This document shows, in pieces, positions 1 through 64,000 of a stretch of 64,000 nt of DNA. The DNA is from Dehalococcoidales bacterium (GTDB taxonomy: Bacteria; Chloroflexota; Dehalococcoidia; Dehalococcoidales; UBA5760), in contig JAQUQE010000003.1 in NCBI GenBank assembly GCA_028716225.1, positions 108,719-172,718 of the forward strand, written 5' to 3'. Both the position numbers and the translations under genes were made by a program. The notes under the pieces are model-generated. The model saw only the letters and a program-made list of their open reading frames with translations, was not told the DNA's origin and made no database searches. The first letter of the stretch is position 1, and each line of letters begins with the position of its first letter.

Positions 1-77
1 CACCGCCTATGGTGAAGCACGCTATCTTCAAGGCCGGTGAAGCAGCCGGCATGGGTAAACCGGTGCCTGATACTTAA
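1..77 (+). CDS. C-terminal fragment of an unidentified protein (gene begins upstream of the window)
   Basis: Frame 3 is open from the window edge to TAA at 75-77 (..PPMVKHAIFKAGEAAGMGKPVPDT*). Too short to assign a family. Confidence 0.25.
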   Translation, partial: PPMVKHAIFKAGEAAGMGKPVPDT

Positions 78-98
78 TGGCAGGTTGGTACACACTTT

Positions 99-848
99 TT
101 ATTCGGTAAGGCTCTGGTCTTGCAGGGATATCTGGCGGAGTTTTACTTCGCCCCAGAGACCCATATGGCTGCCGGTGATGATTACTGTCCCTTTTATTCC
201 CTCGATACGTTGAGCCGTCTCAATTCCTCTCGGTATGTCGCTCGGTTGCTCAATCAGGTTGCCGATGGCAGTGGCAGCAGTGTCAGCCAGAGTGGCTGAT
301 TTGGACAGTACTATTACGGCGTCAGCCTTACCGTAACTGAAGGAGTGTCCCACAGTTCCCGACGATGTACAAATTCCCAGGGGGGTATCTGCCCCGTCGA
401 TTTCCAAACCGATTCTGCCGTTCAGAGGCGATTTACCGGCGTAAATCCCGATCAGCCTTTTCTTAAGACTCTTGAGGTAAATATCACCGCCGTTTTCTAC
501 GATTATCTCCGGCGAAAAGGGGAGTAGTTCGGTACCAACAAATTCAGCGATGGCGCCGGCTACTCCTGCCATGGGGCCGGTTCCGGCGCTCTCGGCTGAA
601 GTTGACATCACCTTTACTATCTGTGGGGCGTCGCTTTCGACACTTATCGGTTTAAGGGAGGTTTGAAAATCGGGATGTCGCTCGATATGCCTTTCCAGTA
701 TACTCCGGTATTTTGTCACCAGCCTGAAGGCTTTTCTTTTCAGATTGGTTGAGGCACGGATACACAAATCCGTCTCTTTTACTACGACGCTAAAAGAGAT
801 TAGATCTATATCTCTAATCCAGTGTCGATAGGTTCTCGGCTGATACAT
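99..848 (-). CDS. UPF0280 / COG2122 ApbE-like family protein
   Basis: 249-aa ORF. The overall sequence pattern (..GPMAGVAGAIAEFVG.., ..GICTSSGTVGHSFSYGKADAV..) matches the UPF0280 ApbE-like family as I recall it. Lies 4 nt downstream of the NIL-ferredoxin gene. Confidence 0.7.
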   Translation of the reverse strand: MYQPRTYRHWIRDIDLISFSVVVKETDLCIRASTNLKRKAFRLVTKYRSILERHIERHPDFQTSLKPISVESDAPQIVKVMSTSAESAGTGPMAGVAGAIAEFVGTELLPFSPEIIVENGGDIYLKSLKKRLIGIYAGKSPLNGRIGLEIDGADTPLGICTSSGTVGHSFSYGKADAVIVLSKSATLADTAATAIGNLIEQPSDIPRGIETAQRIEGIKGTVIITGSHMGLWGEVKLRQISLQDQSLTE

Positions 849-851
849 AAA

Positions 852-1283
852 CTAGAAGTGGAGTTCCATAGCTCTCGGGGGGCAGGCCTTCAAGCAAAGT
901 CCGCAAGCCAGGCATTTCTTGTCGTGAAAACTAACTATCCTGCTGATCGGGTCAAGCTCGAAGGCACCGGAGGGACAGATAGTTATGCAGGCGCCGCAGT
1001 GAGTGCACCTTTCCTCATTGCGAGTAACATTCTGGCTGAGCGATTGCACCGTGACGCCGGTTTCGGTTAGATACCTGACGCCTTTTTCATAGTCTTCCTG
1101 CTTCCCTTTGAGCTCCAGTACCAGCAGGCCCTCTTTATCGGGGGTAACTGATGCCTTCAAGATGTTGAAATCAAGGTCGTAATGCTTGACCAGCCGGCTT
1201 ATCATCGGCTGGTCTACCAGTCGTTTCGGAAAGTGTAAGACTATTTTTCTCGATACCGTCATTGAGACTACCCTGCTGCTCAC
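852..1283 (-). CDS. NIL domain / 2x[4Fe-4S] ferredoxin fusion protein
   Basis: N-terminal NIL-like domain (HFPKRLVDQPMISRLVKHYDLDFNILKA) followed by two ferredoxin Cys clusters (CTHCGACITICP, CLACGLCLKACP). The start may be the internal ATG at 1262. A TTGACA-17-TTTAAT promoter lies upstream on the minus strand. Confidence 0.8.
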   Translation of the reverse strand: MSSRVVSMTVSRKIVLHFPKRLVDQPMISRLVKHYDLDFNILKASVTPDKEGLLVLELKGKQEDYEKGVRYLTETGVTVQSLSQNVTRNEERCTHCGACITICPSGAFELDPISRIVSFHDKKCLACGLCLKACPPRAMELHF

Positions 1284-1523
1284 CGTGTGAGAGTAACCCG
1301 ATTACTCTAATTAAACAATCGTTCATCGAGTTTGTCAACGTGGGGAGGCATCTGCCTGAACCGGGTAAAGGTCATCCCCACCGGCGGTCTCCCTAATATA
1401 TTTGTAAAGACTGTTTTTGGCGTTATACAATGGGGGGAAGTTTCTACCGGTTTTTCCCGGGTATGTAGTTTGGGCCTGTTCCGGAGGAACAGATTGTGTT
1501 TACTTTAACTTGCGGGGGTAAGT

Positions 1524-2816
1524 TTGGCTAAGAAAAAGGAAGAGAAACACGAGCGTGGGTTTACCCGACACCAGCTTGCCCGGTGGCAGCAGCAGAAGAA
1601 GCGGCAGCGCATTTTTCTCATCTTGGGGCTTGCTGTTATTGCTGTCGTCGGCGGCGTTATCGGGTCTGGCTGGTATCGTAATGAGTACCGGCCGATGCAG
1701 GAGGTTGTGATTAAGGTAAACGAGACTGAGTTCGATATGGGCTATTACGTTGATACGCTAAAGACCAGCGGTAAGCTGTATCAGCAGATCTACGGGGAGA
1801 GCCAGTACCTCTTCTATATGCAGTCCGTGGCTGACCAGGCGATTACCGGTATTCAGCAGAGGGAGCTAATCAGGCAGGGTGCTATGGCATTAGGTATCGT
1901 AGTTAGCGATAGCGAGGTTAGCAAGGAGCTCAAGGGGAATGATCCCCCTCTGGGTAACGAATATCGTGACCTGGTCAGGGGTGATATGTTGCGTAGCAGG
2001 TTACTTGACGAATATTTTGAGAAAGAGGTGCCGCAGTTTGCCGATCAGAGACAGGTTATAGCGATGTTTCTCGAGAGTGAGAGCCGGGCAGCTATGGTCA
2101 GAAAGATGCTTGAGGCTGGAGAAGATTTTGCCGAACTGGCCGGTGATTTTTCTCTGGACAGCCTTAACTTGACTGAGGATGACCAGGCCGGTTGGTACCC
2201 GGCGGAAATTCTGTCGGAAGGACTGGGGCTTGGCGTGGTTGAGGACTACGTTTTCGCTGCCGGGGTAGGGCTGAGCGGACCGGTTTATGACGACACCAGG
2301 ACTAAAGACTTCGGCTATTGGCTGGTCAAGCTGGTGGAGAAAGATGAGGATGAGCAGGGCGAACTGTTTAATGTTCAGGTAATGCTGTTGGGCAGTGAGG
2401 AAGAGGCGCGGGGAGTGATAGACCGGTTGGAACTCGGGGTTAGTGGTGACTTTGGCGAAATAGCCGGCGAGCTTTCTCAGGATGCTGCCTCGAAAGAAGA
2501 CGGCGGTGATTTGGGCTGGCTTGATCCTGATGAGATAGCTGAGCCCTTTGCAGATTTTGTTCTGAATGCTGAACCGGGGTCACTGAGTGAGCTGATAAAG
2601 GATGATACGGTTGTCACCAACGGTGGCTATTGGCTGATTGATGTCCTGGGTATTGAGGAAGGCAGGCAGATTTCTGAGGTCGACCGGGACTTCCTGAAGA
2701 GCATGGCTCTGGATGAGTGGATTTCTTCTTTATGGGATGATCCGGAGACTGTAGTGGAAAGCTACCTGGATGCCGAAAAGATAACCTGGGCGATAGACAG
2801 GGCTGTCGGTAGTTGA
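1524..2816 (+). CDS. membrane-anchored parvulin-type peptidyl-prolyl isomerase (PrsA/SurA-like)
   Basis: 430 aa with a TTG start. Basic N-terminus plus one TM helix (IFLILGLAVIAVVGGVIGSGW). Two rotamase-like segments (FAELAGDFSLD..AGWY; FGEIAGELSQD..GGDLGWL..GGYWLI). Confidence 0.7.
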   Translation: MAKKKEEKHERGFTRHQLARWQQQKKRQRIFLILGLAVIAVVGGVIGSGWYRNEYRPMQEVVIKVNETEFDMGYYVDTLKTSGKLYQQIYGESQYLFYMQSVADQAITGIQQRELIRQGAMALGIVVSDSEVSKELKGNDPPLGNEYRDLVRGDMLRSRLLDEYFEKEVPQFADQRQVIAMFLESESRAAMVRKMLEAGEDFAELAGDFSLDSLNLTEDDQAGWYPAEILSEGLGLGVVEDYVFAAGVGLSGPVYDDTRTKDFGYWLVKLVEKDEDEQGELFNVQVMLLGSEEEARGVIDRLELGVSGDFGEIAGELSQDAASKEDGGDLGWLDPDEIAEPFADFVLNAEPGSLSELIKDDTVVTNGGYWLIDVLGIEEGRQISEVDRDFLKSMALDEWISSLWDDPETVVESYLDAEKITWAIDRAVGS

Positions 2817-2833
2817 ACCGGGGGGGTATCGAG

Positions 2834-4141
2834 ATGATGGAAAGGGATTGCGTCGGGGTTGGTATACTGGGGCTGGGGGTGATTGCCGGACAGGTTGCCC
2901 GTGTTCTGCGTGACAAGTCAGAAATCCTGGCCGGTCGGGTCGGTTGCCCGCTTGTCTTACGAAAGGTAAAGGTTCTGCCTGATGACTTGAGCCGGCCGCA
3001 GGTAAAGGAGATGGGGGCTCATCTCTTTACCACCGATGATGAAGAGTTTTTTACCTCACCCGGGATAGATATAGTTGTCGAAGCCATCGGGGGTGAGCAT
3101 CCGGCCCTGGAATATTTGACCCGGGCGCTTGGTGATGGTAAGCATGTTGTTACCTCCAACAAAGAAGTTATTGCCAAGCATGGGGCTGAGCTTCTGAAAC
3201 TGGCAGACCAGAATGGGGTGGTGCTGCGTTATGAAGCTAGTGTTGGTGGGGGTATCCCCCTGATTTCCCGTTTCCGGTATGATCTGGTGGCTAACCGGAT
3301 AGAAGGTATCTATGCGATTATCAACGGGACGACCAACTATATTCTGACTCGAATGGCTGGAGAGGGCGCGGACTTTTCTTCGGTTCTGGCCAGGGCTCAG
3401 GATTTGGGTTATGCCGAAGCTAATCCGGAGAATGATATAGAGGGGATAGACGCTGCCTATAAACTGGCTATTCTGACCTCGCTGGCGTTCCACACCGAGG
3501 TCAGACCGGAGGATATCTATCACGAAGGGATTTCACGATTATCCAGCCGTGATTTCCAGTATGCCCGGGAGCTTGGTTTCGCTATCAAGCTGCTGGCCAT
3601 TGCTAAAGAGAGTGATGGAGTGGTTGAGGTCCGGGTGCATCCGGTCTTTATACCGGAAGACTCTCTTCTGGCTAAGGTCAATGGTGTCTATAATGCCGTT
3701 CTGGTTGAGGGGGATCTGGTTGATAAAGTCCTCTTCTTCGGTCAAGGCGCGGGTCCACTGCCTACCTCCAGCGCTGTAATAGCTGATGTTGTCTCGGCGG
3801 CGCAGGATGTCCTGCGTGGTATTAGCGGCGGAGTCAGGTGGGAGTTGGGGCCCGGCAAGGTGATCAAACCCATGTCTGGCATTGAAACCAGCTACTATCT
3901 CCGTCTCAACATTGCCGATCGGCCTGGTATCCTGGCTCAGATTGCCAAGGCCCTGGGTGACCGTCAGATCAGTATTTCCTCTGCCATCCAGAAGCTGGCT
4001 GACCGGGTGGCTCAGACCGCTGAAATTGTTATCATTACCTATCCTGCCCTGGAAAAATCGATGCAGTCGGCGCTGGGAGAATTAGGCCAGCTATCCGGGG
4101 TAAAGGAAGTAAGCAACTTAGTTCGGGTGGAGGCTTTATAA
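2834..4141 (+). CDS. hom: homoserine dehydrogenase with C-terminal ACT domain
   Basis: VGVGILGLGVIAGQV Rossmann motif, NKEVIA, and an ACT-like tail (YYLRLNIADRPGILAQIAKALG). The ORF opens at TTG 2813, but a GGGGGG SD 7 nt before ATG 2834 favours 2834. Confidence 0.9.
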   Translation: MMERDCVGVGILGLGVIAGQVARVLRDKSEILAGRVGCPLVLRKVKVLPDDLSRPQVKEMGAHLFTTDDEEFFTSPGIDIVVEAIGGEHPALEYLTRALGDGKHVVTSNKEVIAKHGAELLKLADQNGVVLRYEASVGGGIPLISRFRYDLVANRIEGIYAIINGTTNYILTRMAGEGADFSSVLARAQDLGYAEANPENDIEGIDAAYKLAILTSLAFHTEVRPEDIYHEGISRLSSRDFQYARELGFAIKLLAIAKESDGVVEVRVHPVFIPEDSLLAKVNGVYNAVLVEGDLVDKVLFFGQGAGPLPTSSAVIADVVSAAQDVLRGISGGVRWELGPGKVIKPMSGIETSYYLRLNIADRPGILAQIAKALGDRQISISSAIQKLADRVAQTAEIVIITYPALEKSMQSALGELGQLSGVKEVSNLVRVEAL

Positions 4142-4151
4142 TAGAGTAGCA

Positions 4152-5204
4152 ATGAAAAACGGAGTGCTAGCCAGATATAGAGACTATCTACCGGTTACCC
4201 CTGATACGCCGCTTTTCTCGTTAGGCGAGGGAGATACCCCGCTGGTCAGGTGCCCGTCTCTTGAGAGAGAGACTGGCTGTGGGGAACTCTATTTTAAGCT
4301 GGAGGGGTGTCAGCCTACCGGTTCCTTTAAGGACCGGGGTATGGTTGTCGCGGTGGCCAAGGCGATGGAGGCCGGCAGCCGGGCCGTAATGTGCGCCTCT
4401 ACCGGTAACACCAGCGCCTCAGCGGCGGCCTATGCTGCCTATCTCGGGATTGAGGCTATTATTGTGGTACCCGAGGGTAAAATCACGATGGGTAAGCTGG
4501 CTCAGGCTGTCGTCTACGGAGCCAAGATAGTTGCTATTGAGGGAAATTTTGACCAGGCCCTGACTATCGTAAGGAGTCTGACCGACAGGCATCCGGTTAC
4601 CCTGGTGAACTCGGTTAATCCCAACCGTATCGAGGGCCAGAAAACGGCTGCCTTCGAGATTGTTGATAACCTGGGGGCTGCGCCGGACTACCTCTTTATC
4701 CCGGTGGGGAATGCCGGGAATATTACCGCCTACTGGAAAGGTTTTATGGAATACTTCGGGTTGGGTAAGGCGAAGGCTAAGCCCAGGATGATGGGTTTTC
4801 AGGCTGAAGGTGCTGCCCCTATTGTCCGGGGATATCCTGTTAAGGAGCCGCAGACCGTCGCTACCGCGATACGAATCGGTAATCCGGCGAGTTGGCAAAA
4901 GGCGGTGGCGGCTCGTGATGAGTCCGGGGGAACTATTGATATGGTCAGCGACGATGAAATCCTGGCGGCTTACCGGCTTATGGCGGCTAAAGGGGGTATA
5001 TTTGGTGAGCCGGCTTCGGCAGCTCCACTGGCCGGTCTAATCAAGCTCTCTCGTTGTGGGATGGACTTTTCGCAGAAGAGGGTGGTCTGTGTGGTGACCG
5101 GTAGCGGCCTTAAGGACCCTGATAATGCACTGAAAAGCGCAGAGCCCTTCCTTAAGCTGCCGGCTGACTTGGCTGCTGTGGAACGGGCTTTGGGTTGGGG
5201 CTAA
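4152..5204 (+). CDS. thrC: threonine synthase
   Basis: PLP lysine motif (QPTGSFKDRG), GNTSASAAAYAA, and a length of 350 aa. Lies directly downstream of hom. Confidence 0.92.
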   Translation: MKNGVLARYRDYLPVTPDTPLFSLGEGDTPLVRCPSLERETGCGELYFKLEGCQPTGSFKDRGMVVAVAKAMEAGSRAVMCASTGNTSASAAAYAAYLGIEAIIVVPEGKITMGKLAQAVVYGAKIVAIEGNFDQALTIVRSLTDRHPVTLVNSVNPNRIEGQKTAAFEIVDNLGAAPDYLFIPVGNAGNITAYWKGFMEYFGLGKAKAKPRMMGFQAEGAAPIVRGYPVKEPQTVATAIRIGNPASWQKAVAARDESGGTIDMVSDDEILAAYRLMAAKGGIFGEPASAAPLAGLIKLSRCGMDFSQKRVVCVVTGSGLKDPDNALKSAEPFLKLPADLAAVERALGWG

Positions 5205-5237
5205 AGAAATAGCGTCGAGAAATTAACGAGGAAGGTA

Positions 5238-5816
5238 GTGTTTGACTCGGATAAAATTCAGGCGGCGGTAGCTTCCATTATTGAGGCTATCGGAGAGGAC
5301 CCGCAGCGTGAGGGCTTGGTGGGTACTCCCCGCCGTGTCGCTGAGATGTATGCCGAGCTATTCAAGGGGATGGGTGTGGATCCCAGGGAAGTGCTCTCGG
5401 TAAGCTTCGGAGAGGGACACCGTGAAATGATCATCCTCAAGGACATCCCGTTCTATTCTATGTGTGAGCATCACCTGCTGCCCTTTTACGGACTGGCTCA
5501 TATCGGCTATATCCCTAATAACGAAGGAAGCGTAGTCGGTGCCAGTAAACTGGCCAGAGTAGTCGAGATTGTAGCCCAGCGCCTGCAGCTTCAGGAGAGG
5601 ATGACCTCTCAGATTGCCGATGCTATTGCCGATGGGATCAATGCCAAGGGAGTGGCTGTGGTCCTCCAGGCAGAGCATATGTGTATGGTTATGCGTGGCA
5701 TCAAGAAACCGGGCAGCAATATGGTCACCTCGGGTTTGCGGGGTATATTCCGTACTGACCCCAAGACCAGGGCCGAGTTTTTTTCGCTGATTCGAAGTAA
5801 GTCTCCTATCGATTAG
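5238..5816 (+). CDS. folE: GTP cyclohydrolase I
   Basis: FolE signatures [13 protein letters not shown] and [17 protein letters not shown]-like [14 protein letters not shown] start with a GAGGA SD. Confidence 0.92.
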
Positions 5817-5826
5817 GCAGGCCCGG

Positions 5827-6243
5827 TCACTCACCCATGATCTGCAGTATCACCCGTCTCGAGCGGGGCCGGTTATCGAAATCGATCAGGACTATCTGCT
5901 GCCAGGTACCCACCACTAGTCTCTTATTGCTGAAAGGTACTGTCAGCGAGGCCCCCTGTAGTGAAGCACGGACGTGTGAGTAACCGTTGCCGTCGCCCCA
6001 GCGACGGTCATGGGCGTAGGCAATATCTTTAGGGACAATTCGCTGCCACATATCCTGCAGATCGGCCAGTACTCCGGATTCGAACTCGATGGTGGTTAGG
6101 CCGGCCGTTGAACCGGCGATAAATATCGTGACAATGCCGTTAGCTACCCCGGCCCTGGCTAATTCCTGCTCTATGTCGGGTGTGATATCGATAATATCAC
6201 ACTCACCTCTGGTATTGAGAGTAATTTCCCTGGTCACTATCAT
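5827..6243 (-). CDS. yjbQ: YjbQ/UPF0047 family protein (secondary thiamine-phosphate synthase-like)
   Basis: 138 aa. Typical YjbQ layout (..IVTIFIAGSTAGLTTIEFE.., ..GNGYSHVRASLQGASLTVPF..). Confidence 0.8.
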   Translation of the reverse strand: MIVTREITLNTRGECDIIDITPDIEQELARAGVANGIVTIFIAGSTAGLTTIEFESGVLADLQDMWQRIVPKDIAYAHDRRWGDGNGYSHVRASLQGASLTVPFSNKRLVVGTWQQIVLIDFDNRPRSRRVILQIMGE

Positions 6244-8791
6244 ATCCCCTACTCCTGTTGTCCAATATCTGGTTTATCTCTTTCTTCAGCCCGGCGGTAT
6301 CAAAGGGCTTGGGAACACAGGTGGCTCCGGTCGCTTTAAGGAACTCTCTGGCATCGGAGCTGATCATGTCTCCGGTGGTAAAGATGGCCCTCTTCTGCAG
6401 GGAAGGGGCTGTCTTCCCCAGCTCATCATACAGTTCGGTGCCGCTTAAGCCGGGCATTTTGATATCACAGATGATAAGGTCGTAACCCTGCTCCTTAATC
6501 ATCTCGAGGGCCTCTCTGCCGCTGCCTGCCGTCGCCACATCATAACCCTCGCCACCGAGCACCTTCTTCAGGAACGCCAGTATGGCCGGCTCGTCATCCA
6601 CCACCAGTATCAGGCCCTCGACGGCCTTCCCGGCCTCCTCGACTGCCTCCGTCTCTTCTATCTTCCCATCCTCCTCCGCTACGATGGGCAGATCGACGAA
6701 GAAGGTAGCCCCCTTGCCCTCCTCGCTCTCGGCATACAACTCACCGTTATGCTCGGCGACGATGCCCCGGGATAGGCTCAGGCCCAGGCCGGTCCCTTCT
6801 CCCACCTCCTTAGTGGTGAAGAAGGGATCGAATATCCTCTCCAGGTTCTCCCCGGCTATGCCGAGCCCGTCATCGGCAAACGATATCCGTATCCTGTCGC
6901 CGGCCTGCTCTGTCCTGATGGTAAGCCTGCCCCTGCCGTGGGCCTTCTTCATCTCCGTCTCGGCGTTGACGATGATGTTGAGGAATACCTGCTGGAGCTG
7001 GCTGGCATCGGCCACCGTCCAGGGCAGTTCGTTATCGAGCAGGGTAATCACCTCGATGTTGGAGGTCTCCAGGGCGTACTTGCGCAGCGCTAGGGTGCTT
7101 TCGATTATCTCGTTGATTCCGGTACAGGTCCGTACCGGCTTGCGCTGGCGGGCGAAGGTAAGCAGTCTCTTCACGATGTCGGCTACCCTCTCGGCGCTGT
7201 TATTGATAATCTCAACGTCTTCCCTTAAGTCTTCGGGCAGGTCCTTCTCCATCAGCAACTCGGAGAAGCCGATCACGCTGGTTAGGGGATTGTTTATCTC
7301 GTGGGCGATGCCGGAGGCCATCTCGCCCACCGATGCCAAGCGGCTGGTTACCTGGGCCTTCCTCTCCATCTCCCGCTTCTCTGCCTCAGCCTTTTTCTGC
7401 GCGGTGATATTGCTGGTAACAGTAACGACAGCAGACACATTCCCATGGGAATCAAATAATGGCGAGGCATTATTCAGTAAGTCAACATAAGAGCCGTCTT
7501 TAGCCCGACATCTATATTCCAGGTTTCTCATCCCTTTGCCTGACTCTAACTGGGTAAATTCTTTTCTCACACGTTCTAAATCTTCCGGGTGGACTAATTC
7601 GAATGCGTTTATTTTACTTACCTCTTCAGGTGAGAAGCCTAGGTGTTTTCTGAATGCCGGATTGGTAAAGACAAAGTTCCCTTCCATATCCGTTGTGGAT
7701 ATAATCTCGGAAGCAGTCTCCACTAGCTCTCTGTACTTTTCCTCCGACGCCCTCAGTGCTTCCAGGGTCTTATTGAAATTGTTCTTCAGGTGTGATAATT
7801 CGTCACTACCCGTCACAGAAACGTGACCTAACAGGTCATTTGCTGCTCTGATTTGATCAATCTCTCGGTCAAAACGTAGTAACCGGGACAGGACCGATCT
7901 GTGCAAAAATAGTAGGATTACCAGTGCAAGCACCCCCCCTGCGATAGCAAGTACCACCATAAAATAATTGATGGTATTCTGTCCCTCCCTGTGAATATCC
8001 CTTGGTACGTTTATCTTTAGGATGAGGCTTGGGTTGTCATAAATATCGTCAACAGAAGCGTATCCAGCAGCACGCTCACCGTCCAAGGGTTCAATAACGA
8101 TCGGCGTGCCTGTCTGTAAAGATGGCTTCACTTCTTCGAGGTCGGTCGGCAATAGCGAATTGTCAAACAGATTGATATCGATGGACAATCGTGTTAACCC
8201 GGCTAGCTCCTCGATTTTGGAAGTGTCTAAGTAGCGTCCCATAATAAGTGTTCCACGAATAGGCCCTTCATCTCCACTGGTCAGTATGGGCCGTGAACTG
8301 ATGAGCATAGGGAGTTCGGAAAGGGTAAGCACCCCTTCTACGTTACTCTCTGTATCAGGATGATGCAGAAGGAGGCTGTCAGGGTAAAGATGTTCTTGAA
8401 AACTCTCCGGGAGAGGTACTTCCTCTTCGTTTTCCAAATCGAAGGCCTTAGCAAGGATTACCTGGTTGGCGGAGTTGATAAACACCATAAGATTAAGCTC
8501 TAGTGTTACGAATGTCCCGTCGATTAGATTTGACTCAATATAGGCATCGTTATTATCCTCGATGAACTCATAGGTATCATCCCATGCTGCCCAGTCCTGA
8601 TTGACGGCATCTATCGAAGATATTTCTTTGTCCAGGGCACTCTTGAGACGCTCCACATTGGTATGGATTGCCTCCTGCTCCAACCGAGCGTAACTCCGCA
8701 GCAGGACGTTTTGAGAGATTGCATATATAGTAGCGATCAGACAGCCGAATGTAACTGCAATGAGAACTATCGTCTTCTTACGGAGTGTCAT
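6203..8791 (-). CDS. hybrid sensor histidine kinase (CHASE4-TM-HAMP-PAS-HisKA-HATPase-REC)
   Basis: N-terminal TM helix plus a CHASE4-like periplasmic domain (QDWAAWDDTYEFI), a second TM helix and a PAS domain. H-box MASGIAHEINNPL, N/G boxes (NAETEM, DDGLGI, GTGLGL), and a C-terminal receiver (LVVDDEP..DLIICDIKMPG). Its 3' end overlaps yjbQ by 41 nt. Confidence 0.9.
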   Translation of the reverse strand: MTLRKKTIVLIAVTFGCLIATIYAISQNVLLRSYARLEQEAIHTNVERLKSALDKEISSIDAVNQDWAAWDDTYEFIEDNNDAYIESNLIDGTFVTLELNLMVFINSANQVILAKAFDLENEEEVPLPESFQEHLYPDSLLLHHPDTESNVEGVLTLSELPMLISSRPILTSGDEGPIRGTLIMGRYLDTSKIEELAGLTRLSIDINLFDNSLLPTDLEEVKPSLQTGTPIVIEPLDGERAAGYASVDDIYDNPSLILKINVPRDIHREGQNTINYFMVVLAIAGGVLALVILLFLHRSVLSRLLRFDREIDQIRAANDLLGHVSVTGSDELSHLKNNFNKTLEALRASEEKYRELVETASEIISTTDMEGNFVFTNPAFRKHLGFSPEEVSKINAFELVHPEDLERVRKEFTQLESGKGMRNLEYRCRAKDGSYVDLLNNASPLFDSHGNVSAVVTVTSNITAQKKAEAEKREMERKAQVTSRLASVGEMASGIAHEINNPLTSVIGFSELLMEKDLPEDLREDVEIINNSAERVADIVKRLLTFARQRKPVRTCTGINEIIESTLALRKYALETSNIEVITLLDNELPWTVADASQLQQVFLNIIVNAETEMKKAHGRGRLTIRTEQAGDRIRISFADDGLGIAGENLERIFDPFFTTKEVGEGTGLGLSLSRGIVAEHNGELYAESEEGKGATFFVDLPIVAEEDGKIEETEAVEEAGKAVEGLILVVDDEPAILAFLKKVLGGEGYDVATAGSGREALEMIKEQGYDLIICDIKMPGLSGTELYDELGKTAPSLQKRAIFTTGDMISSDAREFLKATGATCVPKPFDTAGLKKEINQILDNRSRGYDSDQGNYSQYQR

Positions 8792-8996
8792 TTGTATTGA
8801 CCTTTACCATTGTGGTTTCAGTAGATTCTGTGCTGTCCGGGTATTCCGAATTCTATTGGCTCTGGACCTCAGTCTAGTCAGGTCACCTTTATCTGAAATA
8901 TGTTCGCATATGGTGCGTTCAAAAGCAATCACCCGTTAGTTCTTCAACCGGGACAAAGGTGGGCCAGTGCGGGGTCTTTTAGTTCTTCGGCCCCTG

Positions 8997-9779
8997 TCAG
9001 TCCGGAATTAGCCCGTCCCAGATGATGTCATCCAGCTCAAATACGGGGCCGTCCTGGCATACCTGCTTCAGTCCGCTTCTGGTTCTCACCGTGCAGGCGT
9101 AGCAGACCCCAAGCCCGCAGCCCATCCTCATCTCCAAGGAGATCTGTACCGGCTTCCCTGCGAGGCCGAGCTCTCGCTTTCTCTGCGCCAGTTCACGGTA
9201 CATTGCGGTGGGCCCGCAGGCAAAGATCTGGTCGGAGCTGTCAGCGTAGTCCGGCAGCAGTTCCGAGACGTATCCTTGATAACCCTGTGTACCGTCTTCG
9301 GTAGCGGTGATAAGGGTAACTCCCTGGGGCAGGAATTCCTCGGGGAGAAACTGGGCGGCAGACCTGGCTCCGGCGAGCAGGGTTACCCTTTTCTCCTGTC
9401 GAAGTGCTATATCGGCAAGATATACCAGCGGCACGATGCCCATACCGCCTGCTACCAGCAGGATTTCTCTGGACTCAGCGTGGATGGTGAAACCGTTGCC
9501 CAGCGGGCCGAGCAGGTCTATAGCCTCATCCTTTTGACGTTGAGATAACCAGCGGGTGCCTTTGCCTACCGTGTTAAATAAAAGAGCCAGGCTATCGCCG
9601 TCTATCCGATGTATGCTGAGGGGGCGGCGCAGCAGTAGCTCATTGTCTTCACCGCAGCGCACCATCACAAACTGCCCCGGCTTAGCTCCGGAGGCTATAC
9701 AGGGAGACCGGAGCCGGAGGAGATAAGTCCCGGGCATTGCTTCTCTGCTGGAGATGATGGTGGACGGGGGCTGCTTCAT
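8997..9779 (-). CDS. pyrK: dihydroorotate dehydrogenase electron-transfer subunit
   Basis: FNR-like fold (RRPLSI, GPLGNGF) and a C-terminal 2Fe-2S Cys cluster (MGCGLGVCYACTV...CQDGPVF). Overlaps the pyrC stop by 4 nt. Confidence 0.88.
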   Translation of the reverse strand: MKQPPSTIISSREAMPGTYLLRLRSPCIASGAKPGQFVMVRCGEDNELLLRRPLSIHRIDGDSLALLFNTVGKGTRWLSQRQKDEAIDLLGPLGNGFTIHAESREILLVAGGMGIVPLVYLADIALRQEKRVTLLAGARSAAQFLPEEFLPQGVTLITATEDGTQGYQGYVSELLPDYADSSDQIFACGPTAMYRELAQRKRELGLAGKPVQISLEMRMGCGLGVCYACTVRTRSGLKQVCQDGPVFELDDIIWDGLIPD

Positions 9780-11122
9780 AACGGTTCCTTTCTAAACTCT
9801 GTTGATGATCCCGCCCTTCCAAACTTAATCGAACCGTCCTGATAGACCAGTTTGCCCTGCGCGATGGTTGCCAATACCTTTCCCTTCAACCGTGCCCCTT
9901 TGAGGGGAGTGTTCCTGCCCTTTGATGCAAAGGTGTCGGTGTCAACCACCCACTCCATGTCCGGGTCGAAGATGGTCACATCGGCGGGGGCCCCGATATC
10001 CAGGGTGCCCAGTATGCCGTACCTATCGCCGATAATCCGGGCCGGCTCTTGGGTAAGTCTTGCGATAAGAGTGGTCAGGGATAATTCTCCGCCGTGCACC
10101 AGGCCCAGCAGGCTGCCCAAGGCAGTCTCCAGGCCGCTGATGCCGAAGGGAGCCAGGGCGAATTCACCGAGTTTGTCGGCCTCGGTATGAGGAGCGTGGT
10201 CGGTGGCGATGATGTCAATTACGTTATCCTTAAGTCCCTCTAATAGGGCCCTGGTGTCCTGCTTGGTCCTTAGGGGCGGGTTTACCTTGGCATTGGTATC
10301 GTAGCCTATGACCTTCTCTTCGGTTAGGGTCAGGTGGTGCGGTGTAACCTCTGCGGTAACCCTTATCCCCCTCTCTTTGGCGCGGCGAATGAGCTCAACG
10401 GAACCTTCGCTGGAGACGTGGGCGATATGCAGCCGGCCCCCGGTAAGTCGGGCCAGTATCAGGTCGCGGGTGACCATAATCTCCTCGGCGGCGGCCGGTA
10501 TTCCCGGCAGCCCCAGCCTGGCGGAGATATCGCCCTCATTCATCAGACCATCCCTGCTGAGGGTGGTATCCTCGCAGTGGTCGATAATGGGCAGTCCCGA
10601 GCTTAAGCTGAACTCCAGTGCCTGACGCATCAGGCGGGAGGTTGCCACCGGGCTGCCGTCGTCACTGAATCCCACCACCCCGGCTTTGGCCATCTCCTCC
10701 ATATCGACCAGTGCCTCCCCCATCCTCTCTTTGGAGACGCACCCTATCGGCAGCACCCGCACAATGCCCTCCGATGATGCTACTAGATTGACATAATCTA
10801 TTGCTTCTTTGTTATCCAGCGGGGGATTGGTGTTGGGCATACAGCAGATGGTGGTAAAACCGCCCCGCGCCGCTGCCCGGCTGCCGCTGGCGATGGTCTC
10901 TTTCTCCTCGAAACCCGGCTGTCGGAGGTGGCAGTGCAGGTCGATAAACCCGGGGCAGACGACCATCCCGCAGGCGTTGATGACGTCATATTGGGGCAAG
11001 GCCGGCTCTTCTCTGACCGGCCGGGCGATCTTGCTCTCGAGGATGAGCAAATCCCCGATCTTATCTGTCCCCCGTCCGGGGTCGATGATACGTCCTCCCC
11101 GAATAAGCAGCGGCTTCACCAT
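9776..11122 (-). CDS. pyrC: dihydroorotase
   Basis: Metal-binding DLHCHLRQPG and ATDHAPH motifs, 448 aa. Sits within the pyr operon. Confidence 0.92.
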   Translation of the reverse strand: MVKPLLIRGGRIIDPGRGTDKIGDLLILESKIARPVREEPALPQYDVINACGMVVCPGFIDLHCHLRQPGFEEKETIASGSRAAARGGFTTICCMPNTNPPLDNKEAIDYVNLVASSEGIVRVLPIGCVSKERMGEALVDMEEMAKAGVVGFSDDGSPVATSRLMRQALEFSLSSGLPIIDHCEDTTLSRDGLMNEGDISARLGLPGIPAAAEEIMVTRDLILARLTGGRLHIAHVSSEGSVELIRRAKERGIRVTAEVTPHHLTLTEEKVIGYDTNAKVNPPLRTKQDTRALLEGLKDNVIDIIATDHAPHTEADKLGEFALAPFGISGLETALGSLLGLVHGGELSLTTLIARLTQEPARIIGDRYGILGTLDIGAPADVTIFDPDMEWVVDTDTFASKGRNTPLKGARLKGKVLATIAQGKLVYQDGSIKFGRAGSSTEFRKEPL

Positions 11123-12546
11123 TTTTGACCGTCGCTGCTTTTATGGGATACGGTAGCATAGTGACTGGGCTTAAAACCACGGGCCTCGGCTTCATCTGCT
11201 GAATTAAAGACTATCAGGTTCTCCGGTCTGATTGTTCTGGCCCAGTGGCTTTCCGCACTGTGGTATTTCTTGTACTCCGGTGCCCCCTCGTGCCAGTGGG
11301 AACTGGCGACATACTTGGGCTCGAAGCCGTGTTCACAGTAGGTGCATCTTAGTGTCAGCGGCTTAGTGTTGACTATCTTGAATGCCGGTTTGATGTATTT
11401 TGTTTCGCTTTCCTGTACCGAGACGCACCTTGGATTGGGACACTTTAGCCCTAGGTCCTGCCGGTATGCAGGGTAGTCAATCCCGGCAGGGGAGCCGTCC
11501 TTGTCGGGAAGGGCGATCTCCTTAACCCCCAGCAGGAGGGCTATTAATGCCATCCTGACCGGTACCCCTCGGGCTGCTTGCTTGAAGTACATACTCCGTG
11601 GGTCGGCGTCTAGCTCGTAGGCCAGCTCGTCGACACGGGGCAGCGGGTGCATGATAAGGGTTTTCTCAAACTCCTTCTCTTTGAGCAGCTTCTTATCCAC
11701 CACCGGGTATCTCGCCTTCAATCCCTCTCCTTCTTCGCTGGAGGCAAACCTTTCCTTCTGCGGTCGCGTAACGTAGAGGGCATCGACTCCCCTTTTTAGC
11801 TCTACCTGAATGCTGATGTTGGGCATCATTGCCAGCTGGTGCGGGCTGCCCGGTGTGATATATATCGCATCCAGGGGGGAGGTCTTTTCCTTGTCCGACT
11901 GCTCGGAGTCCGCAAGCCTTTCCAGTTCTCCGCCGTATTCCGCGATTAGTTTTTGTATCACGTGCCTGGGTACCTCAAACCCCGGGGTAGGGCAGAACAC
12001 GATATTTGCCCCGAGCTTGGCCAGAGCAAAAATAAGGGAGTGTACCGTCCGTCCGTATTTCAGGTCTCCCCATAGCGCAATCTTCAGGCCCTTGATAATT
12101 TTTCTTTCTTTCTTGATGGTGTAAAGGTCTAACAGGGTCTGAGTGGGGTGCTGGTGACCTCCGTCACCGGCGTTTATCACCGGCACACCGGCATAGTCGG
12201 CAACTACCCTGGCGGACCCTTCCCAGGGGTGGCGGATGACGATTATGTCGGCGTAGCTCCCGACCACCCGTGCCATATCGGCGATACTCTCACCTTTTGC
12301 CAGCGAGGTTGCCTTGGTATCGACCGCACTGATGACGCTGCCCCCGAGCCGGTGCATTGCCGACTCAAAGGATAGCCTGGTTCTGGTGCTGGGCTCAAAG
12401 AAGAGGCTGGCCATGACCTTGCCGCGGCATACGTCGAGCTGCTCCTTCATCGATTGCGACATTTCGTCGGCCAAGTCAAAAACGGCTGCTATTTCTCCGT
12501 TGGACAGGTCATCGATGGTTACCAGGCTTCTACCGGTAAAGTTCAT
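11116..12546 (-). CDS. pyrB: aspartate carbamoyltransferase catalytic chain fused to a PyrI-type zinc domain, plus an extra C-terminal tail
   Basis: ATCase motifs STRTR, HPTQ and HPLPR. After about residue 345 there is a PyrI Zn-domain-like segment (KCPNPRCVS...LRCTYCEH), then an unassigned His-rich tail of about 60 aa. No separate pyrI ORF is present. Confidence 0.85.
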
Positions 12547-13133
12547 CGCAACTCCTTTTGCAGCAGTATACCATTTTTTATTCCGACAGGTCTGTCCGCG
12601 GTCGGGCTGGTGATGGTTACTTCATCCGCTCCGTCAGTCTCCTCAAGCCGGACCTTCACCTCTTCATCTCTGGAGCTCGGGATGTTTTTTCCGGTATAGT
12701 CAGCCCGTATCGGCATTTCACGGTGGCCGCGGTCAATCAGAGTCGCCAGCTGGACCTGCCGGGGGCGTCCCAGGTCGATCAGGGCGTCCATAGCGGCCCG
12801 GACGCTGCGTCCGGTATAGAGGACATCGTCAACCAGCACTATGGACTTGCCGTCGATACTGACTACGGTGTCAACACGTTGTGCAAGCGGTTTTATTTCC
12901 GTGGGTAAGATGTCATCCCGGTAGGGGTCAATATCCAGGGCGGAAACAGGCGGTTTTAGCCCGCTGAATTTTGCTATCAGGGAGGCTAGTCTTTGCGCTA
13001 TAGGAACGCCGCGGGTGCGGATGCCGACCAGTACCAGGTCTTCGAGGGTCATGTTTCGCTCGATGATTTCGTGGGCGATACGTACCAGGGTGCGCTTGAT
13101 GTCCTCTGCGGTCATTAGGATTTTCCGGGACAT
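12543..13133 (-). CDS. pyrR: bifunctional pyrimidine operon regulator / uracil phosphoribosyltransferase
   Basis: PRTase motif ([17 protein letters not shown]) and the PyrR N-terminus ([21 protein letters not shown]). Overlaps the pyrB start (ATGA). Confidence 0.92.
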
Positions 13134-13225
13134 AAAAATAACCCCCTGCCCTGAGCGGCAAGAGGGTTATCCAGCTTGCGTTATCTTCTTTTTCCCCTTG
13201 CCAGCCTCACCGGACCAGCTTAAAG
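13134..13225 (-). promoter_or_regulatory. PyrR-responsive leader: PyrR-binding-loop-like motif plus a terminator/SD-sequestering hairpin
   Basis: The minus strand reads ..CUUUAAGCUGGUCCGGUGAGGCUGGCAAGGGG.. (13194-13225). This resembles the PyrR loop consensus GUCCAGAGAGGCU in 11 of 13 positions. It is followed by hairpin AUAACCCUCU..AGGGGGUUAU (13138-13170), then UUUU and the pyrR AUG. The 3' arm contains the SD. Confidence 0.65.
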
Positions 13226-13244
13226 GTTCGTCATTTAGAACAAT

Positions 13245-13274
13245 ATTATAGCATAGTTGATGATGCTATTGCAA
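13245..13274 (-). promoter_or_regulatory. sigma70-type promoter of the pyr operon
   Basis: Minus strand TTGCAA (13269-13274), 18-nt spacer, TATAAT (13245-13250). Confidence 0.55.
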
Positions 13275-13329
13275 GATTCTGTAGCTAGGTAACATAAACT
13301 ACCTGGGATCAGATCAGGCACTCAGTCCA

Positions 13330-13749
13330 TTACCGGATGCCGGTATCGATATGGACATCGATGGTAATCGTCTCATCAGCGGCTACTGTTATCTTATCTG
13401 GCAGATTATCGGCAGTATCCATGCCTATGTGGTTTATATCTATGGTATAAGTACCGGGCGCTAGTTGGGCGGTATAGTAGCCGGTGGCTCCATTGCCTAT
13501 CTGTGTAAAGTAGACCTCCCGCACTAGATGCTTACCAGACTCGTCGTAGATCAATAGCTTCCGGGCGGCAAAGACGTCCGGGGACACCGGAGAACATTCG
13601 CCCGGCTTTTCTACCGGACTAATCGGTCCGATAGTTACTGCTCCCTGTAAAAGAACTGTCTCCGGTCTCAACTCCTGCTGGCAGGATACAGCTAGAAGGC
13701 TAACCGCCATTAAGCACACAATAGTGAGCATCTTACGCCGTTTCTTCAT
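13330..13749 (-). CDS. small secreted lipoprotein, unknown function
   Basis: Signal peptide with a lipobox (MKKRRKMLTIVCLMAVSLLAVS-C). A GGAGG SD lies 7 nt before ATG 13749. The rest looks like a beta-sandwich (YTAQLAPGTYTIDI). Confidence 0.6.
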   Translation of the reverse strand: MKKRRKMLTIVCLMAVSLLAVSCQQELRPETVLLQGAVTIGPISPVEKPGECSPVSPDVFAARKLLIYDESGKHLVREVYFTQIGNGATGYYTAQLAPGTYTIDINHIGMDTADNLPDKITVAADETITIDVHIDTGIR

Positions 13750-13922
13750 AACAACCTCCACGTTTCAGAAAACCGCTATTACCTGTAATTCTCTTATTTC
13801 GTCCTGCTTTTGAAATACTATATCAAACGGAGCGATACCCCCAAATATTCCGATTGCACAAAACGATGAAAGGTGACCGCTTGAGTTAAACCCGCTGCAC
13901 TACTCAGGCAGGCGAGCTATTT

Positions 13923-14663
13923 CTACGTCCATTGGATTACTCGGCTTGACCAAGCTTCCTGGATCCCTTCCGCAAGCCCTGATTGCTTAGGTTCTCTAAT
14001 GTTAAGCGACCGATCTAAGGTCTTTGTATCAAACTCTCGGAGAAAGTGACATTGCTTCCGGAAATCCAGTATGGTTTTCCTAGTACCTCCATAAAGAACA
14101 TAATCCAATAGTCTGGCATAGGGATCTAACTGTCCCCTGGTATGCTGGCAGACCCGCGTAAAAAATGTTTCCATCTGCTTCTCGCGATGTCGCGCAAATC
14201 GTTGGGACGAAGAGCCCCCCTGACGGTGGCGGGAATGTACCAGGCCTGTGCCAACCTTGCTGGAAAGCAAGTTCTCACCCTGAAAAACGCCAATACCATA
14301 TGCCCCGAGCCTTACAATTACCATACCTAGAAGAAATTCATGATGCATAAGTAAATAAAGAGGTTTAATTTGACAGGTTTTGGAAACACTTTCTTCAGCC
14401 ACAGGGAATGGGGGCATGACCAGATACCGGTGATGTGGCCCCCAAAAAAGTATTCCCCCCGTCCGGGACTCCGCAATTAAGTTAGATAGGTCTTCAGGTA
14501 TTGTCTTCATATCCAGTATCGTTTCCATCATACCTTCTATACTTGCTTTTAAAGACTTTGGCCGAATGTATAAAGAACCGACCTCTATGGAGTTGGTCTT
14601 TAATTCCTCCAGTAAATGCAATAATTTTACCTTAGTTAAATTGTACCGTCTGATAGATGCCAT
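13923..14663 (-). CDS. acVLRF1 (Vms1/ANKZF1-like, eRF1-fold) peptidyl-tRNA hydrolase family protein
   Basis: 246 aa. The diagnostic loop HRQGGSSSQRFARHREKQ matches the GG(x)SQxRFxRxRE motif of the VLRF1 clade, which carries the catalytic Gln. The flanks look like an eRF1-type central domain (GIGVFQGENLLSSKV). Confidence 0.7.
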   Translation of the reverse strand: MASIRRYNLTKVKLLHLLEELKTNSIEVGSLYIRPKSLKASIEGMMETILDMKTIPEDLSNLIAESRTGGILFWGPHHRYLVMPPFPVAEESVSKTCQIKPLYLLMHHEFLLGMVIVRLGAYGIGVFQGENLLSSKVGTGLVHSRHRQGGSSSQRFARHREKQMETFFTRVCQHTRGQLDPYARLLDYVLYGGTRKTILDFRKQCHFLREFDTKTLDRSLNIREPKQSGLAEGIQEAWSSRVIQWT

Positions 14664-15065
14664 TCTTCCTCCTGACTATTGGTTCCCCGACACGAGCATA
14701 AGTCTGGCTACTTGTGGATAACTACAATTTTACCATGTAGCGTTTTTCATAGTGTCGCCATCTGAATGCAAGGGTTATACGGTGGAAACTACGGCGGGCG
14801 GAATTATTAGGGCTCATCCAGTCAAAGCGATTATCTCCCGAAGTTTTATGAGCAAAGCTATTAGGATGATGAATGTTTGCCTAAGTATTAAATAAGGCGG
14901 GCACTTTTCATATTCCCTAAACAAGAAGATGAATTGTATCGTGATTTGATTAAAGAGTTTTCTCTGTGTCGTGCTTGGCAATATTTATCTCACCCTCTTA
15001 ATGTATCTTGAAAATCCGACTAAAAGGTAATACTATGATAGCAAAATAACAAAGGGAGGTGAACC

Positions 15066-15209
15066 GTGGGGAAAATAGCTACTATCCTTGGTCTTATAGG
15101 TGCTATCTTGATTGCTGCAGGCGGATTTGCTCATAGCATGAATGTTGTAGGAGGAGGGGGCATACTGCTCGTAGTCTGTTTCATACTCTGGTTTATGGGT
15201 AAGAAGTAA
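15066..15209 (+). CDS. 47-aa two-TM mini-protein (candidate; absent from the ORF track because it is under 60 aa)
   Basis: AGGGAGGTG SD 4-5 nt before GTG 15066. Translation is VGKIATILGLIGAILIAAGGFAHSMNVVGGGGILLVVCFILWFMGKK*, two hydrophobic helices joined by a Gly-rich turn. Confidence 0.45.
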   Translation: MGKIATILGLIGAILIAAGGFAHSMNVVGGGGILLVVCFILWFMGKK

Positions 15210-15290
15210 AAAGCTAAGCTGAAAGTTAGGATCCACGGGTTAGCTATCCTGCGACGTTCACTTAAATAATGTATAGAGGAGTAAACAATC

Positions 15291-16478
15291 TTGAAAATTA
15301 CCAGCGTGGAAATTTGGGATACCAAAAGCAGTTTGAAGCCCACCTGGCCTACCTGGCATCCTGTCATCATCCGTATTAATACCGATGAGGGCATCAGTGG
15401 CCTGGGGGAAGTCGGCCTGGCTTTTGGCACCGGTCATTCGGGTGGTGCAGGATATGTAAAGAATCTTGCCGAGAGTTTCCTTATCGGCGCTGACCCTATG
15501 AGAACGGAAAAGATATGGGAAGATATGTTCCGCAAAACCTTCTGGGCTCAGGGTGGCGGCCCTGTGGTTTATGGCGGTATGAGTGCTATCGATATCGCCT
15601 GCTGGGATATCAGGGGCAAGGCCATGAATCAACCTATTTATCAGCTGCTCGGAGGCAAGACTAACGAAAGCCTGCGGGCTTATGCCAGTCAGATCCAATT
15701 CGGCTGGGACTACGAAAAGGTTATGCTGCTCTCTCAACCTGAGGAGTATGCCGAAGCGGCCAGAATTGCTGTAGCCGAAGGTTATGATTGCGTTAAAATC
15801 GACCCTGTTATGGCTGATGAGAACGGCCGGCCTGTGTTCAACCTGAACAAAATCTTGACCAATGATACCATCCGTATGCTCTACCGGAGAATCAAGGCGG
15901 TTCGTGAAGCCGTTGGTGAAGATGTCGATATCATTTTGGAATTACACGGACTTCCTAACGTTACCAGTGCCATTCAGATGGGCAGAGTCTGGGAGGAATT
16001 CCACTGCATGTGCTATGAAGAAGCTGTAAACTACTGCAATGTCGATCTACAGGCCAAGGTTGCCCATAACGTTAAGATACCGATGGCTGCCGGTGAGCGA
16101 ATTTACACCCGCTGGGGATACCGCCAGTATTTCGAGAAGCAGATACTGGATATGATTCAGCCGGACCTTTGCCTGGTGGGTGGCATCACCGAGGGTAAGA
16201 AAATCTGTGATTATGCCCATACCTATGACATTACCGTCCAGATTCACACCTGTGGCAGTCCCATTACGACCGCGGCAGCCCTGCAACTGGAAGCGGTCAT
16301 ACCGAACTTCCAGATTCACGAGCATCATACCTTCGCTCTGAAAAGGGCAAACCGGGAATACTGCCTCCAGGATTACCAGCCGGTGAATGGCCGGTACACT
16401 ACTCCGGATCTACCAGGGCTGGGTCTTGAGCTAAACGAGGAGGTTATCTCCAGGTCTCCTTGTGTGTTGGTGAAATAG
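15291..16478 (+). CDS. enolase-superfamily enzyme (mandelate racemase/muconate lactonizing family, acid-sugar dehydratase-like)
   Basis: 395 aa with a TTG start. N-terminal capping domain (MKITSVEIW..), then barrel features (DCVKIDP, DIILELHG, MCYEEA, AAGERIY, QPDLCLVGGITE, HTCGSP). Confidence 0.8.
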   Translation: MKITSVEIWDTKSSLKPTWPTWHPVIIRINTDEGISGLGEVGLAFGTGHSGGAGYVKNLAESFLIGADPMRTEKIWEDMFRKTFWAQGGGPVVYGGMSAIDIACWDIRGKAMNQPIYQLLGGKTNESLRAYASQIQFGWDYEKVMLLSQPEEYAEAARIAVAEGYDCVKIDPVMADENGRPVFNLNKILTNDTIRMLYRRIKAVREAVGEDVDIILELHGLPNVTSAIQMGRVWEEFHCMCYEEAVNYCNVDLQAKVAHNVKIPMAAGERIYTRWGYRQYFEKQILDMIQPDLCLVGGITEGKKICDYAHTYDITVQIHTCGSPITTAAALQLEAVIPNFQIHEHHTFALKRANREYCLQDYQPVNGRYTTPDLPGLGLELNEEVISRSPCVLVK

Positions 16479-16560
16479 ATGTGACGCTGCTTTTCAAGAT
16501 AATGCAAAACAGCGGCGGCTAATCATTATCAATTTCAAGCAATCGTCATGTCTAAGTTAT

Positions 16561-16613
16561 GTTCGCTAACGCAGATTGTGCTCCATTTTTTGTGATAGTC
16601 TGCGTTAGTGAAC
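16561..16613. terminator. 15-bp imperfect inverted repeat between convergent genes (possible bidirectional terminator)
   Basis: GTTCGCTAACGCAGA - 23 nt - TCTGCGTTAGTGAAC, with one mismatch and a T-rich loop. Lies between the enolase-family stop (16478) and the CrtI-like stop (16654). Confidence 0.4.
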
Positions 16614-16653
16614 TTTGACTCAAAAAGTTGGATTTAGAGAAACATAACGATGA

Positions 16654-18150
16654 TTATTCCGAAATAACGAACTTCTTCCCTTCGTTCTTACAGATGCGCC
16701 GAATGGTTGTCTTTCCTGAGTTGGCATTATCGAAGAGGGAACCCATCATGGTGGCCCACACTCCAACAAAGTAGAAATTGGATAGCCCCGGTAGTGTTGT
16801 CTTGAATTTCTTATCCGAAAGCTCTGCCTTCATGCTGAATTCAAACTTCCTATTCGGGAAATTGAACCACCCCTGGGTTCCTCCCATATAGTGCTCCCAC
16901 GTCATCAGAGTCGAGACGTCGATAACCTCTACTTGGTTCCTCAGCCCCGGGAAGTGATTATCCAGGATGTCGATTACCTGTTCAGCGACCTGCCGCTTCT
17001 GCTCTCTATATTCGTCTCTGTTACCATTGTAGAACTGTTTCCAGTAGGTGTAGCTGGCCGGAAGCTCAACCTTTATGGTGCCCTTACCGGTCGGGGCCAT
17101 GCTTTTGTCGAAACCGTATAGCTGCGCCTCAATGCTCTCGTATTTGTGGTTGGCTATAGTCACCGGCTGTTCGAGCAACAATACCAGGGACGAAGGCTCG
17201 GCGGTTAAGTCACGATTAACCCCCAGAAAAACGTCAATAGCAAAGGGAGTTTCATCGGCCAATGGTGTGCAGTAGTCACGCACGGTATCGTTTATGTACT
17301 TGCCATCCAGCATATTGAGAATCGTCTTACGCCCGTCGGCGTTCGAGATAACAATGTCCGCCCTATAATCGCTCCCGTCAGCAAGCTTGATCCCTACCGC
17401 TTTGTCGTTCTCAACCAGAATCTTCTCGACCTGACTGCTGTAGTGTAACGTTCCTCCCAAAGCCAGGTAACGCCTCTCGATAGATTTCGCAAATTCAGCG
17501 GCTCCACCCACCGGCCATTTAATGTCACCGTTTAATCCTCCGGCATGCCTTAGAAGGTGAAAAATAAAGGGGGCATCCGGGTTTGCATAGACGAGGAGGG
17601 CAAATGCTTTTTTGAGAAAGAGGTCGGAGAACCGTTCCGCAAAACGGCGCATGTCCATCTTCATCCATTTTCGTACGGAAAGCATTGCAGGAAATCTTAG
17701 CATCATTGCCCGGATTGAACCCCCAAGCATAGTATCGCCGATTTTACTCTTGGAAAATGCCTCGATAGCACCCACATATTGCTTAATTGCCTTTGAGTCT
17801 GCCGGAGACAACTTGAGTAGAGTCTCTTCCAGCCTCTCAAGATCGTAATAATCTATGAACATTTTTCCGTCCGGCGAGACGACGGCCGTACAAGCTTCGA
17901 CAGTTACCAGTTCTCGAGGCATCGCGCCAAGTTCGTGCCACAGCCGATACGCACTCGAGTCCGGCTTGCAGCCGAAGAAATGGTGCATGCAGGCGTCGAA
18001 GGTGTAGCCCTTGCGTCTCCATGAGGTACATTGCCCTCCCGGTTTGGTGTGCATCTCAAAAATCTGGGTGTCGTAGCCGTTAATCTGACCATAGATCCCG
18101 GCAGCCATACCACCCATACCAGATCCGATTATGATTATTGACTTGGCCAT
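16654..18150 (-). CDS. FAD-dependent oxidoreductase, phytoene desaturase (CrtI)-like family
   Basis: Dinucleotide-binding N-terminus MAKSIIIIGSGMGGMAAG...E....PGG. The ORF opens at 18291, but a GGAAGGAAG SD precedes ATG 18150. About 498 aa, typical of CrtI-family proteins. Confidence 0.75.
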   Translation of the reverse strand: MAKSIIIIGSGMGGMAAGIYGQINGYDTQIFEMHTKPGGQCTSWRRKGYTFDACMHHFFGCKPDSSAYRLWHELGAMPRELVTVEACTAVVSPDGKMFIDYYDLERLEETLLKLSPADSKAIKQYVGAIEAFSKSKIGDTMLGGSIRAMMLRFPAMLSVRKWMKMDMRRFAERFSDLFLKKAFALLVYANPDAPFIFHLLRHAGGLNGDIKWPVGGAAEFAKSIERRYLALGGTLHYSSQVEKILVENDKAVGIKLADGSDYRADIVISNADGRKTILNMLDGKYINDTVRDYCTPLADETPFAIDVFLGVNRDLTAEPSSLVLLLEQPVTIANHKYESIEAQLYGFDKSMAPTGKGTIKVELPASYTYWKQFYNGNRDEYREQKRQVAEQVIDILDNHFPGLRNQVEVIDVSTLMTWEHYMGGTQGWFNFPNRKFEFSMKAELSDKKFKTTLPGLSNFYFVGVWATMMGSLFDNANSGKTTIRRICKNEGKKFVISE

Positions 18151-18208
18151 TGATCTTCCTTCCAGAGTCTTGTTTTGGCGACCGTAATAATCCTGCTCTG
18201 CCAGGGGT

Positions 18209-18709
18209 TTAGGGTAGTGTGATCCGGGATGCAAAGTCTGCCACTTTCTTTTGCCAGCCCTCTTCCAGTGGCCCCTTGATATCGGTAACATAAATCTTGC
18301 CCTCGGTGACCTTGACCAGACCCTTTTCCTGCAGCATCTTATTCATGATGGGAATCACGCGTTGCCACCTGCACTGTTCCTCATCGGGAGGTATCCTTCC
18401 CGTCTTTTTGTCTGGCTTAGGCGCGGGCTCGGTGGTAAGGATCGCATATTTGGCGCCTGGCGGCAAGGCAGCCTTTTTCAAGAAACTCCGCATGTCGCCG
18501 ATGGGCCTACCCATGCGACCGGGTGAGCTGAACAAATATAGGTCGGCTGGTGGGATCTCATTCGGTTTCACATCCCGCACGTGATGGACGCCGACCTTGA
18601 CTCCCCTGGCTTCCATCTGCTTCTCAAATTCTTCAGCGACCATGGCTCCATTTCCATAGTGTGAAGCGTGAAAATACTCTATCTTCATAGCTGCGGAGCT
18701 TCCTACCAT
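18209..18709 (-). CDS. flavodoxin-like protein
   Basis: MKIEYFHASHYGNGAMVAEEF..ADLYLFSSPGRMG resembles a flavodoxin-fold FMN-binding N-terminus. A GGAGGG SD precedes ATG 18709 (alternatives are 18688 or the full ORF to 18838). Co-directional with, and 58 nt upstream of, the CrtI-like gene. Confidence 0.5.
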   Translation of the reverse strand: MVGSSAAMKIEYFHASHYGNGAMVAEEFEKQMEARGVKVGVHHVRDVKPNEIPPADLYLFSSPGRMGRPIGDMRSFLKKAALPPGAKYAILTTEPAPKPDKKTGRIPPDEEQCRWQRVIPIMNKMLQEKGLVKVTEGKIYVTDIKGPLEEGWQKKVADFASRITLP

Positions 18710-19048
18710 CAAGGTTCCCTCCATTAGTTCCATCGCTTGTCGCGGATTTCCTGGTCTCCGGTCCGCAAGTATTGTGCTACTCAAAATGCTGCCAGCTATT
18801 AGTAGAATTATTATTTCATAACACGATAAATGCATCAAATCTTAAAGCTAAGCCATATCGTGAGCAAGCAGACATCTTGTTCGTTAAGGGTAACAATCTA
18901 GCGATTTGTATGTATGGCTGAAACCGTAATAAAATGGAATGGATTAATATAGTATAGACTGAATGCAGCCGGGATTAAGCCGAATATTTTTCATTTCGAA
19001 GGGTTGCAGCACTATGAAAATTACCATATCTATACACGAAGAGGGCAA

Positions 19049-19600
19049 ATGATATATCCTGATTCCTTGTCATCTCTCGCTAAAGAGCTTTATATCGGTG
19101 AATACAATAATTACGACGACCAGGCAAAGCAGGCTGTCGTCGATTATGAATGGGTTAAAGATAACGTATTGTATCGCTTTTCATATTGGGGCGTACCGGG
19201 GCAAACATTATTTGAAATGTCCGGGGCTTCCGGAGCCAAGTCAGAGCTGCTCGGGGAATTACTGGAGCTGCACGGCATATCCGCACAATACATGGAAGGA
19301 AGACCCCTACCTAATTTGGTGCCGCTAACTAGAGTACCTACCCTAAACAGTCATTTTTGGGTAGAAGCCAGAATAGGTAAGGATTGGCTCACCTTGGATC
19401 CCACACCTGATAGCGGACTCGTTCACTTGCTTGGCGATACATCTCCGGGAACACACTTAATAGATCCTAAATATATCGGTAGATGGAACAAGATACCGGA
19501 TTATTATAGGAAATGTTTCAATCATCCTCTGCTTATACCGGCTAGATATATCAGTAATCTTAAGCTGGCATACTATAGAAGACAAAGAGCTCCCCGCTAA
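19049..19600 (+). CDS. transglutaminase-like superfamily protein (variant active site)
   Basis: The core ..GASGAKSELLGELLELHGISAQYMEG...SHFWVEARIG.DWLTLDPTPD aligns by eye to the transglutaminase-like Cys-His-Asp core. His and Asp are present, but Ser occupies the Cys position. An AGAGGG SD precedes ATG 19049. Confidence 0.5.
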   Translation: MIYPDSLSSLAKELYIGEYNNYDDQAKQAVVDYEWVKDNVLYRFSYWGVPGQTLFEMSGASGAKSELLGELLELHGISAQYMEGRPLPNLVPLTRVPTLNSHFWVEARIGKDWLTLDPTPDSGLVHLLGDTSPGTHLIDPKYIGRWNKIPDYYRKCFNHPLLIPARYISNLKLAYYRRQRAPR

Positions 19601-19795
19601 ACGCTGCTACAGGCTGTTTTGTCACACTTGCTTTGTACAAAAGTCCTCCTGGTATGCCTCAATTGAGTATCAAATAAAACGAAATGATGTCCGGTATCGG
19701 ATACTCTCCGGCGAGTTGAACTGCTCCTGAAACCATTGTATTCTTACTAAGAAAGAGCCGCCCAACTATAAGGAATTACTGGATTAGGTACAAGT

Positions 19796-20869
19796 ATGAA
19801 AGTAGTAATTGTCGGTGCCGGCCCCGCCGGACTGATTACCGCCTTAAATCTTCTCCAGCGTGGCATAAGGCCGCTGGTCCTGGAGAAGGGCGTCGAGGTA
19901 AAGTCGAAAGCCTGTTCGGAAGGCTGCAGCCTCCAGTCGCTGCAGCAGATACCATTTAGATCTGAACCCTATATATCAAGAGTGCTGCAAGGCGCCAAAC
20001 TGGTCTTTCCCGGCGATTACGTAAGCTTCGTACCTAAAGAGTGTGCCGTCCTGCATAGAACTGATTGGCTCAGGGGAATGGCGGAAGACATCAGGCTGAA
20101 AGGCGGCGAGATTAAGCTGGACTCGGAAGTCATAGATATAGATGAGCACGGTCTCAGTTTAGGGAACGGAGAATATATTGCTTACCGTGTTCTGATCGGA
20201 GCTGATGGTCCTGACTCCCTCGTCGCCAGGCATCTGGGTGTGAAGCACAAACTGGTTGCAGCATCACAATACCAGCTGGCGCTTGATACCTCAGGCATGG
20301 ATTACATCGAATTTCACTTTGATAAGAGATTCGGCTACGGTTATCCCTGGATATTCCCCAAGGTTGGCGTGGCTAATGTGGGGGTAGAAGGAGACTTTGA
20401 CACGCTCGACTCCTTCCTGAGGTACCGGGGTTTGGATAAGCAGACTGTAGTCAAAAAGGAATCCGGATTTATTCCCGGTTCGGGAATCGGGAAATTGGTC
20501 CGGCAAAACATCGCCTTAATCGGCGATGCGGCGTCTATGCCTAATCCTACCTCGCTGGGCGGACTGACTCCCATCATCTGCGCCAGCCAGATATTGGTCA
20601 GAAACATCGATAACCTGGCAGCGTATGAAGCTGAGGTTAAGAATCACCCGATGGCCAATCCCGTACTGCTGAAGCCCAGGCAGACCCTGATGAGTTTCAG
20701 TAGTCAAGACCTGGCCAACATCGGGAAGTTCCTGGCCGGGTTCGAGTATGGAGTGAAGCCCCACCCCCAGTTAATAAAAATCGCCAAGTACCCTTCTTTA
20801 TTAATGAAGCTTCACAAGTTAAGGACGATTTACCGGGCTGGAATCATTACCGAAGACTACGGTTGGTGA
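19796..20869 (+). CDS. FAD-dependent oxidoreductase, geranylgeranyl reductase family
   Basis: MKVVIVGAGPAGL...LEKG Rossmann motif, LIGADGPDS and IGDAA motifs. 357 aa. Confidence 0.75.
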   Translation: MKVVIVGAGPAGLITALNLLQRGIRPLVLEKGVEVKSKACSEGCSLQSLQQIPFRSEPYISRVLQGAKLVFPGDYVSFVPKECAVLHRTDWLRGMAEDIRLKGGEIKLDSEVIDIDEHGLSLGNGEYIAYRVLIGADGPDSLVARHLGVKHKLVAASQYQLALDTSGMDYIEFHFDKRFGYGYPWIFPKVGVANVGVEGDFDTLDSFLRYRGLDKQTVVKKESGFIPGSGIGKLVRQNIALIGDAASMPNPTSLGGLTPIICASQILVRNIDNLAAYEAEVKNHPMANPVLLKPRQTLMSFSSQDLANIGKFLAGFEYGVKPHPQLIKIAKYPSLLMKLHKLRTIYRAGIITEDYGW

Positions 20870-20958
20870 AGCAAGACTCACCACAGCTACGCAGCCAATG
20901 ATTACGAGCCCAGTGGCATCCCGGATGAGAAGACAGGAGTTCTGTCTATTGTACAGTA

Positions 20959-21035
20959 TGGTGGGCCATCCTGGGATCGAACCAGGGACCTCAGTCTTAT
21001 CAGGACTGCGCTCTAGCCTGCTGAGCTAATGGCCC
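20959..21035 (-). tRNA. tRNA-Ile (anticodon GAU), CCA encoded
   Basis: Folded by hand. Acceptor GGGCCAT/ATGGCCC, D stem GCTC/GAGC, anticodon stem CAGTC/GACTG with loop CTGATAA, T stem CCTGG/CCAGG with loop TTCGATC, discriminator A, then CCA. Total 77 nt. Confidence 0.95.
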
Positions 21036-21167
21036 GGGCCATTCTCGGTTCATATCCTGCTTTGAAAAAGAAACCTTAACCTCTGGATAGCGGAAGGAAA
21101 GCGACCTACTCTGACTAATCAGAGATCGACCTAGAAGATAACAGACTTAGCGCCTGTTTTCTCCCTA

Positions 21168-22670
<1,503 letters not shown>

Positions 22671-22738
22671 AAAAAATTGACATAGTTTGAACCTTCCTTC
22701 CGCTATCCAGTTGTTAAGGTGCTATACTGACGCTTAAA

Positions 22739-22767
22739 ATGCTACCATAGTCCCAATATTTTGTCAA
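22739..22767 (-). promoter_or_regulatory. candidate rRNA promoter
   Basis: Minus strand TTGACA (22762-22767), 17-nt spacer, TAGCAT (22739-22744). Lies about 70 nt upstream of mature 16S and upstream of the leader half of the processing stem. Confidence 0.5.
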
Positions 22768-22898
22768 ACAAAACCTGCCGGGCCGCATCACCGGTAACAA
22801 TTGCCCGTTTCTTTAACGGAAGGATTGATTTATCAAAATGAAGTGATGTATATTAAACGTAAAATTAGGGAAGGAGCCAATATTTAAGGAGGTGCCCA

Positions 22899-23153
22899 AT
22901 GCCTGAGATAGTAATCGGGAAGGTGACCGAGTTCTTCGCCCGCCCGGTAGTGGCGGGGATTGAGCTAAATGCACCCCTGAAGGTGGGGGACAGAGTGCAT
23001 ATCAAGGGGCATACCACTGACCTGGAGTTTGCTGTCGGTTCAATGCAGGTTGACAATGTGAACGTCGACCAAGCTAAGGCAGGAGACAATATCGGGATTA
23101 AGGTTAGCGACCGGGTCAGAAGAGGAGACATAGCATACAAGATTACCGACTAG
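22899..23153 (+). CDS. small EF-Tu-domain-2-like beta-barrel protein
   Basis: 84 aa. VIGKVTEFFARPVVAGIEL...LKVGDRVHIKG...AKAGDNIGIKV resembles the translation-factor domain II barrel. AAGGAGG SD. Confidence 0.5.
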   Translation: MPEIVIGKVTEFFARPVVAGIELNAPLKVGDRVHIKGHTTDLEFAVGSMQVDNVNVDQAKAGDNIGIKVSDRVRRGDIAYKITD

Positions 23154-23232
23154 AGGTATCCCATTATCTCCGGTAACCGGACCCGGCGCGTCAGCCGCCA
23201 GTAATTAACATAATATGCCCTGCTCCGGGCAG

Positions 23233-23700
23233 CTAGCCAAGGTTTTTGAGCAGGTTGGCCATCTCGATGGCGTGTTCCGCTGCTTCCGCCCCTTTATTCC
23301 CCATCTTGGTGCCGGCGCGCTCGATAGCCTGCTCGATGGTATCAGCTGTAACCACGCCGAAGATAACCGGCAGCCCTGTATCCAGGCCGACCTTGGCCAC
23401 GCCCTTGCTTACCTCGGCGGCAATATAATCGAAGTGAGGCGTGCCTCCGCGAATAACGGCACCGAGACAGATAACGGCATCGTATTGTTTTGACTGGGCC
23501 AGCTTCTTAGCTGCCAGCGGAATTTCAAAAGAGCCCGGTACCCAGGCAACATCAATATCCGTCTCGGCGACACCATGGCGAATCAGGGCATCCTTTGCTC
23601 CATCCAGCAGCTTTCTGGTGATAAAATCGTTAAACCGGGAGATAACCAGACCAAATCTGAGCTTCTCCCCCAGCAGCACCCCCTCGAATTGCTTGCTCAT
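23233..23700 (-). CDS. ribH: 6,7-dimethyl-8-ribityllumazine synthase
   Basis: [23 protein letters not shown] and [13 protein letters not shown] motifs. Confidence 0.93.
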
Positions 23701-23767
23701 TACCTCCTCCTTTTAAGAGATTATTTTAAGCACGTTTCTAATAAGGCGGACCTGCTACCCCGCCTGG

Positions 23768-24979
23768 CTATTGGACACACTCTATACCGAGCTTATGGCC
23801 CATTTTTTTCTGTTTCGTTTCCAGATACTGTCGGTTATGCGGATTAGGTAGGGTAATAATGGGCACTGTCTCAACAACCTGGAGGCCGTAACCTTCCAGG
23901 CCGATCACCTTCTTGGGATTATTGGTCAGCAGTCGGATTCGGTGCAGACCTAAGTCCGCCAGTATCTGAGCGCCGATGCCGTAATCCCGCAGGTCCGGGG
24001 CAAAGCCCAGAGATAGATTGGCCTCTACCGTATCCAGCCCTTCATCCTGCAGGGCGTAGGCGCGCAGCTTATTGTGGAAGCCGATTCCCCGTCCCTCCTG
24101 CCGCATATAGAGGAAAACACCCCTCCCCTCTTCGGCAATGGCCCGCATTGCCAGCTCGACCTGCTCGCCGCAATCACAGCGGAGGCTGCCGAGTACATCA
24201 CCGGTCAGGCATTCGCTGTGGGCTCTTACCAGTACCGGCTCTTCGGAGGATAGATCACCCATCACCAGAGCCACATGCTCGGCAGGGTCGATATCACTCT
24301 TGTAGGCGATGGCGGTAAACCTGCCGTACTTGGTCGGCAAGCTTGCCTCAGCGACCCGGTGTACTAATTTCTCATGACGGCGGCGATAGTTAATGAGGTC
24401 GGCAATGCTGACAATCTTAATGCCGAACTTCTCTGCGATTGCCTCAAGCTGCGGCAGCCGTGCCATGGATCCGTCTTCGTTCAGGATTTCACAGATGACT
24501 CCGGCTGGATAGAGACCGGCCAGTCTGGCCAGGTCGACGATAGCCTCAGTATGTCCCACCCGCACCAGTACGCCACCGTCTCTGGCCCGCAGAGGAAACA
24601 TATGTCCCGGCCGGGACAGGTCATTAGCGGTAGTAGACGGGTCGATCATTGCCTTCACCGTTTCCGCTCTGTCCGCTGCCGAAATGCCGGTGCTTACTCT
24701 GTGTTTTGCCTCCACGGATACGGTAAAGGCGGTAGAGAACTTTGAGGTATTATCACTGACCATCAGGGGGAGCTTCAGTTCATCCAGCCGCTCGCCCGTC
24801 ATCGGCAGACAGATCAGTCCCCGGGCATGCTTGCTCATAAAGTTTATCGCTTCGACGCTGACCTTTTCGGCAGCTATCGCCAGGTCGCCCTCGTTCTCTC
24901 TGTCTTCGTCATCGACGATAATAATAAACCTGCCTGCCTGGATATCTTCAATAGCTTCAGAAATAGTCGCTAGTCCCAT
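23768..24979 (-). CDS. ribBA: bifunctional 3,4-dihydroxy-2-butanone-4-phosphate synthase / GTP cyclohydrolase II
   Basis: DHBP synthase motifs ([16 protein letters not shown]) followed by the GCH-II Zn motif ([18 protein letters not shown]) and [10 protein letters not shown]. Confidence 0.93.
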
Positions 24980-25021
24980 CTTTTCCCCTCTTGGTATTAC
25001 CCTTATTCAAAGCAGCCCTAA

Positions 25022-25651
25022 TCAACCTGAAGAGAAGCCGTGCTCCTTGAGAAACTCCGCTGTTATACCCGGGCGGTATGTCTGGCTTAACCGCTCCACG
25101 TATTTCGCAATGATATCTACCTCCAGATTGACCGGGTCGCCCACCCGTTTACTACCCAGGGTGGTATTTTCACGGGTATAACCAACTAGAGATACCGTAA
25201 AAGAGCCGGCATCTCTATCCATTACCGTCAGACTGACTCCGTCGACGGCAATGAAGCCCTTGTTCACTATATAATGCATAATTTCGGGCCGGGTTTCAAA
25301 TCCCATTATTGTGGCCTCCCCGTCCCGCATCACCGAGGCCACTCTTGCCGTGTTATCGATATGCCCCTGTACCAGGTGTCCACCCAGCGGCTTCCCCAGG
25401 GTTAGCGGCCGCTCCAGATTAAGCTTACTCCCGACGCCGAGCTGTCCGAGATTAGTCCGCTCTATTGTCTCCGGCATCGTGTCAACAGAAAAGGAATCGG
25501 CGGTAAAACCGGTTACGGTCAGGCATACCCCGTTCACGGCGATGCTCCCGCCTATTTCTATTTCCTTTAGAACCTTGCTGGCGGAGATGGCAAGACCATT
25601 CGGCTCCGCCGACAAAACCCTGCCTATTTCTTCCGTAATTCCGGTAAACAC
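25022..25651 (-). CDS. ribE: riboflavin synthase alpha chain
   Basis: MFTGI.EE.G start and duplicated lumazine-binding repeats (GGSIAVNGVCLTV / GFIAVDGVSLTV). Confidence 0.92.
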   Translation of the reverse strand: MFTGITEEIGRVLSAEPNGLAISASKVLKEIEIGGSIAVNGVCLTVTGFTADSFSVDTMPETIERTNLGQLGVGSKLNLERPLTLGKPLGGHLVQGHIDNTARVASVMRDGEATIMGFETRPEIMHYIVNKGFIAVDGVSLTVMDRDAGSFTVSLVGYTRENTTLGSKRVGDPVNLEVDIIAKYVERLSQTYRPGITAEFLKEHGFSSG

Positions 25652-25684
25652 TCCTACCCCCTTGCTCCGGGTAACGCCATCCGC

Positions 25685-26809
25685 TTAAGAGTCTGCCCGG
25701 CTACTTTTGCCACTGTTTTTTGCGGACACATACCCGCATACCATTAAGTCTTCACCAATCTGTTCCACACTGATTTCATCCAATCTGAGAGCTTCTATTA
25801 ACTTATCGGCTCCCTTGCCGGCAACCGCTGTTCGGGCTTCTCCGCCGCCGATAATGAGAGGAGCGATGAAGGCGATAACCTTATCGACGAGCCCGCCGTC
25901 GAAGAAGGAACCGAGCAGACACCCGCCCCCTTCCACCAGGACGCTGGTAATTTCCCGCTTCCCCAGTGCTTTCAGCAGTTCCCGCAGGTCTACCTGACCG
26001 TTTAGCCGGGGTACTTCCAGTAGCTCGGCACCCGCCCGGGTAAACGCTGCCTGCTCCCTCTTTTTGAGGGATCGGCACAGGGCAAGCACTGTTTGGCCGG
26101 GCTCGGTAAATACGCGGGCACTTAGCGGCGTACGCCCGTTGCTATCCACGATTACCCGCATCGGCTGCTTCTTAGCCGTTCCCCCCTTGCTGCTGCACCG
26201 CACGGTAAGCTGAGGGTCATCAGCCAGCACGGTATTGACCCCGACCATAACGGCATCGTTGGTATAGCGCAGGTAATGGGCCTGTTTCCGGGCCGCCTCT
26301 CCGGTAATCCATCTGGAGTCCCCGCTCCGAGTAGCAATCTTCCCGTCCAGGCTCATGGCAAACTTCGCTGTGACGAACGGTATGCCTTCGGTGATAAATT
26401 TAGTAAATGCTTCGTTAATCCGTCTGGCCTCGGCTTCGTGTTCGCCGGAATATACCTTGATACCCGCCTCTTCCAGCTCCTTTTTGCCCCGTCCCGACAC
26501 CAGGCGGTTGACATCCAGTGTAGCCAGATGTACCTCACGAATACCGGAGGCAATGATCGCCCGGGTACAGGGCGGAGTACGACCGTGGTGACAGCATGGC
26601 TCCAGGGTAACGTACATCACACCGCCGCGGGCCCGTTCGCCGGCCTGCTTCAGGGCGGCTATCTCAGCATGGTCGGAACCCGGCGGCTGCGTATAACCCT
26701 GTCCGATAACTTCGTCATTATTGACTATTATTGCGCCGACCGCAGGGTTGGGACTAACCTGTCCCAGAGCCAATCTAGCCAGGGAGAGCGCCTGCGCCAT
26801 ATAGTCCAT
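25685..26809 (-). CDS. ribD: bifunctional riboflavin biosynthesis deaminase / reductase
   Basis: CMP/dCMP deaminase Zn motif (HAEIAAL...TLEPCCHHGRTPPC) plus a RibD C-terminal reductase domain. Confidence 0.93.
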   Translation of the reverse strand: MDYMAQALSLARLALGQVSPNPAVGAIIVNNDEVIGQGYTQPPGSDHAEIAALKQAGERARGGVMYVTLEPCCHHGRTPPCTRAIIASGIREVHLATLDVNRLVSGRGKKELEEAGIKVYSGEHEAEARRINEAFTKFITEGIPFVTAKFAMSLDGKIATRSGDSRWITGEAARKQAHYLRYTNDAVMVGVNTVLADDPQLTVRCSSKGGTAKKQPMRVIVDSNGRTPLSARVFTEPGQTVLALCRSLKKREQAAFTRAGAELLEVPRLNGQVDLRELLKALGKREITSVLVEGGGCLLGSFFDGGLVDKVIAFIAPLIIGGGEARTAVAGKGADKLIEALRLDEISVEQIGEDLMVCGYVSAKNSGKSSRADS

Positions 26810-26818
26810 AGCAGCTTC

Positions 26819-26848
26819 ATTCTAGCACCGCGTTTCCAAGAAGTGCAA
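26819..26848 (-). promoter_or_regulatory. rib operon promoter with extended -10, implying a leaderless or near-leaderless ribD mRNA
   Basis: Minus strand TTGCAC (26843-26848), 18-nt spacer, TGC-TAGAAT (-10 at 26819-26824). Only 9 nt separate the -10 from the ribD ATG. Confidence 0.5.
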
Positions 26849-26941
26849 ACCACCCCGAAGCAGCCGCTTTTGTTCATACTGGATAGTAGCAATGAGATGG
26901 GTTATAATGAGGGCTGAATCAAGGGGGAACCAGCTAAGCAG

Positions 26942-27481
26942 ATGAAAGCCTATGCCCGCCAGATCCTGGTGGTTGTTCTGATCGCAGTAGGAATATTTTT
27001 CCTTTTGCAGGCCACCGTCCAGAGCTTTGTGGTCGTCGGTTCGAGCATGATGCCCAGCTATGAGGACGGCCAGCGGCTGCTGGTCAACAAGGTTTTCTAC
27101 CGTATCGGTGAGCCTGAAATGGGTGACGCCATCGTCTTCCAGCCGCCGAACAACCAGCGCGTCGACTATATCAAACGTGTCATCGCCGGCCCCGGCGACA
27201 CGGTAGAGATAGAGGGAGGGGCGGTGTACGTCAATGATGTGGCGATAAGTGAACCCTATATCATGGAGTACCCTCGTTACACCATGTCCCGGAAGACAGT
27301 TCCTGAGAATGAGTACTTTGTCCTCGGGGACAACCGCAACAACAGCAACGACTCCCATACCGGCTGGACCGTGCAACGCGAGGCCATCATCGGTAAGGTA
27401 TGGATATCGGTCTGGCCTCCGTCACTGATTCCCGACTACAACCTGGCGGAGCAGCTATCTGCGGCCGAACTCCTTCCCTAG
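26942..27481 (+). CDS. lepB: signal peptidase I
   Basis: N-terminal TM helix, catalytic Ser box (GSSMMPS), a KRVIAGPGD box and GDNRNNSNDS. Confidence 0.92.
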   Translation: MKAYARQILVVVLIAVGIFFLLQATVQSFVVVGSSMMPSYEDGQRLLVNKVFYRIGEPEMGDAIVFQPPNNQRVDYIKRVIAGPGDTVEIEGGAVYVNDVAISEPYIMEYPRYTMSRKTVPENEYFVLGDNRNNSNDSHTGWTVQREAIIGKVWISVWPPSLIPDYNLAEQLSAAELLP

Positions 27482-29155
27482 TTGACCCAGGCTGAGATGA
27501 ATCATGGTCGGTCTCCCGTGAGGGCAGCTATTGGGAACGGCAGCCTGCTCCAGTTGACGCACTATTTCACGCATCTCATCATCGCCTAAGACCTGCCCGG
27601 CCCTCACCGCACTGTGGCAGGCGATGGATATTGCTATCCGCTCTTCCCAATCCGCCTGACCGCGCTCTTTATCCAGTAGTTCCCTTATTGCTGATGCCCA
27701 GTCACGTCCGGCCAGCCCGGCCGGTACTGTCCTGACGAGAAATGTCCCCTCCCCGAACGGCTCGACAGAGAAGCCGAATCGGGCGAGATTTTCGCAGCGG
27801 GTCTTCAGTACTTCCCCCTGCCCGGGGGTAACATCGAACGGGACCGGTTCAAGCAGGGTCTGGGTCTCTACCCTGTGTTGCGACCTCTGGTCGTTGATCT
27901 GCTCGAAAAGGATACGCTCATGAGCGGCATGCTGGTCGATAATATAAAGACCGTCGGGACCCTCGGCGATAATGTAGCTTCTGGATAACTGCCCTATTAC
28001 CCGCAGTGCCGGTAGTGAAGAAGCCGGCGTTCCGGCAGCTTCCGGCGGTGCTTTCGCCGGTCCGGTACCATCAGCAGCTTCCGTCCACAGCATCTGTGCC
28101 GGTGCCGGGGATGCCCGGTAGGGTGTCCTGACCTCCTCGACCTTGGGTACCGGGGTCAGATCGATCAGGGTCTGCCTTACCGTTCTCTGCAGGGTACTGA
28201 AGACGGCCTGTTCATTGCGGAACTTTACCTCGGTCTTGGCCGGGTGAACATTGACGTCCATCTCCCCTGGGGGTAGCGAGATGTTAATGATGGCTACCGG
28301 GTGTTTCCCTACCATCAGGAGGCCGTGGTAGGCCTGTTCTACCGCCCAGGCCAGTGTGCGGTGGCTTATCCAGCGGCGATTGACAAAGAGGCTCAGGTAG
28401 TCACGGCTGGACCGGCTTACTTTTGGCGAACCTGTCATCCCCGTTACCAGAGGCAGGGTATTACCTGATTCGCCCTGCCGGCTCTTAATCTCGAGCATGC
28501 TTCGGGCTATCTCAACTCCATAGACCTGAGCTATGCTGTCTATCAAACGGCCGCTGCCCGGTGTTCTCAGGGTAATCCGGCCGTCAAGCGACAGGGTAAA
28601 ACCGACCTCGGGATAGGCAAGGGCATACCGGCTGACGATATTGGCGATATGACTGTTTTCCGTAGCCGCCGACCTGAGGAATTTCAGTCTTACCGGTATC
28701 CGTCGGAATAGGTTCTCCACGGTAACCGTGGTTCCTGGGGAATGCCCCCGGCTGCCGTATTCGACGACTTTCCCGTCCTGCAAACGGATATAAGCACCCG
28801 CCGGCTCCTCTCCGGCACAGCTGCCAAGCTCTACCTCAGCCGCGGCGGCGATGCTGGGCAGCGCTTCGCCGCGAAAGCCAAGGCTCGAGATGGCATCCAG
28901 GTCTTCCAGGCTGCCTATCTTGCTGGTGGCATGCCTGCCGAAGGCAAGCTCTATCTCCTCGGGCGGTATTCCCGACCCGTTGTCGGTCACCCTGATCCGG
29001 CTTATCCCGCTCCCCTCAACCTCGACCGAGATTCGGGTGGCGCCGGCGTCCAGGGAGTTTTCCACCAGTTCTTTGACCACCGAGGCCGGCCTCTCCACCA
29101 CCTCGCCGGCGGCAATTCGGGATACTATCTGGGGAGCTAAAACCCTGATTGACAT
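27455..29155 (-). CDS. mutL: DNA mismatch repair endonuclease MutL
   Basis: GHKL ATPase N-terminus (IAAGEVVERPASVVKELVENSLDAGA). The C-terminal endonuclease motif DQHAAHERILFE and CPHGRP are present. Confidence 0.93.
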   Translation of the reverse strand: MSIRVLAPQIVSRIAAGEVVERPASVVKELVENSLDAGATRISVEVEGSGISRIRVTDNGSGIPPEEIELAFGRHATSKIGSLEDLDAISSLGFRGEALPSIAAAAEVELGSCAGEEPAGAYIRLQDGKVVEYGSRGHSPGTTVTVENLFRRIPVRLKFLRSAATENSHIANIVSRYALAYPEVGFTLSLDGRITLRTPGSGRLIDSIAQVYGVEIARSMLEIKSRQGESGNTLPLVTGMTGSPKVSRSSRDYLSLFVNRRWISHRTLAWAVEQAYHGLLMVGKHPVAIINISLPPGEMDVNVHPAKTEVKFRNEQAVFSTLQRTVRQTLIDLTPVPKVEEVRTPYRASPAPAQMLWTEAADGTGPAKAPPEAAGTPASSLPALRVIGQLSRSYIIAEGPDGLYIIDQHAAHERILFEQINDQRSQHRVETQTLLEPVPFDVTPGQGEVLKTRCENLARFGFSVEPFGEGTFLVRTVPAGLAGRDWASAIRELLDKERGQADWEERIAISIACHSAVRAGQVLGDDEMREIVRQLEQAAVPNSCPHGRPTMIHLSLGQLGKEFGRR

Positions 29156-29164
29156 CTCGGATTC

Positions 29165-31321
29165 TTATTCCACCTTGTCCAGCCTGGCAAAGCTGAGCAG
29201 AAGCTTCTTTACCCCGGCTCCGTTGAAAGCGATCGTCACCTCGCTGTCACCATCTACCGACCGCAAGCTTACCACCACTCCGTTGCCGAAGACGTGGTGA
29301 CGGATATGGTCGCCGGCCTTCAGTTCCCCGGCGGGCAGGCTGTTCCCGGAATGTGCTGAAGGGGCATTCCGGCTCTCCGTTCCCATCCACAGCCCGTCTC
29401 CGGAGATCAGGTGCCGCGGTATGTCGTTCAGGAAGCGCGAGGGACTATTAACCGCGCTTTTCCCCATCAGTTTGCGGCGGAAGGCACGGACCAGGTATAC
29501 CCTGTATCCGGCCCTGGTGATGCCGACATAGCACAGCCGTCGTTCTTCCTCCAGTTGAGCCGGGTCGTCGAGCGATTTGAAGTGGGGCAGGATGCCGTCT
29601 TCCATCCCGACGATAAACACCACGGGGAATTCCAGCCCCTTAGCCTGGTGCAGGGTAATCAGGGTCACCGCAGACAGACTCTCGTCGAGACCGTCGATGT
29701 CGGAGACCAGGGCCACCTCTTCCAGAAAGGAGGTCAGGCCTTCCCCGGCCTCAAGATCGCTATACTGCTGGGCTACCGTGCGTAGTTCCAGGATGTTTTC
29801 CCAGCGTTCCTCTCCGTCCGGCTGGGTCAGCAGATACTCATGGTAGCCGGAGCGCTCTATGATCAAATCGAACAGATCGATCAGGCTAAGCTCACGGCTG
29901 CGGGCGATAATCTCCTCTATCGTGTTGAAAAAACCGGCCAGCGCCCGGGTGATATGAGGGGTAAACGGCGGCGTGTCATCCTTGGCCCCGGCAATATTTC
30001 GCAGCGCCTCATATTGAGATATCCCCATAGACTGCGCCAGGCTGGATAACCCGGCCAGCGTCTGCTGGCCGATGCCGCGCCCGGGCACATTGATTACGCG
30101 GAGCAGGCTGATACTGTCATCGGTGTTCTGGATGAGCCTGAGGTAGGCAATAATATCCTTGACCTCGCGCCTCTCGTAGAAGCGGGTACCGGCGACCAGC
30201 TTATAGGGCGTGCCGAAGCGAACAAAGGCTTCTTCGAGAACCCTGGACTGGGCATTGGTCCGGTACATTACGGCGCAGTCTCCCAGCCTGGCCTTCCCCT
30301 GCCTGACCAGGCACTCTATCTCGTTGACGACAAACTGCGCTTCTTCCTGTTCGGTATACGTCTCAACTACCGTGGTCAGCTCGCCTGCCTCGTTGTCCGT
30401 CCACAGTTTGTTGGGTTTACGCTGCTGGTTGGCTGAGATTAGCTGTGAGGCTGTTTCCAGGATATTCTTGGTCGAGCGGTAGTTCTGCTCCAGCAGGATC
30501 ACTTCGGCCTCGGGATAGTCCTTCTCGAAGTTCAGAATATTGCGCAGGTCGGCATACCGCCAGGAGTAAATTGACTGGTCGGGGTCGCCGACAACGCATA
30601 TGTTGCGGTACTTGTCCCCTATCTGCTTTATCAGTTCGTACTGGACCGGATTGGTATCCTGAAACTCGTCGACCTGGATATGCCGGTATCTCTCCTGGTA
30701 TCGGGACAGGACCTCGGGGTCGTTCCGGAACAGCAGTACCGTTTTCATCAGTAGGTCGTCGAAATCAAGGGCATTGCTTTCTCCAAGTGCCTGCTGATAA
30801 CGCTCGTAGACCCGCCCCACCACCTCGTCGAAATAGCTGCCGCCCTTTCTCAGGTAATCGGCCGGGTTAAGCATCTGGCTCTTGGCCGCCCCGATGGCCG
30901 AGGCTATCGCCCGGGGAGCATACTGTTTGGTGTCGAAGCCCACCTCACCGATAGACCGCTTGATCAGGCTGATCTGGTCGTCGTCGTCGTAGATGACAAA
31001 TCTGGGGTCGACACCCGTTGACCGGCCGTCCCGGCGCAGGATACGGACGCAAATGGCGTGGAAAGTGCCTATAGTGAGGTCATTGACCTCACTGCGGGCG
31101 AGCTGGTAGAGCCTGGCTTCCATCTCCCGGGCGGCCTTATTGGTAAAGGTGACCGCCATAATATGGCGGGGGCTCACCCGGCAGACCTTGATGAGATAGG
31201 CGATGCGGTGGGTGATAACCCGGGTCTTTCCGCTGCCGGGACCGGCCAGAATAAGGACCGGGCCGCTGATTGCTTCGACTGCTTTTTTCTGTACGGGGTT
31301 TAGCTCGGCAAGAATATCCAT
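29165..31321 (-). CDS. pcrA: ATP-dependent DNA helicase PcrA/UvrD
   Basis: SF1 helicase motifs (AGPGSGKT, TFTNKAA, QVDEFQDTN, VGDPDQSIYSWR, TLHQAKGLEF, VGITRA). Confidence 0.93.
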   Translation of the reverse strand: MDILAELNPVQKKAVEAISGPVLILAGPGSGKTRVITHRIAYLIKVCRVSPRHIMAVTFTNKAAREMEARLYQLARSEVNDLTIGTFHAICVRILRRDGRSTGVDPRFVIYDDDDQISLIKRSIGEVGFDTKQYAPRAIASAIGAAKSQMLNPADYLRKGGSYFDEVVGRVYERYQQALGESNALDFDDLLMKTVLLFRNDPEVLSRYQERYRHIQVDEFQDTNPVQYELIKQIGDKYRNICVVGDPDQSIYSWRYADLRNILNFEKDYPEAEVILLEQNYRSTKNILETASQLISANQQRKPNKLWTDNEAGELTTVVETYTEQEEAQFVVNEIECLVRQGKARLGDCAVMYRTNAQSRVLEEAFVRFGTPYKLVAGTRFYERREVKDIIAYLRLIQNTDDSISLLRVINVPGRGIGQQTLAGLSSLAQSMGISQYEALRNIAGAKDDTPPFTPHITRALAGFFNTIEEIIARSRELSLIDLFDLIIERSGYHEYLLTQPDGEERWENILELRTVAQQYSDLEAGEGLTSFLEEVALVSDIDGLDESLSAVTLITLHQAKGLEFPVVFIVGMEDGILPHFKSLDDPAQLEEERRLCYVGITRAGYRVYLVRAFRRKLMGKSAVNSPSRFLNDIPRHLISGDGLWMGTESRNAPSAHSGNSLPAGELKAGDHIRHHVFGNGVVVSLRSVDGDSEVTIAFNGAGVKKLLLSFARLDKVE

Positions 31322-31432
31322 CCTGGCTAATTATAGCATTATCGGTGGGGAGTTCCCAATGCGGGGGTCCTGGTGATATCGGTGTTGCTATGTTATATAA
31401 TGAACCCTTGAGTAAGCGCAAAGGAGTAAGTT

Positions 31433-32113
31433 ATGGCATCTCTGGAAGAGGCACTGGATAGAATCAAGAGCATGGCCAGGCCCGATCAACTGGATGGCAT
31501 GGCCAGGTACGGCATGGCGGTGGAGCGGAGATTAGGGGTATCCGTTCCCGAACTGAGGGGTTTGGCCAAAGATCTGGGGCGGGATCACGAGCTTGCCCTG
31601 GAGCTATGGGGAACCGGCATCGCCGAGGCAAGGCTGGTAGCAGGGATGATCGACGACCCCGGCAAGCTGACCGAGGCACAGATGGAGGAATGGGTGATCG
31701 GCATCGACTCCTGGGACGTCTGTGACCAGGTGTGTATGAATCTTTTCGAGAAGGTTCCCCTCGCCTGGAAAAAGATTATCGATTGGTCTGAGCGGGAAGA
31801 GGAGTTCGTCAAGAGGGCTGCCTTCGCATTGATAGCCTGTCTGGCCTGGCATGATAAGAAGGCGGCGGATGAGAGGTTCATCGAGTTGCTTCCGGTGATA
31901 GTTCGGGGAGCTACGGACGAGCGCAACTTCGTTAAGAAGGCGGTTAACTGGGCGCTGAGGAACATAGGGAAAAGGAACTCGAACCTGAACCGGGCTGCCG
32001 TCAAGACGGCCGGGGAGATTCAGCAGATCGACTCCAGGGCGGCCCGCTGGATTGCCGCCGATACCATCAGGGAGCTCGAGAGCGAAGCGGTCCGGAAAAG
32101 ACTGAAAAGCTGA
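31433..32113 (+). CDS. DNA alkylation repair protein (AlkD-like HEAT-repeat family)
   Basis: 226 aa. The pattern LWGTGIAEARLVAGMI...WVIGIDSWDVCDQVC...FVKRAAFALI..NFVKKAVNWALR is typical of the DNA_alkylation family. Confidence 0.75.
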   Translation: MASLEEALDRIKSMARPDQLDGMARYGMAVERRLGVSVPELRGLAKDLGRDHELALELWGTGIAEARLVAGMIDDPGKLTEAQMEEWVIGIDSWDVCDQVCMNLFEKVPLAWKKIIDWSEREEEFVKRAAFALIACLAWHDKKAADERFIELLPVIVRGATDERNFVKKAVNWALRNIGKRNSNLNRAAVKTAGEIQQIDSRAARWIAADTIRELESEAVRKRLKS

Positions 32114-32123
32114 TTCCCCTCGA

Positions 32124-33461
32124 TTACGGCTTGCTGCTCTCCCAGCCTTTGGGCACGATTTCAATGACCAGGTAGAGGTCGTAGAGGCTGTTGTGGTCCA
32201 CCTTGATCTTGTAGTCGCCGTTGTATAGCACGTCGAAGCTAAAGTCATGGCGGGTTTTACTTACCCAGTGTCCCCGGAATGTATCCACCGACCTGCCTTC
32301 CGGGTTCAGGATCTCGAAGTTCCACCGGAAGGTACGGTCCCTGGTCTTGTACTCTCCGGTAAGCTCGACAAAGCCTGACACGATATCGCCCCGGTTCAGT
32401 ACATTGGAGAACGAGATGACGGAGCCCGAGATTGCTCCGGCGGGCATGGTATATTCTATCCTCTGTGCTATCGTATCGAAGTTGGCGGTTACGCTCTTGT
32501 CCGAGTCCATGGTGAGGTTAACCTCGGGATTGGTCCCAGAGACGTCGCCCGACCATCCGAGGAATTCATAGCCCGGGGATGGTGTTGCGACTAGGTCTAC
32601 CGGACTGCCGGGCGGGTAGACGCCGCCGCCGGTGCTTACCGTGCCGCCTTCAGTCGGACTGGCCGACACTTCCAGCGTGTAGCGGACGATGCTGAAGTTG
32701 GCGATTACGCTCCTGTCCGAGTCCATGGTAACGGTAACCCCGGGGCTGGTCCCGTAGACGTCGCCGGACCACCCGCGGAATTCATAGCCCGGGGAGGCTG
32801 TCGCGACCAGGTCTATCGTACTGCCCGGCTGATAGCTGCCGCTTTCGGTACTTATCGTGCCGCCCTCGGGCGGGTTGACCGAGGTCGATAAGGTGTACCT
32901 GATGGTATCGAAATTGGCGGTGATATCCTTATCGCCGTCCACGGTAATGGTGACTGTCGGGCTGGTCCCGGAGGCATCTCCGGACCATGAACCGAACTGA
33001 TAGCCTTCTGATGGTGTGGCTGTCAGTGTTACCGGGCTGCCGTCACGGTAGTTGCCTTGAAGCGGGCTGATGACGCCGCCGACGCTGGCGCTGACACTGC
33101 CGCCGTCAGCGGGGTTTGTTGCGATGCTGAGGCCGTGCATCGGCGGGGGCGGTTGATAGTAATGAATACCGAGCCATACCCCCAGCACGGTTCCGGCCAC
33201 GGCCGCGATGATGCCGATTCTCTGCCTCGGTGAAAACCGGTCCCCCCACACTATCCGGGGGATTCCCGGTCTTGCTCTTTCTTTGACGACCTCGGTGACT
33301 CGCTTCCACCATCCTGTCCACCTCTCCGTCCTGGTAACGTGCTTGACCCGTGTTAACCTGCTGCCCTGTTCTGACTTGCCGGTTTGCGTTGATTGGCTGG
33401 CCTGCGCTGATTTAGCGGGGGGGTTTCTCTTTCTGAATATCTTCTTGAAGAAATCGAGCAT
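32124..33461 (-). CDS. type II membrane protein with three InlB-B-repeat-like (Listeria-Bacteroides repeat) modules and an unassigned C-terminal beta domain
   Basis: Basic N-terminus and one TM helix (IGIIAAVAGTVLGVWLGI). Three modules follow with the pattern ..GG.VS....Y..GS.V.L.A.P..GY.F.GWSGD..GT.P...V.MD.D..V.ANF. A C-terminal domain of about 115 aa matches no motif I recognise. Confidence 0.7.
   Translation of the reverse strand: MLDFFKKIFRKRNPPAKSAQASQSTQTGKSEQGSRLTRVKHVTRTERWTGWWKRVTEVVKERARPGIPRIVWGDRFSPRQRIGIIAAVAGTVLGVWLGIHYYQPPPPMHGLSIATNPADGGSVSASVGGVISPLQGNYRDGSPVTLTATPSEGYQFGSWSGDASGTSPTVTITVDGDKDITANFDTIRYTLSTSVNPPEGGTISTESGSYQPGSTIDLVATASPGYEFRGWSGDVYGTSPGVTVTMDSDRSVIANFSIVRYTLEVSASPTEGGTVSTGGGVYPPGSPVDLVATPSPGYEFLGWSGDVSGTNPEVNLTMDSDKSVTANFDTIAQRIEYTMPAGAISGSVISFSNVLNRGDIVSGFVELTGEYKTRDRTFRWNFEILNPEGRSVDTFRGHWVSKTRHDFSFDVLYNGDYKIKVDHNSLYDLYLVIEIVPKGWESSKP
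32478..33137 (-). repeat. three tandem coding repeats of about 70-77 codons
   Basis: Protein residues about 109-185, 188-256 and 259-328 of the ORF are mutually similar (for example PGYEFRGWSGDVYGTSPGVTVTMDSDRSVIANF versus PGYEFLGWSGDVSGTNPEVNLTMDSDKSVTANF). Confidence 0.8.
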
Positions 33462-33514
33462 GTCGGCATTCGCCTCCGGTCGATTGTTCTTGAGATGACG
33501 GTGATGGATATATT

Positions 33515-33745
33515 TTACTTAGACTGCTTCCCCTTTTCCCGCGGTGCTTTTTTCGTTTTCGCTGCCTGCTCCAGGCTCTTCAGCTTCAGCGAGTCGATGA
33601 TCAGTGATTCCACGGAATCTTCTACCTGTGACAACAGCGACTTGAGCTCTTCGACCACCTCCGGGTCGCTCTGCCTCAGCTTCACCAGCTTAAGCCTGAT
33701 GCCGACAAACAGCTCGTCCATCTGTTCACCCGGAGCTTTTTTCAT
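33515..33745 (-). CDS. 76-aa charged helical protein, unknown function
   Basis: Complete ORF with predicted coiled-coil character and a Lys-rich tail (AAKTKKAPREKGKQSK). An extended -10 (TGA-TAGAAT) ends 7 nt before the ATG and there is no SD, so it is probably leaderless. Confidence 0.45.
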   Translation of the reverse strand: MKKAPGEQMDELFVGIRLKLVKLRQSDPEVVEELKSLLSQVEDSVESLIIDSLKLKSLEQAAKTKKAPREKGKQSK

Positions 33746-33874
33746 AATTACTATTCTATCACAGAAACGGCAAGAGCGTATGCATCAAGGTTGCACCGGC
33801 GGCAGTCTTGTTGCTACAATTGGATAGCCGGGCAGGCGATAAGAAGGCTGAAAAGAGGGGGTAATTGCCGTAGT

Positions 33875-34507
33875 ATGGATATTAACTGGCTGGGACATTC
33901 CTGTTTCATGATTAAGGGTAAACAGACCACGGTTATTACCGATCCCTATTCGCCGGATCTGGGCTACACGCTGGGTAAACAAAGTGCCCGTGTTGTCACG
34001 GTCAGTCACCGGCACCCGGGGCATTGCTTTGTTCAGGGCATTGGCGGCGAGCCCAAGCAGGTTACCGGACCGGGCGAGTATGAGATAGGCGGTGTTCTGA
34101 TTGTGGGGATTCCCTCCTATCATGATGAGGAGAAGGGCGGTATCAGGGGGAAGAACACTATCTACCTAATGCATGTAGATGATATGTCGGTGTGTCACCT
34201 TGGCGACCTGGGGCATGCACTCAGCGATGAACAGGCGGAGGAGATGGGTGATGTCGATGTGCTGCTGGTTCCGGTGGGTGGGGTGTCCACTATTGATGGC
34301 TCGGTGGCTGCCGGGTTGGTCCGTCAGCTTACCCCGAAGGTAGTGATTCCCATGCACTACCAGACCGAAGCGCTCAACCGGGAGCTTGAGCCGGTGGCGC
34401 GGTTCCTCAAGGAGATGGGAGTGGAGGAGGTTACCTCCGTGCCCAAGCTGTCTGTTACCAGGTCGAATATGCCTGCCCTTACACAGGTCTGCCTGCTCGA
34501 TTATTGA
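33875..34507 (+). CDS. MBL-fold metal-dependent hydrolase (UPF0173-like)
   Basis: MDINWLGHSCFMIKG...VITDPY...VTVSHRHPGH...HLGDLGH. The ORF opens at 33791, but ATG 33875 gives the canonical N-terminus. Confidence 0.8.
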   Translation: MDINWLGHSCFMIKGKQTTVITDPYSPDLGYTLGKQSARVVTVSHRHPGHCFVQGIGGEPKQVTGPGEYEIGGVLIVGIPSYHDEEKGGIRGKNTIYLMHVDDMSVCHLGDLGHALSDEQAEEMGDVDVLLVPVGGVSTIDGSVAAGLVRQLTPKVVIPMHYQTEALNRELEPVARFLKEMGVEEVTSVPKLSVTRSNMPALTQVCLLDY

Positions 34508-34666
34508 GGTAGACCCTTCCCTTCAATACCCTGGCCGTAACCTTTTCCCATCGCCGGCGTTATAGTATTGTTATTTGCGACGAAGGGTATTGCAAAATAG
34601 CGGCGTTGTGATATAGTAGAGGCCAATCGTTCATTTCTGTTCCCGCAAGGGAAGGGGGGTTATGCT

Positions 34667-35545
34667 GTGAAAAATTCGGTCCTGGTTATGATGGTGATAT
34701 TACCGTTTACCCTGCTCCTTACCGGCCTTAACGGTTGTGCCGGTGGTGGTTATGATGGAGGAATCCCGTCTACGGAGCCGATGCCGGCTCCGGCACCGAT
34801 GGAGCCGGACGTAGACAAATCATGGGAAAGTAGTGAAGAGTATTACCCGGGAGATGACGTCACGATACCGTCCGAACGGATGATAGTCCGCAACGGAAGC
34901 ATCTCGCTGGTGGTGGAGGATGTGACCGAGGCCCGTGATGAGATAGAGCAACTGGCGGCGGCGCTTGGCGGCTGGGTGGTGGACTCCAACATCTACGGTG
35001 AGGCAGAGGAGATGCGGGGGTGGATTTCTATTCGTGTCGACAGCGACAAGTTCGACCAGGCGCTGGCCGAGCTCAGAGCGCTGGCGGTAAGGGTAAGCTC
35101 GGAAAGCACCAGCACCAAGGATATCACCGAGGAATATGTCGACCTTCAGTCTCGTTTGAAGAACGCCGAGGCGACCGAGGCCCAGTATCTGGCCCTCCTG
35201 CAGCAGGCCGAGGAAGTGGATGATATCCTCAGTATCTACGATGCCCTGTCGCGGATACGTTATGAGATAGAGCAGATTAAGGGACGGATACAGTATCTGG
35301 AGCAGACTTCGGCAATGAGCCTGATTTCGATAGACCTGACCCCGGCGGTCAGTCTGGGTCCGCTGGTTTCCCCCGGCTGGAGTGCCAGCGAGTCGCTCAA
35401 CTCCGCCATCCGCGGCCTGACCACCTTCGGGCAGGGGTTGGGAACGGCCTTTATCTGGATTGGCATCTTGAGCCCGATTTGGGGCACCATACTCGGGATT
35501 ACCTACTGGCGCCGCCGCAGGAAGAGGAATCAGCAGGCGTCCTGA
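34667..35545 (+). CDS. DUF4349-family lipoprotein with a C-terminal TM segment
   Basis: Lipobox LLLTGLNG-C and a GTG start. The central segment (RMIVRNGSISLVVEDV..A.DEI...A...GG.V..S....RVDSDKFDQAL..L..L) and the coiled coil are typical of DUF4349. Confidence 0.7.
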   Translation: MKNSVLVMMVILPFTLLLTGLNGCAGGGYDGGIPSTEPMPAPAPMEPDVDKSWESSEEYYPGDDVTIPSERMIVRNGSISLVVEDVTEARDEIEQLAAALGGWVVDSNIYGEAEEMRGWISIRVDSDKFDQALAELRALAVRVSSESTSTKDITEEYVDLQSRLKNAEATEAQYLALLQQAEEVDDILSIYDALSRIRYEIEQIKGRIQYLEQTSAMSLISIDLTPAVSLGPLVSPGWSASESLNSAIRGLTTFGQGLGTAFIWIGILSPIWGTILGITYWRRRRKRNQQAS

Positions 35546-35805
35546 AGACGCTCGAGTACTTGCTGATGGCTCAGACCGGAGACCGCTACCGTCTTGTTAC
35601 GGTTGGTCTGCCCCCGGGTGATGGCGAGGTCTCTTTCGCTGATGCCCAGCAGCCGGCTGAGAAAAGCGAGCAACTCCCGGTTGGCCTTGCCTTTGACCGG
35701 TGGCGCAGCTATCCTTACCCGCAGCACCCCTTCGACAAAGCCGAGAACCTCGTTTCTCGGGGCGCCGGGGTAGACCCGCAGTGAGATTTTAGCTTCGTTT
35801 TCCAA
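35530..35805 (-). CDS. DUF167 (YggU) family protein
   Basis: ISLRVYPGAPRNEV...LRVRIAAPPVKGKANRELLAFLSRLLGI matches the YggU family. TTG start with no clear SD. Confidence 0.75.
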   Translation of the reverse strand: MENEAKISLRVYPGAPRNEVLGFVEGVLRVRIAAPPVKGKANRELLAFLSRLLGISERDLAITRGQTNRNKTVAVSGLSHQQVLERLQDAC

Positions 35806-35832
35806 TATTAACAGAGTGGAGGCGGTAGACTG

Positions 35833-36024
35833 CTATTCCTCCCCCCCGCCCCTTCTCGCCGTGCTGAAGGCGATGGAAGCCAGGAAAAGGACTCCACTCA
35901 TGATAAGCCAGAACATCCAGGTGAACTCGGGAAGTAGCAGGGGGATGATTCCCCCGGCGGTGAGACCACCTATGGTGGCGCATACCGCAGCCAGACTACC
36001 GAAAACAACAGCCGCTGTTCCCAT
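35833..36024 (-). CDS. 63-aa two-TM membrane protein
   Basis: An AGGAGG SD lies 8 nt before ATG 36024. The sequence MGTAAVVFGSLAAVCATIGGLTAGGIIPLLLPEFTWMFWLIMSGVLFLASIAF is hydrophobic. Confidence 0.5.
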   Translation of the reverse strand: MGTAAVVFGSLAAVCATIGGLTAGGIIPLLLPEFTWMFWLIMSGVLFLASIAFSTARRGGGEE

Positions 36025-36198
36025 TAAGGCATCCTCCTTCTTGTTTGCCGCGTAAGTGCTCGGGAGAGCTCCTCGGCACAATTATTTGGCTTTATCTTAG
36101 TCCGCTGGTGCTATATACTGGATACTAAATCTGGATAATAACACGAAATCGGCAAATAGTCCATAGTTTAAACTACTACATTTGGGGGAGGGGCTGAT

Positions 36199-36696
36199 TT
36201 GGATCGGATTTTAGCCGGACTGGCGAAAGAAGCGGGTGACCTCCTTCGCCGCGGAGGGCTGACCCTGGGGGTGGTGGAGTCGGCCAGCGGCGGGCTGCTC
36301 TCGCACCTGATAACCGGCGTCCCCGGATGCTCGGACTACTATAAGGGGTCGATTATCTCTTATAGCAATGAGGTCAAGACCGGGCTGGTCGGGGTGAAGG
36401 GGAATACCATCGCCGGATACGGTGTCGTCAGCGAGCAGGTGGCCCGGGAGATGGCACAGGGTGGCCGGGAGGTACTCTCCGTTGATATCTGTCTGGCTGA
36501 TACCGGCATCGCCGGTCCCGGCGGTGCTGTACCGGGGAAGCCGGTGGGGCTGTTCTACATCGGGCTGGCGGATGAGTCGGGGGTGTACAGCCGGAAACAC
36601 AACTTCTCCGGCGACCGGGAGCAGAACAAGCTGGAGGCTGCCCGGGCGGCCCTGCAGTGGCTGAAGGAGTACCTGCTGGACCGGAAGGGCCTGTAG
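36199..36696 (+). CDS. pncC: CinA C-terminal domain protein / nicotinamide-nucleotide amidohydrolase
   Basis: LGVVESASGGLLSHLIT..PG.S.YYKGSIISYSNEVK is the CinA/PncC signature. TTG start with a GGGGGAGGGG SD. Confidence 0.85.
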   Translation: MDRILAGLAKEAGDLLRRGGLTLGVVESASGGLLSHLITGVPGCSDYYKGSIISYSNEVKTGLVGVKGNTIAGYGVVSEQVAREMAQGGREVLSVDICLADTGIAGPGGAVPGKPVGLFYIGLADESGVYSRKHNFSGDREQNKLEAARAALQWLKEYLLDRKGL

Positions 36697-36801
36697 TGCA
36701 GAGCCGGTTCAATTCAGAGTGGTTTTGACGAGGCGAATTGTGGGGTAGGCCGGGGGGTGTTATACTCTAAAATATCTCGGAATTAGGAAGGAAGGTTTAG
36801 A

Positions 36802-37524
36802 TTGAAAAGAGCTGACGGGCGAGCCTGTGACGAAATGCGGCCGATCAAGATACTGCCCGGATATCAGGAGTTTGCCGATGGCTCGGCGCTGATAGAGCTG
36901 GGCAAGACCCGGGTGCTGTGTGCGGTGAGTGTCGATGATAAGGTGCCGCCTTTCCTGAGGGGTGGTGGCAGCGGCTGGGTTACTGCGGAATATGCCATGC
37001 TGCCCCGCGCCACCTCTACCCGTACCCGGCGGGACTCTTCGCTGGGCGGAGTAACGGGCAGAAACCAGGAGATACAGCGCCTGATCGGGCGTTCGCTGCG
37101 GGCCGTGACCGACCTCAGTGCGCTGGGGGAGCGGACTCTGATCGTGGACTGTGACGTGCTTCAGGCTGACGGCGGCACCAGAACGGCTGCCATTACCGGT
37201 GCCTATGTGGCCATGCATCAGGCGGCGCGGAGACTGGCCGATATGGGGATAATATCATCCATCCCCTTTCGGACCGCGATAGCCGCTACCAGCGTCGGCA
37301 TCATTCACAGCAATATGATGCTCGACCTGTGCTACGACGAAGACTCCAGTGCGGCGGTGGACTTTAATGTGGTCATGACGGGTAAGGGTGAGTTTGTTGA
37401 GATTCAGGGGACGGCGGAAGGCAAGCCCTTTCCCAGGGAGGCTGTCGACTCCCTGATCACTCTGGCGGAAAAGGGCATCCGGCAGTTGCTTCAGGTCCAG
37501 GAGGAGGCGCTTAAGCTGGTCTAG
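36802..37524 (+). CDS. rph: ribonuclease PH
   Basis: R.DGR...E.RPI, GSALIE.G.T.VLC, TAEYAMLPRAT and DCDVLQADGGTRTAAITGA motifs. TTG start with a GGAAGGAAGG SD. Confidence 0.93.
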   Translation: MKRADGRACDEMRPIKILPGYQEFADGSALIELGKTRVLCAVSVDDKVPPFLRGGGSGWVTAEYAMLPRATSTRTRRDSSLGGVTGRNQEIQRLIGRSLRAVTDLSALGERTLIVDCDVLQADGGTRTAAITGAYVAMHQAARRLADMGIISSIPFRTAIAATSVGIIHSNMMLDLCYDEDSSAAVDFNVVMTGKGEFVEIQGTAEGKPFPREAVDSLITLAEKGIRQLLQVQEEALKLV

Positions 37525-37632
37525 CGGGCCGTCTGCCCCCCTTGTTGACCCGGCTTGAACCGGTTTGTTGCGGTGTAGTATAGTGTGATAGTATTATTAT
37601 CATTATTGTCTACATAAGGAAAGTATTGACCT

Positions 37633-38262
37633 ATGATGAAAGCAAAGCGCGCTAAAATGGTATGGATTATTGCAGCCCTGTCTGTCTTCGGCATAGCCTG
37701 TTGCTACGGCTGTGCTGCCGAGAACAATGACCCGGTAGTAAGCGGCCTTTATGCTGATTCCAACATGCTTTCTCTGGGACATAGCTCGACGATAGCTGCG
37801 GTTGCCTCCGACCCGGATGGTGATGAGCTGCAGTATCAATGGTTCGTCTCCGATGGGGATATCCCCGGTGAGGGTTCCGAGATTACCTGGACCGCCCCGC
37901 TTATCCCCGGCGCTTATACTGTTACCGTTGTCGTGACGGACGGCAGGGGTGGCCAGTCGGCCATGACGATTACTCTGGGTGTCGCGCCCGGTAGAGATCC
38001 CGTCATTGTCAGCTTTGAGGCTGCCGACACCGGTTGTAAGAAAAGCACCCCGGTGGCAATAGACTGCCTTGCCTACGACCCGGACGGTGATGATCTGACC
38101 TACCGGTGGTCGGCAACCGGCGGTGAGATAACGGGAGAAGGCCCGTTTGTGTCTTGGGTTGCGCCCGAGGAGCTGGGTACCTATACCATCACCGTTTATG
38201 TCAGTGACGGTATAGGTGGCGAGGTGGAAGAGTCGCTGGAGATCGAAGTCAAGGGTGGCTGA
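37633..38262 (+). CDS. secreted protein or lipoprotein with two PKD/Ig-like modules
   Basis: Signal peptide. Two similar modules of about 85 aa (..ASDPDGDELQYQW....TWTAP..PGAYTVTVVVTDGRGG and ..AYDPDGDDLTYRW....SWVAPEELGTYTITVYVSDGIGG). Confidence 0.7.
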   Translation: MMKAKRAKMVWIIAALSVFGIACCYGCAAENNDPVVSGLYADSNMLSLGHSSTIAAVASDPDGDELQYQWFVSDGDIPGEGSEITWTAPLIPGAYTVTVVVTDGRGGQSAMTITLGVAPGRDPVIVSFEAADTGCKKSTPVAIDCLAYDPDGDDLTYRWSATGGEITGEGPFVSWVAPEELGTYTITVYVSDGIGGEVEESLEIEVKGG

Positions 38263-38337
38263 GGGTAGAGCCGCCGGCCCGTGGGGCCGGCAGACGTTGA
38301 GGATATCGAGCGGTTCTTAAGCCCCGGTCGCATCCCC

Positions 38338-38718
38338 CTATTTTGCGGCTTGATCGAACTCCTTCTTGCCGATGGACACGAATATGATGGCCAGAACGCC
38401 CAGCGGAATGCTGCAGATGGCGGCCAGAATGGCACCGGCGAGGGCAAAGTTCCACAGCCTTCTCTTGAGCGCATAGATGCCCCCGGCGACGGCAACCGCC
38501 CCCAGGCCGATCATACCGGCCCCCATCATTCCGATTAATCCGCTGAAGCCGTAGAGGAGCCCGCCTACTATGTCCAGCCCTGAGAAAGCCTCCGCCAAGG
38601 CACCGCCCAGCCCCAGAGGGATGGCAAGAAGCACTATCAGCGAACCGGCGCAGATGCCGAGACCGCCGGCAATAATGGTCAGCACACCTGCCGTGGTCGG
38701 TTTCCAGGTTCTTTCCAT
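38338..38718 (-). CDS. Gly-rich polytopic membrane protein, unknown function
   Basis: An AGGAGG SD lies 8 nt before ATG 38718. Four hydrophobic segments. A TTGACA-17-TATGCT promoter lies upstream. Preferred over the overlapping alternative-frame ORF 38249-38914. Confidence 0.6.
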   Translation of the reverse strand: MERTWKPTTAGVLTIIAGGLGICAGSLIVLLAIPLGLGGALAEAFSGLDIVGGLLYGFSGLIGMMGAGMIGLGAVAVAGGIYALKRRLWNFALAGAILAAICSIPLGVLAIIFVSIGKKEFDQAAK

Positions 38719-38968
38719 GGCCGTAGCCTCCTGATTTTTGTTTGCTTTCCTGATGAATTAGCATATCCGCAGCCGGTTCTATTGTCAATACCCGGCGGGT
38801 AATTGACGGCCGGGTGTCTGAGGCGCTGTGCTCTAATATGGCGTTTTGAATGTATGCATTCCGTGGTTTTTTGTTGCTGATGGGTAGGGCTAACCAAACC
38901 CGGGGAATGTTCAATTAAGATATTCCGGTAGGGAACCACACCTCAAGCCAGTGTGTATTGTTTACCGC

Positions 38969-39223
38969 CTAGTGTCTGAAGTGCACAAAAATCCTTCCGA
39001 AATTCTTGTCGTCTTTTTCAACCCGGTGATAGAGCCCCTTGATTTCCGGTCTGGCCAGGAATCGTAGGGTGCGTTTTTTCAGTTGCCCTGACCCCTTGCC
39101 GGGGATAATCTCAACCAGGGCAATCTTCTTTTCGATGGCTTCCTCTATGACACGGTTGAGTTCCGCATCGATCTGATAGCCCTTATTATAAATATCATGC
39201 AGGTCTAACACTATCTTAGCCAA
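38969..39223 (-). CDS. Smr domain protein
   Basis: LDLHD......A...V...I........VEIIPGKGSG.LK..TL.FL is typical of the Smr (MutS2 C-terminal-like) fold. TTG start. Confidence 0.65.
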   Translation of the reverse strand: MAKIVLDLHDIYNKGYQIDAELNRVIEEAIEKKIALVEIIPGKGSGQLKKRTLRFLARPEIKGLYHRVEKDDKNFGRIFVHFRH

Positions 39224-39243
39224 CGTCTGCCGCCTTTAAATTG

Positions 39244-40047
39244 TTATCCATTTTGCCCGTAGCTGAACCTGGCTACCTGTGGGGCCTCCAGGAACTGCCA
39301 TCGCCCTTTTACCCCGTAACTCATCGCCGCCACCTCAAGATGTAACATGGCAATGCCGCAATCGAGCCGCTTTGAAACGGCAAATTCCCGGCCGCCGGTT
39401 CTTATGTAAACGGTTATGCTGTCTTCGGCGATATCGAAACCCCAGGGCTGGCGGTTAACCGCAGAAGGAGCAAGCCTGGCGGCCTCGAGGGATGCTTTTA
39501 TCCACTCAGGCAAGTCATCTCGATCCGGTTTACTTACCAGCCTGGAAACCGGCAGGCGCCGGTGAGTGCGCCCGAAAAAAGTCATCAGTTTCTCTTCCAG
39601 TGATTCAACGCCGGGTGAATAACCCACCGGGGTCACAGCCAGGACCCGTTCGTTGCTCTTGATTTCGATTAGTGAAGCCACAACCTCATTTCTGAAGAAT
39701 CCGGCAACCCAGCAGGTATTCAACCCGAGGGCAGTTGCCTCCAGAATAATCCCCTCTCCGGTATAGCCTGCTTCTTCTTGAACGGAAGGGTTGTCCATAT
39801 TCCCGATAAAGGCAATAAATGCAGGGGCGCCCTTAATCTTGCCATAGCTGCCCACAATACCTTTGAAAACGCCTTTTACCGGATCGGTCACAAGATACGC
39901 TCTGGCAGCGGGAAATGGCGTGAACTGTTTACATGCGGTATCAAGAGCCGACAGCTTATCTCGTTCGATGGGACGGTTTGTATCAAAGCGCCGGCGTGAC
40001 CTTCGCTTTTCTATAGCGGAATGCCATCTTGAAAAAGGGATATCCAT
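39244..40047 (-). CDS. nitroreductase family protein
   Basis: 267 aa. RRSRRRF near the N-terminus, PSAVNRQPW and an FMN-binding-like arrangement duplicated across the protein. Confidence 0.7.
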   Translation of the reverse strand: MDIPFSRWHSAIEKRRSRRRFDTNRPIERDKLSALDTACKQFTPFPAARAYLVTDPVKGVFKGIVGSYGKIKGAPAFIAFIGNMDNPSVQEEAGYTGEGIILEATALGLNTCWVAGFFRNEVVASLIEIKSNERVLAVTPVGYSPGVESLEEKLMTFFGRTHRRLPVSRLVSKPDRDDLPEWIKASLEAARLAPSAVNRQPWGFDIAEDSITVYIRTGGREFAVSKRLDCGIAMLHLEVAAMSYGVKGRWQFLEAPQVARFSYGQNG

Positions 40048-40096
40048 ATAGTCTCAAGATTAAGGCATTAGCTTGCATATATCAAATAAGTAGTTA

Positions 40097-40333
40097 AAAG
40101 GGGGAAGCTGTTGCACGATAGTCAGTTTAGTGCAATTAACAGAGCGTCGGTCTTCGGATTCCGAGTCAAACGCCCAACTTCATGAATTCCAGGATTGTCA
40201 GAGGTAGTTACAGAATTACCCCAATACGTAGGACCACATAAAATCACATCTAGTAACATGCGCGGGGAGCGTCAAATCGAGCGTTAAAAAAGGGAAAGTG
40301 TTAACAGAGTGCCTGTCCTTCGGTCTCGGACTC
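40097..40333 (+). repeat. two copies of a composite motif in the 365-bp region upstream of the giant envelope gene
   Basis: Copy 1 is AAAAGGGGGAAGCTGTT (40097-40112), then a 23-nt insert with the TTGCAC/GTGCAA palindrome, then TTAACAGAGCGTCGGTCTTCGGATTCCGAGTC (40136-40167). Copy 2 is AAAAAAGGGAAAGTGTT fused directly to TTAACAGAGTGCCTGTCCTTCGGTCTCGGACTC (40286-40333). Each B box contains a CTTCGG (UUCG-type) loop. Confidence 0.6.
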
Positions 40334-40336
40334 GTA

Positions 40337-40367
40337 TTGACACGTGGTGTATAATATCAGCTAGAAT
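40337..40367 (+). promoter_or_regulatory. candidate promoter of the giant envelope gene
   Basis: A perfect TTGACA (40337-40342) is followed by TATAAT (40350-40355, spacer only 7 nt) and TAGAAT (40362-40367, spacer 19 nt). Which -10 is used is ambiguous. Confidence 0.35.
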
Positions 40368-40412
40368 CCACGTTTTATGTTCATCTTTACATAGATAAAG
40401 ACTAGTGGAGGT

Positions 40413-43400
40413 ATGAATGTGTCTCAGTTGAGAAGATTTGCTGGTGTGCTTTTCGCAATAATACTGGTATCAGCGCTATTAGTAGGCGCGAGTCTCAGCG
40501 CTCTAGCTGACCAGGATAGTGATGGAGGTAGTTACGATGTTCTGATATTCAAGAATGGTTATTGGCAGCTACAGGGCAAACTCAGCTTCTCTGATTATGA
40601 GACTCGCCGATTGCCACTAGGTAACGGTGCCGGTCAACTCAGGGTCAGGCTAACTCAGCATGGGCATGATGGTGCTTTTGTGGACTACTTGGCGCTGGAA
40701 AAAGGTACAGCTATATTCGCTCCTAAATCAGCTATTAATATTGGCAGTAGCGCAAGTGTCTTGACCAAAGTAATGTCCCCTGAATATGACGTTTGTGATG
40801 CTTGGAATAGCACTTTGGAAGTGGTCTGGGAGAACGTCCCCGATAACGCAACACTAGTCATGCAAGCAATGGAAGAGGATTTCGGTAAAGGACATGGTGT
40901 ACCTCTGTATTATCCGCGCATTCAGCAAGGGGAAACCCTAAGCTATACACTTGTTGACAATGGTAGCATTTGTGTCGATGGTTGGCTGCAAGAGTCAACG
41001 GAACCGGACTTCACCGTATTCTGGCAACCGGACACTCCACATCCAGATGGCTATACCTACGGCTGGTTACATTCTGACGAACATTTCTTGTATGCTGCGG
41101 TTGAGGTTACCGCGGACAATACCCTTGATGAAGAAGATTGGGGGGCGCTCTATCTGACAGTGGACGGTGAGCTGAGAGAATTCCGCGTCACCGATGCTGA
41201 GGAACAATGGGGTGTGAGTGGATTTCAATACACCTCTTCGGTGGCCTACGAACATCGGGTATATGAATTTCAGATCCCTTTGAATGAAATACCTGCCGAT
41301 ATCGGTGCTCATATTCGATACGGCTTTGGGTGTTACGGTACTGTTGCTGTGATGTTGACGCCGACTAAGCACTCCTCCGCGTGTGGTATGGACTGGGGCA
41401 TCGTTAACACTCCCAGCTGGGAGGATATGATCATCCTGCCTGCCTCAGATATCCTCGACTACGATATCGGCGGTGATGGCGATACAATCTACGCCGTTCT
41501 TGAGATTAATGAGAATTGCGTTGGGGTCGGTGATCCCAATAATGATTTTGCCCTAGTCAAATCCACCGATGGAGGAGTCACCTGGAAGGATATAACAGAT
41601 AATGTCACCAGTGCCGCTAATCTACCAGTTGGCGATGTTTTTGTTTCTCTCACCGACGTGGCGGTAGCCCCGGATGATGAGAACTGGATTGCCCTGGCTG
41701 GCTATAGTAGTGATGGCACGAATCCCGTATGGGTTGTTGCCTCCAAGGACGGTGGTGATAACTTCAGCTACACTGGTGATATGACTGACAATACGTTACG
41801 AATGATTTATGCCTTCGATCTGGCGGTATCAATTGAAGTAAACGATATCCACAATATTGCTGTAGCTGGGATGGACAGCTCGGGGTACGGATCGATATAC
41901 CGCCTCAAGGCGGGTACTTGGCTCACAGGTGCCTGGGAAGACACATCAGATACTACTGATTATCTAGGCTGGGACAACGGTATGGGTACTGGCAATATAT
42001 CATTGCATGTTTTTGCCGTTGCATTCTCGCCGAACTTTGAAATTGACGATACTATCGTCTGCCTCGTTATTGGTGATGACGACAATTATCCATTTATCCA
42101 ATCGGGTATCTGGGAAAGTAGCGGCGGCTCGTGGAATGATGAAGCTGGCTTCCCCACCGCTACTGAAATCAAGTCAGACGGCGATGCATTACAAGTCGAC
42201 CCCTATTACCGAAGATGTCTTGGCCTGGCTCTGCCAGCTGATTACGATGGATCTGATCCCGGAGCCCGAACTGTTTTTTTATACGTTAATGCTCGCAACA
42301 TGACTAATCTTCTAATGGGAGGCTATGTCTTTCGCTCTGACAACAACTCCCTGAGTCCGGTATGTGGTCCGTCCGGTGAACCCCTACTCGCCAGCATTGA
42401 CGTTCATGGCGATGCCAACACTGGCAAGTTGATGATCGGAGAGTTCATCCAGTACGACAATGATGACGATGAGTATATCTTAGCTAACTGCTGCGAAGGT
42501 GTCAGGGTCTGGCACACTGAAGAGCTTGATTTCTGCTGTCCCCAGTGGGACGGCGCCTGTAAAGACCCCTCCGGCTTCTATATGGCATTGGTCATGTACA
42601 CCCCGGATGGTGATAAGGAATACACCACCACCAGCGGAACAATAGATGATTGGGCATACGTATCAGAAGGACGAGATGATACCGGCACTCCTCTTGACGA
42701 GTCCGCCTTCTCGGTAACCCTGGATGATGGCATTTCCTTCAATCAAATCGGCCTCATCGATACTGATATTAACTGGCTCTCCGACGTGGCCGTCTGCCCC
42801 GACTGCTCCGTCATCTACCTCTCCACTATTAACGAGGAGGTACGCAGCGGCGAATTTCCATGCATGGGCGGTGGCTACGCCTCCGGTTATTGTGGCTGCG
42901 ACAGCATCTGGCGCAGCTACGATGAAGGCGACACATGGGAGCGCGTTTTCCACGGTGACTGGATGGGAGATGAAGATTACGGTTGGCCCCTGCTCAGACT
43001 TCCGTGTGACACCGATGAGGATTGCTGCACCGTCTATCTCGGTTTAGCTGGCAAAGATCAGATGTTCTGCAGCCGGGACTGCGGCCAATGCTGGAATGAG
43101 CCGCCTGCTACCAAGATAAACATTTGGGACTTTGCCGTGGAAAGCGATAATATCGTCTACCTTATTAATGACGAAGGCGAATTCTCAATGTCCACCCAAT
43201 ACGGGCGCCGCTGGAGTGACCCAGTCGATACCGGAATCGATTCGGGACACACCATCGCCGCCTGCTGCAACGAGGACTTGATCGTCGTCGCCGGTTACGG
43301 TGACGAAGCGGTGGCCTATTCCAGCGATGGCGGCGACACGTGGGAGCAGACGGCAGACCTGCCCGGGTTGGGTACGGCCCACATCGCCTGTGACCCCCTC

Positions 43401-44801
43401 TGTGAAGGCACCATCTACGCCGCCCTGAGCGAGCCGGTTGGCATATGTGGCGGTATCTACCGATGGGTGATTGGCGACAGTACGGACTGGACCAACATGA
43501 ATGCTTTTAAGTATGGTTACTACGGTATCGCTGTCGGGAGAAGCGACGGTACTTTGTATGCAGTTACCGACACAATTTTTATAGATCCAGATGAAGAAAT
43601 ATGTGACCGATTCGTATCCCCTTACGATGAGGTGGATGGTGATTTTCATGGCTATGAGGTATATAGTGGAGTAGCACGCAACCTCGACCCCTGTGAGACT
43701 GCCTGTTGCGGCACTGAGGACTGGGACTACCTCATCTGCGGCTTGGGTACAGAGTGCGTAGGAAGCGAAAATCCTGGTTTTTCCTGTATCCCAACCGAAT
43801 GGTTTGATAATGAACCCAGTGGGCTCCGCATTTGCGGTTGCCTGAGCTTGGATACCAATAGCATTCTCTGGGCAATTGATGCGCAGCAGTATGATGTCAC
43901 TGACGGCTCCGGAGATAACGACCACTATGGCAGCCTCTGGAGCTACGAAGACTGCGCTGCCAAGCACGGCCCCACTCTCACCAGCCCGGCTGACGAAGCC
44001 ATTCTTGACTGCGAGCCATGTGCTGGTTGCGACGCCGCTAACTTCACCCTCGAGTGGGAGCGGATGTGCTGCTCATGCAGCTATGACATCGAAATCATGG
44101 ATGAGGACGACAACATTATCATCTCATGGGATGATGTCGAAATCACCGGCGACCCACCCGAACTGTTTATCGACGGCACTAAAGAATATACGGTTACAGA
44201 GGAGAATTTTAATTCTCATACCGTATCTAAGATCATGGATTACTACCTCGAGTGTGGCATGACCTACACCTGGCATGTCAGGGAAGCCGACACCGACTGT
44301 GAGTGCGTCCACAGCCCCTGGTCGGAGACATGGAGCTTCACCATCGAGGCCTCTTCGGCTAACGCGGTCAAACTAATCGCCCCTGATCAGGGTGCGGTAG
44401 TTGCCCAGCGCACCGGAGTCGGCTTCTCTTGGAGCAGTGTCTACGACGCCACCACCTACAGCTTCGTCATCTCCGCCAACCCCGACCTCTCCGGCGCCCT
44501 GGCTACTGCTGACGTCACCGGTACTGCCTATGCCCACTCGGGCACCCTGGACTACGAGACCACCTACTACTGGCAGGTAACCGCCTGGAAGGACGGCGCT
44601 ATGCTTTCCCAGAGCGATATCGGCACCTTCGCCGTCGCTGCTGAAGAGGTTATACCGCCCGAACTGGAACCGGCCGAGCCGGTAGTGATCGATATCCCGG
44701 CCACCCAGCAGATCACCCCGACCTGGATCTACGCCATGATCGGCATCGGCGCGGCACTGGTGGTAGTGGTCATTGTCCTGATTGTCCGAAGCAGGAGATA
44801 A
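40413..44801 (+). CDS. 1462-aa secreted, C-terminally anchored, Cys-rich Asp-box (BNR) beta-propeller protein; S-layer/envelope candidate
   Basis: Signal peptide (..GASLSALA/DQD). Asp-box-like motifs STDGGVTW, SKDGGDNF, SYDEGDTW, SRDCGQCW, STQYGRRW and SSDGGDTW. Two FN3/Ig-like C-terminal modules. C-terminal TM helix (IYAMIGIGAALVVVVIVLIV) with an RSRR tail. GGAGG SD; the start could be GTG 40419. Confidence 0.8.
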   Translation: MNVSQLRRFAGVLFAIILVSALLVGASLSALADQDSDGGSYDVLIFKNGYWQLQGKLSFSDYETRRLPLGNGAGQLRVRLTQHGHDGAFVDYLALEKGTAIFAPKSAINIGSSASVLTKVMSPEYDVCDAWNSTLEVVWENVPDNATLVMQAMEEDFGKGHGVPLYYPRIQQGETLSYTLVDNGSICVDGWLQESTEPDFTVFWQPDTPHPDGYTYGWLHSDEHFLYAAVEVTADNTLDEEDWGALYLTVDGELREFRVTDAEEQWGVSGFQYTSSVAYEHRVYEFQIPLNEIPADIGAHIRYGFGCYGTVAVMLTPTKHSSACGMDWGIVNTPSWEDMIILPASDILDYDIGGDGDTIYAVLEINENCVGVGDPNNDFALVKSTDGGVTWKDITDNVTSAANLPVGDVFVSLTDVAVAPDDENWIALAGYSSDGTNPVWVVASKDGGDNFSYTGDMTDNTLRMIYAFDLAVSIEVNDIHNIAVAGMDSSGYGSIYRLKAGTWLTGAWEDTSDTTDYLGWDNGMGTGNISLHVFAVAFSPNFEIDDTIVCLVIGDDDNYPFIQSGIWESSGGSWNDEAGFPTATEIKSDGDALQVDPYYRRCLGLALPADYDGSDPGARTVFLYVNARNMTNLLMGGYVFRSDNNSLSPVCGPSGEPLLASIDVHGDANTGKLMIGEFIQYDNDDDEYILANCCEGVRVWHTEELDFCCPQWDGACKDPSGFYMALVMYTPDGDKEYTTTSGTIDDWAYVSEGRDDTGTPLDESAFSVTLDDGISFNQIGLIDTDINWLSDVAVCPDCSVIYLSTINEEVRSGEFPCMGGGYASGYCGCDSIWRSYDEGDTWERVFHGDWMGDEDYGWPLLRLPCDTDEDCCTVYLGLAGKDQMFCSRDCGQCWNEPPATKINIWDFAVESDNIVYLINDEGEFSMSTQYGRRWSDPVDTGIDSGHTIAACCNEDLIVVAGYGDEAVAYSSDGGDTWEQTADLPGLGTAHIACDPLCEGTIYAALSEPVGICGGIYRWVIGDSTDWTNMNAFKYGYYGIAVGRSDGTLYAVTDTIFIDPDEEICDRFVSPYDEVDGDFHGYEVYSGVARNLDPCETACCGTEDWDYLICGLGTECVGSENPGFSCIPTEWFDNEPSGLRICGCLSLDTNSILWAIDAQQYDVTDGSGDNDHYGSLWSYEDCAAKHGPTLTSPADEAILDCEPCAGCDAANFTLEWERMCCSCSYDIEIMDEDDNIIISWDDVEITGDPPELFIDGTKEYTVTEENFNSHTVSKIMDYYLECGMTYTWHVREADTDCECVHSPWSETWSFTIEASSANAVKLIAPDQGAVVAQRTGVGFSWSSVYDATTYSFVISANPDLSGALATADVTGTAYAHSGTLDYETTYYWQVTAWKDGAMLSQSDIGTFAVAAEEVIPPELEPAEPVVIDIPATQQITPTWIYAMIGIGAALVVVVIVLIVRSRR

Positions 44802-44835
44802 GCTCAAGCCTTAAGGACAACGGCTTGGCAAGATA

Positions 44836-44870
44836 AAAGAGCCCCCCGAATTTCGGGGGGCTCTTTCTTT
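44836..44870 (+). terminator. strong intrinsic terminator
   Basis: AAAGAGCCCCCCGAA/TTCGGGGGGCTCTTT, a perfect GC-rich hairpin followed by TCTTT. Lies 35 nt after the giant gene's stop. Confidence 0.85.
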
Positions 44871-45069
44871 ACGATAGTGAACTACGAAGTTGGATGTTAT
44901 AAAACATTCAGCCAGTTTGTCGAACACCATAGATGACTTGTGTGGTTCTTGCTCTTCTTGATTCCTGTCCGCTTGTCTGCGCTTGCTTCTTTGGCCTCTT
45001 ACGTGTCTCATTAAATAGACTCTAAGATGGCTTTAGAGATATACTGTTACCAGGGCAGGAGGGGCTGTA

Positions 45070-46236
45070 ATGAAGAAGACCCTTTGCGTAATAGCAAGTG
45101 TTGTTATAATTGGTCTACTATCCGGAAGTTGCGCTCTGTTCTTCCCCACCGAATCGACAATCACTCCGAGCCCTTCGCCTGAACCAGAACCGTCTCCGGT
45201 TGTCAACATACCACCGGTTGCCTATATAGATTCGATATTACCTGCCGACTCTCTGGCAGGTGAGGTAATTTCGTTTGACGGCCACGGTACCGATATAGAT
45301 GGTACAGTAGTTGCCTATCGCTGGCGGTCCAGTATTGATGGGGAACTGAGCAGCAAGGCTTCATTCGAAACCTCCGGGCTATCGGGAGGTGTACATATTA
45401 TCTATCTTAAGGTTCAGGACAACAACGGTGCCTGGTCGGAAGAAGTACATTCCAATGTGGTTATAGGTGCGGCAGAGTCAGGCCCTACCGGTCAGATTAC
45501 CGATGCCAGCATTTCCTGGGGTACTTCCCCGGACCGGATCATCTTTACCTGGACGGTATCAGGTCTAGATCCCGGTTTCGAATACTGGGTATACCCCCAC
45601 GTAGGTTTTACTGAGAACGGTGGCCCTTTCGGCAGCACTCCGGAAGACGAAGCTAGCAATCTGGAAGGTATGTATGAAATGGCCATAACCCACTTTCGCC
45701 CGGCGGCCGACGGGACTGGTTCCTGGAACTGGTATGGGGGTAAACCAACCAATCCCTCTGGTCAACTCGCCCTGCTAGCCTATGATCCCGCAATCCAAAG
45801 CGCTTGCGTCGTGGATATCTCGGAGCAAGTCAACGTCTCGTCTTGGGAAGTAGAGCCCACCGGTGATATTACCGATGCCAAAATACTGTGGGGTACTTTC
45901 CCGGCCCGGATAATTTTCACCTGGACAGTCTCAGGTCTAGATCCCGGTTTCGAATACTGGGTATACCCCCACGTAGGTTTTACCGAGAACGGCGGTCCTT
46001 TCGGCAGCACTCCGGAAGACGAAGCTAGCAACCTGGAAGGTATGTATGATATGGCCATAACTCGCTTTCGCCCGGCAGCCGATGACACTGGTTCCTGGAA
46101 CTGGTATGGTGACAAGCCGACAAATCCCAGCGGTCAACTTGCACTCCTTGCCTATGATCCCACAACCCAAAGTGCTTATGTAGTGGCTATCTCGGAGGAA
46201 ATTAATACCTCATCTTGGCATGGTTCAGTTGACTAG
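45070..46236 (+). CDS. lipoprotein: PKD-like domain followed by two copies of an unassigned 124-aa domain
   Basis: Lipobox (IGLLSGS-C) and an AGGAGGGG SD. A PKD-like segment (FDGHGTDIDGTVVAYRW...IIYLKVQDNNGAWS), then a duplicated domain (..IIFTWTVSGLDPGFEYWVYPHVGFTENGGPFGSTPEDEASNLEGMY..). Confidence 0.75.
   Translation: MKKTLCVIASVVIIGLLSGSCALFFPTESTITPSPSPEPEPSPVVNIPPVAYIDSILPADSLAGEVISFDGHGTDIDGTVVAYRWRSSIDGELSSKASFETSGLSGGVHIIYLKVQDNNGAWSEEVHSNVVIGAAESGPTGQITDASISWGTSPDRIIFTWTVSGLDPGFEYWVYPHVGFTENGGPFGSTPEDEASNLEGMYEMAITHFRPAADGTGSWNWYGGKPTNPSGQLALLAYDPAIQSACVVDISEQVNVSSWEVEPTGDITDAKILWGTFPARIIFTWTVSGLDPGFEYWVYPHVGFTENGGPFGSTPEDEASNLEGMYDMAITRFRPAADDTGSWNWYGDKPTNPSGQLALLAYDPTTQSAYVVAISEEINTSSWHGSVD
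45484..46227 (+). repeat. in-frame tandem duplication, 2 x 372 bp
   Basis: Copy 1 is 45484-45855 and copy 2 is 45856-46227. They share long identical runs, for example TCAGGTCTAGATCCCGGTTTCGAATACTGGGTATACCCCCACGTAGGTTTTA in both copies. Confidence 0.9.
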
Positions 46237-46385
46237 GTAACCGTTCATCATATTATGGCCCGACTTTCTTTCTTAAAATGACTTTTTGTCGGCCATTCTT
46301 TTCGTGCACTTTCCTCACTGTATAAAACCCTGTTCCGTTAAAAGTTTTCAGATAGGGGCCTTAGCCGTATTCCGGATGATAGGAC

Positions 46386-46414
46386 TTGAAGAATTCCCTT
46401 TTTCAACATAGAAT
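46386..46414 (+). promoter_or_regulatory. glpX-pfp-fba operon promoter
   Basis: TTGAAG (46386-46391), 17-nt spacer, TAGAAT (46409-46414). Lies about 44 nt upstream of ATG 46458. Confidence 0.5.
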
Positions 46415-46457
46415 AGCTGTAGGTTCGGTTATTCAAAATGATAGCTGGAGGTGTCCG

Positions 46458-47450
46458 ATGCATTCTGATGACTTGATCGAGAGAAATACTGCCATGGAGC
46501 TGGTGCGTGTCACCGAGGCGGCTGCTTTATCCTCGGCCCGCTATATGGGCCGGGGTGACAAGAACCTGGTGGATAAGACTGCGGTCAGCGCGATGCGTCA
46601 CCTGCTGGGACAGGTGCAGATGGATGGCATCGTCGTCATCGGTGAGGGAGAGAAGGACCAGGCCCCGATGCTTTATATCGGGGAGAGGATCGGAGACGGC
46701 TCCAGTCCGAAGGTTGATATCGCCGTCGACCCGGTCGACGGCACCACCTCGGTTGCCCGCGGTCTGCCCGGAGCGATATCGGTAATCGCCCTATCCGAGC
46801 GGGGTTCGATGCACTGCCCACGGGAGTTCTTCTATATGGACAAGATTGTCACCGGTCCGGAGGCGGTCGGCTGTATCGACATTGAAGCACCGGTTAAAGA
46901 TAACCTGAATAACATAGCCAGGGCCAAGGGTAAAAAGGTTGCCGACGTTACCGTGGTGGTCCTGGACCGGCCCCGCCATGAGAAGCTGATATCCGATATT
47001 CGAGATGCCGGAGCGAGGGTGAAGCTGATCACCGACGGCGACGTAGCCGCCAGCATCGACGTGGCGCTGCCTTTACGCAGCGTCGATGTGCTGATGGGTA
47101 TCGGCGGCACTCCGGAGGGGGTGCTCTCCGCCGCCGCGATGCGCTGTATCGGCGGCTGCATCCAGGCCAAGCCCTGGCCCCGTGATGAAGCGGAAAGAAA
47201 ATCGGCCGAGGCGGCCGGGGCGGACGTCAACAGGGTGTATAAGACCGAGGACTTCATCACCAGTGACGACGTCTTCTTCGCTGCCACCGGCGTCAGTACC
47301 GGCGAGCTCTTAAGGGGGGTTCACTATTTCAGCGGCGGTGCCAGCACCCAGTCGCTGGCGATGCGGGGCCTCTCCGGTACGGTACGCTGGATAGACTCGT
47401 CCCACAACTTCAACCGGCTTAACAAGCTCGACGGCATCTCTACCGATTGA
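46458..47450 (+). CDS. glpX: class II fructose-1,6-bisphosphatase
   Basis: GlpX signatures (ELVRVTEAAAL..A...GRGDKN..D..AV.AM, GEGEKDQAPML, DPVDGTT, GIGGTPEGV). A GGAGGTG SD precedes ATG 46458. The ORF opens at 46386, inside the promoter. Confidence 0.9.
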   Translation: MHSDDLIERNTAMELVRVTEAAALSSARYMGRGDKNLVDKTAVSAMRHLLGQVQMDGIVVIGEGEKDQAPMLYIGERIGDGSSPKVDIAVDPVDGTTSVARGLPGAISVIALSERGSMHCPREFFYMDKIVTGPEAVGCIDIEAPVKDNLNNIARAKGKKVADVTVVVLDRPRHEKLISDIRDAGARVKLITDGDVAASIDVALPLRSVDVLMGIGGTPEGVLSAAAMRCIGGCIQAKPWPRDEAERKSAEAAGADVNRVYKTEDFITSDDVFFAATGVSTGELLRGVHYFSGGASTQSLAMRGLSGTVRWIDSSHNFNRLNKLDGISTD

Positions 47451-47521
47451 TCGCCTCTTAAGGCGATACTGTTTTGATATGCCGGGGCGGTCCCGGCGGA
47501 AAGCAGCAGAAGGGGGAAGGT

Positions 47522-48631
47522 ATGCAGGTGAACCGGATTGGTATTCTCAGCGGCGGCGGTGACTGTGCCGGCATCAATCCGGCCATAAAATGGGTGGTCA
47601 AAACGGCCCTGGACGAAAGGCTGCAGCGGGAAAGAGGGCTGCGCTACGAGGTTATCGGCATCCGGGATGGCTGGCGGGGGCTGCTGGAGGTTACTACCCT
47701 GCCGCTTGACCAGGAGATAGTCCGTACCTGGGACCGGTATGGCGGCACCATGCTGGGGACTTCGCGGACCAACCCCGGCAACCCCGAGAACGACCGGACC
47801 CAGACGGTGCTGGACAACATCGAGAAGCTCGGCCTGAGTGCCGTCATCGCCATCGGCGGCGACGATACCCTGAGCGTCGCCTACCGCCTGCATCAGGCCG
47901 GCATAAGTGTCGTCGGTATCCCCAAGACCATCGATAAAGACCTCCCCGAGACCGATTACACCCTCGGCTTCGAGACTGCCGTAAATGTGATTACCGAGGA
48001 AATCGACCGCCTGCGCACTACCGCCGGCTCCCACCAGCGGATTTTCGTCGTGGAGACGATGGGGCGGCACTCCGGCTGGCTGGCCCTGGAGGGCGGCGAG
48101 TCCAGCGGGGCCTTCATCATCCTCATCCCCGAGTGTGATTTCGTGCCGGAGAATATTTACCGGCTGGTCCGGGAGGGCCGGCGGGACGGAGCCAGGTACA
48201 ATATCATTGTAGCCGCCGAGGGTGCCAAGCCGGTCGGCGGCGCCGAGTTCGTCCGGGAGTCCAGCCTCGATGCTTTCGGGCATAAGAAGCTCGGCGGTAT
48301 TGCCGAGGCCCTGGCCCGGGAAATCGAGCGGGCCACCGTTCTCGAGACGCGCAGCGTCAAACTGAGCCATCTCCAGCGGGGCGGAGCGCCCTGTGCCTAC
48401 GACCGCAGGATGGGCCGCTATTTCGGCATTGCTGCGGTCGACCTGGTGACTGCCAACGACTTCGGTAAGATGGTGTGCCTGAAAAACGGACGGATTACCG
48501 CCTGCCCGCTAGAGTGCGTTATCGGCCGCACCGGCTTTGTCGATGTCGCAACGCAGTACGATGCGGAGCGGTATAACGGTCGCCGCACCATACTGGGCGA
48601 CCGAAACAATACGAATAGGAGGCAGCAGTAG
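47522..48631 (+). CDS. pfp: 6-phosphofructokinase, predicted pyrophosphate-dependent
   Basis: PFK family A motifs (IGILSGGGDCAGIN, TMGRHSGWLA, LQRGG). The specificity positions read GGDDT (Asp at the E. coli Gly104 position) and IPKTIDKD (Lys at the Gly124 position). A GGGGGAAGG SD precedes ATG 47522. Confidence 0.8.
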   Translation: MQVNRIGILSGGGDCAGINPAIKWVVKTALDERLQRERGLRYEVIGIRDGWRGLLEVTTLPLDQEIVRTWDRYGGTMLGTSRTNPGNPENDRTQTVLDNIEKLGLSAVIAIGGDDTLSVAYRLHQAGISVVGIPKTIDKDLPETDYTLGFETAVNVITEEIDRLRTTAGSHQRIFVVETMGRHSGWLALEGGESSGAFIILIPECDFVPENIYRLVREGRRDGARYNIIVAAEGAKPVGGAEFVRESSLDAFGHKKLGGIAEALAREIERATVLETRSVKLSHLQRGGAPCAYDRRMGRYFGIAAVDLVTANDFGKMVCLKNGRITACPLECVIGRTGFVDVATQYDAERYNGRRTILGDRNNTNRRQQ

Positions 48632-48633
48632 AA

Positions 48634-49881
48634 ATGAAAAACGAGATTGATGCTCTGGTGAAGGACGCCGTCTTCAGTCCCGACGATGCTATCCGGGCCG
48701 ACTGCCGGCGGCGTATCCGGGAGATTGCCGCCGCTCATGGAGCCTACCCGGCCAGCATCCAGGGTCTGTATCAGGCGGCGGGGAAAGGGCTCTACTCGGG
48801 CAAGTCCGTTCCGGCGATCAATATCCGGGGTATTACCTACCAGGTGGCCCGGGCGGTCTTCAGGGCGGCTCTGGCGCACCGGGTCGGGGCTCTTATCTTC
48901 GAAATTGCCCGCTCCGAGATCGGCTATACCGCCCAGCGTCCGGATGAGTATGCCGTCTGCGTGCTGGCGGCTGCCGTGCGGGAAGGTTTCCGCGGCCCGG
49001 TCTTCCTTCAGGGCGACCACTTTCAGGTAAACGCCAAGAAATTTCAGGCCGGGGCGGATGCCGAGCTCGGCTCCGTCCGGGACTTGATCCGGGAGGCGGT
49101 GGACGCCGGATTCTATAACATCGACATCGATGCCTCGACTCTGGTCGACCTGACCCGGCCGTCGTTGGAAGAGCAGCAGGAAAACAACTGCGTGGTCACC
49201 GCCGATATGACCCGCTTCATCCGCGGCATCGAACCGCCTGGTGTTACCATTTCCGTGGGCGGCGAAATCGGCGAGGTCGGCAAGCAGAACAGCACGGTGG
49301 CGGACCTGCGTGCGTTTATGTCCGGATATCTCGAGCGTCTCGGGCCGGACGTGACCGGCATCTCCAAAATCAGCGTTCAGACCGGGACCGCGCACGGCGG
49401 TGTGGTCATGCCGGACGGTTCGCTGGTCAAGGTGAAGGTTGATTTCGAGACCCTGGAGAAGCTATCCGAAGCGGCGCGGCGGGAATACGGACTGGCCGGA
49501 GCGGTGCAGCACGGAGCCTCGACGCTGCCCGATACGGCTTTCGACAACTTTCCCCGGGTGAACACGGTCGAGGTGCACCTGGCCACCGGATTCCAGAACA
49601 TCATCTACGAGAGTCCTTATTTCCCTGAGGATTTAATGGCTAAAATCAACGCCCACCTCAAGGACAAATACCGGAGCGAGAAAAAGCCCGACGATACCGA
49701 GGACCAGTTCCTGTACAAGACTCGTAAGAAGGCCTTCGGCGATTTCAAGCGTGAGATGTGGGACCTGCCGCCGGAGAACCTGGATAAAATACGGGATACC
49801 CTGGAAGAGCGCTTCGCCCTGCTCTTTCACAAATTAGCGGTCACCGATACCGTGGCGCTGGTCGAACGGTACGTGTCTTAG
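48634..49881 (+). CDS. fba: class II (metal-dependent) fructose/ketose-bisphosphate aldolase family protein, long form
   Basis: 415 aa. PAINIRG, VFLQGDHF, YNIDIDAS, GGEIGEVG and QTGTAHG resemble class II aldolase barrel motifs. Starts 3 nt after the pfp stop. Confidence 0.75.
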   Translation: MKNEIDALVKDAVFSPDDAIRADCRRRIREIAAAHGAYPASIQGLYQAAGKGLYSGKSVPAINIRGITYQVARAVFRAALAHRVGALIFEIARSEIGYTAQRPDEYAVCVLAAAVREGFRGPVFLQGDHFQVNAKKFQAGADAELGSVRDLIREAVDAGFYNIDIDASTLVDLTRPSLEEQQENNCVVTADMTRFIRGIEPPGVTISVGGEIGEVGKQNSTVADLRAFMSGYLERLGPDVTGISKISVQTGTAHGGVVMPDGSLVKVKVDFETLEKLSEAARREYGLAGAVQHGASTLPDTAFDNFPRVNTVEVHLATGFQNIIYESPYFPEDLMAKINAHLKDKYRSEKKPDDTEDQFLYKTRKKAFGDFKREMWDLPPENLDKIRDTLEERFALLFHKLAVTDTVALVERYVS

Positions 49882-51152
49882 GGCCGCACCTGTCCGTTGC
49901 CGAAGATAATCCACTTGTAGCTGGTCAGCTCCTTGAGACCCAGAGGGCCGCGGGCGTGCATCTTCTGCGTGCTGATGCCGACCTCGGCTCCCAGGCCGAA
50001 CTGGCTGCCGTCGGTGAAGCGGGTGCTGGCGTTGACATAGACGCAGGCGGCATCGACCTCGTTCAGGAAGCGCATCGCCGGCTGGTATTCCTCGGTGACA
50101 ATGGCCTCGGAATGGCCGGAGCCGTAGCGCTCAATATGTTCCAGTGCCTCGTCCAGGGAGTTCACCACCTTTACTGCGGCCGTTAGCGACAGGAACTCCT
50201 TTCCCCAGTCCTCCTCGACGGCCGGGACGAGCTTCAGAGAGGGGTCTCTTTTCAGGATGGCTAAAGCCCGCTCGTCGCAGTGCATCTCCACGCTCGCTTT
50301 GGCCCATTCCTTAGCCACCAGCGGCAGATAGCGCCCGGCGATGTCGGTGTGGACGAGCAGGGTATCCAGGGCGTTGCAGACGGTGGGGCGCTGCACCTTG
50401 GCGTTATAGGCTATCGCTACCGCCTGGTCCGGATCGGCGCTGCGGTCTACGTAGGTATGGCAGACTCCTATCCCGCCGCTGACCACGGGCATAGCGGCGT
50501 TTTCGGTGACGAATTTGATCAGCCCGCCGCCGCCGCGGGGGATGATGAGGTCGATAATGCCGCTCATTTTGAGCATATGCCCGACCAGAGAGCGGTCGGT
50601 GTTCTCAATGAACTGTACCGCGCCGTCGGGGATGCCGGCTCTGTCTGCCGCCTCCTGGACCACCCTGGCCAGGGCGCCGGAGGAATGAATTGCCTCCTTG
50701 CCTCCCCGCAGCATAATGGCGTTACCCGACTTCAGGCAGAGGGCGGAGATGTCTATGGTGACGTTGGGGCGGCTTTCGTAGATGGCGCCGATTACCCCCA
50801 GGGGCACCCGTTTTCTGCCCAGCTGCAGACCGTTGGGCAGGGTACGCATATCGAAGACCTCTCCCACTGGGTCGGGCAGAGCGGCCACGGTAAGGACATC
50901 CTGGGCAATGGCCTCGAGGCGTTCGGCGGAGAGCATCAGGCGGTCGAGCATTGCCGTTCCCATCCCGGAGGCTTCGCCAGCCCGGTAGTCGATGCGGTTG
51001 GCTTCCAGTATTTCATCCTTTCTGGCGGACAGGTCGGCGGCGATGTTGCGCAAAGCCTCGTTCTTGACTCCGGTGGAGATGCAGGCCATACGGCGGGAGG
51101 CAGCCTTAACCGCCTTGCCCTTTGCTTCCAGTTCCGCAAGTGGTGATGTCAT
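49878..51152 (-). CDS. proA: glutamate-5-semialdehyde dehydrogenase
   Basis: ALDH-fold ProA motifs (IYESRPNVT, the catalytic CNA in PTVCNALDTLLVH, NASTRFTDG). Confidence 0.93.
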   Translation of the reverse strand: MTSPLAELEAKGKAVKAASRRMACISTGVKNEALRNIAADLSARKDEILEANRIDYRAGEASGMGTAMLDRLMLSAERLEAIAQDVLTVAALPDPVGEVFDMRTLPNGLQLGRKRVPLGVIGAIYESRPNVTIDISALCLKSGNAIMLRGGKEAIHSSGALARVVQEAADRAGIPDGAVQFIENTDRSLVGHMLKMSGIIDLIIPRGGGGLIKFVTENAAMPVVSGGIGVCHTYVDRSADPDQAVAIAYNAKVQRPTVCNALDTLLVHTDIAGRYLPLVAKEWAKASVEMHCDERALAILKRDPSLKLVPAVEEDWGKEFLSLTAAVKVVNSLDEALEHIERYGSGHSEAIVTEEYQPAMRFLNEVDAACVYVNASTRFTDGSQFGLGAEVGISTQKMHARGPLGLKELTSYKWIIFGNGQVRP

Positions 51153-51190
51153 GGTTCTCCCCCCTTATTTCGTCTCTATGCAGCCCTTGA

Positions 51191-51463
51191 TTATCGTTGC
51201 TCGAATTTGCCGCGGCCCTTGAACTGGTAGTGGTAGAGCGGAGGCGTCCCGCTTACTGCCCGGTTGACCCGCTTTATCAGAGAGCATCTGCCCCTGCGTC
51301 CGTCCTTCAGCTCGATAACGTAGCCGTCGCCGTCGTTAAGGCGCCGGTACTCTTTGGGTACCAGTTCTCCCCACCAGCTTACCGGTGATTCATCATGGAA
51401 CCGGTAGTCCACGTCGACGAGAAACTCACTGCCGTCGACCCTGTAAAGTTTTCCGATGTCCAA
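51191..51463 (-). CDS. 90-aa protein of unknown function embedded between proB and proA
   Basis: TTG start with an AGAGAGG SD 6 nt upstream. The start lies 15 nt after the proB stop and the gene ends 38 nt before the proA start. I recognise no family. Confidence 0.5.
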   Translation of the reverse strand: MDIGKLYRVDGSEFLVDVDYRFHDESPVSWWGELVPKEYRRLNDGDGYVIELKDGRRGRCSLIKRVNRAVSGTPPLYHYQFKGRGKFEQR

Positions 51464-51478
51464 AGCGAACCTCTCTTT

Positions 51479-52606
51479 CTAAAGCACTACCAGGTTATTC
51501 CGATGAACCACTTCCGAGCCGTAGTCATAGCCGAGGAGGGTGGTGATCTTCCTGGAGTGTGCACCTTTAATAATACCGATGTCCTGGGAGCTGTAGTTGG
51601 TTATGCCGCAGCCGATACGGGACTTGTCGTGGTCGTAGATATTGACTATGTCGCCCCGCTCGAATCTGCCTTCGGCCCGCTCGATGCCGGCGGCAAGAAG
51701 ACTGCCCCGTTTCTTCAGCGCCGCGGCAGCCCCCGGGTCCACTATCAGCTTGCCCCTGGTGGAAAGGCCGCTGAGCATCCAGCGCTGGCGGCTCTCGAGC
51801 TTGCTGCTGGCGGGCAGGAAGCGGGTGCCGGTTGCCTGGCCGTCGGCCAGCTTCAGTATAATGTCCGGCTCCATGCCGTCGGCGATAACCAGGGTTACTC
51901 CTGAGGCGGTTGCCAGTTTGGCGGCTTCTATCTTGGTGACCATACCGCCGGTGGCCAGGCTGCTCAGTGTGCCGGTGGCCAGACTCTCGATCCGGGCGTC
52001 GATCTTTTCCACCTGGGGAATGAGGGTGGCGTCGGGGTTGCTGCGGGGGTCGGCGGTATACAGCCCGGCGATGTCGGACAGCAGGATGAGCAGGTCGGCA
52101 TCGACCAGGTTGGCCACCATCGCCGACAGGTTGTCGTTATCGCCGAATTTAGCCTCTTTAATCTCTTCGACAGCTACCACGTCGTTCTCGTTGATGACCG
52201 GTATTACCCGGAGCTCGAGCAGGGCGAGCAGGGTATTGCGGGCGTTTAAGTAGCCGGCCCGGTCGATAAGGTCTGCCTTGGCCAGCAGGGCCTGGGCTAC
52301 GGTGATGTCGTGCTGCTGGAAAAGCTGGTCGTAGACATGCATCAGCAGGCTTTGCCCTACCGCGGCCAGCACCTGGCGGTAGGGGATGCCCTTGATTTTC
52401 CGCGACAGTCCCAGCCGGTACTTGCCCAGGGCGATTGAGCCCGAGGAGACAATGATCAGCTCCCGGCCCTGCTTGTGGAGCCGGGCCACCTGATTGACCA
52501 GGCCTGACATTATCTCCTGGTCCAGGTGGTCGCTGCCGCCGGTAAGCAGACCGGTACCGAGCTTGGCCACTATGCGCTTGTATGCTGGCTCCCTGGTTTT
52601 ACCCAT
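51479..52606 (-). CDS. proB: glutamate 5-kinase with C-terminal PUA domain
   Basis: [19 protein letters not shown] and FGDNDNLSA motifs, plus a PUA tail (GKLIVD.GA..AL...[17 protein letters not shown]). Confidence 0.93.
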
Positions 52607-52629
52607 CGCACCGCTAACCTGGTGGGGAC

Positions 52630-52710
52630 TTGATTCATTATAGCAAGTGGGGGGAGGTTGGACAAGAGATTGCGAATCTTATCCGGCGGTTGTATCATTA
52701 TAGCCATTGG
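52630..52710 (-). promoter_or_regulatory. two copies of a 21-nt promoter-like motif, 60 nt apart, upstream of proB
   Basis: The plus strand has TTGATTCATTATAGCAAGTGG (52630-52650) and TTGTATCATTATAGCCATTGG (52690-52710). On the minus strand each contains TATAAT. The proximal copy reads TTGTCC-17 nt-TGC-TATAAT (extended -10). Confidence 0.4.
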
Positions 52711-52761
52711 CAGACCCGGTGTCCGGTCCGGTCTGCAGAAAAAGCCCGAGGTTTGATTTCG

Positions 52762-53175
52762 ATGATATGCCCGGTCTGTCAGAGCGATATGATTGTCGTG
52801 GAGCATAACCGCATCGAGCTTGATTACTGTGCTGCGTGCCACGGGGTATGGTTTGATGCCGGCGAACTTGAGTTGCTGCTCGGTTCTCTGGGACTGGATG
52901 GCGCCGGCCGGTTGCTTGGCGATATTCCGGAGGCCGCAGAGGTTGATACCGGAGAGGAGAAGCGCCGGTGCCCCTTCTGCCGCCGCAAGATGAAAAAGGT
53001 AGACCTGGAGAAAAAAGTGCTGGTTGACCTCTGTCCTCAGGGGGAGGGGATATGGTTCGATGGCGGAGAGGTCGGGGAGCTGATTGGCCGTCTGTTTCAA
53101 AAAACACCGCACCAACCGGACGTGCTGCAGAATGCCATCGAATTTCTGGGTGAGGTTATCAAGCCCTGGGAATAA
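52762..53175 (+). CDS. double TFIIB-type zinc-ribbon protein
   Basis: Two modules: CPVC..(17)..CAACHGVWFDAGELELL and CPFC..(16)..CPQGEGIWFDGGEVGELI. ATG 52762 gives the usual N-terminus. The ORF opens at 52630. Confidence 0.7.
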   Translation: MICPVCQSDMIVVEHNRIELDYCAACHGVWFDAGELELLLGSLGLDGAGRLLGDIPEAAEVDTGEEKRRCPFCRRKMKKVDLEKKVLVDLCPQGEGIWFDGGEVGELIGRLFQKTPHQPDVLQNAIEFLGEVIKPWE

Positions 53176-53207
53176 TCTAACGGGATAATATTTACTGGAG
53201 GTGTCCT

Positions 53208-53774
53208 ATGCCTGTAGGAGCGATTGTCGGCATTATCGTGGGGGTGGTACTGGCGATTATCTTCGGGGGGGGATATAACCGGCTGGTCCAGCTGCGCAAC
53301 CAGACCAAGAATGCCTGGTCTCAGATTGACGTTCAGTTGAAGCGGCGCTATGACCTGATTCCCAATCTGGTGGAAACGGTAAAGGGTTACACCAAGCACG
53401 AGCGGGAGACACTAGAGGCGGTAACCAAGGCCCGCAATATCGCCCAGCAGCTTTCTTCTGCCGGTGCTGCGGAGCGGGCTAAGGTGGAGGGTGAATTGAC
53501 TTCGGCCTTAGGTCGGCTGCTGGCCGTGGTGGAAAAGTACCCCGACCTCAAGGCCAATCAGAATTACCTTGCTCTTCAGGAGGAGCTGTCCTCAACCGAG
53601 AACAGGATCAGCTTCGCCCGCCAGTACTACAACGACTCCGTTCTAAAGTACAACAACTCCACCCAGACGATACCCTATAATGTGGTGGCCCGGGCATTCG
53701 GATTCAAGTCCGGAGAATTCTTCGAAGTCACCGCGGCCGGGGAGAGGGAGGCCCCCAAGGTTAGTTTTACTTAG
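53208..53774 (+). CDS. lemA: LemA family protein
   Basis: N-terminal TM helix, then YN.LV.LRN....AWSQIDVQLKRRYDLIPNLVETVKGY..HE..TLE.V..AR and RQYYND, the LemA signature. Confidence 0.9.
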   Translation: MPVGAIVGIIVGVVLAIIFGGGYNRLVQLRNQTKNAWSQIDVQLKRRYDLIPNLVETVKGYTKHERETLEAVTKARNIAQQLSSAGAAERAKVEGELTSALGRLLAVVEKYPDLKANQNYLALQEELSSTENRISFARQYYNDSVLKYNNSTQTIPYNVVARAFGFKSGEFFEVTAAGEREAPKVSFT

Positions 53775-53786
53775 TCGGAAGCTGCC

Positions 53787-54986
53787 ATGTGGGAACAGAT
53801 AAGCTCAAATCGGAGACGCTCGATTGCGCTTACCATCGGTATCGGTGCGATACTGCTCCTGTTGGGCTGGCTGATCGGCTTTTTTTTCTTCGCCAACGGC
53901 TATGCTGGCCTGGTCGTTGCTGTTATCATCTGGGGGATAATGAACCTAGTCGCGCTTTTTCAGGGAGACAGCATCCTGCTTTCGGTATCCAGGGCCAAAA
54001 AGATTACCAAGAGCGACCATCCCCGTCTCTATAACATCGTCGAGGAGATGCAGATTGCCTCCGGGCTGGAAAAGATGCCGGATATCTATATCATCGACGA
54101 CCCGGCTCTCAATGCTTTTGCCACCGGCCGGGACCCGAAACGCGCCAGTGTGGCGATCACCTCCGGTCTGCTCGATAAGCTCAACCGTGATGAGCTTCAG
54201 GGTGTGATCGGTCATGAGATAGCCCATATCAAGAACCGTGATGTCCTGCTTATGGTTATGTGCGGCATCCTGCTCGGCAGCATTGTTATGCTGTCCTGGT
54301 TTGCCTCGAGGGCGCTCCTTTTCGGTGGGGCGCCCCGCAGCCGGAGCAGCTCGTCATCGGGTGGTGGCGGTGGCATAATCCTGATAATAGCTATCGTGCT
54401 TATGATTATCGCCCCCATTGCCGCCCAGATGATCTACTTCGCTATCTCGCGTAAGCGTGAGTACCTGGCCGATGCCTCCTCCGCCCTCTATACCCGCTAC
54501 CCGGAAGGGCTGGCTTCCGCCCTGGAGAAGCTGTCTGCCTCCACTCAGGAGCTGCGCTCCGCCAATAAAGCCACCGCTCCGATGTTCATCGTTAACCCCT
54601 TCCGGAGTAAAGCCAGGGCCGCTACCGACCTGACCAGTACCCACCCGCCCATCTCGGAACGCATCCGCATCCTGCGCTCGATGACGGGAGTCTCCTTCTC
54701 TAACTATGAGCAGGCTTACGAGAAGGTTCGCGGTTCGCGTAAGGCAGTTCTGCCCGGTTCGGCCCTAGCCGGGACCGGTGAGGTGGAAATCCGGGCACCC
54801 AGGCCGGAGCCGGTAGAGCCCTTCCGGGCCGGTATTGAGCGGCGACGTGAGACCTCGGGCGCGCTCTGGCAGATGAACGCCTACAAGACCATCAGCTGCG
54901 ACTGCGGCACCCGGCTCAGGATACCGCCTGCGTTGCAGAACTCAACCGTCAGGTGCCCGCATTGCGGACGGATCAATTCGACCTAG
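53787..54986 (+). CDS. M48-family (HtpX-like) zinc metalloprotease with a C-terminal zinc ribbon
   Basis: TM helices, HEIAHIKNRD (HExxH), a downstream EYLAD, and a terminal CDCG...(14)...CPHCG ribbon. Confidence 0.85.
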   Translation: MWEQISSNRRRSIALTIGIGAILLLLGWLIGFFFFANGYAGLVVAVIIWGIMNLVALFQGDSILLSVSRAKKITKSDHPRLYNIVEEMQIASGLEKMPDIYIIDDPALNAFATGRDPKRASVAITSGLLDKLNRDELQGVIGHEIAHIKNRDVLLMVMCGILLGSIVMLSWFASRALLFGGAPRSRSSSSSGGGGGIILIIAIVLMIIAPIAAQMIYFAISRKREYLADASSALYTRYPEGLASALEKLSASTQELRSANKATAPMFIVNPFRSKARAATDLTSTHPPISERIRILRSMTGVSFSNYEQAYEKVRGSRKAVLPGSALAGTGEVEIRAPRPEPVEPFRAGIERRRETSGALWQMNAYKTISCDCGTRLRIPPALQNSTVRCPHCGRINST

Positions 54987-55015
54987 CTTTGAGTAGCAGC
55001 GGCCTTCCGCTTTTG

Positions 55016-58000
55016 TCAGCCCACCCTGCCCAGTAACTCCTCCAGTACCTTCTGCCACCGACCCCCCACTAGTTTAGTGTTCAGTCTGATCTGGGTCAGC
55101 CCTATCTTTATGCCGTCCCCGGCCAGTGGAGCGAGCCTCTGTTTGTCGAAGTGCATGCCGGGGAAGAGCCTCAGGATGATCTGGCCGTGTTCGCCGGTGA
55201 CGGATTCGACGCCCACCCTGGCTGCCAGTATCTTGATCCTGACCGCATAGAGCAGGTTTGCGACTTCCTCGGGCGGCCTGCCGAAGCGGTCGCTGCACTC
55301 ATAGGCCATGTCCTCCAGTTCTTCTAAAGATTTGATATCCGCCAGCCGCTGGTAGAGGCTCAGCCTGGTATTCAGGTCGGCGATGTACCCTTCCGGAATA
55401 TAGGTGTCCAGGGGCAGGTCTATATTCGGCGGGGGCAGTGACGGCGCCGGCGGCTTATCGGCAGCGCCGGACCGTTTGTCCTTCTCCCTCTCCACCGCTT
55501 CCGCCAGCAGGCGGCAGTAGAGGTTGAAGCCGACGGCGCTGATCTGCCCGCTCTGTTTTACCCCCAGGAGGTTTCCGGCGCCCCTGATCTCGAGGTCTTT
55601 GATGGCGATGTTAAAACCGGCGCCCAGCTCGGTGGCCTCGAAGATGGTCCTCAGGCGCCTCTCGGCGGTGTGGGTCAGCTGCTTGCCCCGGTCGTAGAGA
55701 AAGTAGGCGTAGGCGAGGTTGGTACCCCGGCCGATCCGGCCGCGCAGCTGATAAAGCTGGGTCAGGCCGAACCTGTCCGCTTTGTTGACAATCAGAGTGT
55801 TGACGTTGGGCATATCCAGCCCGGATTCGATGATGGTGGTACAGACCAGTATGTCTATCTTGCTCCGGGCAAAATCGGTCATCACCGCCTCCAGTTCGGT
55901 CTCGGACATCTGGCCGTGAGCGATGGCGATGCGGGCTTCGGGCACCAGTTGCTCGAGGCGTCCGGCGACCATGGCGATACTCTGTACCCGGTTGTGGACG
56001 AAGAATACCTGTCCGTTGCGCTCCAGTTCCCTCAGTACGGCCTCCCTGATCAGGCTGTCGTCGTATTCGGCAACGAAGGTCTTGATGGGCAGGCGGTCTT
56101 CGGGTGGGGTCTCGATAGTGCTCATATCTCGTACTCCGACCAGGGACATATGGAGGGTACGTGGGATGGGAGTGGCGCTCAGGGTAAGCACGTCCACTTC
56201 CCGCCGCATCTGCTTGAGGTATTCCTTATGGTTAACGCCGAAGCGTTGCTCTTCGTCGATAATGACCAGCCCCAGGTCTCGGAAGGCAATGTCCTTCTGC
56301 AGCAGCCGGTGGGTGCCGATGCAGATGTCCACGTTGCCTTTAGCCAGCCCGTCGATGATGGCATTCTGTTCCTTCTGATTCTTGAACCGGCTCAGCACCT
56401 CAGTTCTGATTGGAAAAGCGCCTAGCCTCTGGCTGAATGTCGAGAAGTGCTGCTGGGCGAGTACGGTGGTCGGCACCAGCACCGCCACCTGTTTATTGTC
56501 CATCACCGCCTTGAAGGCGGCCCGGATAGCTATCTCGGTTTTGCCGTAGCCCACATCGCCGCAGACCAGTCTGTCCATGGGCCTGGGCTGCGCCATATCA
56601 TCCTTTACCTGCTGCTGGACTTTGCTCTGGTCCGGAGTCTCGAGGTAGGGAAATGAAGCCTCCAGCTCCTGCTGCCATACCGTATCGGGTGAAAAGGAGA
56701 ATCCGTCCACGACACCGCGGGCGGCGTAGAGCGTGAGCAGTTCCTCGGCGATTTCTTCCGCCGCCGCCCGGGCCTTCTGCTTGGTGCGGTTCCATTCCGG
56801 AGTGCCCAGCCGGCTTGGCACCGGCGGCTGTTCGCTGGCGCCGATGTAGCGGCTGACGCGGTAGATCTGGTCGGTGGGGACGTAGAGCCTGTCGCCGCCG
56901 GCATACTGCAGCACCAGGTACTCCTTCTCGGTGTTGGCGCTCTCCATGGTGGTGACGCCGCTGAACCGGGCGATGCCGTGCTCGATATGTACCACGTAGT
57001 CTCCCGGGCTCAGGTCGTTTAGGAGTAGCTGGTGGGAGGTCGGACGTTTCCTGGTGAGGCGCCGCTCTTTACTGAAGCCGAAGATTTCGTAATCGGTAAA
57101 GAGGTGGCTGGCTCCGTTCATGGTCCAGCCCTCGGCCAGCAGGCCCTGGATCAGGCTGAGCGAGCCCGGAGCAGGCGCCTCTTTGATTTCAGCGAGGGGG
57201 GGAGCGATAATATCCGCTTCGCCTAGTATCTCGGAGAGGCGGCTTGCCTGGTGGCTGACGATGATGAGGCGGTGTCCCTGTTTCTGGAGGTGTTTCGCCT
57301 TCCTGATAAAGGTCGGCAGCTGGCCCGCGTAGCTTGGGGTGGAGGTGAAGTTCAGCCGCAGCGTTTCTTCGGTGGATGACTTGTCCCAGGCGGTAATTGC
57401 GAGACACTGCTCTTTAGCGATTGCCGCTTCCAGTTCATGCCAGGTGAAATATGGCCTGGGGAAACCGGCGGGCAGCTCGCCTCGCTCCAGCTTCTCGGTA
57501 CGCAGCTCCTCGGCTTTGGCTTCCAGGTCTGCGGCGGCTGAAGCCATGCTGCGCGGTTCGTTCAATACTATCAGCGTGTTTCGGGGCAGATAGCTCAGGA
57601 TACTGTCGCTGTTGAACAGCGGGGCGTAGAACAGCATCCTGGCGGATACCTCTCCCTCGAGCAGTATAGCCATCTCCTGTTCAAGCTGCCGGCGCACCCC
57701 GTCGTTGCAGCCGGCCGGGTTGATGCTGGCTAAGACTTGCCTGAGCTCCTCTTTGCTGATTGATAGCGGTGCCAGCAGCTCGGTTGCCGGGGTGACGGCT
57801 ACTTCGGATACCTTCGTCATTGAACGCTGGCTGACCGGGTCGAAGAGGCGGATGCTGTCGATGTTATCACCGTAGAAGTCCAGTCTGGCCGGCAGGTCGC
57901 CGGAGGGCGGGTAGATGTCGATGATGCCTCCGCGCCGGCTGACGGTCCCGGGGACCTCCACCGTGCTTTCTATCCGGTAGCCCATCGCCTGCCAGCGCTT

Positions 58001-58495
58001 CAGCAGGCTGAGCGGTTCGACATTGTCGCCTACCCTGATTGTGTGATGCGTAGAGCTAAAATCGCGGTACGGGGCTACCTTCTGCATCAGTGCCGGGGTA
58101 GAGGTGATCGTCAGGGGAGCATTCCGCTTGCCCCCGGCACCGGCCAGTGCGGAGAGTATCTGCAGTCTCTCCATCTCGGTTACAGTGTCGGAAGTTATCC
58201 GCTGGTAGGGGAGGGTATCTGGTTCGGGGAAGAGCCTTAGCCGGGTGGAGCCGGTCCAGGCTGCCAGCTGCTCGGAAAGCTTTTTGCTTTCCTGGGGCTG
58301 AGCCGTCACTACCAGCAGAGGTCTTTTCAGGTCGTGGTATAACGATGCAATCAGGTACGGTCGGGCGGCGTCGAGCACTACCACTCTGGTACTGCCGCCC
58401 GGCTTACCCAGCCTGTCGATAAGCTGGCGATAGGCCGGCATCTCGGCGCTTAATTGTAATAGCCCGGTTATTTCCGGCTGCATTTTTCTACTCAA
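55016..58495 (-). CDS. mfd: transcription-repair coupling factor
   Basis: 1159 aa. UvrB-homology N-terminus, a CarD/RID region (GDYVVHIEHGIA), SF2 translocase motifs (CGDVGYGKTE, DEEQRFG, TATPIPRT, RGRIGRG) and a TRG-like region. Confidence 0.95.
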   Translation of the reverse strand: MSRKMQPEITGLLQLSAEMPAYRQLIDRLGKPGGSTRVVVLDAARPYLIASLYHDLKRPLLVVTAQPQESKKLSEQLAAWTGSTRLRLFPEPDTLPYQRITSDTVTEMERLQILSALAGAGGKRNAPLTITSTPALMQKVAPYRDFSSTHHTIRVGDNVEPLSLLKRWQAMGYRIESTVEVPGTVSRRGGIIDIYPPSGDLPARLDFYGDNIDSIRLFDPVSQRSMTKVSEVAVTPATELLAPLSISKEELRQVLASINPAGCNDGVRRQLEQEMAILLEGEVSARMLFYAPLFNSDSILSYLPRNTLIVLNEPRSMASAAADLEAKAEELRTEKLERGELPAGFPRPYFTWHELEAAIAKEQCLAITAWDKSSTEETLRLNFTSTPSYAGQLPTFIRKAKHLQKQGHRLIIVSHQASRLSEILGEADIIAPPLAEIKEAPAPGSLSLIQGLLAEGWTMNGASHLFTDYEIFGFSKERRLTRKRPTSHQLLLNDLSPGDYVVHIEHGIARFSGVTTMESANTEKEYLVLQYAGGDRLYVPTDQIYRVSRYIGASEQPPVPSRLGTPEWNRTKQKARAAAEEIAEELLTLYAARGVVDGFSFSPDTVWQQELEASFPYLETPDQSKVQQQVKDDMAQPRPMDRLVCGDVGYGKTEIAIRAAFKAVMDNKQVAVLVPTTVLAQQHFSTFSQRLGAFPIRTEVLSRFKNQKEQNAIIDGLAKGNVDICIGTHRLLQKDIAFRDLGLVIIDEEQRFGVNHKEYLKQMRREVDVLTLSATPIPRTLHMSLVGVRDMSTIETPPEDRLPIKTFVAEYDDSLIREAVLRELERNGQVFFVHNRVQSIAMVAGRLEQLVPEARIAIAHGQMSETELEAVMTDFARSKIDILVCTTIIESGLDMPNVNTLIVNKADRFGLTQLYQLRGRIGRGTNLAYAYFLYDRGKQLTHTAERRLRTIFEATELGAGFNIAIKDLEIRGAGNLLGVKQSGQISAVGFNLYCRLLAEAVEREKDKRSGAADKPPAPSLPPPNIDLPLDTYIPEGYIADLNTRLSLYQRLADIKSLEELEDMAYECSDRFGRPPEEVANLLYAVRIKILAARVGVESVTGEHGQIILRLFPGMHFDKQRLAPLAGDGIKIGLTQIRLNTKLVGGRWQKVLEELLGRVG

Positions 58496-58617
58496 ACACC
58501 GCTAGGGCTAGCCGAAACGGCCTAGCCCTCCGCAAGAAATTCTACCACAGTAAACAGCCCCGGGTACACGCTGCCTGATCCTTATTCATCGGGCCAGAGC
58601 GAATAGGTACACTCTAC

Positions 58618-58647
58618 TTGACACTTCAGATTAGTAATTGCTAGAAT
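58618..58647 (+). promoter_or_regulatory. rplU-rpmA-rpmE promoter
   Basis: TTGACA (58618-58623), 18-nt spacer, TAGAAT (58642-58647). Confidence 0.55.
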
Positions 58648-58685
58648 AAATGGTTGTTTGTTTCTAATTGTTTTGGAGAAAAAAT

Positions 58686-59030
58686 ATGTACGCTGTGATC
58701 GAAACCGGTGGTAAGCAATATAAGGTAAGCCCCGGCCAGACGGTAGACGTGGAGCGGCTTGATGTTGCCGAGGGTAGCACCGTTGACCTGGACAGGGTAT
58801 TGCTTATTGCTGATGGGGACAAGGTATTGGTGGGTAATCCTACCGTTGACGGAGCTAAGGTAGTGGCTACCTCTCAGGGTGACGGTAAGGGTGATAAGGT
58901 TATCGTATTCAAGTATAAACCTAAAGTACGCTACAGCAAGAAAACGGGACACCGTCAGCCTTACACCCGGCTGACTATCGATAAGATAGTAAAAGCCAGG
59001 AAGACTGGTAGCGTTGATAAGAAGGGGTGA
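58686..59030 (+). CDS. rplU: 50S ribosomal protein L21
   Basis: [15 protein letters not shown] and [21 protein letters not shown]. Confidence 0.95.
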
Positions 59031-59035
59031 TGTAA

Positions 59036-59290
59036 GTGGCGCATAAAAAGGGCGGCGGCTCATCACGTAACGGCCGGGACAGTAATGCCCAGCGTCTCGG
59101 AGTAAAGAGATACGCCGGACAGACTGTTAATGCCGGGACCATCCTGGTCCGGCAGCGGGGTACCTCTATTCACCCGGGTAATAACGTCGGTGTCGGAAAG
59201 GACTACACCCTGTTTGCCCTTGTTGACGGCGTCGTTAAATACGAGCCGGCCGGAAAGAATAAGAGGAAGGCCAGCGTGTACGCTGTTTAG
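59036..59290 (+). CDS. rpmA: 50S ribosomal protein L27
   Basis: [52 protein letters not shown] start. Confidence 0.95.
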
Positions 59291-59294
59291 GACT

Positions 59295-59501
59295 ATGAAG
59301 GATAAGATTCATCCCAAGTATTATGCCGATGCCCAGGTGATCTGTGCCTGCGGCAATACCTTTGTGACCGGCTCCACGCGGAAGGTGCTTAAGGTCGAGG
59401 TATGCAGCAACTGCCACCCGTTCTTCACCGGGGAACGCAGGATGATGGATACCGCCGGGCAGGTGGAGCGGTTCAAGCGGCGTTACAAGTTGGAAGGGTA
59501 G
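59295..59501 (+). CDS. rpmE: 50S ribosomal protein L31 (Zn-binding type)
   Basis: MKDKIHPKYY....C.CGN.F...ST.....VEVCSNCHPFFTG. Internal ATG 59295 within the listed ORF 59130-59501. Confidence 0.92.
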   Translation: MKDKIHPKYYADAQVICACGNTFVTGSTRKVLKVEVCSNCHPFFTGERRMMDTAGQVERFKRRYKLEG

Positions 59502-59527
59502 TAGCACGAGGCTTTTTAGTGGTATCG

Positions 59528-59565
59528 GGAGCAGCTTCAATAAAGCTGCTCCTTTCTTCTTTTAT
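59528..59565 (+). terminator. intrinsic terminator after rpmE
   Basis: GGAGCAGCTT-caata-AAGCTGCTCC followed by TTTCTTCTTTTATT. Confidence 0.8.
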
Positions 59566-59580
59566 TGAGGGGTACTTTTT

Positions 59581-60462
59581 GTGGAGAAGAGGTTTAATTA
59601 CGGCGGTCAGGCGGTTATCGACGGTGTGATGATGCGGGGGCGAAAGGTGGTGGTGACGGCGGTACGCCGTCCCGGTGGGGGAATAGCCCTGGATACCCAG
59701 TCGCTGCCGTCTATCCTGAGCAGCCGGGCAAGGCAGATCCCTCTAATCCGGGGCATTCTGGCCTTGATTGAGACCATGGTGCTGGGTATCAAGTCCCTCG
59801 TCTACTCGGCTGAGGTGTCCACGGAAGAGGAAGAAGAGAAGCTGTCGAGCTGGGCCATTGGTGGTATGGTGGCCGGTTCCATTGCTTTTGCTGTTGGCAT
59901 TTTCTTCATTGCGCCCCTTTTCCTGACCAGAATGCTGGACACCTATATTGAGTCCTCGATAGTTTTCCATCTGGTGGAAGGGTTTATTCGCATGGGTATT
60001 TTCCTGGCTTACCTTAAAATACTGACCGTAATCCCCGGACTGGGGAAGCTGTTTGCCTATCATGGCGCTGAGCACAAGGCGGTGAACGCCTACGAGGCCG
60101 GGGTACCCCTGGAGCTGGAGGCGGTGCGGAAATACAGTACGGCACATAATCGCTGTGGTACCAGCTTTCTGTTTGTGGTTCTGATTATCGCCATCATTGT
60201 TTTTTCCCTCATCGGGAGGCCTTCGCTGGGGATAATGGTGCTGTCGCGGGTTGCCCTGGTCCCGGTTATTGCCGGGATCGGCTATGAAATCGCCCAGTTT
60301 GGCGCCAGGCATACCGGCAGCAGGTTTATCAGGGCTTACCAGGGTCCCGGCCTTTGGCTGCAGCGGCTGACGACCAGAGAGCCCGACGACAGTCAGCTTG
60401 AGGTCGGCATATCGGCATTAAAAAGAGCCGTCGAGGTCGATCATCTTGGAGGGGAAGGTTAG
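59581..60462 (+). CDS. DUF1385 (YqhQ-like) membrane protein
   Basis: YGGQAVIDGVMMRG, YHGAEHKAVN, RCGTSFL and multiple TM helices. GTG start. Follows rpmE, as this family often does. Confidence 0.8.
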   Translation: MEKRFNYGGQAVIDGVMMRGRKVVVTAVRRPGGGIALDTQSLPSILSSRARQIPLIRGILALIETMVLGIKSLVYSAEVSTEEEEEKLSSWAIGGMVAGSIAFAVGIFFIAPLFLTRMLDTYIESSIVFHLVEGFIRMGIFLAYLKILTVIPGLGKLFAYHGAEHKAVNAYEAGVPLELEAVRKYSTAHNRCGTSFLFVVLIIAIIVFSLIGRPSLGIMVLSRVALVPVIAGIGYEIAQFGARHTGSRFIRAYQGPGLWLQRLTTREPDDSQLEVGISALKRAVEVDHLGGEG

Positions 60463-60468
60463 GCTGCC

Positions 60469-60816
60469 TCAGGGTTTATCGGTGGTCAGGTCTTGCTCGG
60501 TAAGCCGCTGGAAGAAGCAGGTCTTATTGCCGGTATGGCATACCGGGCCGACCGGTCTGGCCTGAACTAGAATGGTGTCGCTGTCGCAGTCCTTCCAGAT
60601 GGAGACTACCCTAATATAGTTGCCCGAGGTTTCCCCCTTGTGCCATAGCTTCTGCCGGCTTCGACTATAGAACCAGGCATCGCCGCTGGATAGAGTCAGG
60701 CGGAGCGCCTCCTCATTCATATAGCCCAGCATCAGCGTCTCGCCGCTGTCGGCATCCTGAATTATCGCTGGTATAAGCCCCTTCTCGTTAAACTTCAGGT
60801 TAGCTATTGTCCTCAC
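60469..60816 (-). CDS. hisI: phosphoribosyl-AMP cyclohydrolase
   Basis: GLIPAIIQD...[32 protein letters not shown]...V.....DCD.D..L..A...GP.CHTG. GTG start. Confidence 0.92.
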
Positions 60817-60931
60817 CCCCTTATCTACTTTGGTATCCCGCCTTTTCTCTATGGGAAGAGCGGAGGCATGTACTTTACCGTGGTTTTCCAGCCTGCTCTT
60901 GTTGTTTCTTAGGAATAAAAGAATCCTTAAA

Positions 60932-61741
60932 TTATTGACTGATGGTGGTCAGGGCCTGTTTCAGGTTGATGTCCTTGGTATAGAGCGCCTTGCCGATGAT
61001 GGCTCCTTCCACACCAAGTTGTTTTAACATTCTGAGATGATTCAGTGATGAGATGCCGCCGGCAGCAATGATAGGTAGTCTAACGGCATTGACCATCTCG
61101 TTAATGGAGCTGAAGTTTGGCTCGGTAAGGGTGCCGTCGCGGCTAATATCGGTATGAATAAAACGCTTTACCCCCAGCTCGACCATCGACCTGGCAAGCT
61201 CTGTTGCACCTAGTGCGGTCTTCTGCTGCCAGCCGTGTATTGCAACATTACCTTTCCTGGTATCAATACAGACAATAATTGATTCGCTGAAACTGTGGCA
61301 CGCCTCTTTAACCAGCGTCGGGTCTTCTACGGCGGATGTGCCCAGAATGACGCGCTCCACTCCTGTTTTTAGCAGTTGTTCTATTGTTTCCAGGTGACGG
61401 ATGCCGCCGCCTACCTGGGTGGGTATCAGTAGAGCACTGGCTATTTCATTGATAATATCCAGATTGCAGAGTCTGCCGGCAACAGCGCCGTCAAGGTCGA
61501 CGATATGTAGTCTCGGTGCTCCCATTGACTGCCATTCCAGCGCTACCTCTACCGGGTCATTATAGAATACCGTTTCCTGGTCATAATCACCCTGGTAGAG
61601 CCGGACGCACTTGCCTTTTCTGATATCTATCGCCGGGATTATCTCTATGGTTGTCGTCTCCTTCCCGCAACTAAATCCCTTGTTTTTGTAGCCATTATCA
61701 TACCATAAAAATACCGTTGCATTGAAATTAGTCCTCTTCAT
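60932..61741 (-). CDS. hisA: ProFAR isomerase HisA (start codon uncertain)
   Basis: [26 protein letters not shown] and AGGISS motifs. The only in-frame ATG (61741) adds about 30 residues upstream of the conserved N-terminus. A GGAAGGAG SD lies just before an in-frame ATA near 61651. Confidence 0.85.
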
Positions 61742-61871
61742 CTGCTCATCTTGACATGGTCGGTTCCGGTTGCTAGACTGTCATTGCCTGTTCTAGTAAT
61801 ATGTAAATTAGAATGGCCGGAGAAAGAGAGCTTCCATTCCGGCGCCGATACTAATAGCGGAGGTGGTATCA

Positions 61872-62153
61872 ATGGCGACCTACGTTATGCTCACTACCTT
61901 AACTGATGAAGGAAGAAAGACGATAAAGTCGCATCCCCAGAGAATAAAAGAGGTGAATAAAGAGGTCGAGGCCATGGGAGTTAAGATAATAGCCCAGTAT
62001 GCTGTTCTGGGTCTCTATGACTTTGTCAATATCCTGGAGGCCCCGGATAATATTGCTGTGGCCAGGGTAGCCAACGAGCTTGGCTCAAGAGGTACGATGC
62101 AAACGATGACCATGGCTGCGATGACCCTCGATGAGTTTTGTGGTAACAGCTAA
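61872..62153 (+). CDS. GYD domain protein
   Basis: MATYVML...T.EG......P.R.......E..G.K....Y...G.YD.V.I.EAPD. A GGAGGTG SD precedes ATG 61872. Confidence 0.75.
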   Translation: MATYVMLTTLTDEGRKTIKSHPQRIKEVNKEVEAMGVKIIAQYAVLGLYDFVNILEAPDNIAVARVANELGSRGTMQTMTMAAMTLDEFCGNS

Positions 62154-62775
62154 AGAGAGCCGCCGATTCGGAGATTCGCTGCAATGTCTGCTCCTGGCGA
62201 CGAACAACAAGGCTAAGGTGCGTGAGTACCGGAGTCTGCTGCAGGCCCTCTCCTTCAGGCTGGTTACTCTGGAGGAAAGAGGCATTGCCCGTGAAGTTGA
62301 CGAGGTAGGAGAAAGCCTGGAGGAGAATGCCAGGCTAAAGGCGGTGATATTATCTGCTGAGAGCGGGTTAGTGGCCCTGGCTGATGATTCCGGGTTAGAG
62401 GTTGATGCCCTGGGTGGCGAACCGGGTCGGCTGTCGGCACGTTATGCCGGTGAAGGGGCTTCGGACAGCGACCGGGTTAGCTATCTCCTGTCCAGACTCG
62501 AGGGTGTACCCTGGGGAAGGCGTTCTGCCCGTTTCCGCTGTGTTATTGCGGTTGCCACTCCTGATGGAAGGCTGGGGTTTTGTTATGGCGAGTGCCCGGG
62601 GCTGATAAGTCTTGAGCCGAAGGGAGAAGGAGGCTTTGGCTATGACCCCATTTTTTATCTTCCCGAGTTGGACAGGACGATGGCCCAGTTATCGCTGGAG
62701 GAGAAGGACAGAATCAGTCATCGGGGACAGGCAGCCGGTAAAGTGCCCCGGGTGCTGATGGAGATGGGATTATGA
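62131..62775 (+). CDS. rdgB: RdgB/HAM1 non-canonical purine NTP pyrophosphatase
   Basis: LATNN.AKVREY, ADDSGLEVDALGG.PG..SARY, GFGYDPIF and ISHRG motifs. The start is ambiguous between ATG 62131 and GTG 62140. Overlaps the GYD gene's 3' end. Confidence 0.88.
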   Translation: MSFVVTAKESRRFGDSLQCLLLATNNKAKVREYRSLLQALSFRLVTLEERGIAREVDEVGESLEENARLKAVILSAESGLVALADDSGLEVDALGGEPGRLSARYAGEGASDSDRVSYLLSRLEGVPWGRRSARFRCVIAVATPDGRLGFCYGECPGLISLEPKGEGGFGYDPIFYLPELDRTMAQLSLEEKDRISHRGQAAGKVPRVLMEMGL

Positions 62776-63758
62776 CCGGACTTTATGATTCTTTTCAGCG
62801 GCCGATAAATTACCTGCGTATTTCGGTAACCGACCGTTGTAATCTGCGCTGTGTCTACTGTATGCCGGCTGATGGTATTTGCCAGATATCCCATGGAGAT
62901 ATTCTTACCTATGAGGAAATTTGCACCATAGTCCGGGCGGCGGCTGATCTGGGTATAAGCAGGGTCAGGCTTACCGGTGGTGAACCTCTGGTGAGGCTGG
63001 GTCTGGCTGATCTGGTACGAATGCTGGTACGGTTGGATACCATTGACGATGTCTCCCTTACCACAAACGGGACACTACTCGGCAGTTATGCTCCTATCCT
63101 GAAACAGGCAGGTCTCAAGCGGGTCAATATCAGCCTGGATACCCTCCGGTCGGATAGATTCAAGAGTATTACTCGCAGCAGTTATGATGTTGCCGATGTC
63201 CTCAGGGGTATTGATAGTGCCGGGTCGGTGGGACTCAGTCCGGTGAAGATTAATATGGTGGTTATGGCCGGTATTAACGATGATGAAGTCCTTGATTTTG
63301 CCAAAAAGACTATCGTAGAAGGGTGGCACGTGCGCTTCATTGAATTTATGCCTACTGCGGGAATAGCTTACAGCACCTCTCATTTTGTTCCGGTCAGCGA
63401 GATAAAGAAACGTATTGAGACGTTGGGTAAACTGGAGCCTGGTCTAACACAGGTTGGTAATGGGCCGGCCCGGTACTTCCGTTTCCCCGGAGCCTGCGGC
63501 ACGGTTGGTTTTATCAGCCCGGTCAGTGAGCATTTCTGTTTTAATTGTAACCGGCTGCGTCTTACGGCTGATGGAAAGCTCCGCCCTTGTTTACTCTCTG
63601 ACGATGAGGTGGATCTAAAGCAGCCTATTCGTAGCGGCATATCTTTATCGGAGCTGAAGCGATTAATAACTGCTGCGGTAAGCAGTAAGCCGCTGCGTCA
63701 TCGTCTGTCTGAGGGGTTTTTGCCGGGAGACCGGCCGATGACTCAAGTAGGGGGTTGA
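62772..63758 (+). CDS. moaA: GTP 3',8-cyclase (radical SAM)
   Basis: YLRISVTDRCNLRCVYCMP radical-SAM cluster, LTGGEPL, and a C-terminal cluster CFNCNRLRLTADGKLRPCL. Confidence 0.93.
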   Translation: MTGLYDSFQRPINYLRISVTDRCNLRCVYCMPADGICQISHGDILTYEEICTIVRAAADLGISRVRLTGGEPLVRLGLADLVRMLVRLDTIDDVSLTTNGTLLGSYAPILKQAGLKRVNISLDTLRSDRFKSITRSSYDVADVLRGIDSAGSVGLSPVKINMVVMAGINDDEVLDFAKKTIVEGWHVRFIEFMPTAGIAYSTSHFVPVSEIKKRIETLGKLEPGLTQVGNGPARYFRFPGACGTVGFISPVSEHFCFNCNRLRLTADGKLRPCLLSDDEVDLKQPIRSGISLSELKRLITAAVSSKPLRHRLSEGFLPGDRPMTQVGG

Positions 63759-63761
63759 TTT

Positions 63762-64000
63762 ATGGGAGAGCTAACCCACCTGGATGCCCGGGGGCATCCT
63801 AAGATGGTAGATATCAGTGCCAAACCTGATACTCAGCGTGAGGCAGTTGCCAGGGGGGCTGTCAGGATGCAGGCGGCTACCCTCGATCTCATAAAGAAGG
63901 GTGGTGTGGTCAAGGGTGACGTTATGGCGGTGGCCCGGCTGGCTGGCATTATGGCAGCCAAGCGGACGCCGGACCTGATACCCCTGTGCCATCCGCTGCT
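63762..64000 (+). CDS. moaC: cyclic pyranopterin monophosphate synthase (5' part; runs off the window)
   Basis: My translation from ATG 63762 is [34 protein letters not shown]...[29 protein letters not shown], the canonical MoaC N-terminus. It is not in the ORF track because there is no stop inside the window. Confidence 0.88.

Follow-up and report, generated by a model that had tools for sequence, protein, structure and literature searches.

Archaeal-type S-layer glycoproteins, such as that of Haloferax volcanii with its PGF-CTERM, are anchored by a C-terminal TM helix or a processed C-terminal signal; their large acidic ectodomain stands on a stalk or linker, and the C-terminus is hydrophobic with a basic tail, on a cell without a rigid wall. 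The S-layer proteins of the hyperthermophilic methanogens Methanothermus and Methanocaldococcus, which are strict anaerobes, have a Cys content above that of their mesophilic relatives, which was interpreted as covalent stabilisation. The DET1407 family of BNR/Asp-box double-propeller proteins is taken to provide the S-layer protein of Dehalococcoides. DET1407 is named a putative S-layer protein (PMC5102406; PMC6646388 supplement) and holds abundance rank 6 in the strain-195 proteome table of the latter; for the S-layer protein of D. mccartyi, a lattice domain with a β-propeller fold was reported (bioRxiv 10.1101/2024.05.28.596244).

The window, i.e., the whole 64-kb stretch of DNA of a Dehalococcoidales bacterium that was analysed, contains ORF 40413..44801 (+), encoding 1462 aa. 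The initial annotation had proposed its product as an S-layer/envelope candidate, and its counts (1462 aa, 48 Cys, six CC pairs, six quoted Asp-box motifs) agreed exactly with ours. The features of the locus are as follows:

40335..40367, +, promoter-like block TATTGACACGTGGTGTATAATATCAGCTAGAAT, read from the sequence and kept upstream of ortholog P0001
40407..40421, +, RBS GGAGG (40407-11) and two candidate starts, ATG 40413 and GTG 40419, placed by spacing
40413..40508, +, signal peptide, residues 1-32, MNVSQLRRFAGVLFAIILVSALLVGASLSALA / DQD (sequence; AF2 helix at residues 3-26)
40509..41351, +, mobile N-terminal domain, residues ~33-313 (homology, alignment A3, AF2)
41352..41387, +, junction, residues 314-325, AVMLTPTKHSSA, linking the N-terminal domain to the ancestral mature start MDWGIVNTPSW
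41388..42662, +, β-propeller 1, residues ~326-750, boundary approximate (AF2 strand pattern, Foldseek), with Asp-boxes at 384 and 444 and, in its last part, CC 693/694, CC 708/709 and C716
42663..43967, +, β-propeller 2, residues ~751-1185, the main cysteine-rich region (motifs, AF2, Foldseek), with Asp-boxes at residues 835, 887 (SRDCGQCW), 927 and 970
43968..44312, +, Ig/FN3-like domain 1, residues ~1186-1300, rich in Cys (strands at 899-1003 of the core in the AF2 model), with CEPCAGC 1200-1206, CCSC 1219-1222, C1281 and CEC 1296-1298
44313..44642, +, FN3-like domain 2, residues ~1301-1410, without cysteines, of a lineage-specific stalk class (AF2 model; Ig_Rha78A_N match to residues 1360-1407, below threshold)
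44643..44720, +, Pro/Glu-rich disordered linker, residues ~1411-1436 (pLDDT <50), its C-terminal end being the conserved motif IP.xQxITPTW
44721..44801, +, C-terminal TM helix and basic tail IYAMIGIGAALVVVVIVLIVRSRR, then the stop codon (AF2 helix), near-invariant across the family
44836..44872, +, intrinsic terminator, a 14-bp GC-rich stem followed by UUUCUUU (-27.8 kcal/mol, z = -6.24)

The AF2 model, covering residues 291-1462 as the core, had a pLDDT of 82.6 and a pTM of 0.79. About 55 strands in its propeller region were read as about 14 blades and, hence, as two propellers, where one or two had been anticipated; β-sandwich modules at ~1189-1293 and ~1307-1408, a low-confidence linker at 1412-1436 and a helix at 1437-1461 followed by RSRR reproduced the previously described order of two FN3/Ig-like modules, Pro/Glu linker, TM helix and tail. 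The six Asp-box matches compare with 0.08 expected and a maximum of 3 in 5000 shuffles. The predicted signal peptide coincides with the AF2 helix and looks to be of the Sec type; a Tat signal is disfavoured because RR is not conserved (KRF, RSF, RKL and KKL in orthologs and other proteins carrying the N-terminal domain). PGF, PEP and LPXTG motifs were not found in the ORF product, the sole weak match to a sorting signal being GG_III-CTERM (14.9 bits; cut-off 22).

GTG 40419, at 7 nt from GGAGG, is the likelier start than ATG 40413, at 1 nt, and in orthologs P0003 and P0004 the start is called at the equivalent Val. A divergently oriented gene lies upstream, and the promoter-like block (TTGACA 40337-42, TG-TATAAT 40348-55, TAGAAT 40362-67) is located in the 365 nt between the two genes; a near-identical block precedes ortholog P0001 (67% identity; L091) despite different neighbouring genes. 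The block escaped a consensus promoter scan due to its atypical hexamer spacing. Of the two signals that the gene had been credited with, the strong terminator (stem 44836-44866) was borne out, and the promoter region of its own is represented by this promoter-like block.

For comparison with DET1407, a metagenomic locus (L081) was found with a back-translated DET1407 peptide. Its protein (1001 aa) includes each of the three S-layer peptides published for strain 195 (PMC6646388) and was identified from them as DET1407, the putative S-layer protein of the Dehalococcoides mccartyi 195 type. Alignment of A1, the core-family profile of the ORF, with this protein in hhalign extended over 925 columns (probability 99.9%, E 2.9e-35), and BLASTP matched the last FN3 domain and the TM tail at 32% identity (E 2e-15), with an overall identity of about 25-27% between the two. 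The tail common to both is of the ...VIVLIVRTRR type, with the DET1407-like protein ending in ...VIVLIVRTRRVV, and the signal peptide K(I)SK(I/V)LGV is common to the core family and the DET1407-like protein. The two are collinear throughout the core, which runs from the signal peptide through a pair of Asp-box propellers and a pair of FN3/Ig-like domains to the linker and a TM helix ending in R(T/S)RR; both are acidic (pI 4.05 for the ORF product versus 4.15), and both genes stand alone. The DET1407-like protein differs in having 5 ectodomain Cys compared with 44, no N-terminal tip domain and a first FN3 domain free of cysteines. The suggestion of a larger, Cys-rich relative of DET1407 was, thus, supported, and through this kinship the surface-layer candidacy gains support, with lattice formation by the ORF product itself being a putative extension of it.

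In the GTDB species genomes, 311 relatives were found; among the 80 loci listed, nearly all are labelled as Dehalococcoidia, Dehalococcoidales or Chloroflexota. Single related MAGs (PHI12_, STD1_192, UBA5760) contain 3-6 paralogs, so the principal coat protein may be one other than the copy at 40413-44801.

The N-terminal domain had been described as lacking any known motif. This holds, as Pfam, NCBIfam, PDB sequence and fold searches with the domain gave no match; the domain is, however, not unique to this protein, having been detected in 653 protein clusters (E<=1e-3). It is 60-69% identical to the N-termini of parallel-β-helix and other surface proteins and is fused to unrelated β-helix, FG-GAP and Big_2 proteins, whereas core-only homologs pass from their own signal peptide directly to MEWGxVNTPSW. 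Judging from these fusions, the domain is a separate mobile module not previously described. It appears to be built of two β-sandwich halves, with residues 40-155 alone predicted confidently by AF2. Alignment A3 revealed invariant GHP (210-211), D222, DNT (235-237) and H281, and a near-invariant YGT (308-310; at least 90%).

The ORF is also, on the evidence of identity and composition along its length, a recombination mosaic with a breakpoint at about residues 1295-1310. The last FN3 domain and the anchor are 86-96% identical to paralogs that are otherwise 50-58% identical; FN3-like domain 2 reaches 86-96% with P0071, P0026, P0061, P0065 and P0068, but only 36-53% with the P0001 group. DNA identity to L005 (85.6%) is confined to the FN3-like domain 2 region, where GC3 is 0.78-0.80 compared with 0.42-0.55 in the 5' part. 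In principle, the same pattern could stem from an assembly that joined different paralogs or strains.

The number of paralogs, the patchwork gene with its conserved stalk class, the sharing of the N-terminal domain with unrelated proteins and the fact that no synteny was found between the loci of orthologs would also fit a member of a set of variable, paralogous adhesin-type or receptor-type surface proteins, inserted in or standing next to a coat that another paralog provides. Its tip domain would then bind particles, partners or substrates, with recombination diversifying the protein under phage or grazer pressure. We consider this unlikely, given that just four full-length relatives carrying the N-terminal domain were found; it overlaps largely with the coat-protein reading, from which it differs solely in whether the ORF copy forms a lattice.

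As had been noted for residues ~690-1290, the cysteines are concentrated, with 40 of the 48 located within residues 693-1298 (6.5% Cys versus 1.08% across the remaining proteins of the window). The six CC pairs (ANCC 693, DFCC 708, EDCC 871, AACC 951, TACC 1098, RMCC 1219) compare with 1.5 expected, and 6 of 5000 shuffles reached six. With a median of 40 ectodomain Cys in the cysteine-rich clade, the high content is, by comparison of these sequences, a trait of the clade; about 30 cysteines are conserved in propeller 2 and the first Ig domain, and Cys 1200, 1203, 1206 and 1281 each occur in 173-180 of the 273 family sequences. The S-layer proteins of Methanothermus and Methanocaldococcus are of unrelated folds and lineages, and enrichment in the ORF product is far higher (6.5% over 600 residues), with co-varying pairs.

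Co-occurrence over the 273 family sequences revealed that cysteines are present or absent in pairs: both versus only one were found in 103 and 0 sequences for 716/893, 108 and 1 for 694/829, 117 and 3 for 798/1141, 84 and 0 for 865/952, and 177 and 1 for 1203/1206. Within the cysteine-rich clade, 1109 and 1296 are always lost jointly, whereas 550, 651 and 369 are lost singly, which speaks against pairing. Nor was there an even-count excess in Cys totals (46 even versus 41 odd in the cysteine-rich clade; 124/271 overall). In anoxic, reducing surroundings disulfides would come as a surprise, and the 64-kb window yielded no gene for Dsb, VKOR or the like, which also counts against them.

The lack of even-number bias, the presumably reducing habitats of the organisms, the dense CC, CxC, CxxC and CxxCxxC motifs and the co-occurring sets of four (693/694/827/829, 865/951/952/993, 798/1141/1143/1219, 1200/1203/1206/1281) could instead point to a metal or cofactor module (Zn, Fe or Ni thiolate, or Fe-S) serving in redox, metal sequestration or detoxification. 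This is distinctly unlikely. Half of a set may be lost while the other half is kept (693 and 827 often lost, 694 and 829 kept; in one sequence of the clade, 1200 and 1281 lost, 1203 and 1206 kept), which would destroy a four-ligand site; export of a pre-folded, cofactor-loaded protein is improbable without a conserved twin-arginine signal, and the cysteines lie within a confidently predicted propeller and Ig scaffold. Gain and loss as distant pairs favours disulfide-type staples over Cys4 metal centres, in keeping with the cross-linking that the initial annotation had cautiously proposed.

The closest structural and profile matches in the PDB were GH74 xyloglucanases (6p2l, 6p2m, 4lgn), which likewise have tandem β-propellers with Asp-box hairpins. 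The best Foldseek match was the tandem-propeller enzyme 6p2l (E 6.8e-16), the family profile weakly matched GH74 chains (6p2m, 9.5e-9) and sialidases (6.9e-5), the NCBIfam F510_1955 glycosylhydrolase model gave 45 bits over residues 833-1004, and some relatives are automatically named sialidase or exo-alpha-sialidase. D. mccartyi is not known to use polysaccharides, and the product differs from GH74 enzymes in its membrane anchor, FN3 stalk and proposed cysteine staples. A membrane-tethered, GH74-like or sialidase-like glycoside hydrolase or glycan binder handling surface polysaccharide, as opposed to a structural coat, is very unlikely, considering that the 6p2l match has 14% identity and low TM-scores, the matches at sequence level are due to stretches of Asp-boxes, a structural motif, all family models remain below threshold (F510_1955 45 versus 175 bits, BNR_2 15.8 versus 31.4, Sortilin-Vps10 16.8 versus 33), no sign of the catalytic Asp pair was seen, and the homolog in D. 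mccartyi ranks with the most abundant proteins of the cell (PMC6646388), which is atypical for a hydrolase.

We, therefore, favour, with a probability of roughly 60%, a Sec-exported, type I membrane-anchored surface or coat protein of the DET1407 family with cysteine staples and a tip domain. The C-terminal TM helix and cytoplasmic RSRR tail would anchor it in the membrane, and the Pro/Glu linker and two Ig/FN3-like stalk domains would raise a tandem β-propeller canopy, bearing the extra ~280-residue domain at its distal end in this variant. Such proteins would form a proteinaceous outer coat where peptidoglycan is absent. The overall logic would be that of the archaeal-type S-layer glycoproteins, but with a lattice of propellers as opposed to their Ig-like domains. 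The ~30 conserved cysteines of propeller 2 and the first Ig domain would be joined covalently two by two, most likely as disulfides, and some of these staples would connect distant segments or domains and stiffen the ectodomain. The N-terminal domain would be a tip module common to many surface proteins, probably for binding or contact, and recombination would assemble the gene from a lineage-specific stalk and anchor carrying an exchangeable ectodomain. Beyond the kinship with DET1407, the new findings are an extra, undescribed tip domain, conserved cysteines gained in pairs and a mosaic history.

The open reading frame (ORF) at 40413–44801 (+) was present as described (1462 aa), and a script returned the same counts as had been claimed for it: 48 cysteines, six CC pairs (ANCC, DFCC, EDCC, AACC, TACC and RMCC) and six Asp-box-like motifs. 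Neither motif set is due to chance, because the six Asp-box matches compare with 0.08 expected and a maximum of three in 5000 shuffles of the sequence, and the six CC pairs with 1.5 expected, six being reached in 6 of 5000 shuffles. The ORF is real, but its start is more likely GTG 40419 than ATG 40413, since GGAGG at 40407–40411 is spaced 1 nt from the ATG and 7 nt from the GTG, and since the orthologs P0003 and P0004 are called from the Val equivalent to GTG 40419. The expected signal peptide was recognised by eye in the sequence; the mature protein has a mass of ~157 kDa and a pI of 4.05.

The gene had been described as monocistronic, with its own promoter region and a very strong terminator, and this description was borne out. 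A divergent gene for a TM1586-type nitroreductase is located upstream, a promoter-like block precedes the start and the terminator has a 14-bp stem (−27.8 kcal/mol, z = −6.2). From the divergent gene, the terminator and the housekeeping neighbours (RNase PH, Smr, glpX, pfk, fba, proAB, mfd, the rib operon, mutL, uvrD and pyr genes), it follows that the gene stands alone.

Features of the window
13923–14663 (−): acVLRF1-type (Actinobacteria/Chloroflexi Vms1-like) release-factor homolog, PF18859 at 8e-24
20959–21035 (−): tRNA-Ile(GAT), following the 16S rRNA gene
21169–22671 (−): complete 16S rRNA gene
32124–33461 (−): 445-aa protein with three Flg_new_2 (divergent InlB B-repeat) domains, likely another surface protein
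37633–38262 (+): flanking small lipoprotein-like surface protein with PKD or Big_9 domains
40082–40152 and 40272–40317: two direct-repeat families in the 5′ intergenic region
40335–40367: promoter-like block, TATTGACACGTGGTGTATAATATCAGCTAGAAT
40413–44801 (+): the ORF studied here
44836–44866: terminator stem
45070–46236 (+): flanking small lipoprotein-like surface protein with PKD or Big_9 domains and a near-perfect internal duplication of ~115 aa (ITDA.I.WGT.P.RIIFTWTVSGLDPGFEYWVYPHVGFTENGG...)
55016–58495: Mfd/TRCF, the other long ORF and hence not a second family copy

The promoter-like block has an almost identical copy in locus L091, upstream of the gene for the full-length relative P0001, where the neighbours are different ones (DegV, EamA, KatG and Fur); comparison of gene order with the closest full-length homolog revealed no synteny. 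A Flg_new_2 protein is likewise encoded near the ortholog in L091. The direct repeats (units of 31 nt, 71% identical, and of 17 nt, 82% identical) are spaced by 165–190 nt; their second copy adjoins the promoter-like block and is kept in part in L091. The repeats might serve as regulator binding sites or reflect the duplication of an upstream element. An Rfam scan of the 5′ intergenic region gave no match. Elsewhere in the window, tRNA-Ile(GAT) is followed by neither tRNA-Ala nor 23S; the rRNA genes are apparently unlinked, because the next gene, on the other strand, codes for an FAD oxidoreductase.

AlphaFold2 modelling of residues 291–1462 with 36 homologs yielded a model with a pLDDT of 82.6 and a pTM of 0.79, in which the following domains, with approximate boundaries, were discerned:

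Domains of the AlphaFold2 model (residues)
~326–1185: propeller region, ~55 strands
~1189–1293: first beta-sandwich
~1307–1408: second beta-sandwich
1412–1436: disordered linker
1437–1461: C-terminal helix

The strand list would correspond to ~14 blades and hence to two propellers. Of the one or two propellers initially proposed, two are thus favoured by the strand pattern together with a tandem-propeller match in Foldseek, and the two sandwiches, the linker and the helix agree with the two FN3/Ig-like modules, the Pro/Glu linker and the single TM helix that had been claimed. Foldseek against the PDB revealed the GH74 tandem propeller 6p2l as best match (E 6.8e-16), followed by SorLA Vps10p and then by LRP or Sevenless propellers; no solved S-layer protein was among the matches, and phmmer, run with the complete protein on PDB sequences, returned no match.

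To relate the protein to DET1407, the putative S-layer protein of Dehalococcoides mccartyi strain 195, a DET1407-like sequence was sought. A concatenated-peptide query found no match in the protein database; the published peptide YFGNQWNQ was back-translated and metagenome contigs were scanned, leading to locus L081. Its 1001-aa protein contains all three strain-195 target peptides (YFGNQWNQTALCK, AGIIPAPTTASDAYK and VAYGTTTGTETTATTLK). An alignment of the ORF core family (residues 291–1462 as first row) matched the L081 protein end to end in hhalign over 925 columns (probability 99.9%, E 2.9e-35), and BLASTP of residues 1338–1462, comprising the last FN3, the linker and the TM tail, against L081 residues 875–999 gave 32% identity (E 2e-15). 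The C-terminal ends read VIVLIVRSRR in the ORF and VIVLIVRTRRVV in the L081 protein, and the signal peptides are alike (KISKVLGV in the core family, KISKILGV in the L081 protein). The features of the DET1407 family, i.e. a signal peptide, an Asp-box propeller ectodomain and FN3, TM helix and basic tail, are all present. On these comparisons, the ORF product is a member of the DET1407 family with a predicted BNR/Asp-box double propeller. The presumed relationship to DET1407 held for profile, tail and signal peptide, the ORF encoding a larger and Cys-richer relative, and the cautious reading as an S-layer-type surface protein is supported by this membership; from it we infer that this copy, too, may form a coat in the manner of an S-layer lattice. 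DET1407 ranks 6th by abundance in a strain-195 proteome table (PMC6646388), the abundance figures in the family being those of the D. mccartyi homolog, and a beta-propeller lattice domain of the D. mccartyi S-layer protein was reported in a 2024 preprint (bioRxiv 10.1101/2024.05.28.596244).

A 1053-aa family member from locus L035, whose record is titled Dehalococcoides mccartyi isolate BE2012_46_32, was rejected as DET1407 ortholog. No other protein in the database exceeds 53% identity to it, D. mccartyi is not named among the relatives listed, and it proved not to be closely related to the cultured strains. It is also devoid of the peptides published for DET1407; the species name given to this MAG appears doubtful.

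Known enzyme and receptor families were considered as alternatives. According to the 6p2l match and the ~14 blades read from the strands, the protein would have the tandem seven-bladed propeller fold in common with GH74 glycoside hydrolases. The family profile matched GH74 chains and sialidases only weakly via Asp-box stretches, with GH74 matches of 9.5e-9 in total and 0.0013 for the best single stretch, driven by the repeat motifs. Pfam and NCBIfam matches (BNR, BNR_2, Sortilin-Vps10, Ig_Rha78A_N and F510_1955) were all sub-threshold, the related NCBIfam model F510_1955 scoring 45 bits against a cut-off of 175 bits. A sialidase (GH33) is not supported, with BNR_2 at 15.8 bits against a 31.4-bit cut-off and two propellers against the single six-bladed one of sialidases, and neither is Sortilin/Vps10 (PF15902; ten-bladed propeller plus 10CC module; 16.8 bits against 33 bits), the likeness to SorLA Vps10p in Foldseek being limited to the general propeller fold.

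The C-terminal tail has the tripartite shape ITPTW, TM, RSRR, for which no model of known sorting signals (LPXTG, PEP-CTERM, PGF-CTERM, IPTL-CTERM, GlyGly-CTERM and GG_III-CTERM) passed its cut-off; the sole NCBIfam match was GG_III-CTERM, at 14.9 bits against 22 bits. No sortase-like gene was found within the 64-kb window.

Among 5.8 billion proteins searched, the relatives obtained were of three kinds: four full-length ones (P0001–P0004, 64–67% identity); ~80 core-only proteins of 1150–1350 aa from Dehalococcoidales or Chloroflexota MAGs, with their own signal peptides, matching residues ~291/326–1462 only; and ~35 proteins (parallel beta-helix, FG-GAP or DUF11/SdrD-type) matching the N-terminal domain only (residues 3–313, 55–69% identity). 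The ORF is therefore a fusion, in which, as read from the sequences, the signal peptide has been separated from the ancestral mature N-terminus (MEWGxVNTPSW) by insertion of a mobile N-terminal domain. Scanning one genome per GTDB species revealed 311 loci encoding core relatives; the 80 listed are nearly all titled Dehalococcoidia, Dehalococcoidales or Chloroflexota, and several single MAGs hold 3–6 copies. Three loci (L011, L037 and L048) place members on short contigs from bins labelled Pirellulales, Rhodobacteraceae and Thermoplasmata (an archaeon); because the tails are typical of Dehalococcoidia, binning errors are more probable here than transfers.

Five core-only paralogs (L001–L005) have a common leader of ~200 nt upstream (GGAGGTGGTGCC.TAGAGA.AGCC.GGAGGGA ... 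TTATCTCCATAG ... TTTATGTGGAGA ... AAGGTCGATGAAAA), different from the upstream region of the window gene, which does not carry it. This leader may act as a cis-regulatory RNA for S-layer-type genes; Rfam gave no match, and no riboswitch, on the leaders of relatives, including these five, and of the DET1407-like gene. Upstream of the S-layer gene in D. mccartyi, riboswitch-like elements have been mentioned (PMC5102406).

The N-terminal domain (residues ~33–313), termed tip domain here, matched no known motif, as initially stated, but it is not unique to the ORF: exhaustive phmmer of 1.84 billion representatives placed it in 653 clusters at E ≤ 1e-3, of which 120 reach E ≤ 1e-30. It usually comes straight after the signal peptide and is sometimes internal, in proteins of 6000–7900 aa. 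No Pfam family covers it in the ORF or in ten distant members, which contain FN3, Big_2 or IPTL-CTERM modules besides; neither an NCBIfam match, nor a PDB sequence match with a 26-sequence profile, nor a significant Foldseek match was obtained. AlphaFold2 was confident for residues 40–155 alone, predicting a beta-sandwich, the second half (pLDDT <50) being unreliable. GHP 210–211, D222, DNT 235–237 and H281 are invariant and YGT 308–310 is at least 90% conserved; identity to P0001–P0004 is 81–88%, higher than in the remaining protein (~64–67%). We read the domain as a module common to surface proteins that may serve binding or contact. Among the tip-domain relatives P0082–P0116, at least two other recurrent C-terminal motif-TM-basic tails occur, VGG(E/A)AYPVxK...RRRR and P(A/V)LTP(I/L/V)G...R(R/K)KKR, with dockerin-like repeats instead in some; these bacteria may thus have several classes of C-terminal sorting.

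Nearest relatives and codon composition changed along the gene.

GC3 along the ORF (residues)
1–650: 0.42–0.55
650–1050: 0.61–0.71
1000–1150: 0.47–0.50
1300–1462: 0.78–0.80, matching that of the downstream housekeeping genes

Up to ~residue 1295, the nearest relatives are the group of P0001, P0002, P0006 and P0010. From ~residue 1310 onward, identity to this group is only 36–53%, and it is 86–96% to P0071, L005, P0026, P0061, P0065 and P0068, from PHI12 and STD1_192 MAGs, which overall are 50–58% identical to the ORF protein. At the DNA level, gene positions 3835–4387 are 85.6% identical to L005, with 65–74% or no alignment elsewhere; a second switch of nearest relative was located at residues 991–1090. 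The family has two tail classes, RSRR(S/P)S and RTRRP. By these comparisons, stalk and anchor look lineage-specific and the ectodomain segments look exchanged. That the stalk is a separable module is supported by small lipoprotein-like ORFs just downstream of family genes in some distant genomes (L039 6233–7201 and L049 6286–7383), in which a pair of FN3-like domains and a Pro-rich linker precede the same TPxW-TM-R.RR tail, with no other module. The mosaic may alternatively have arisen by chimeric assembly of paralogs; the architecture as a whole is genuine, however, because P0001–P0004 share it.

Forty of the 48 cysteines fall within residues 693–1298, amounting to 6.5% Cys against 1.08% in the window's other proteins. 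Across 273 aligned family members, the ectodomain has 4 to 57 cysteines, with 5 in the DET1407-like protein, a median of 40 in relatives of >50% identity and 44 in the ORF protein; the close clade conserves ~30 Cys positions. Cysteines co-occur in pairs whose partners are far apart in sequence.

Co-occurrence of cysteine pairs in the 273-member alignment (both present; one only)
716/893: 103; 0
694/829: 108; 1
798/1141: 117; 3
865/952: 84; 0
1203/1206: 177; 1
1109/1296: 53; 8

Within the Cys-rich clade, 1109 and 1296 are always lost jointly; 693 and 827 are often lost jointly with 694 and 829 retained; 1200 and 1281 are lost jointly with 1203 and 1206 retained; and 865, 951, 952 and 993 are lost as a set. 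Some partners reside in different domains: 1109, for instance, belongs to propeller 2 and 1296 to Ig domain 1. Both propellers are probably spanned by the pairings of 693/694 with 827/829 and of 716 with 893. Whether these cysteines act as covalent pairwise staples is, from these patterns, an even call: against disulfides, total Cys counts are without even-number bias in a parity test, Cys 369, 550 and 651 are lost singly in the Cys-rich clade and no thiol-oxidation gene was found within the 64-kb window. Metal sites are an unlikely alternative. Two independent links fit better than a four-ligand site, because half of a four-Cys group is lost while the other half is kept. Further, a Tat signal was rejected, the RRF of this signal peptide being KRF, RSF, RKL or KKL in orthologs and relatives, and since its RR is not conserved, export of a pre-folded, cofactor-loaded protein is unlikely.

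We conclude that the ORF product is an S-layer-type surface protein of the DET1407 family, which differs from the family base by the extra, undescribed tip domain, putative paired-Cys stapling and a recombination-mosaic build, and that these extra features leave the kind of protein unchanged. Going further, with a probability of about 0.25, one Dehalococcoidales clade would have an S-layer-type protein stapled by ~15 disulfide-type links, added stepwise and pairwise in replacement of wall rigidity, and would swap ectodomain cassettes and the tip domain by recombination onto a lineage-specific FN3/TM stalk. Several of these links would probably bridge both propellers and the first stalk domain, the staples acting as a substitute for wall rigidity. 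If true, a so far unrecognised route of thiol oxidation outside the cytoplasm would have to exist in presumed anaerobes, and cassette swapping on the stalk would resemble surface variation against phages.

Dehalococcoidales are taken to be wall-less. Dehalococcoidia, which abound in sediments, aquifers and bioremediation cultures, have an envelope that rests on a protein coat; to our knowledge, this coat has never been structurally characterised. A metagenomic family of 311 loci in GTDB species genomes is now tied directly to the D. mccartyi S-layer candidate, with a confident domain model predicting a two-propeller canopy, an FN3 stalk and a TM anchor, and with a widespread surface tip domain (653 clusters) that has no Pfam or PDB relative. 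The clade-specific accumulation of paired cysteines bears on whether disulfides are formed outside the cytoplasm of these bacteria, and apparent ectodomain exchange on a conserved stalk is, like the tip domain and the paired cysteines, a testable feature of their surface.
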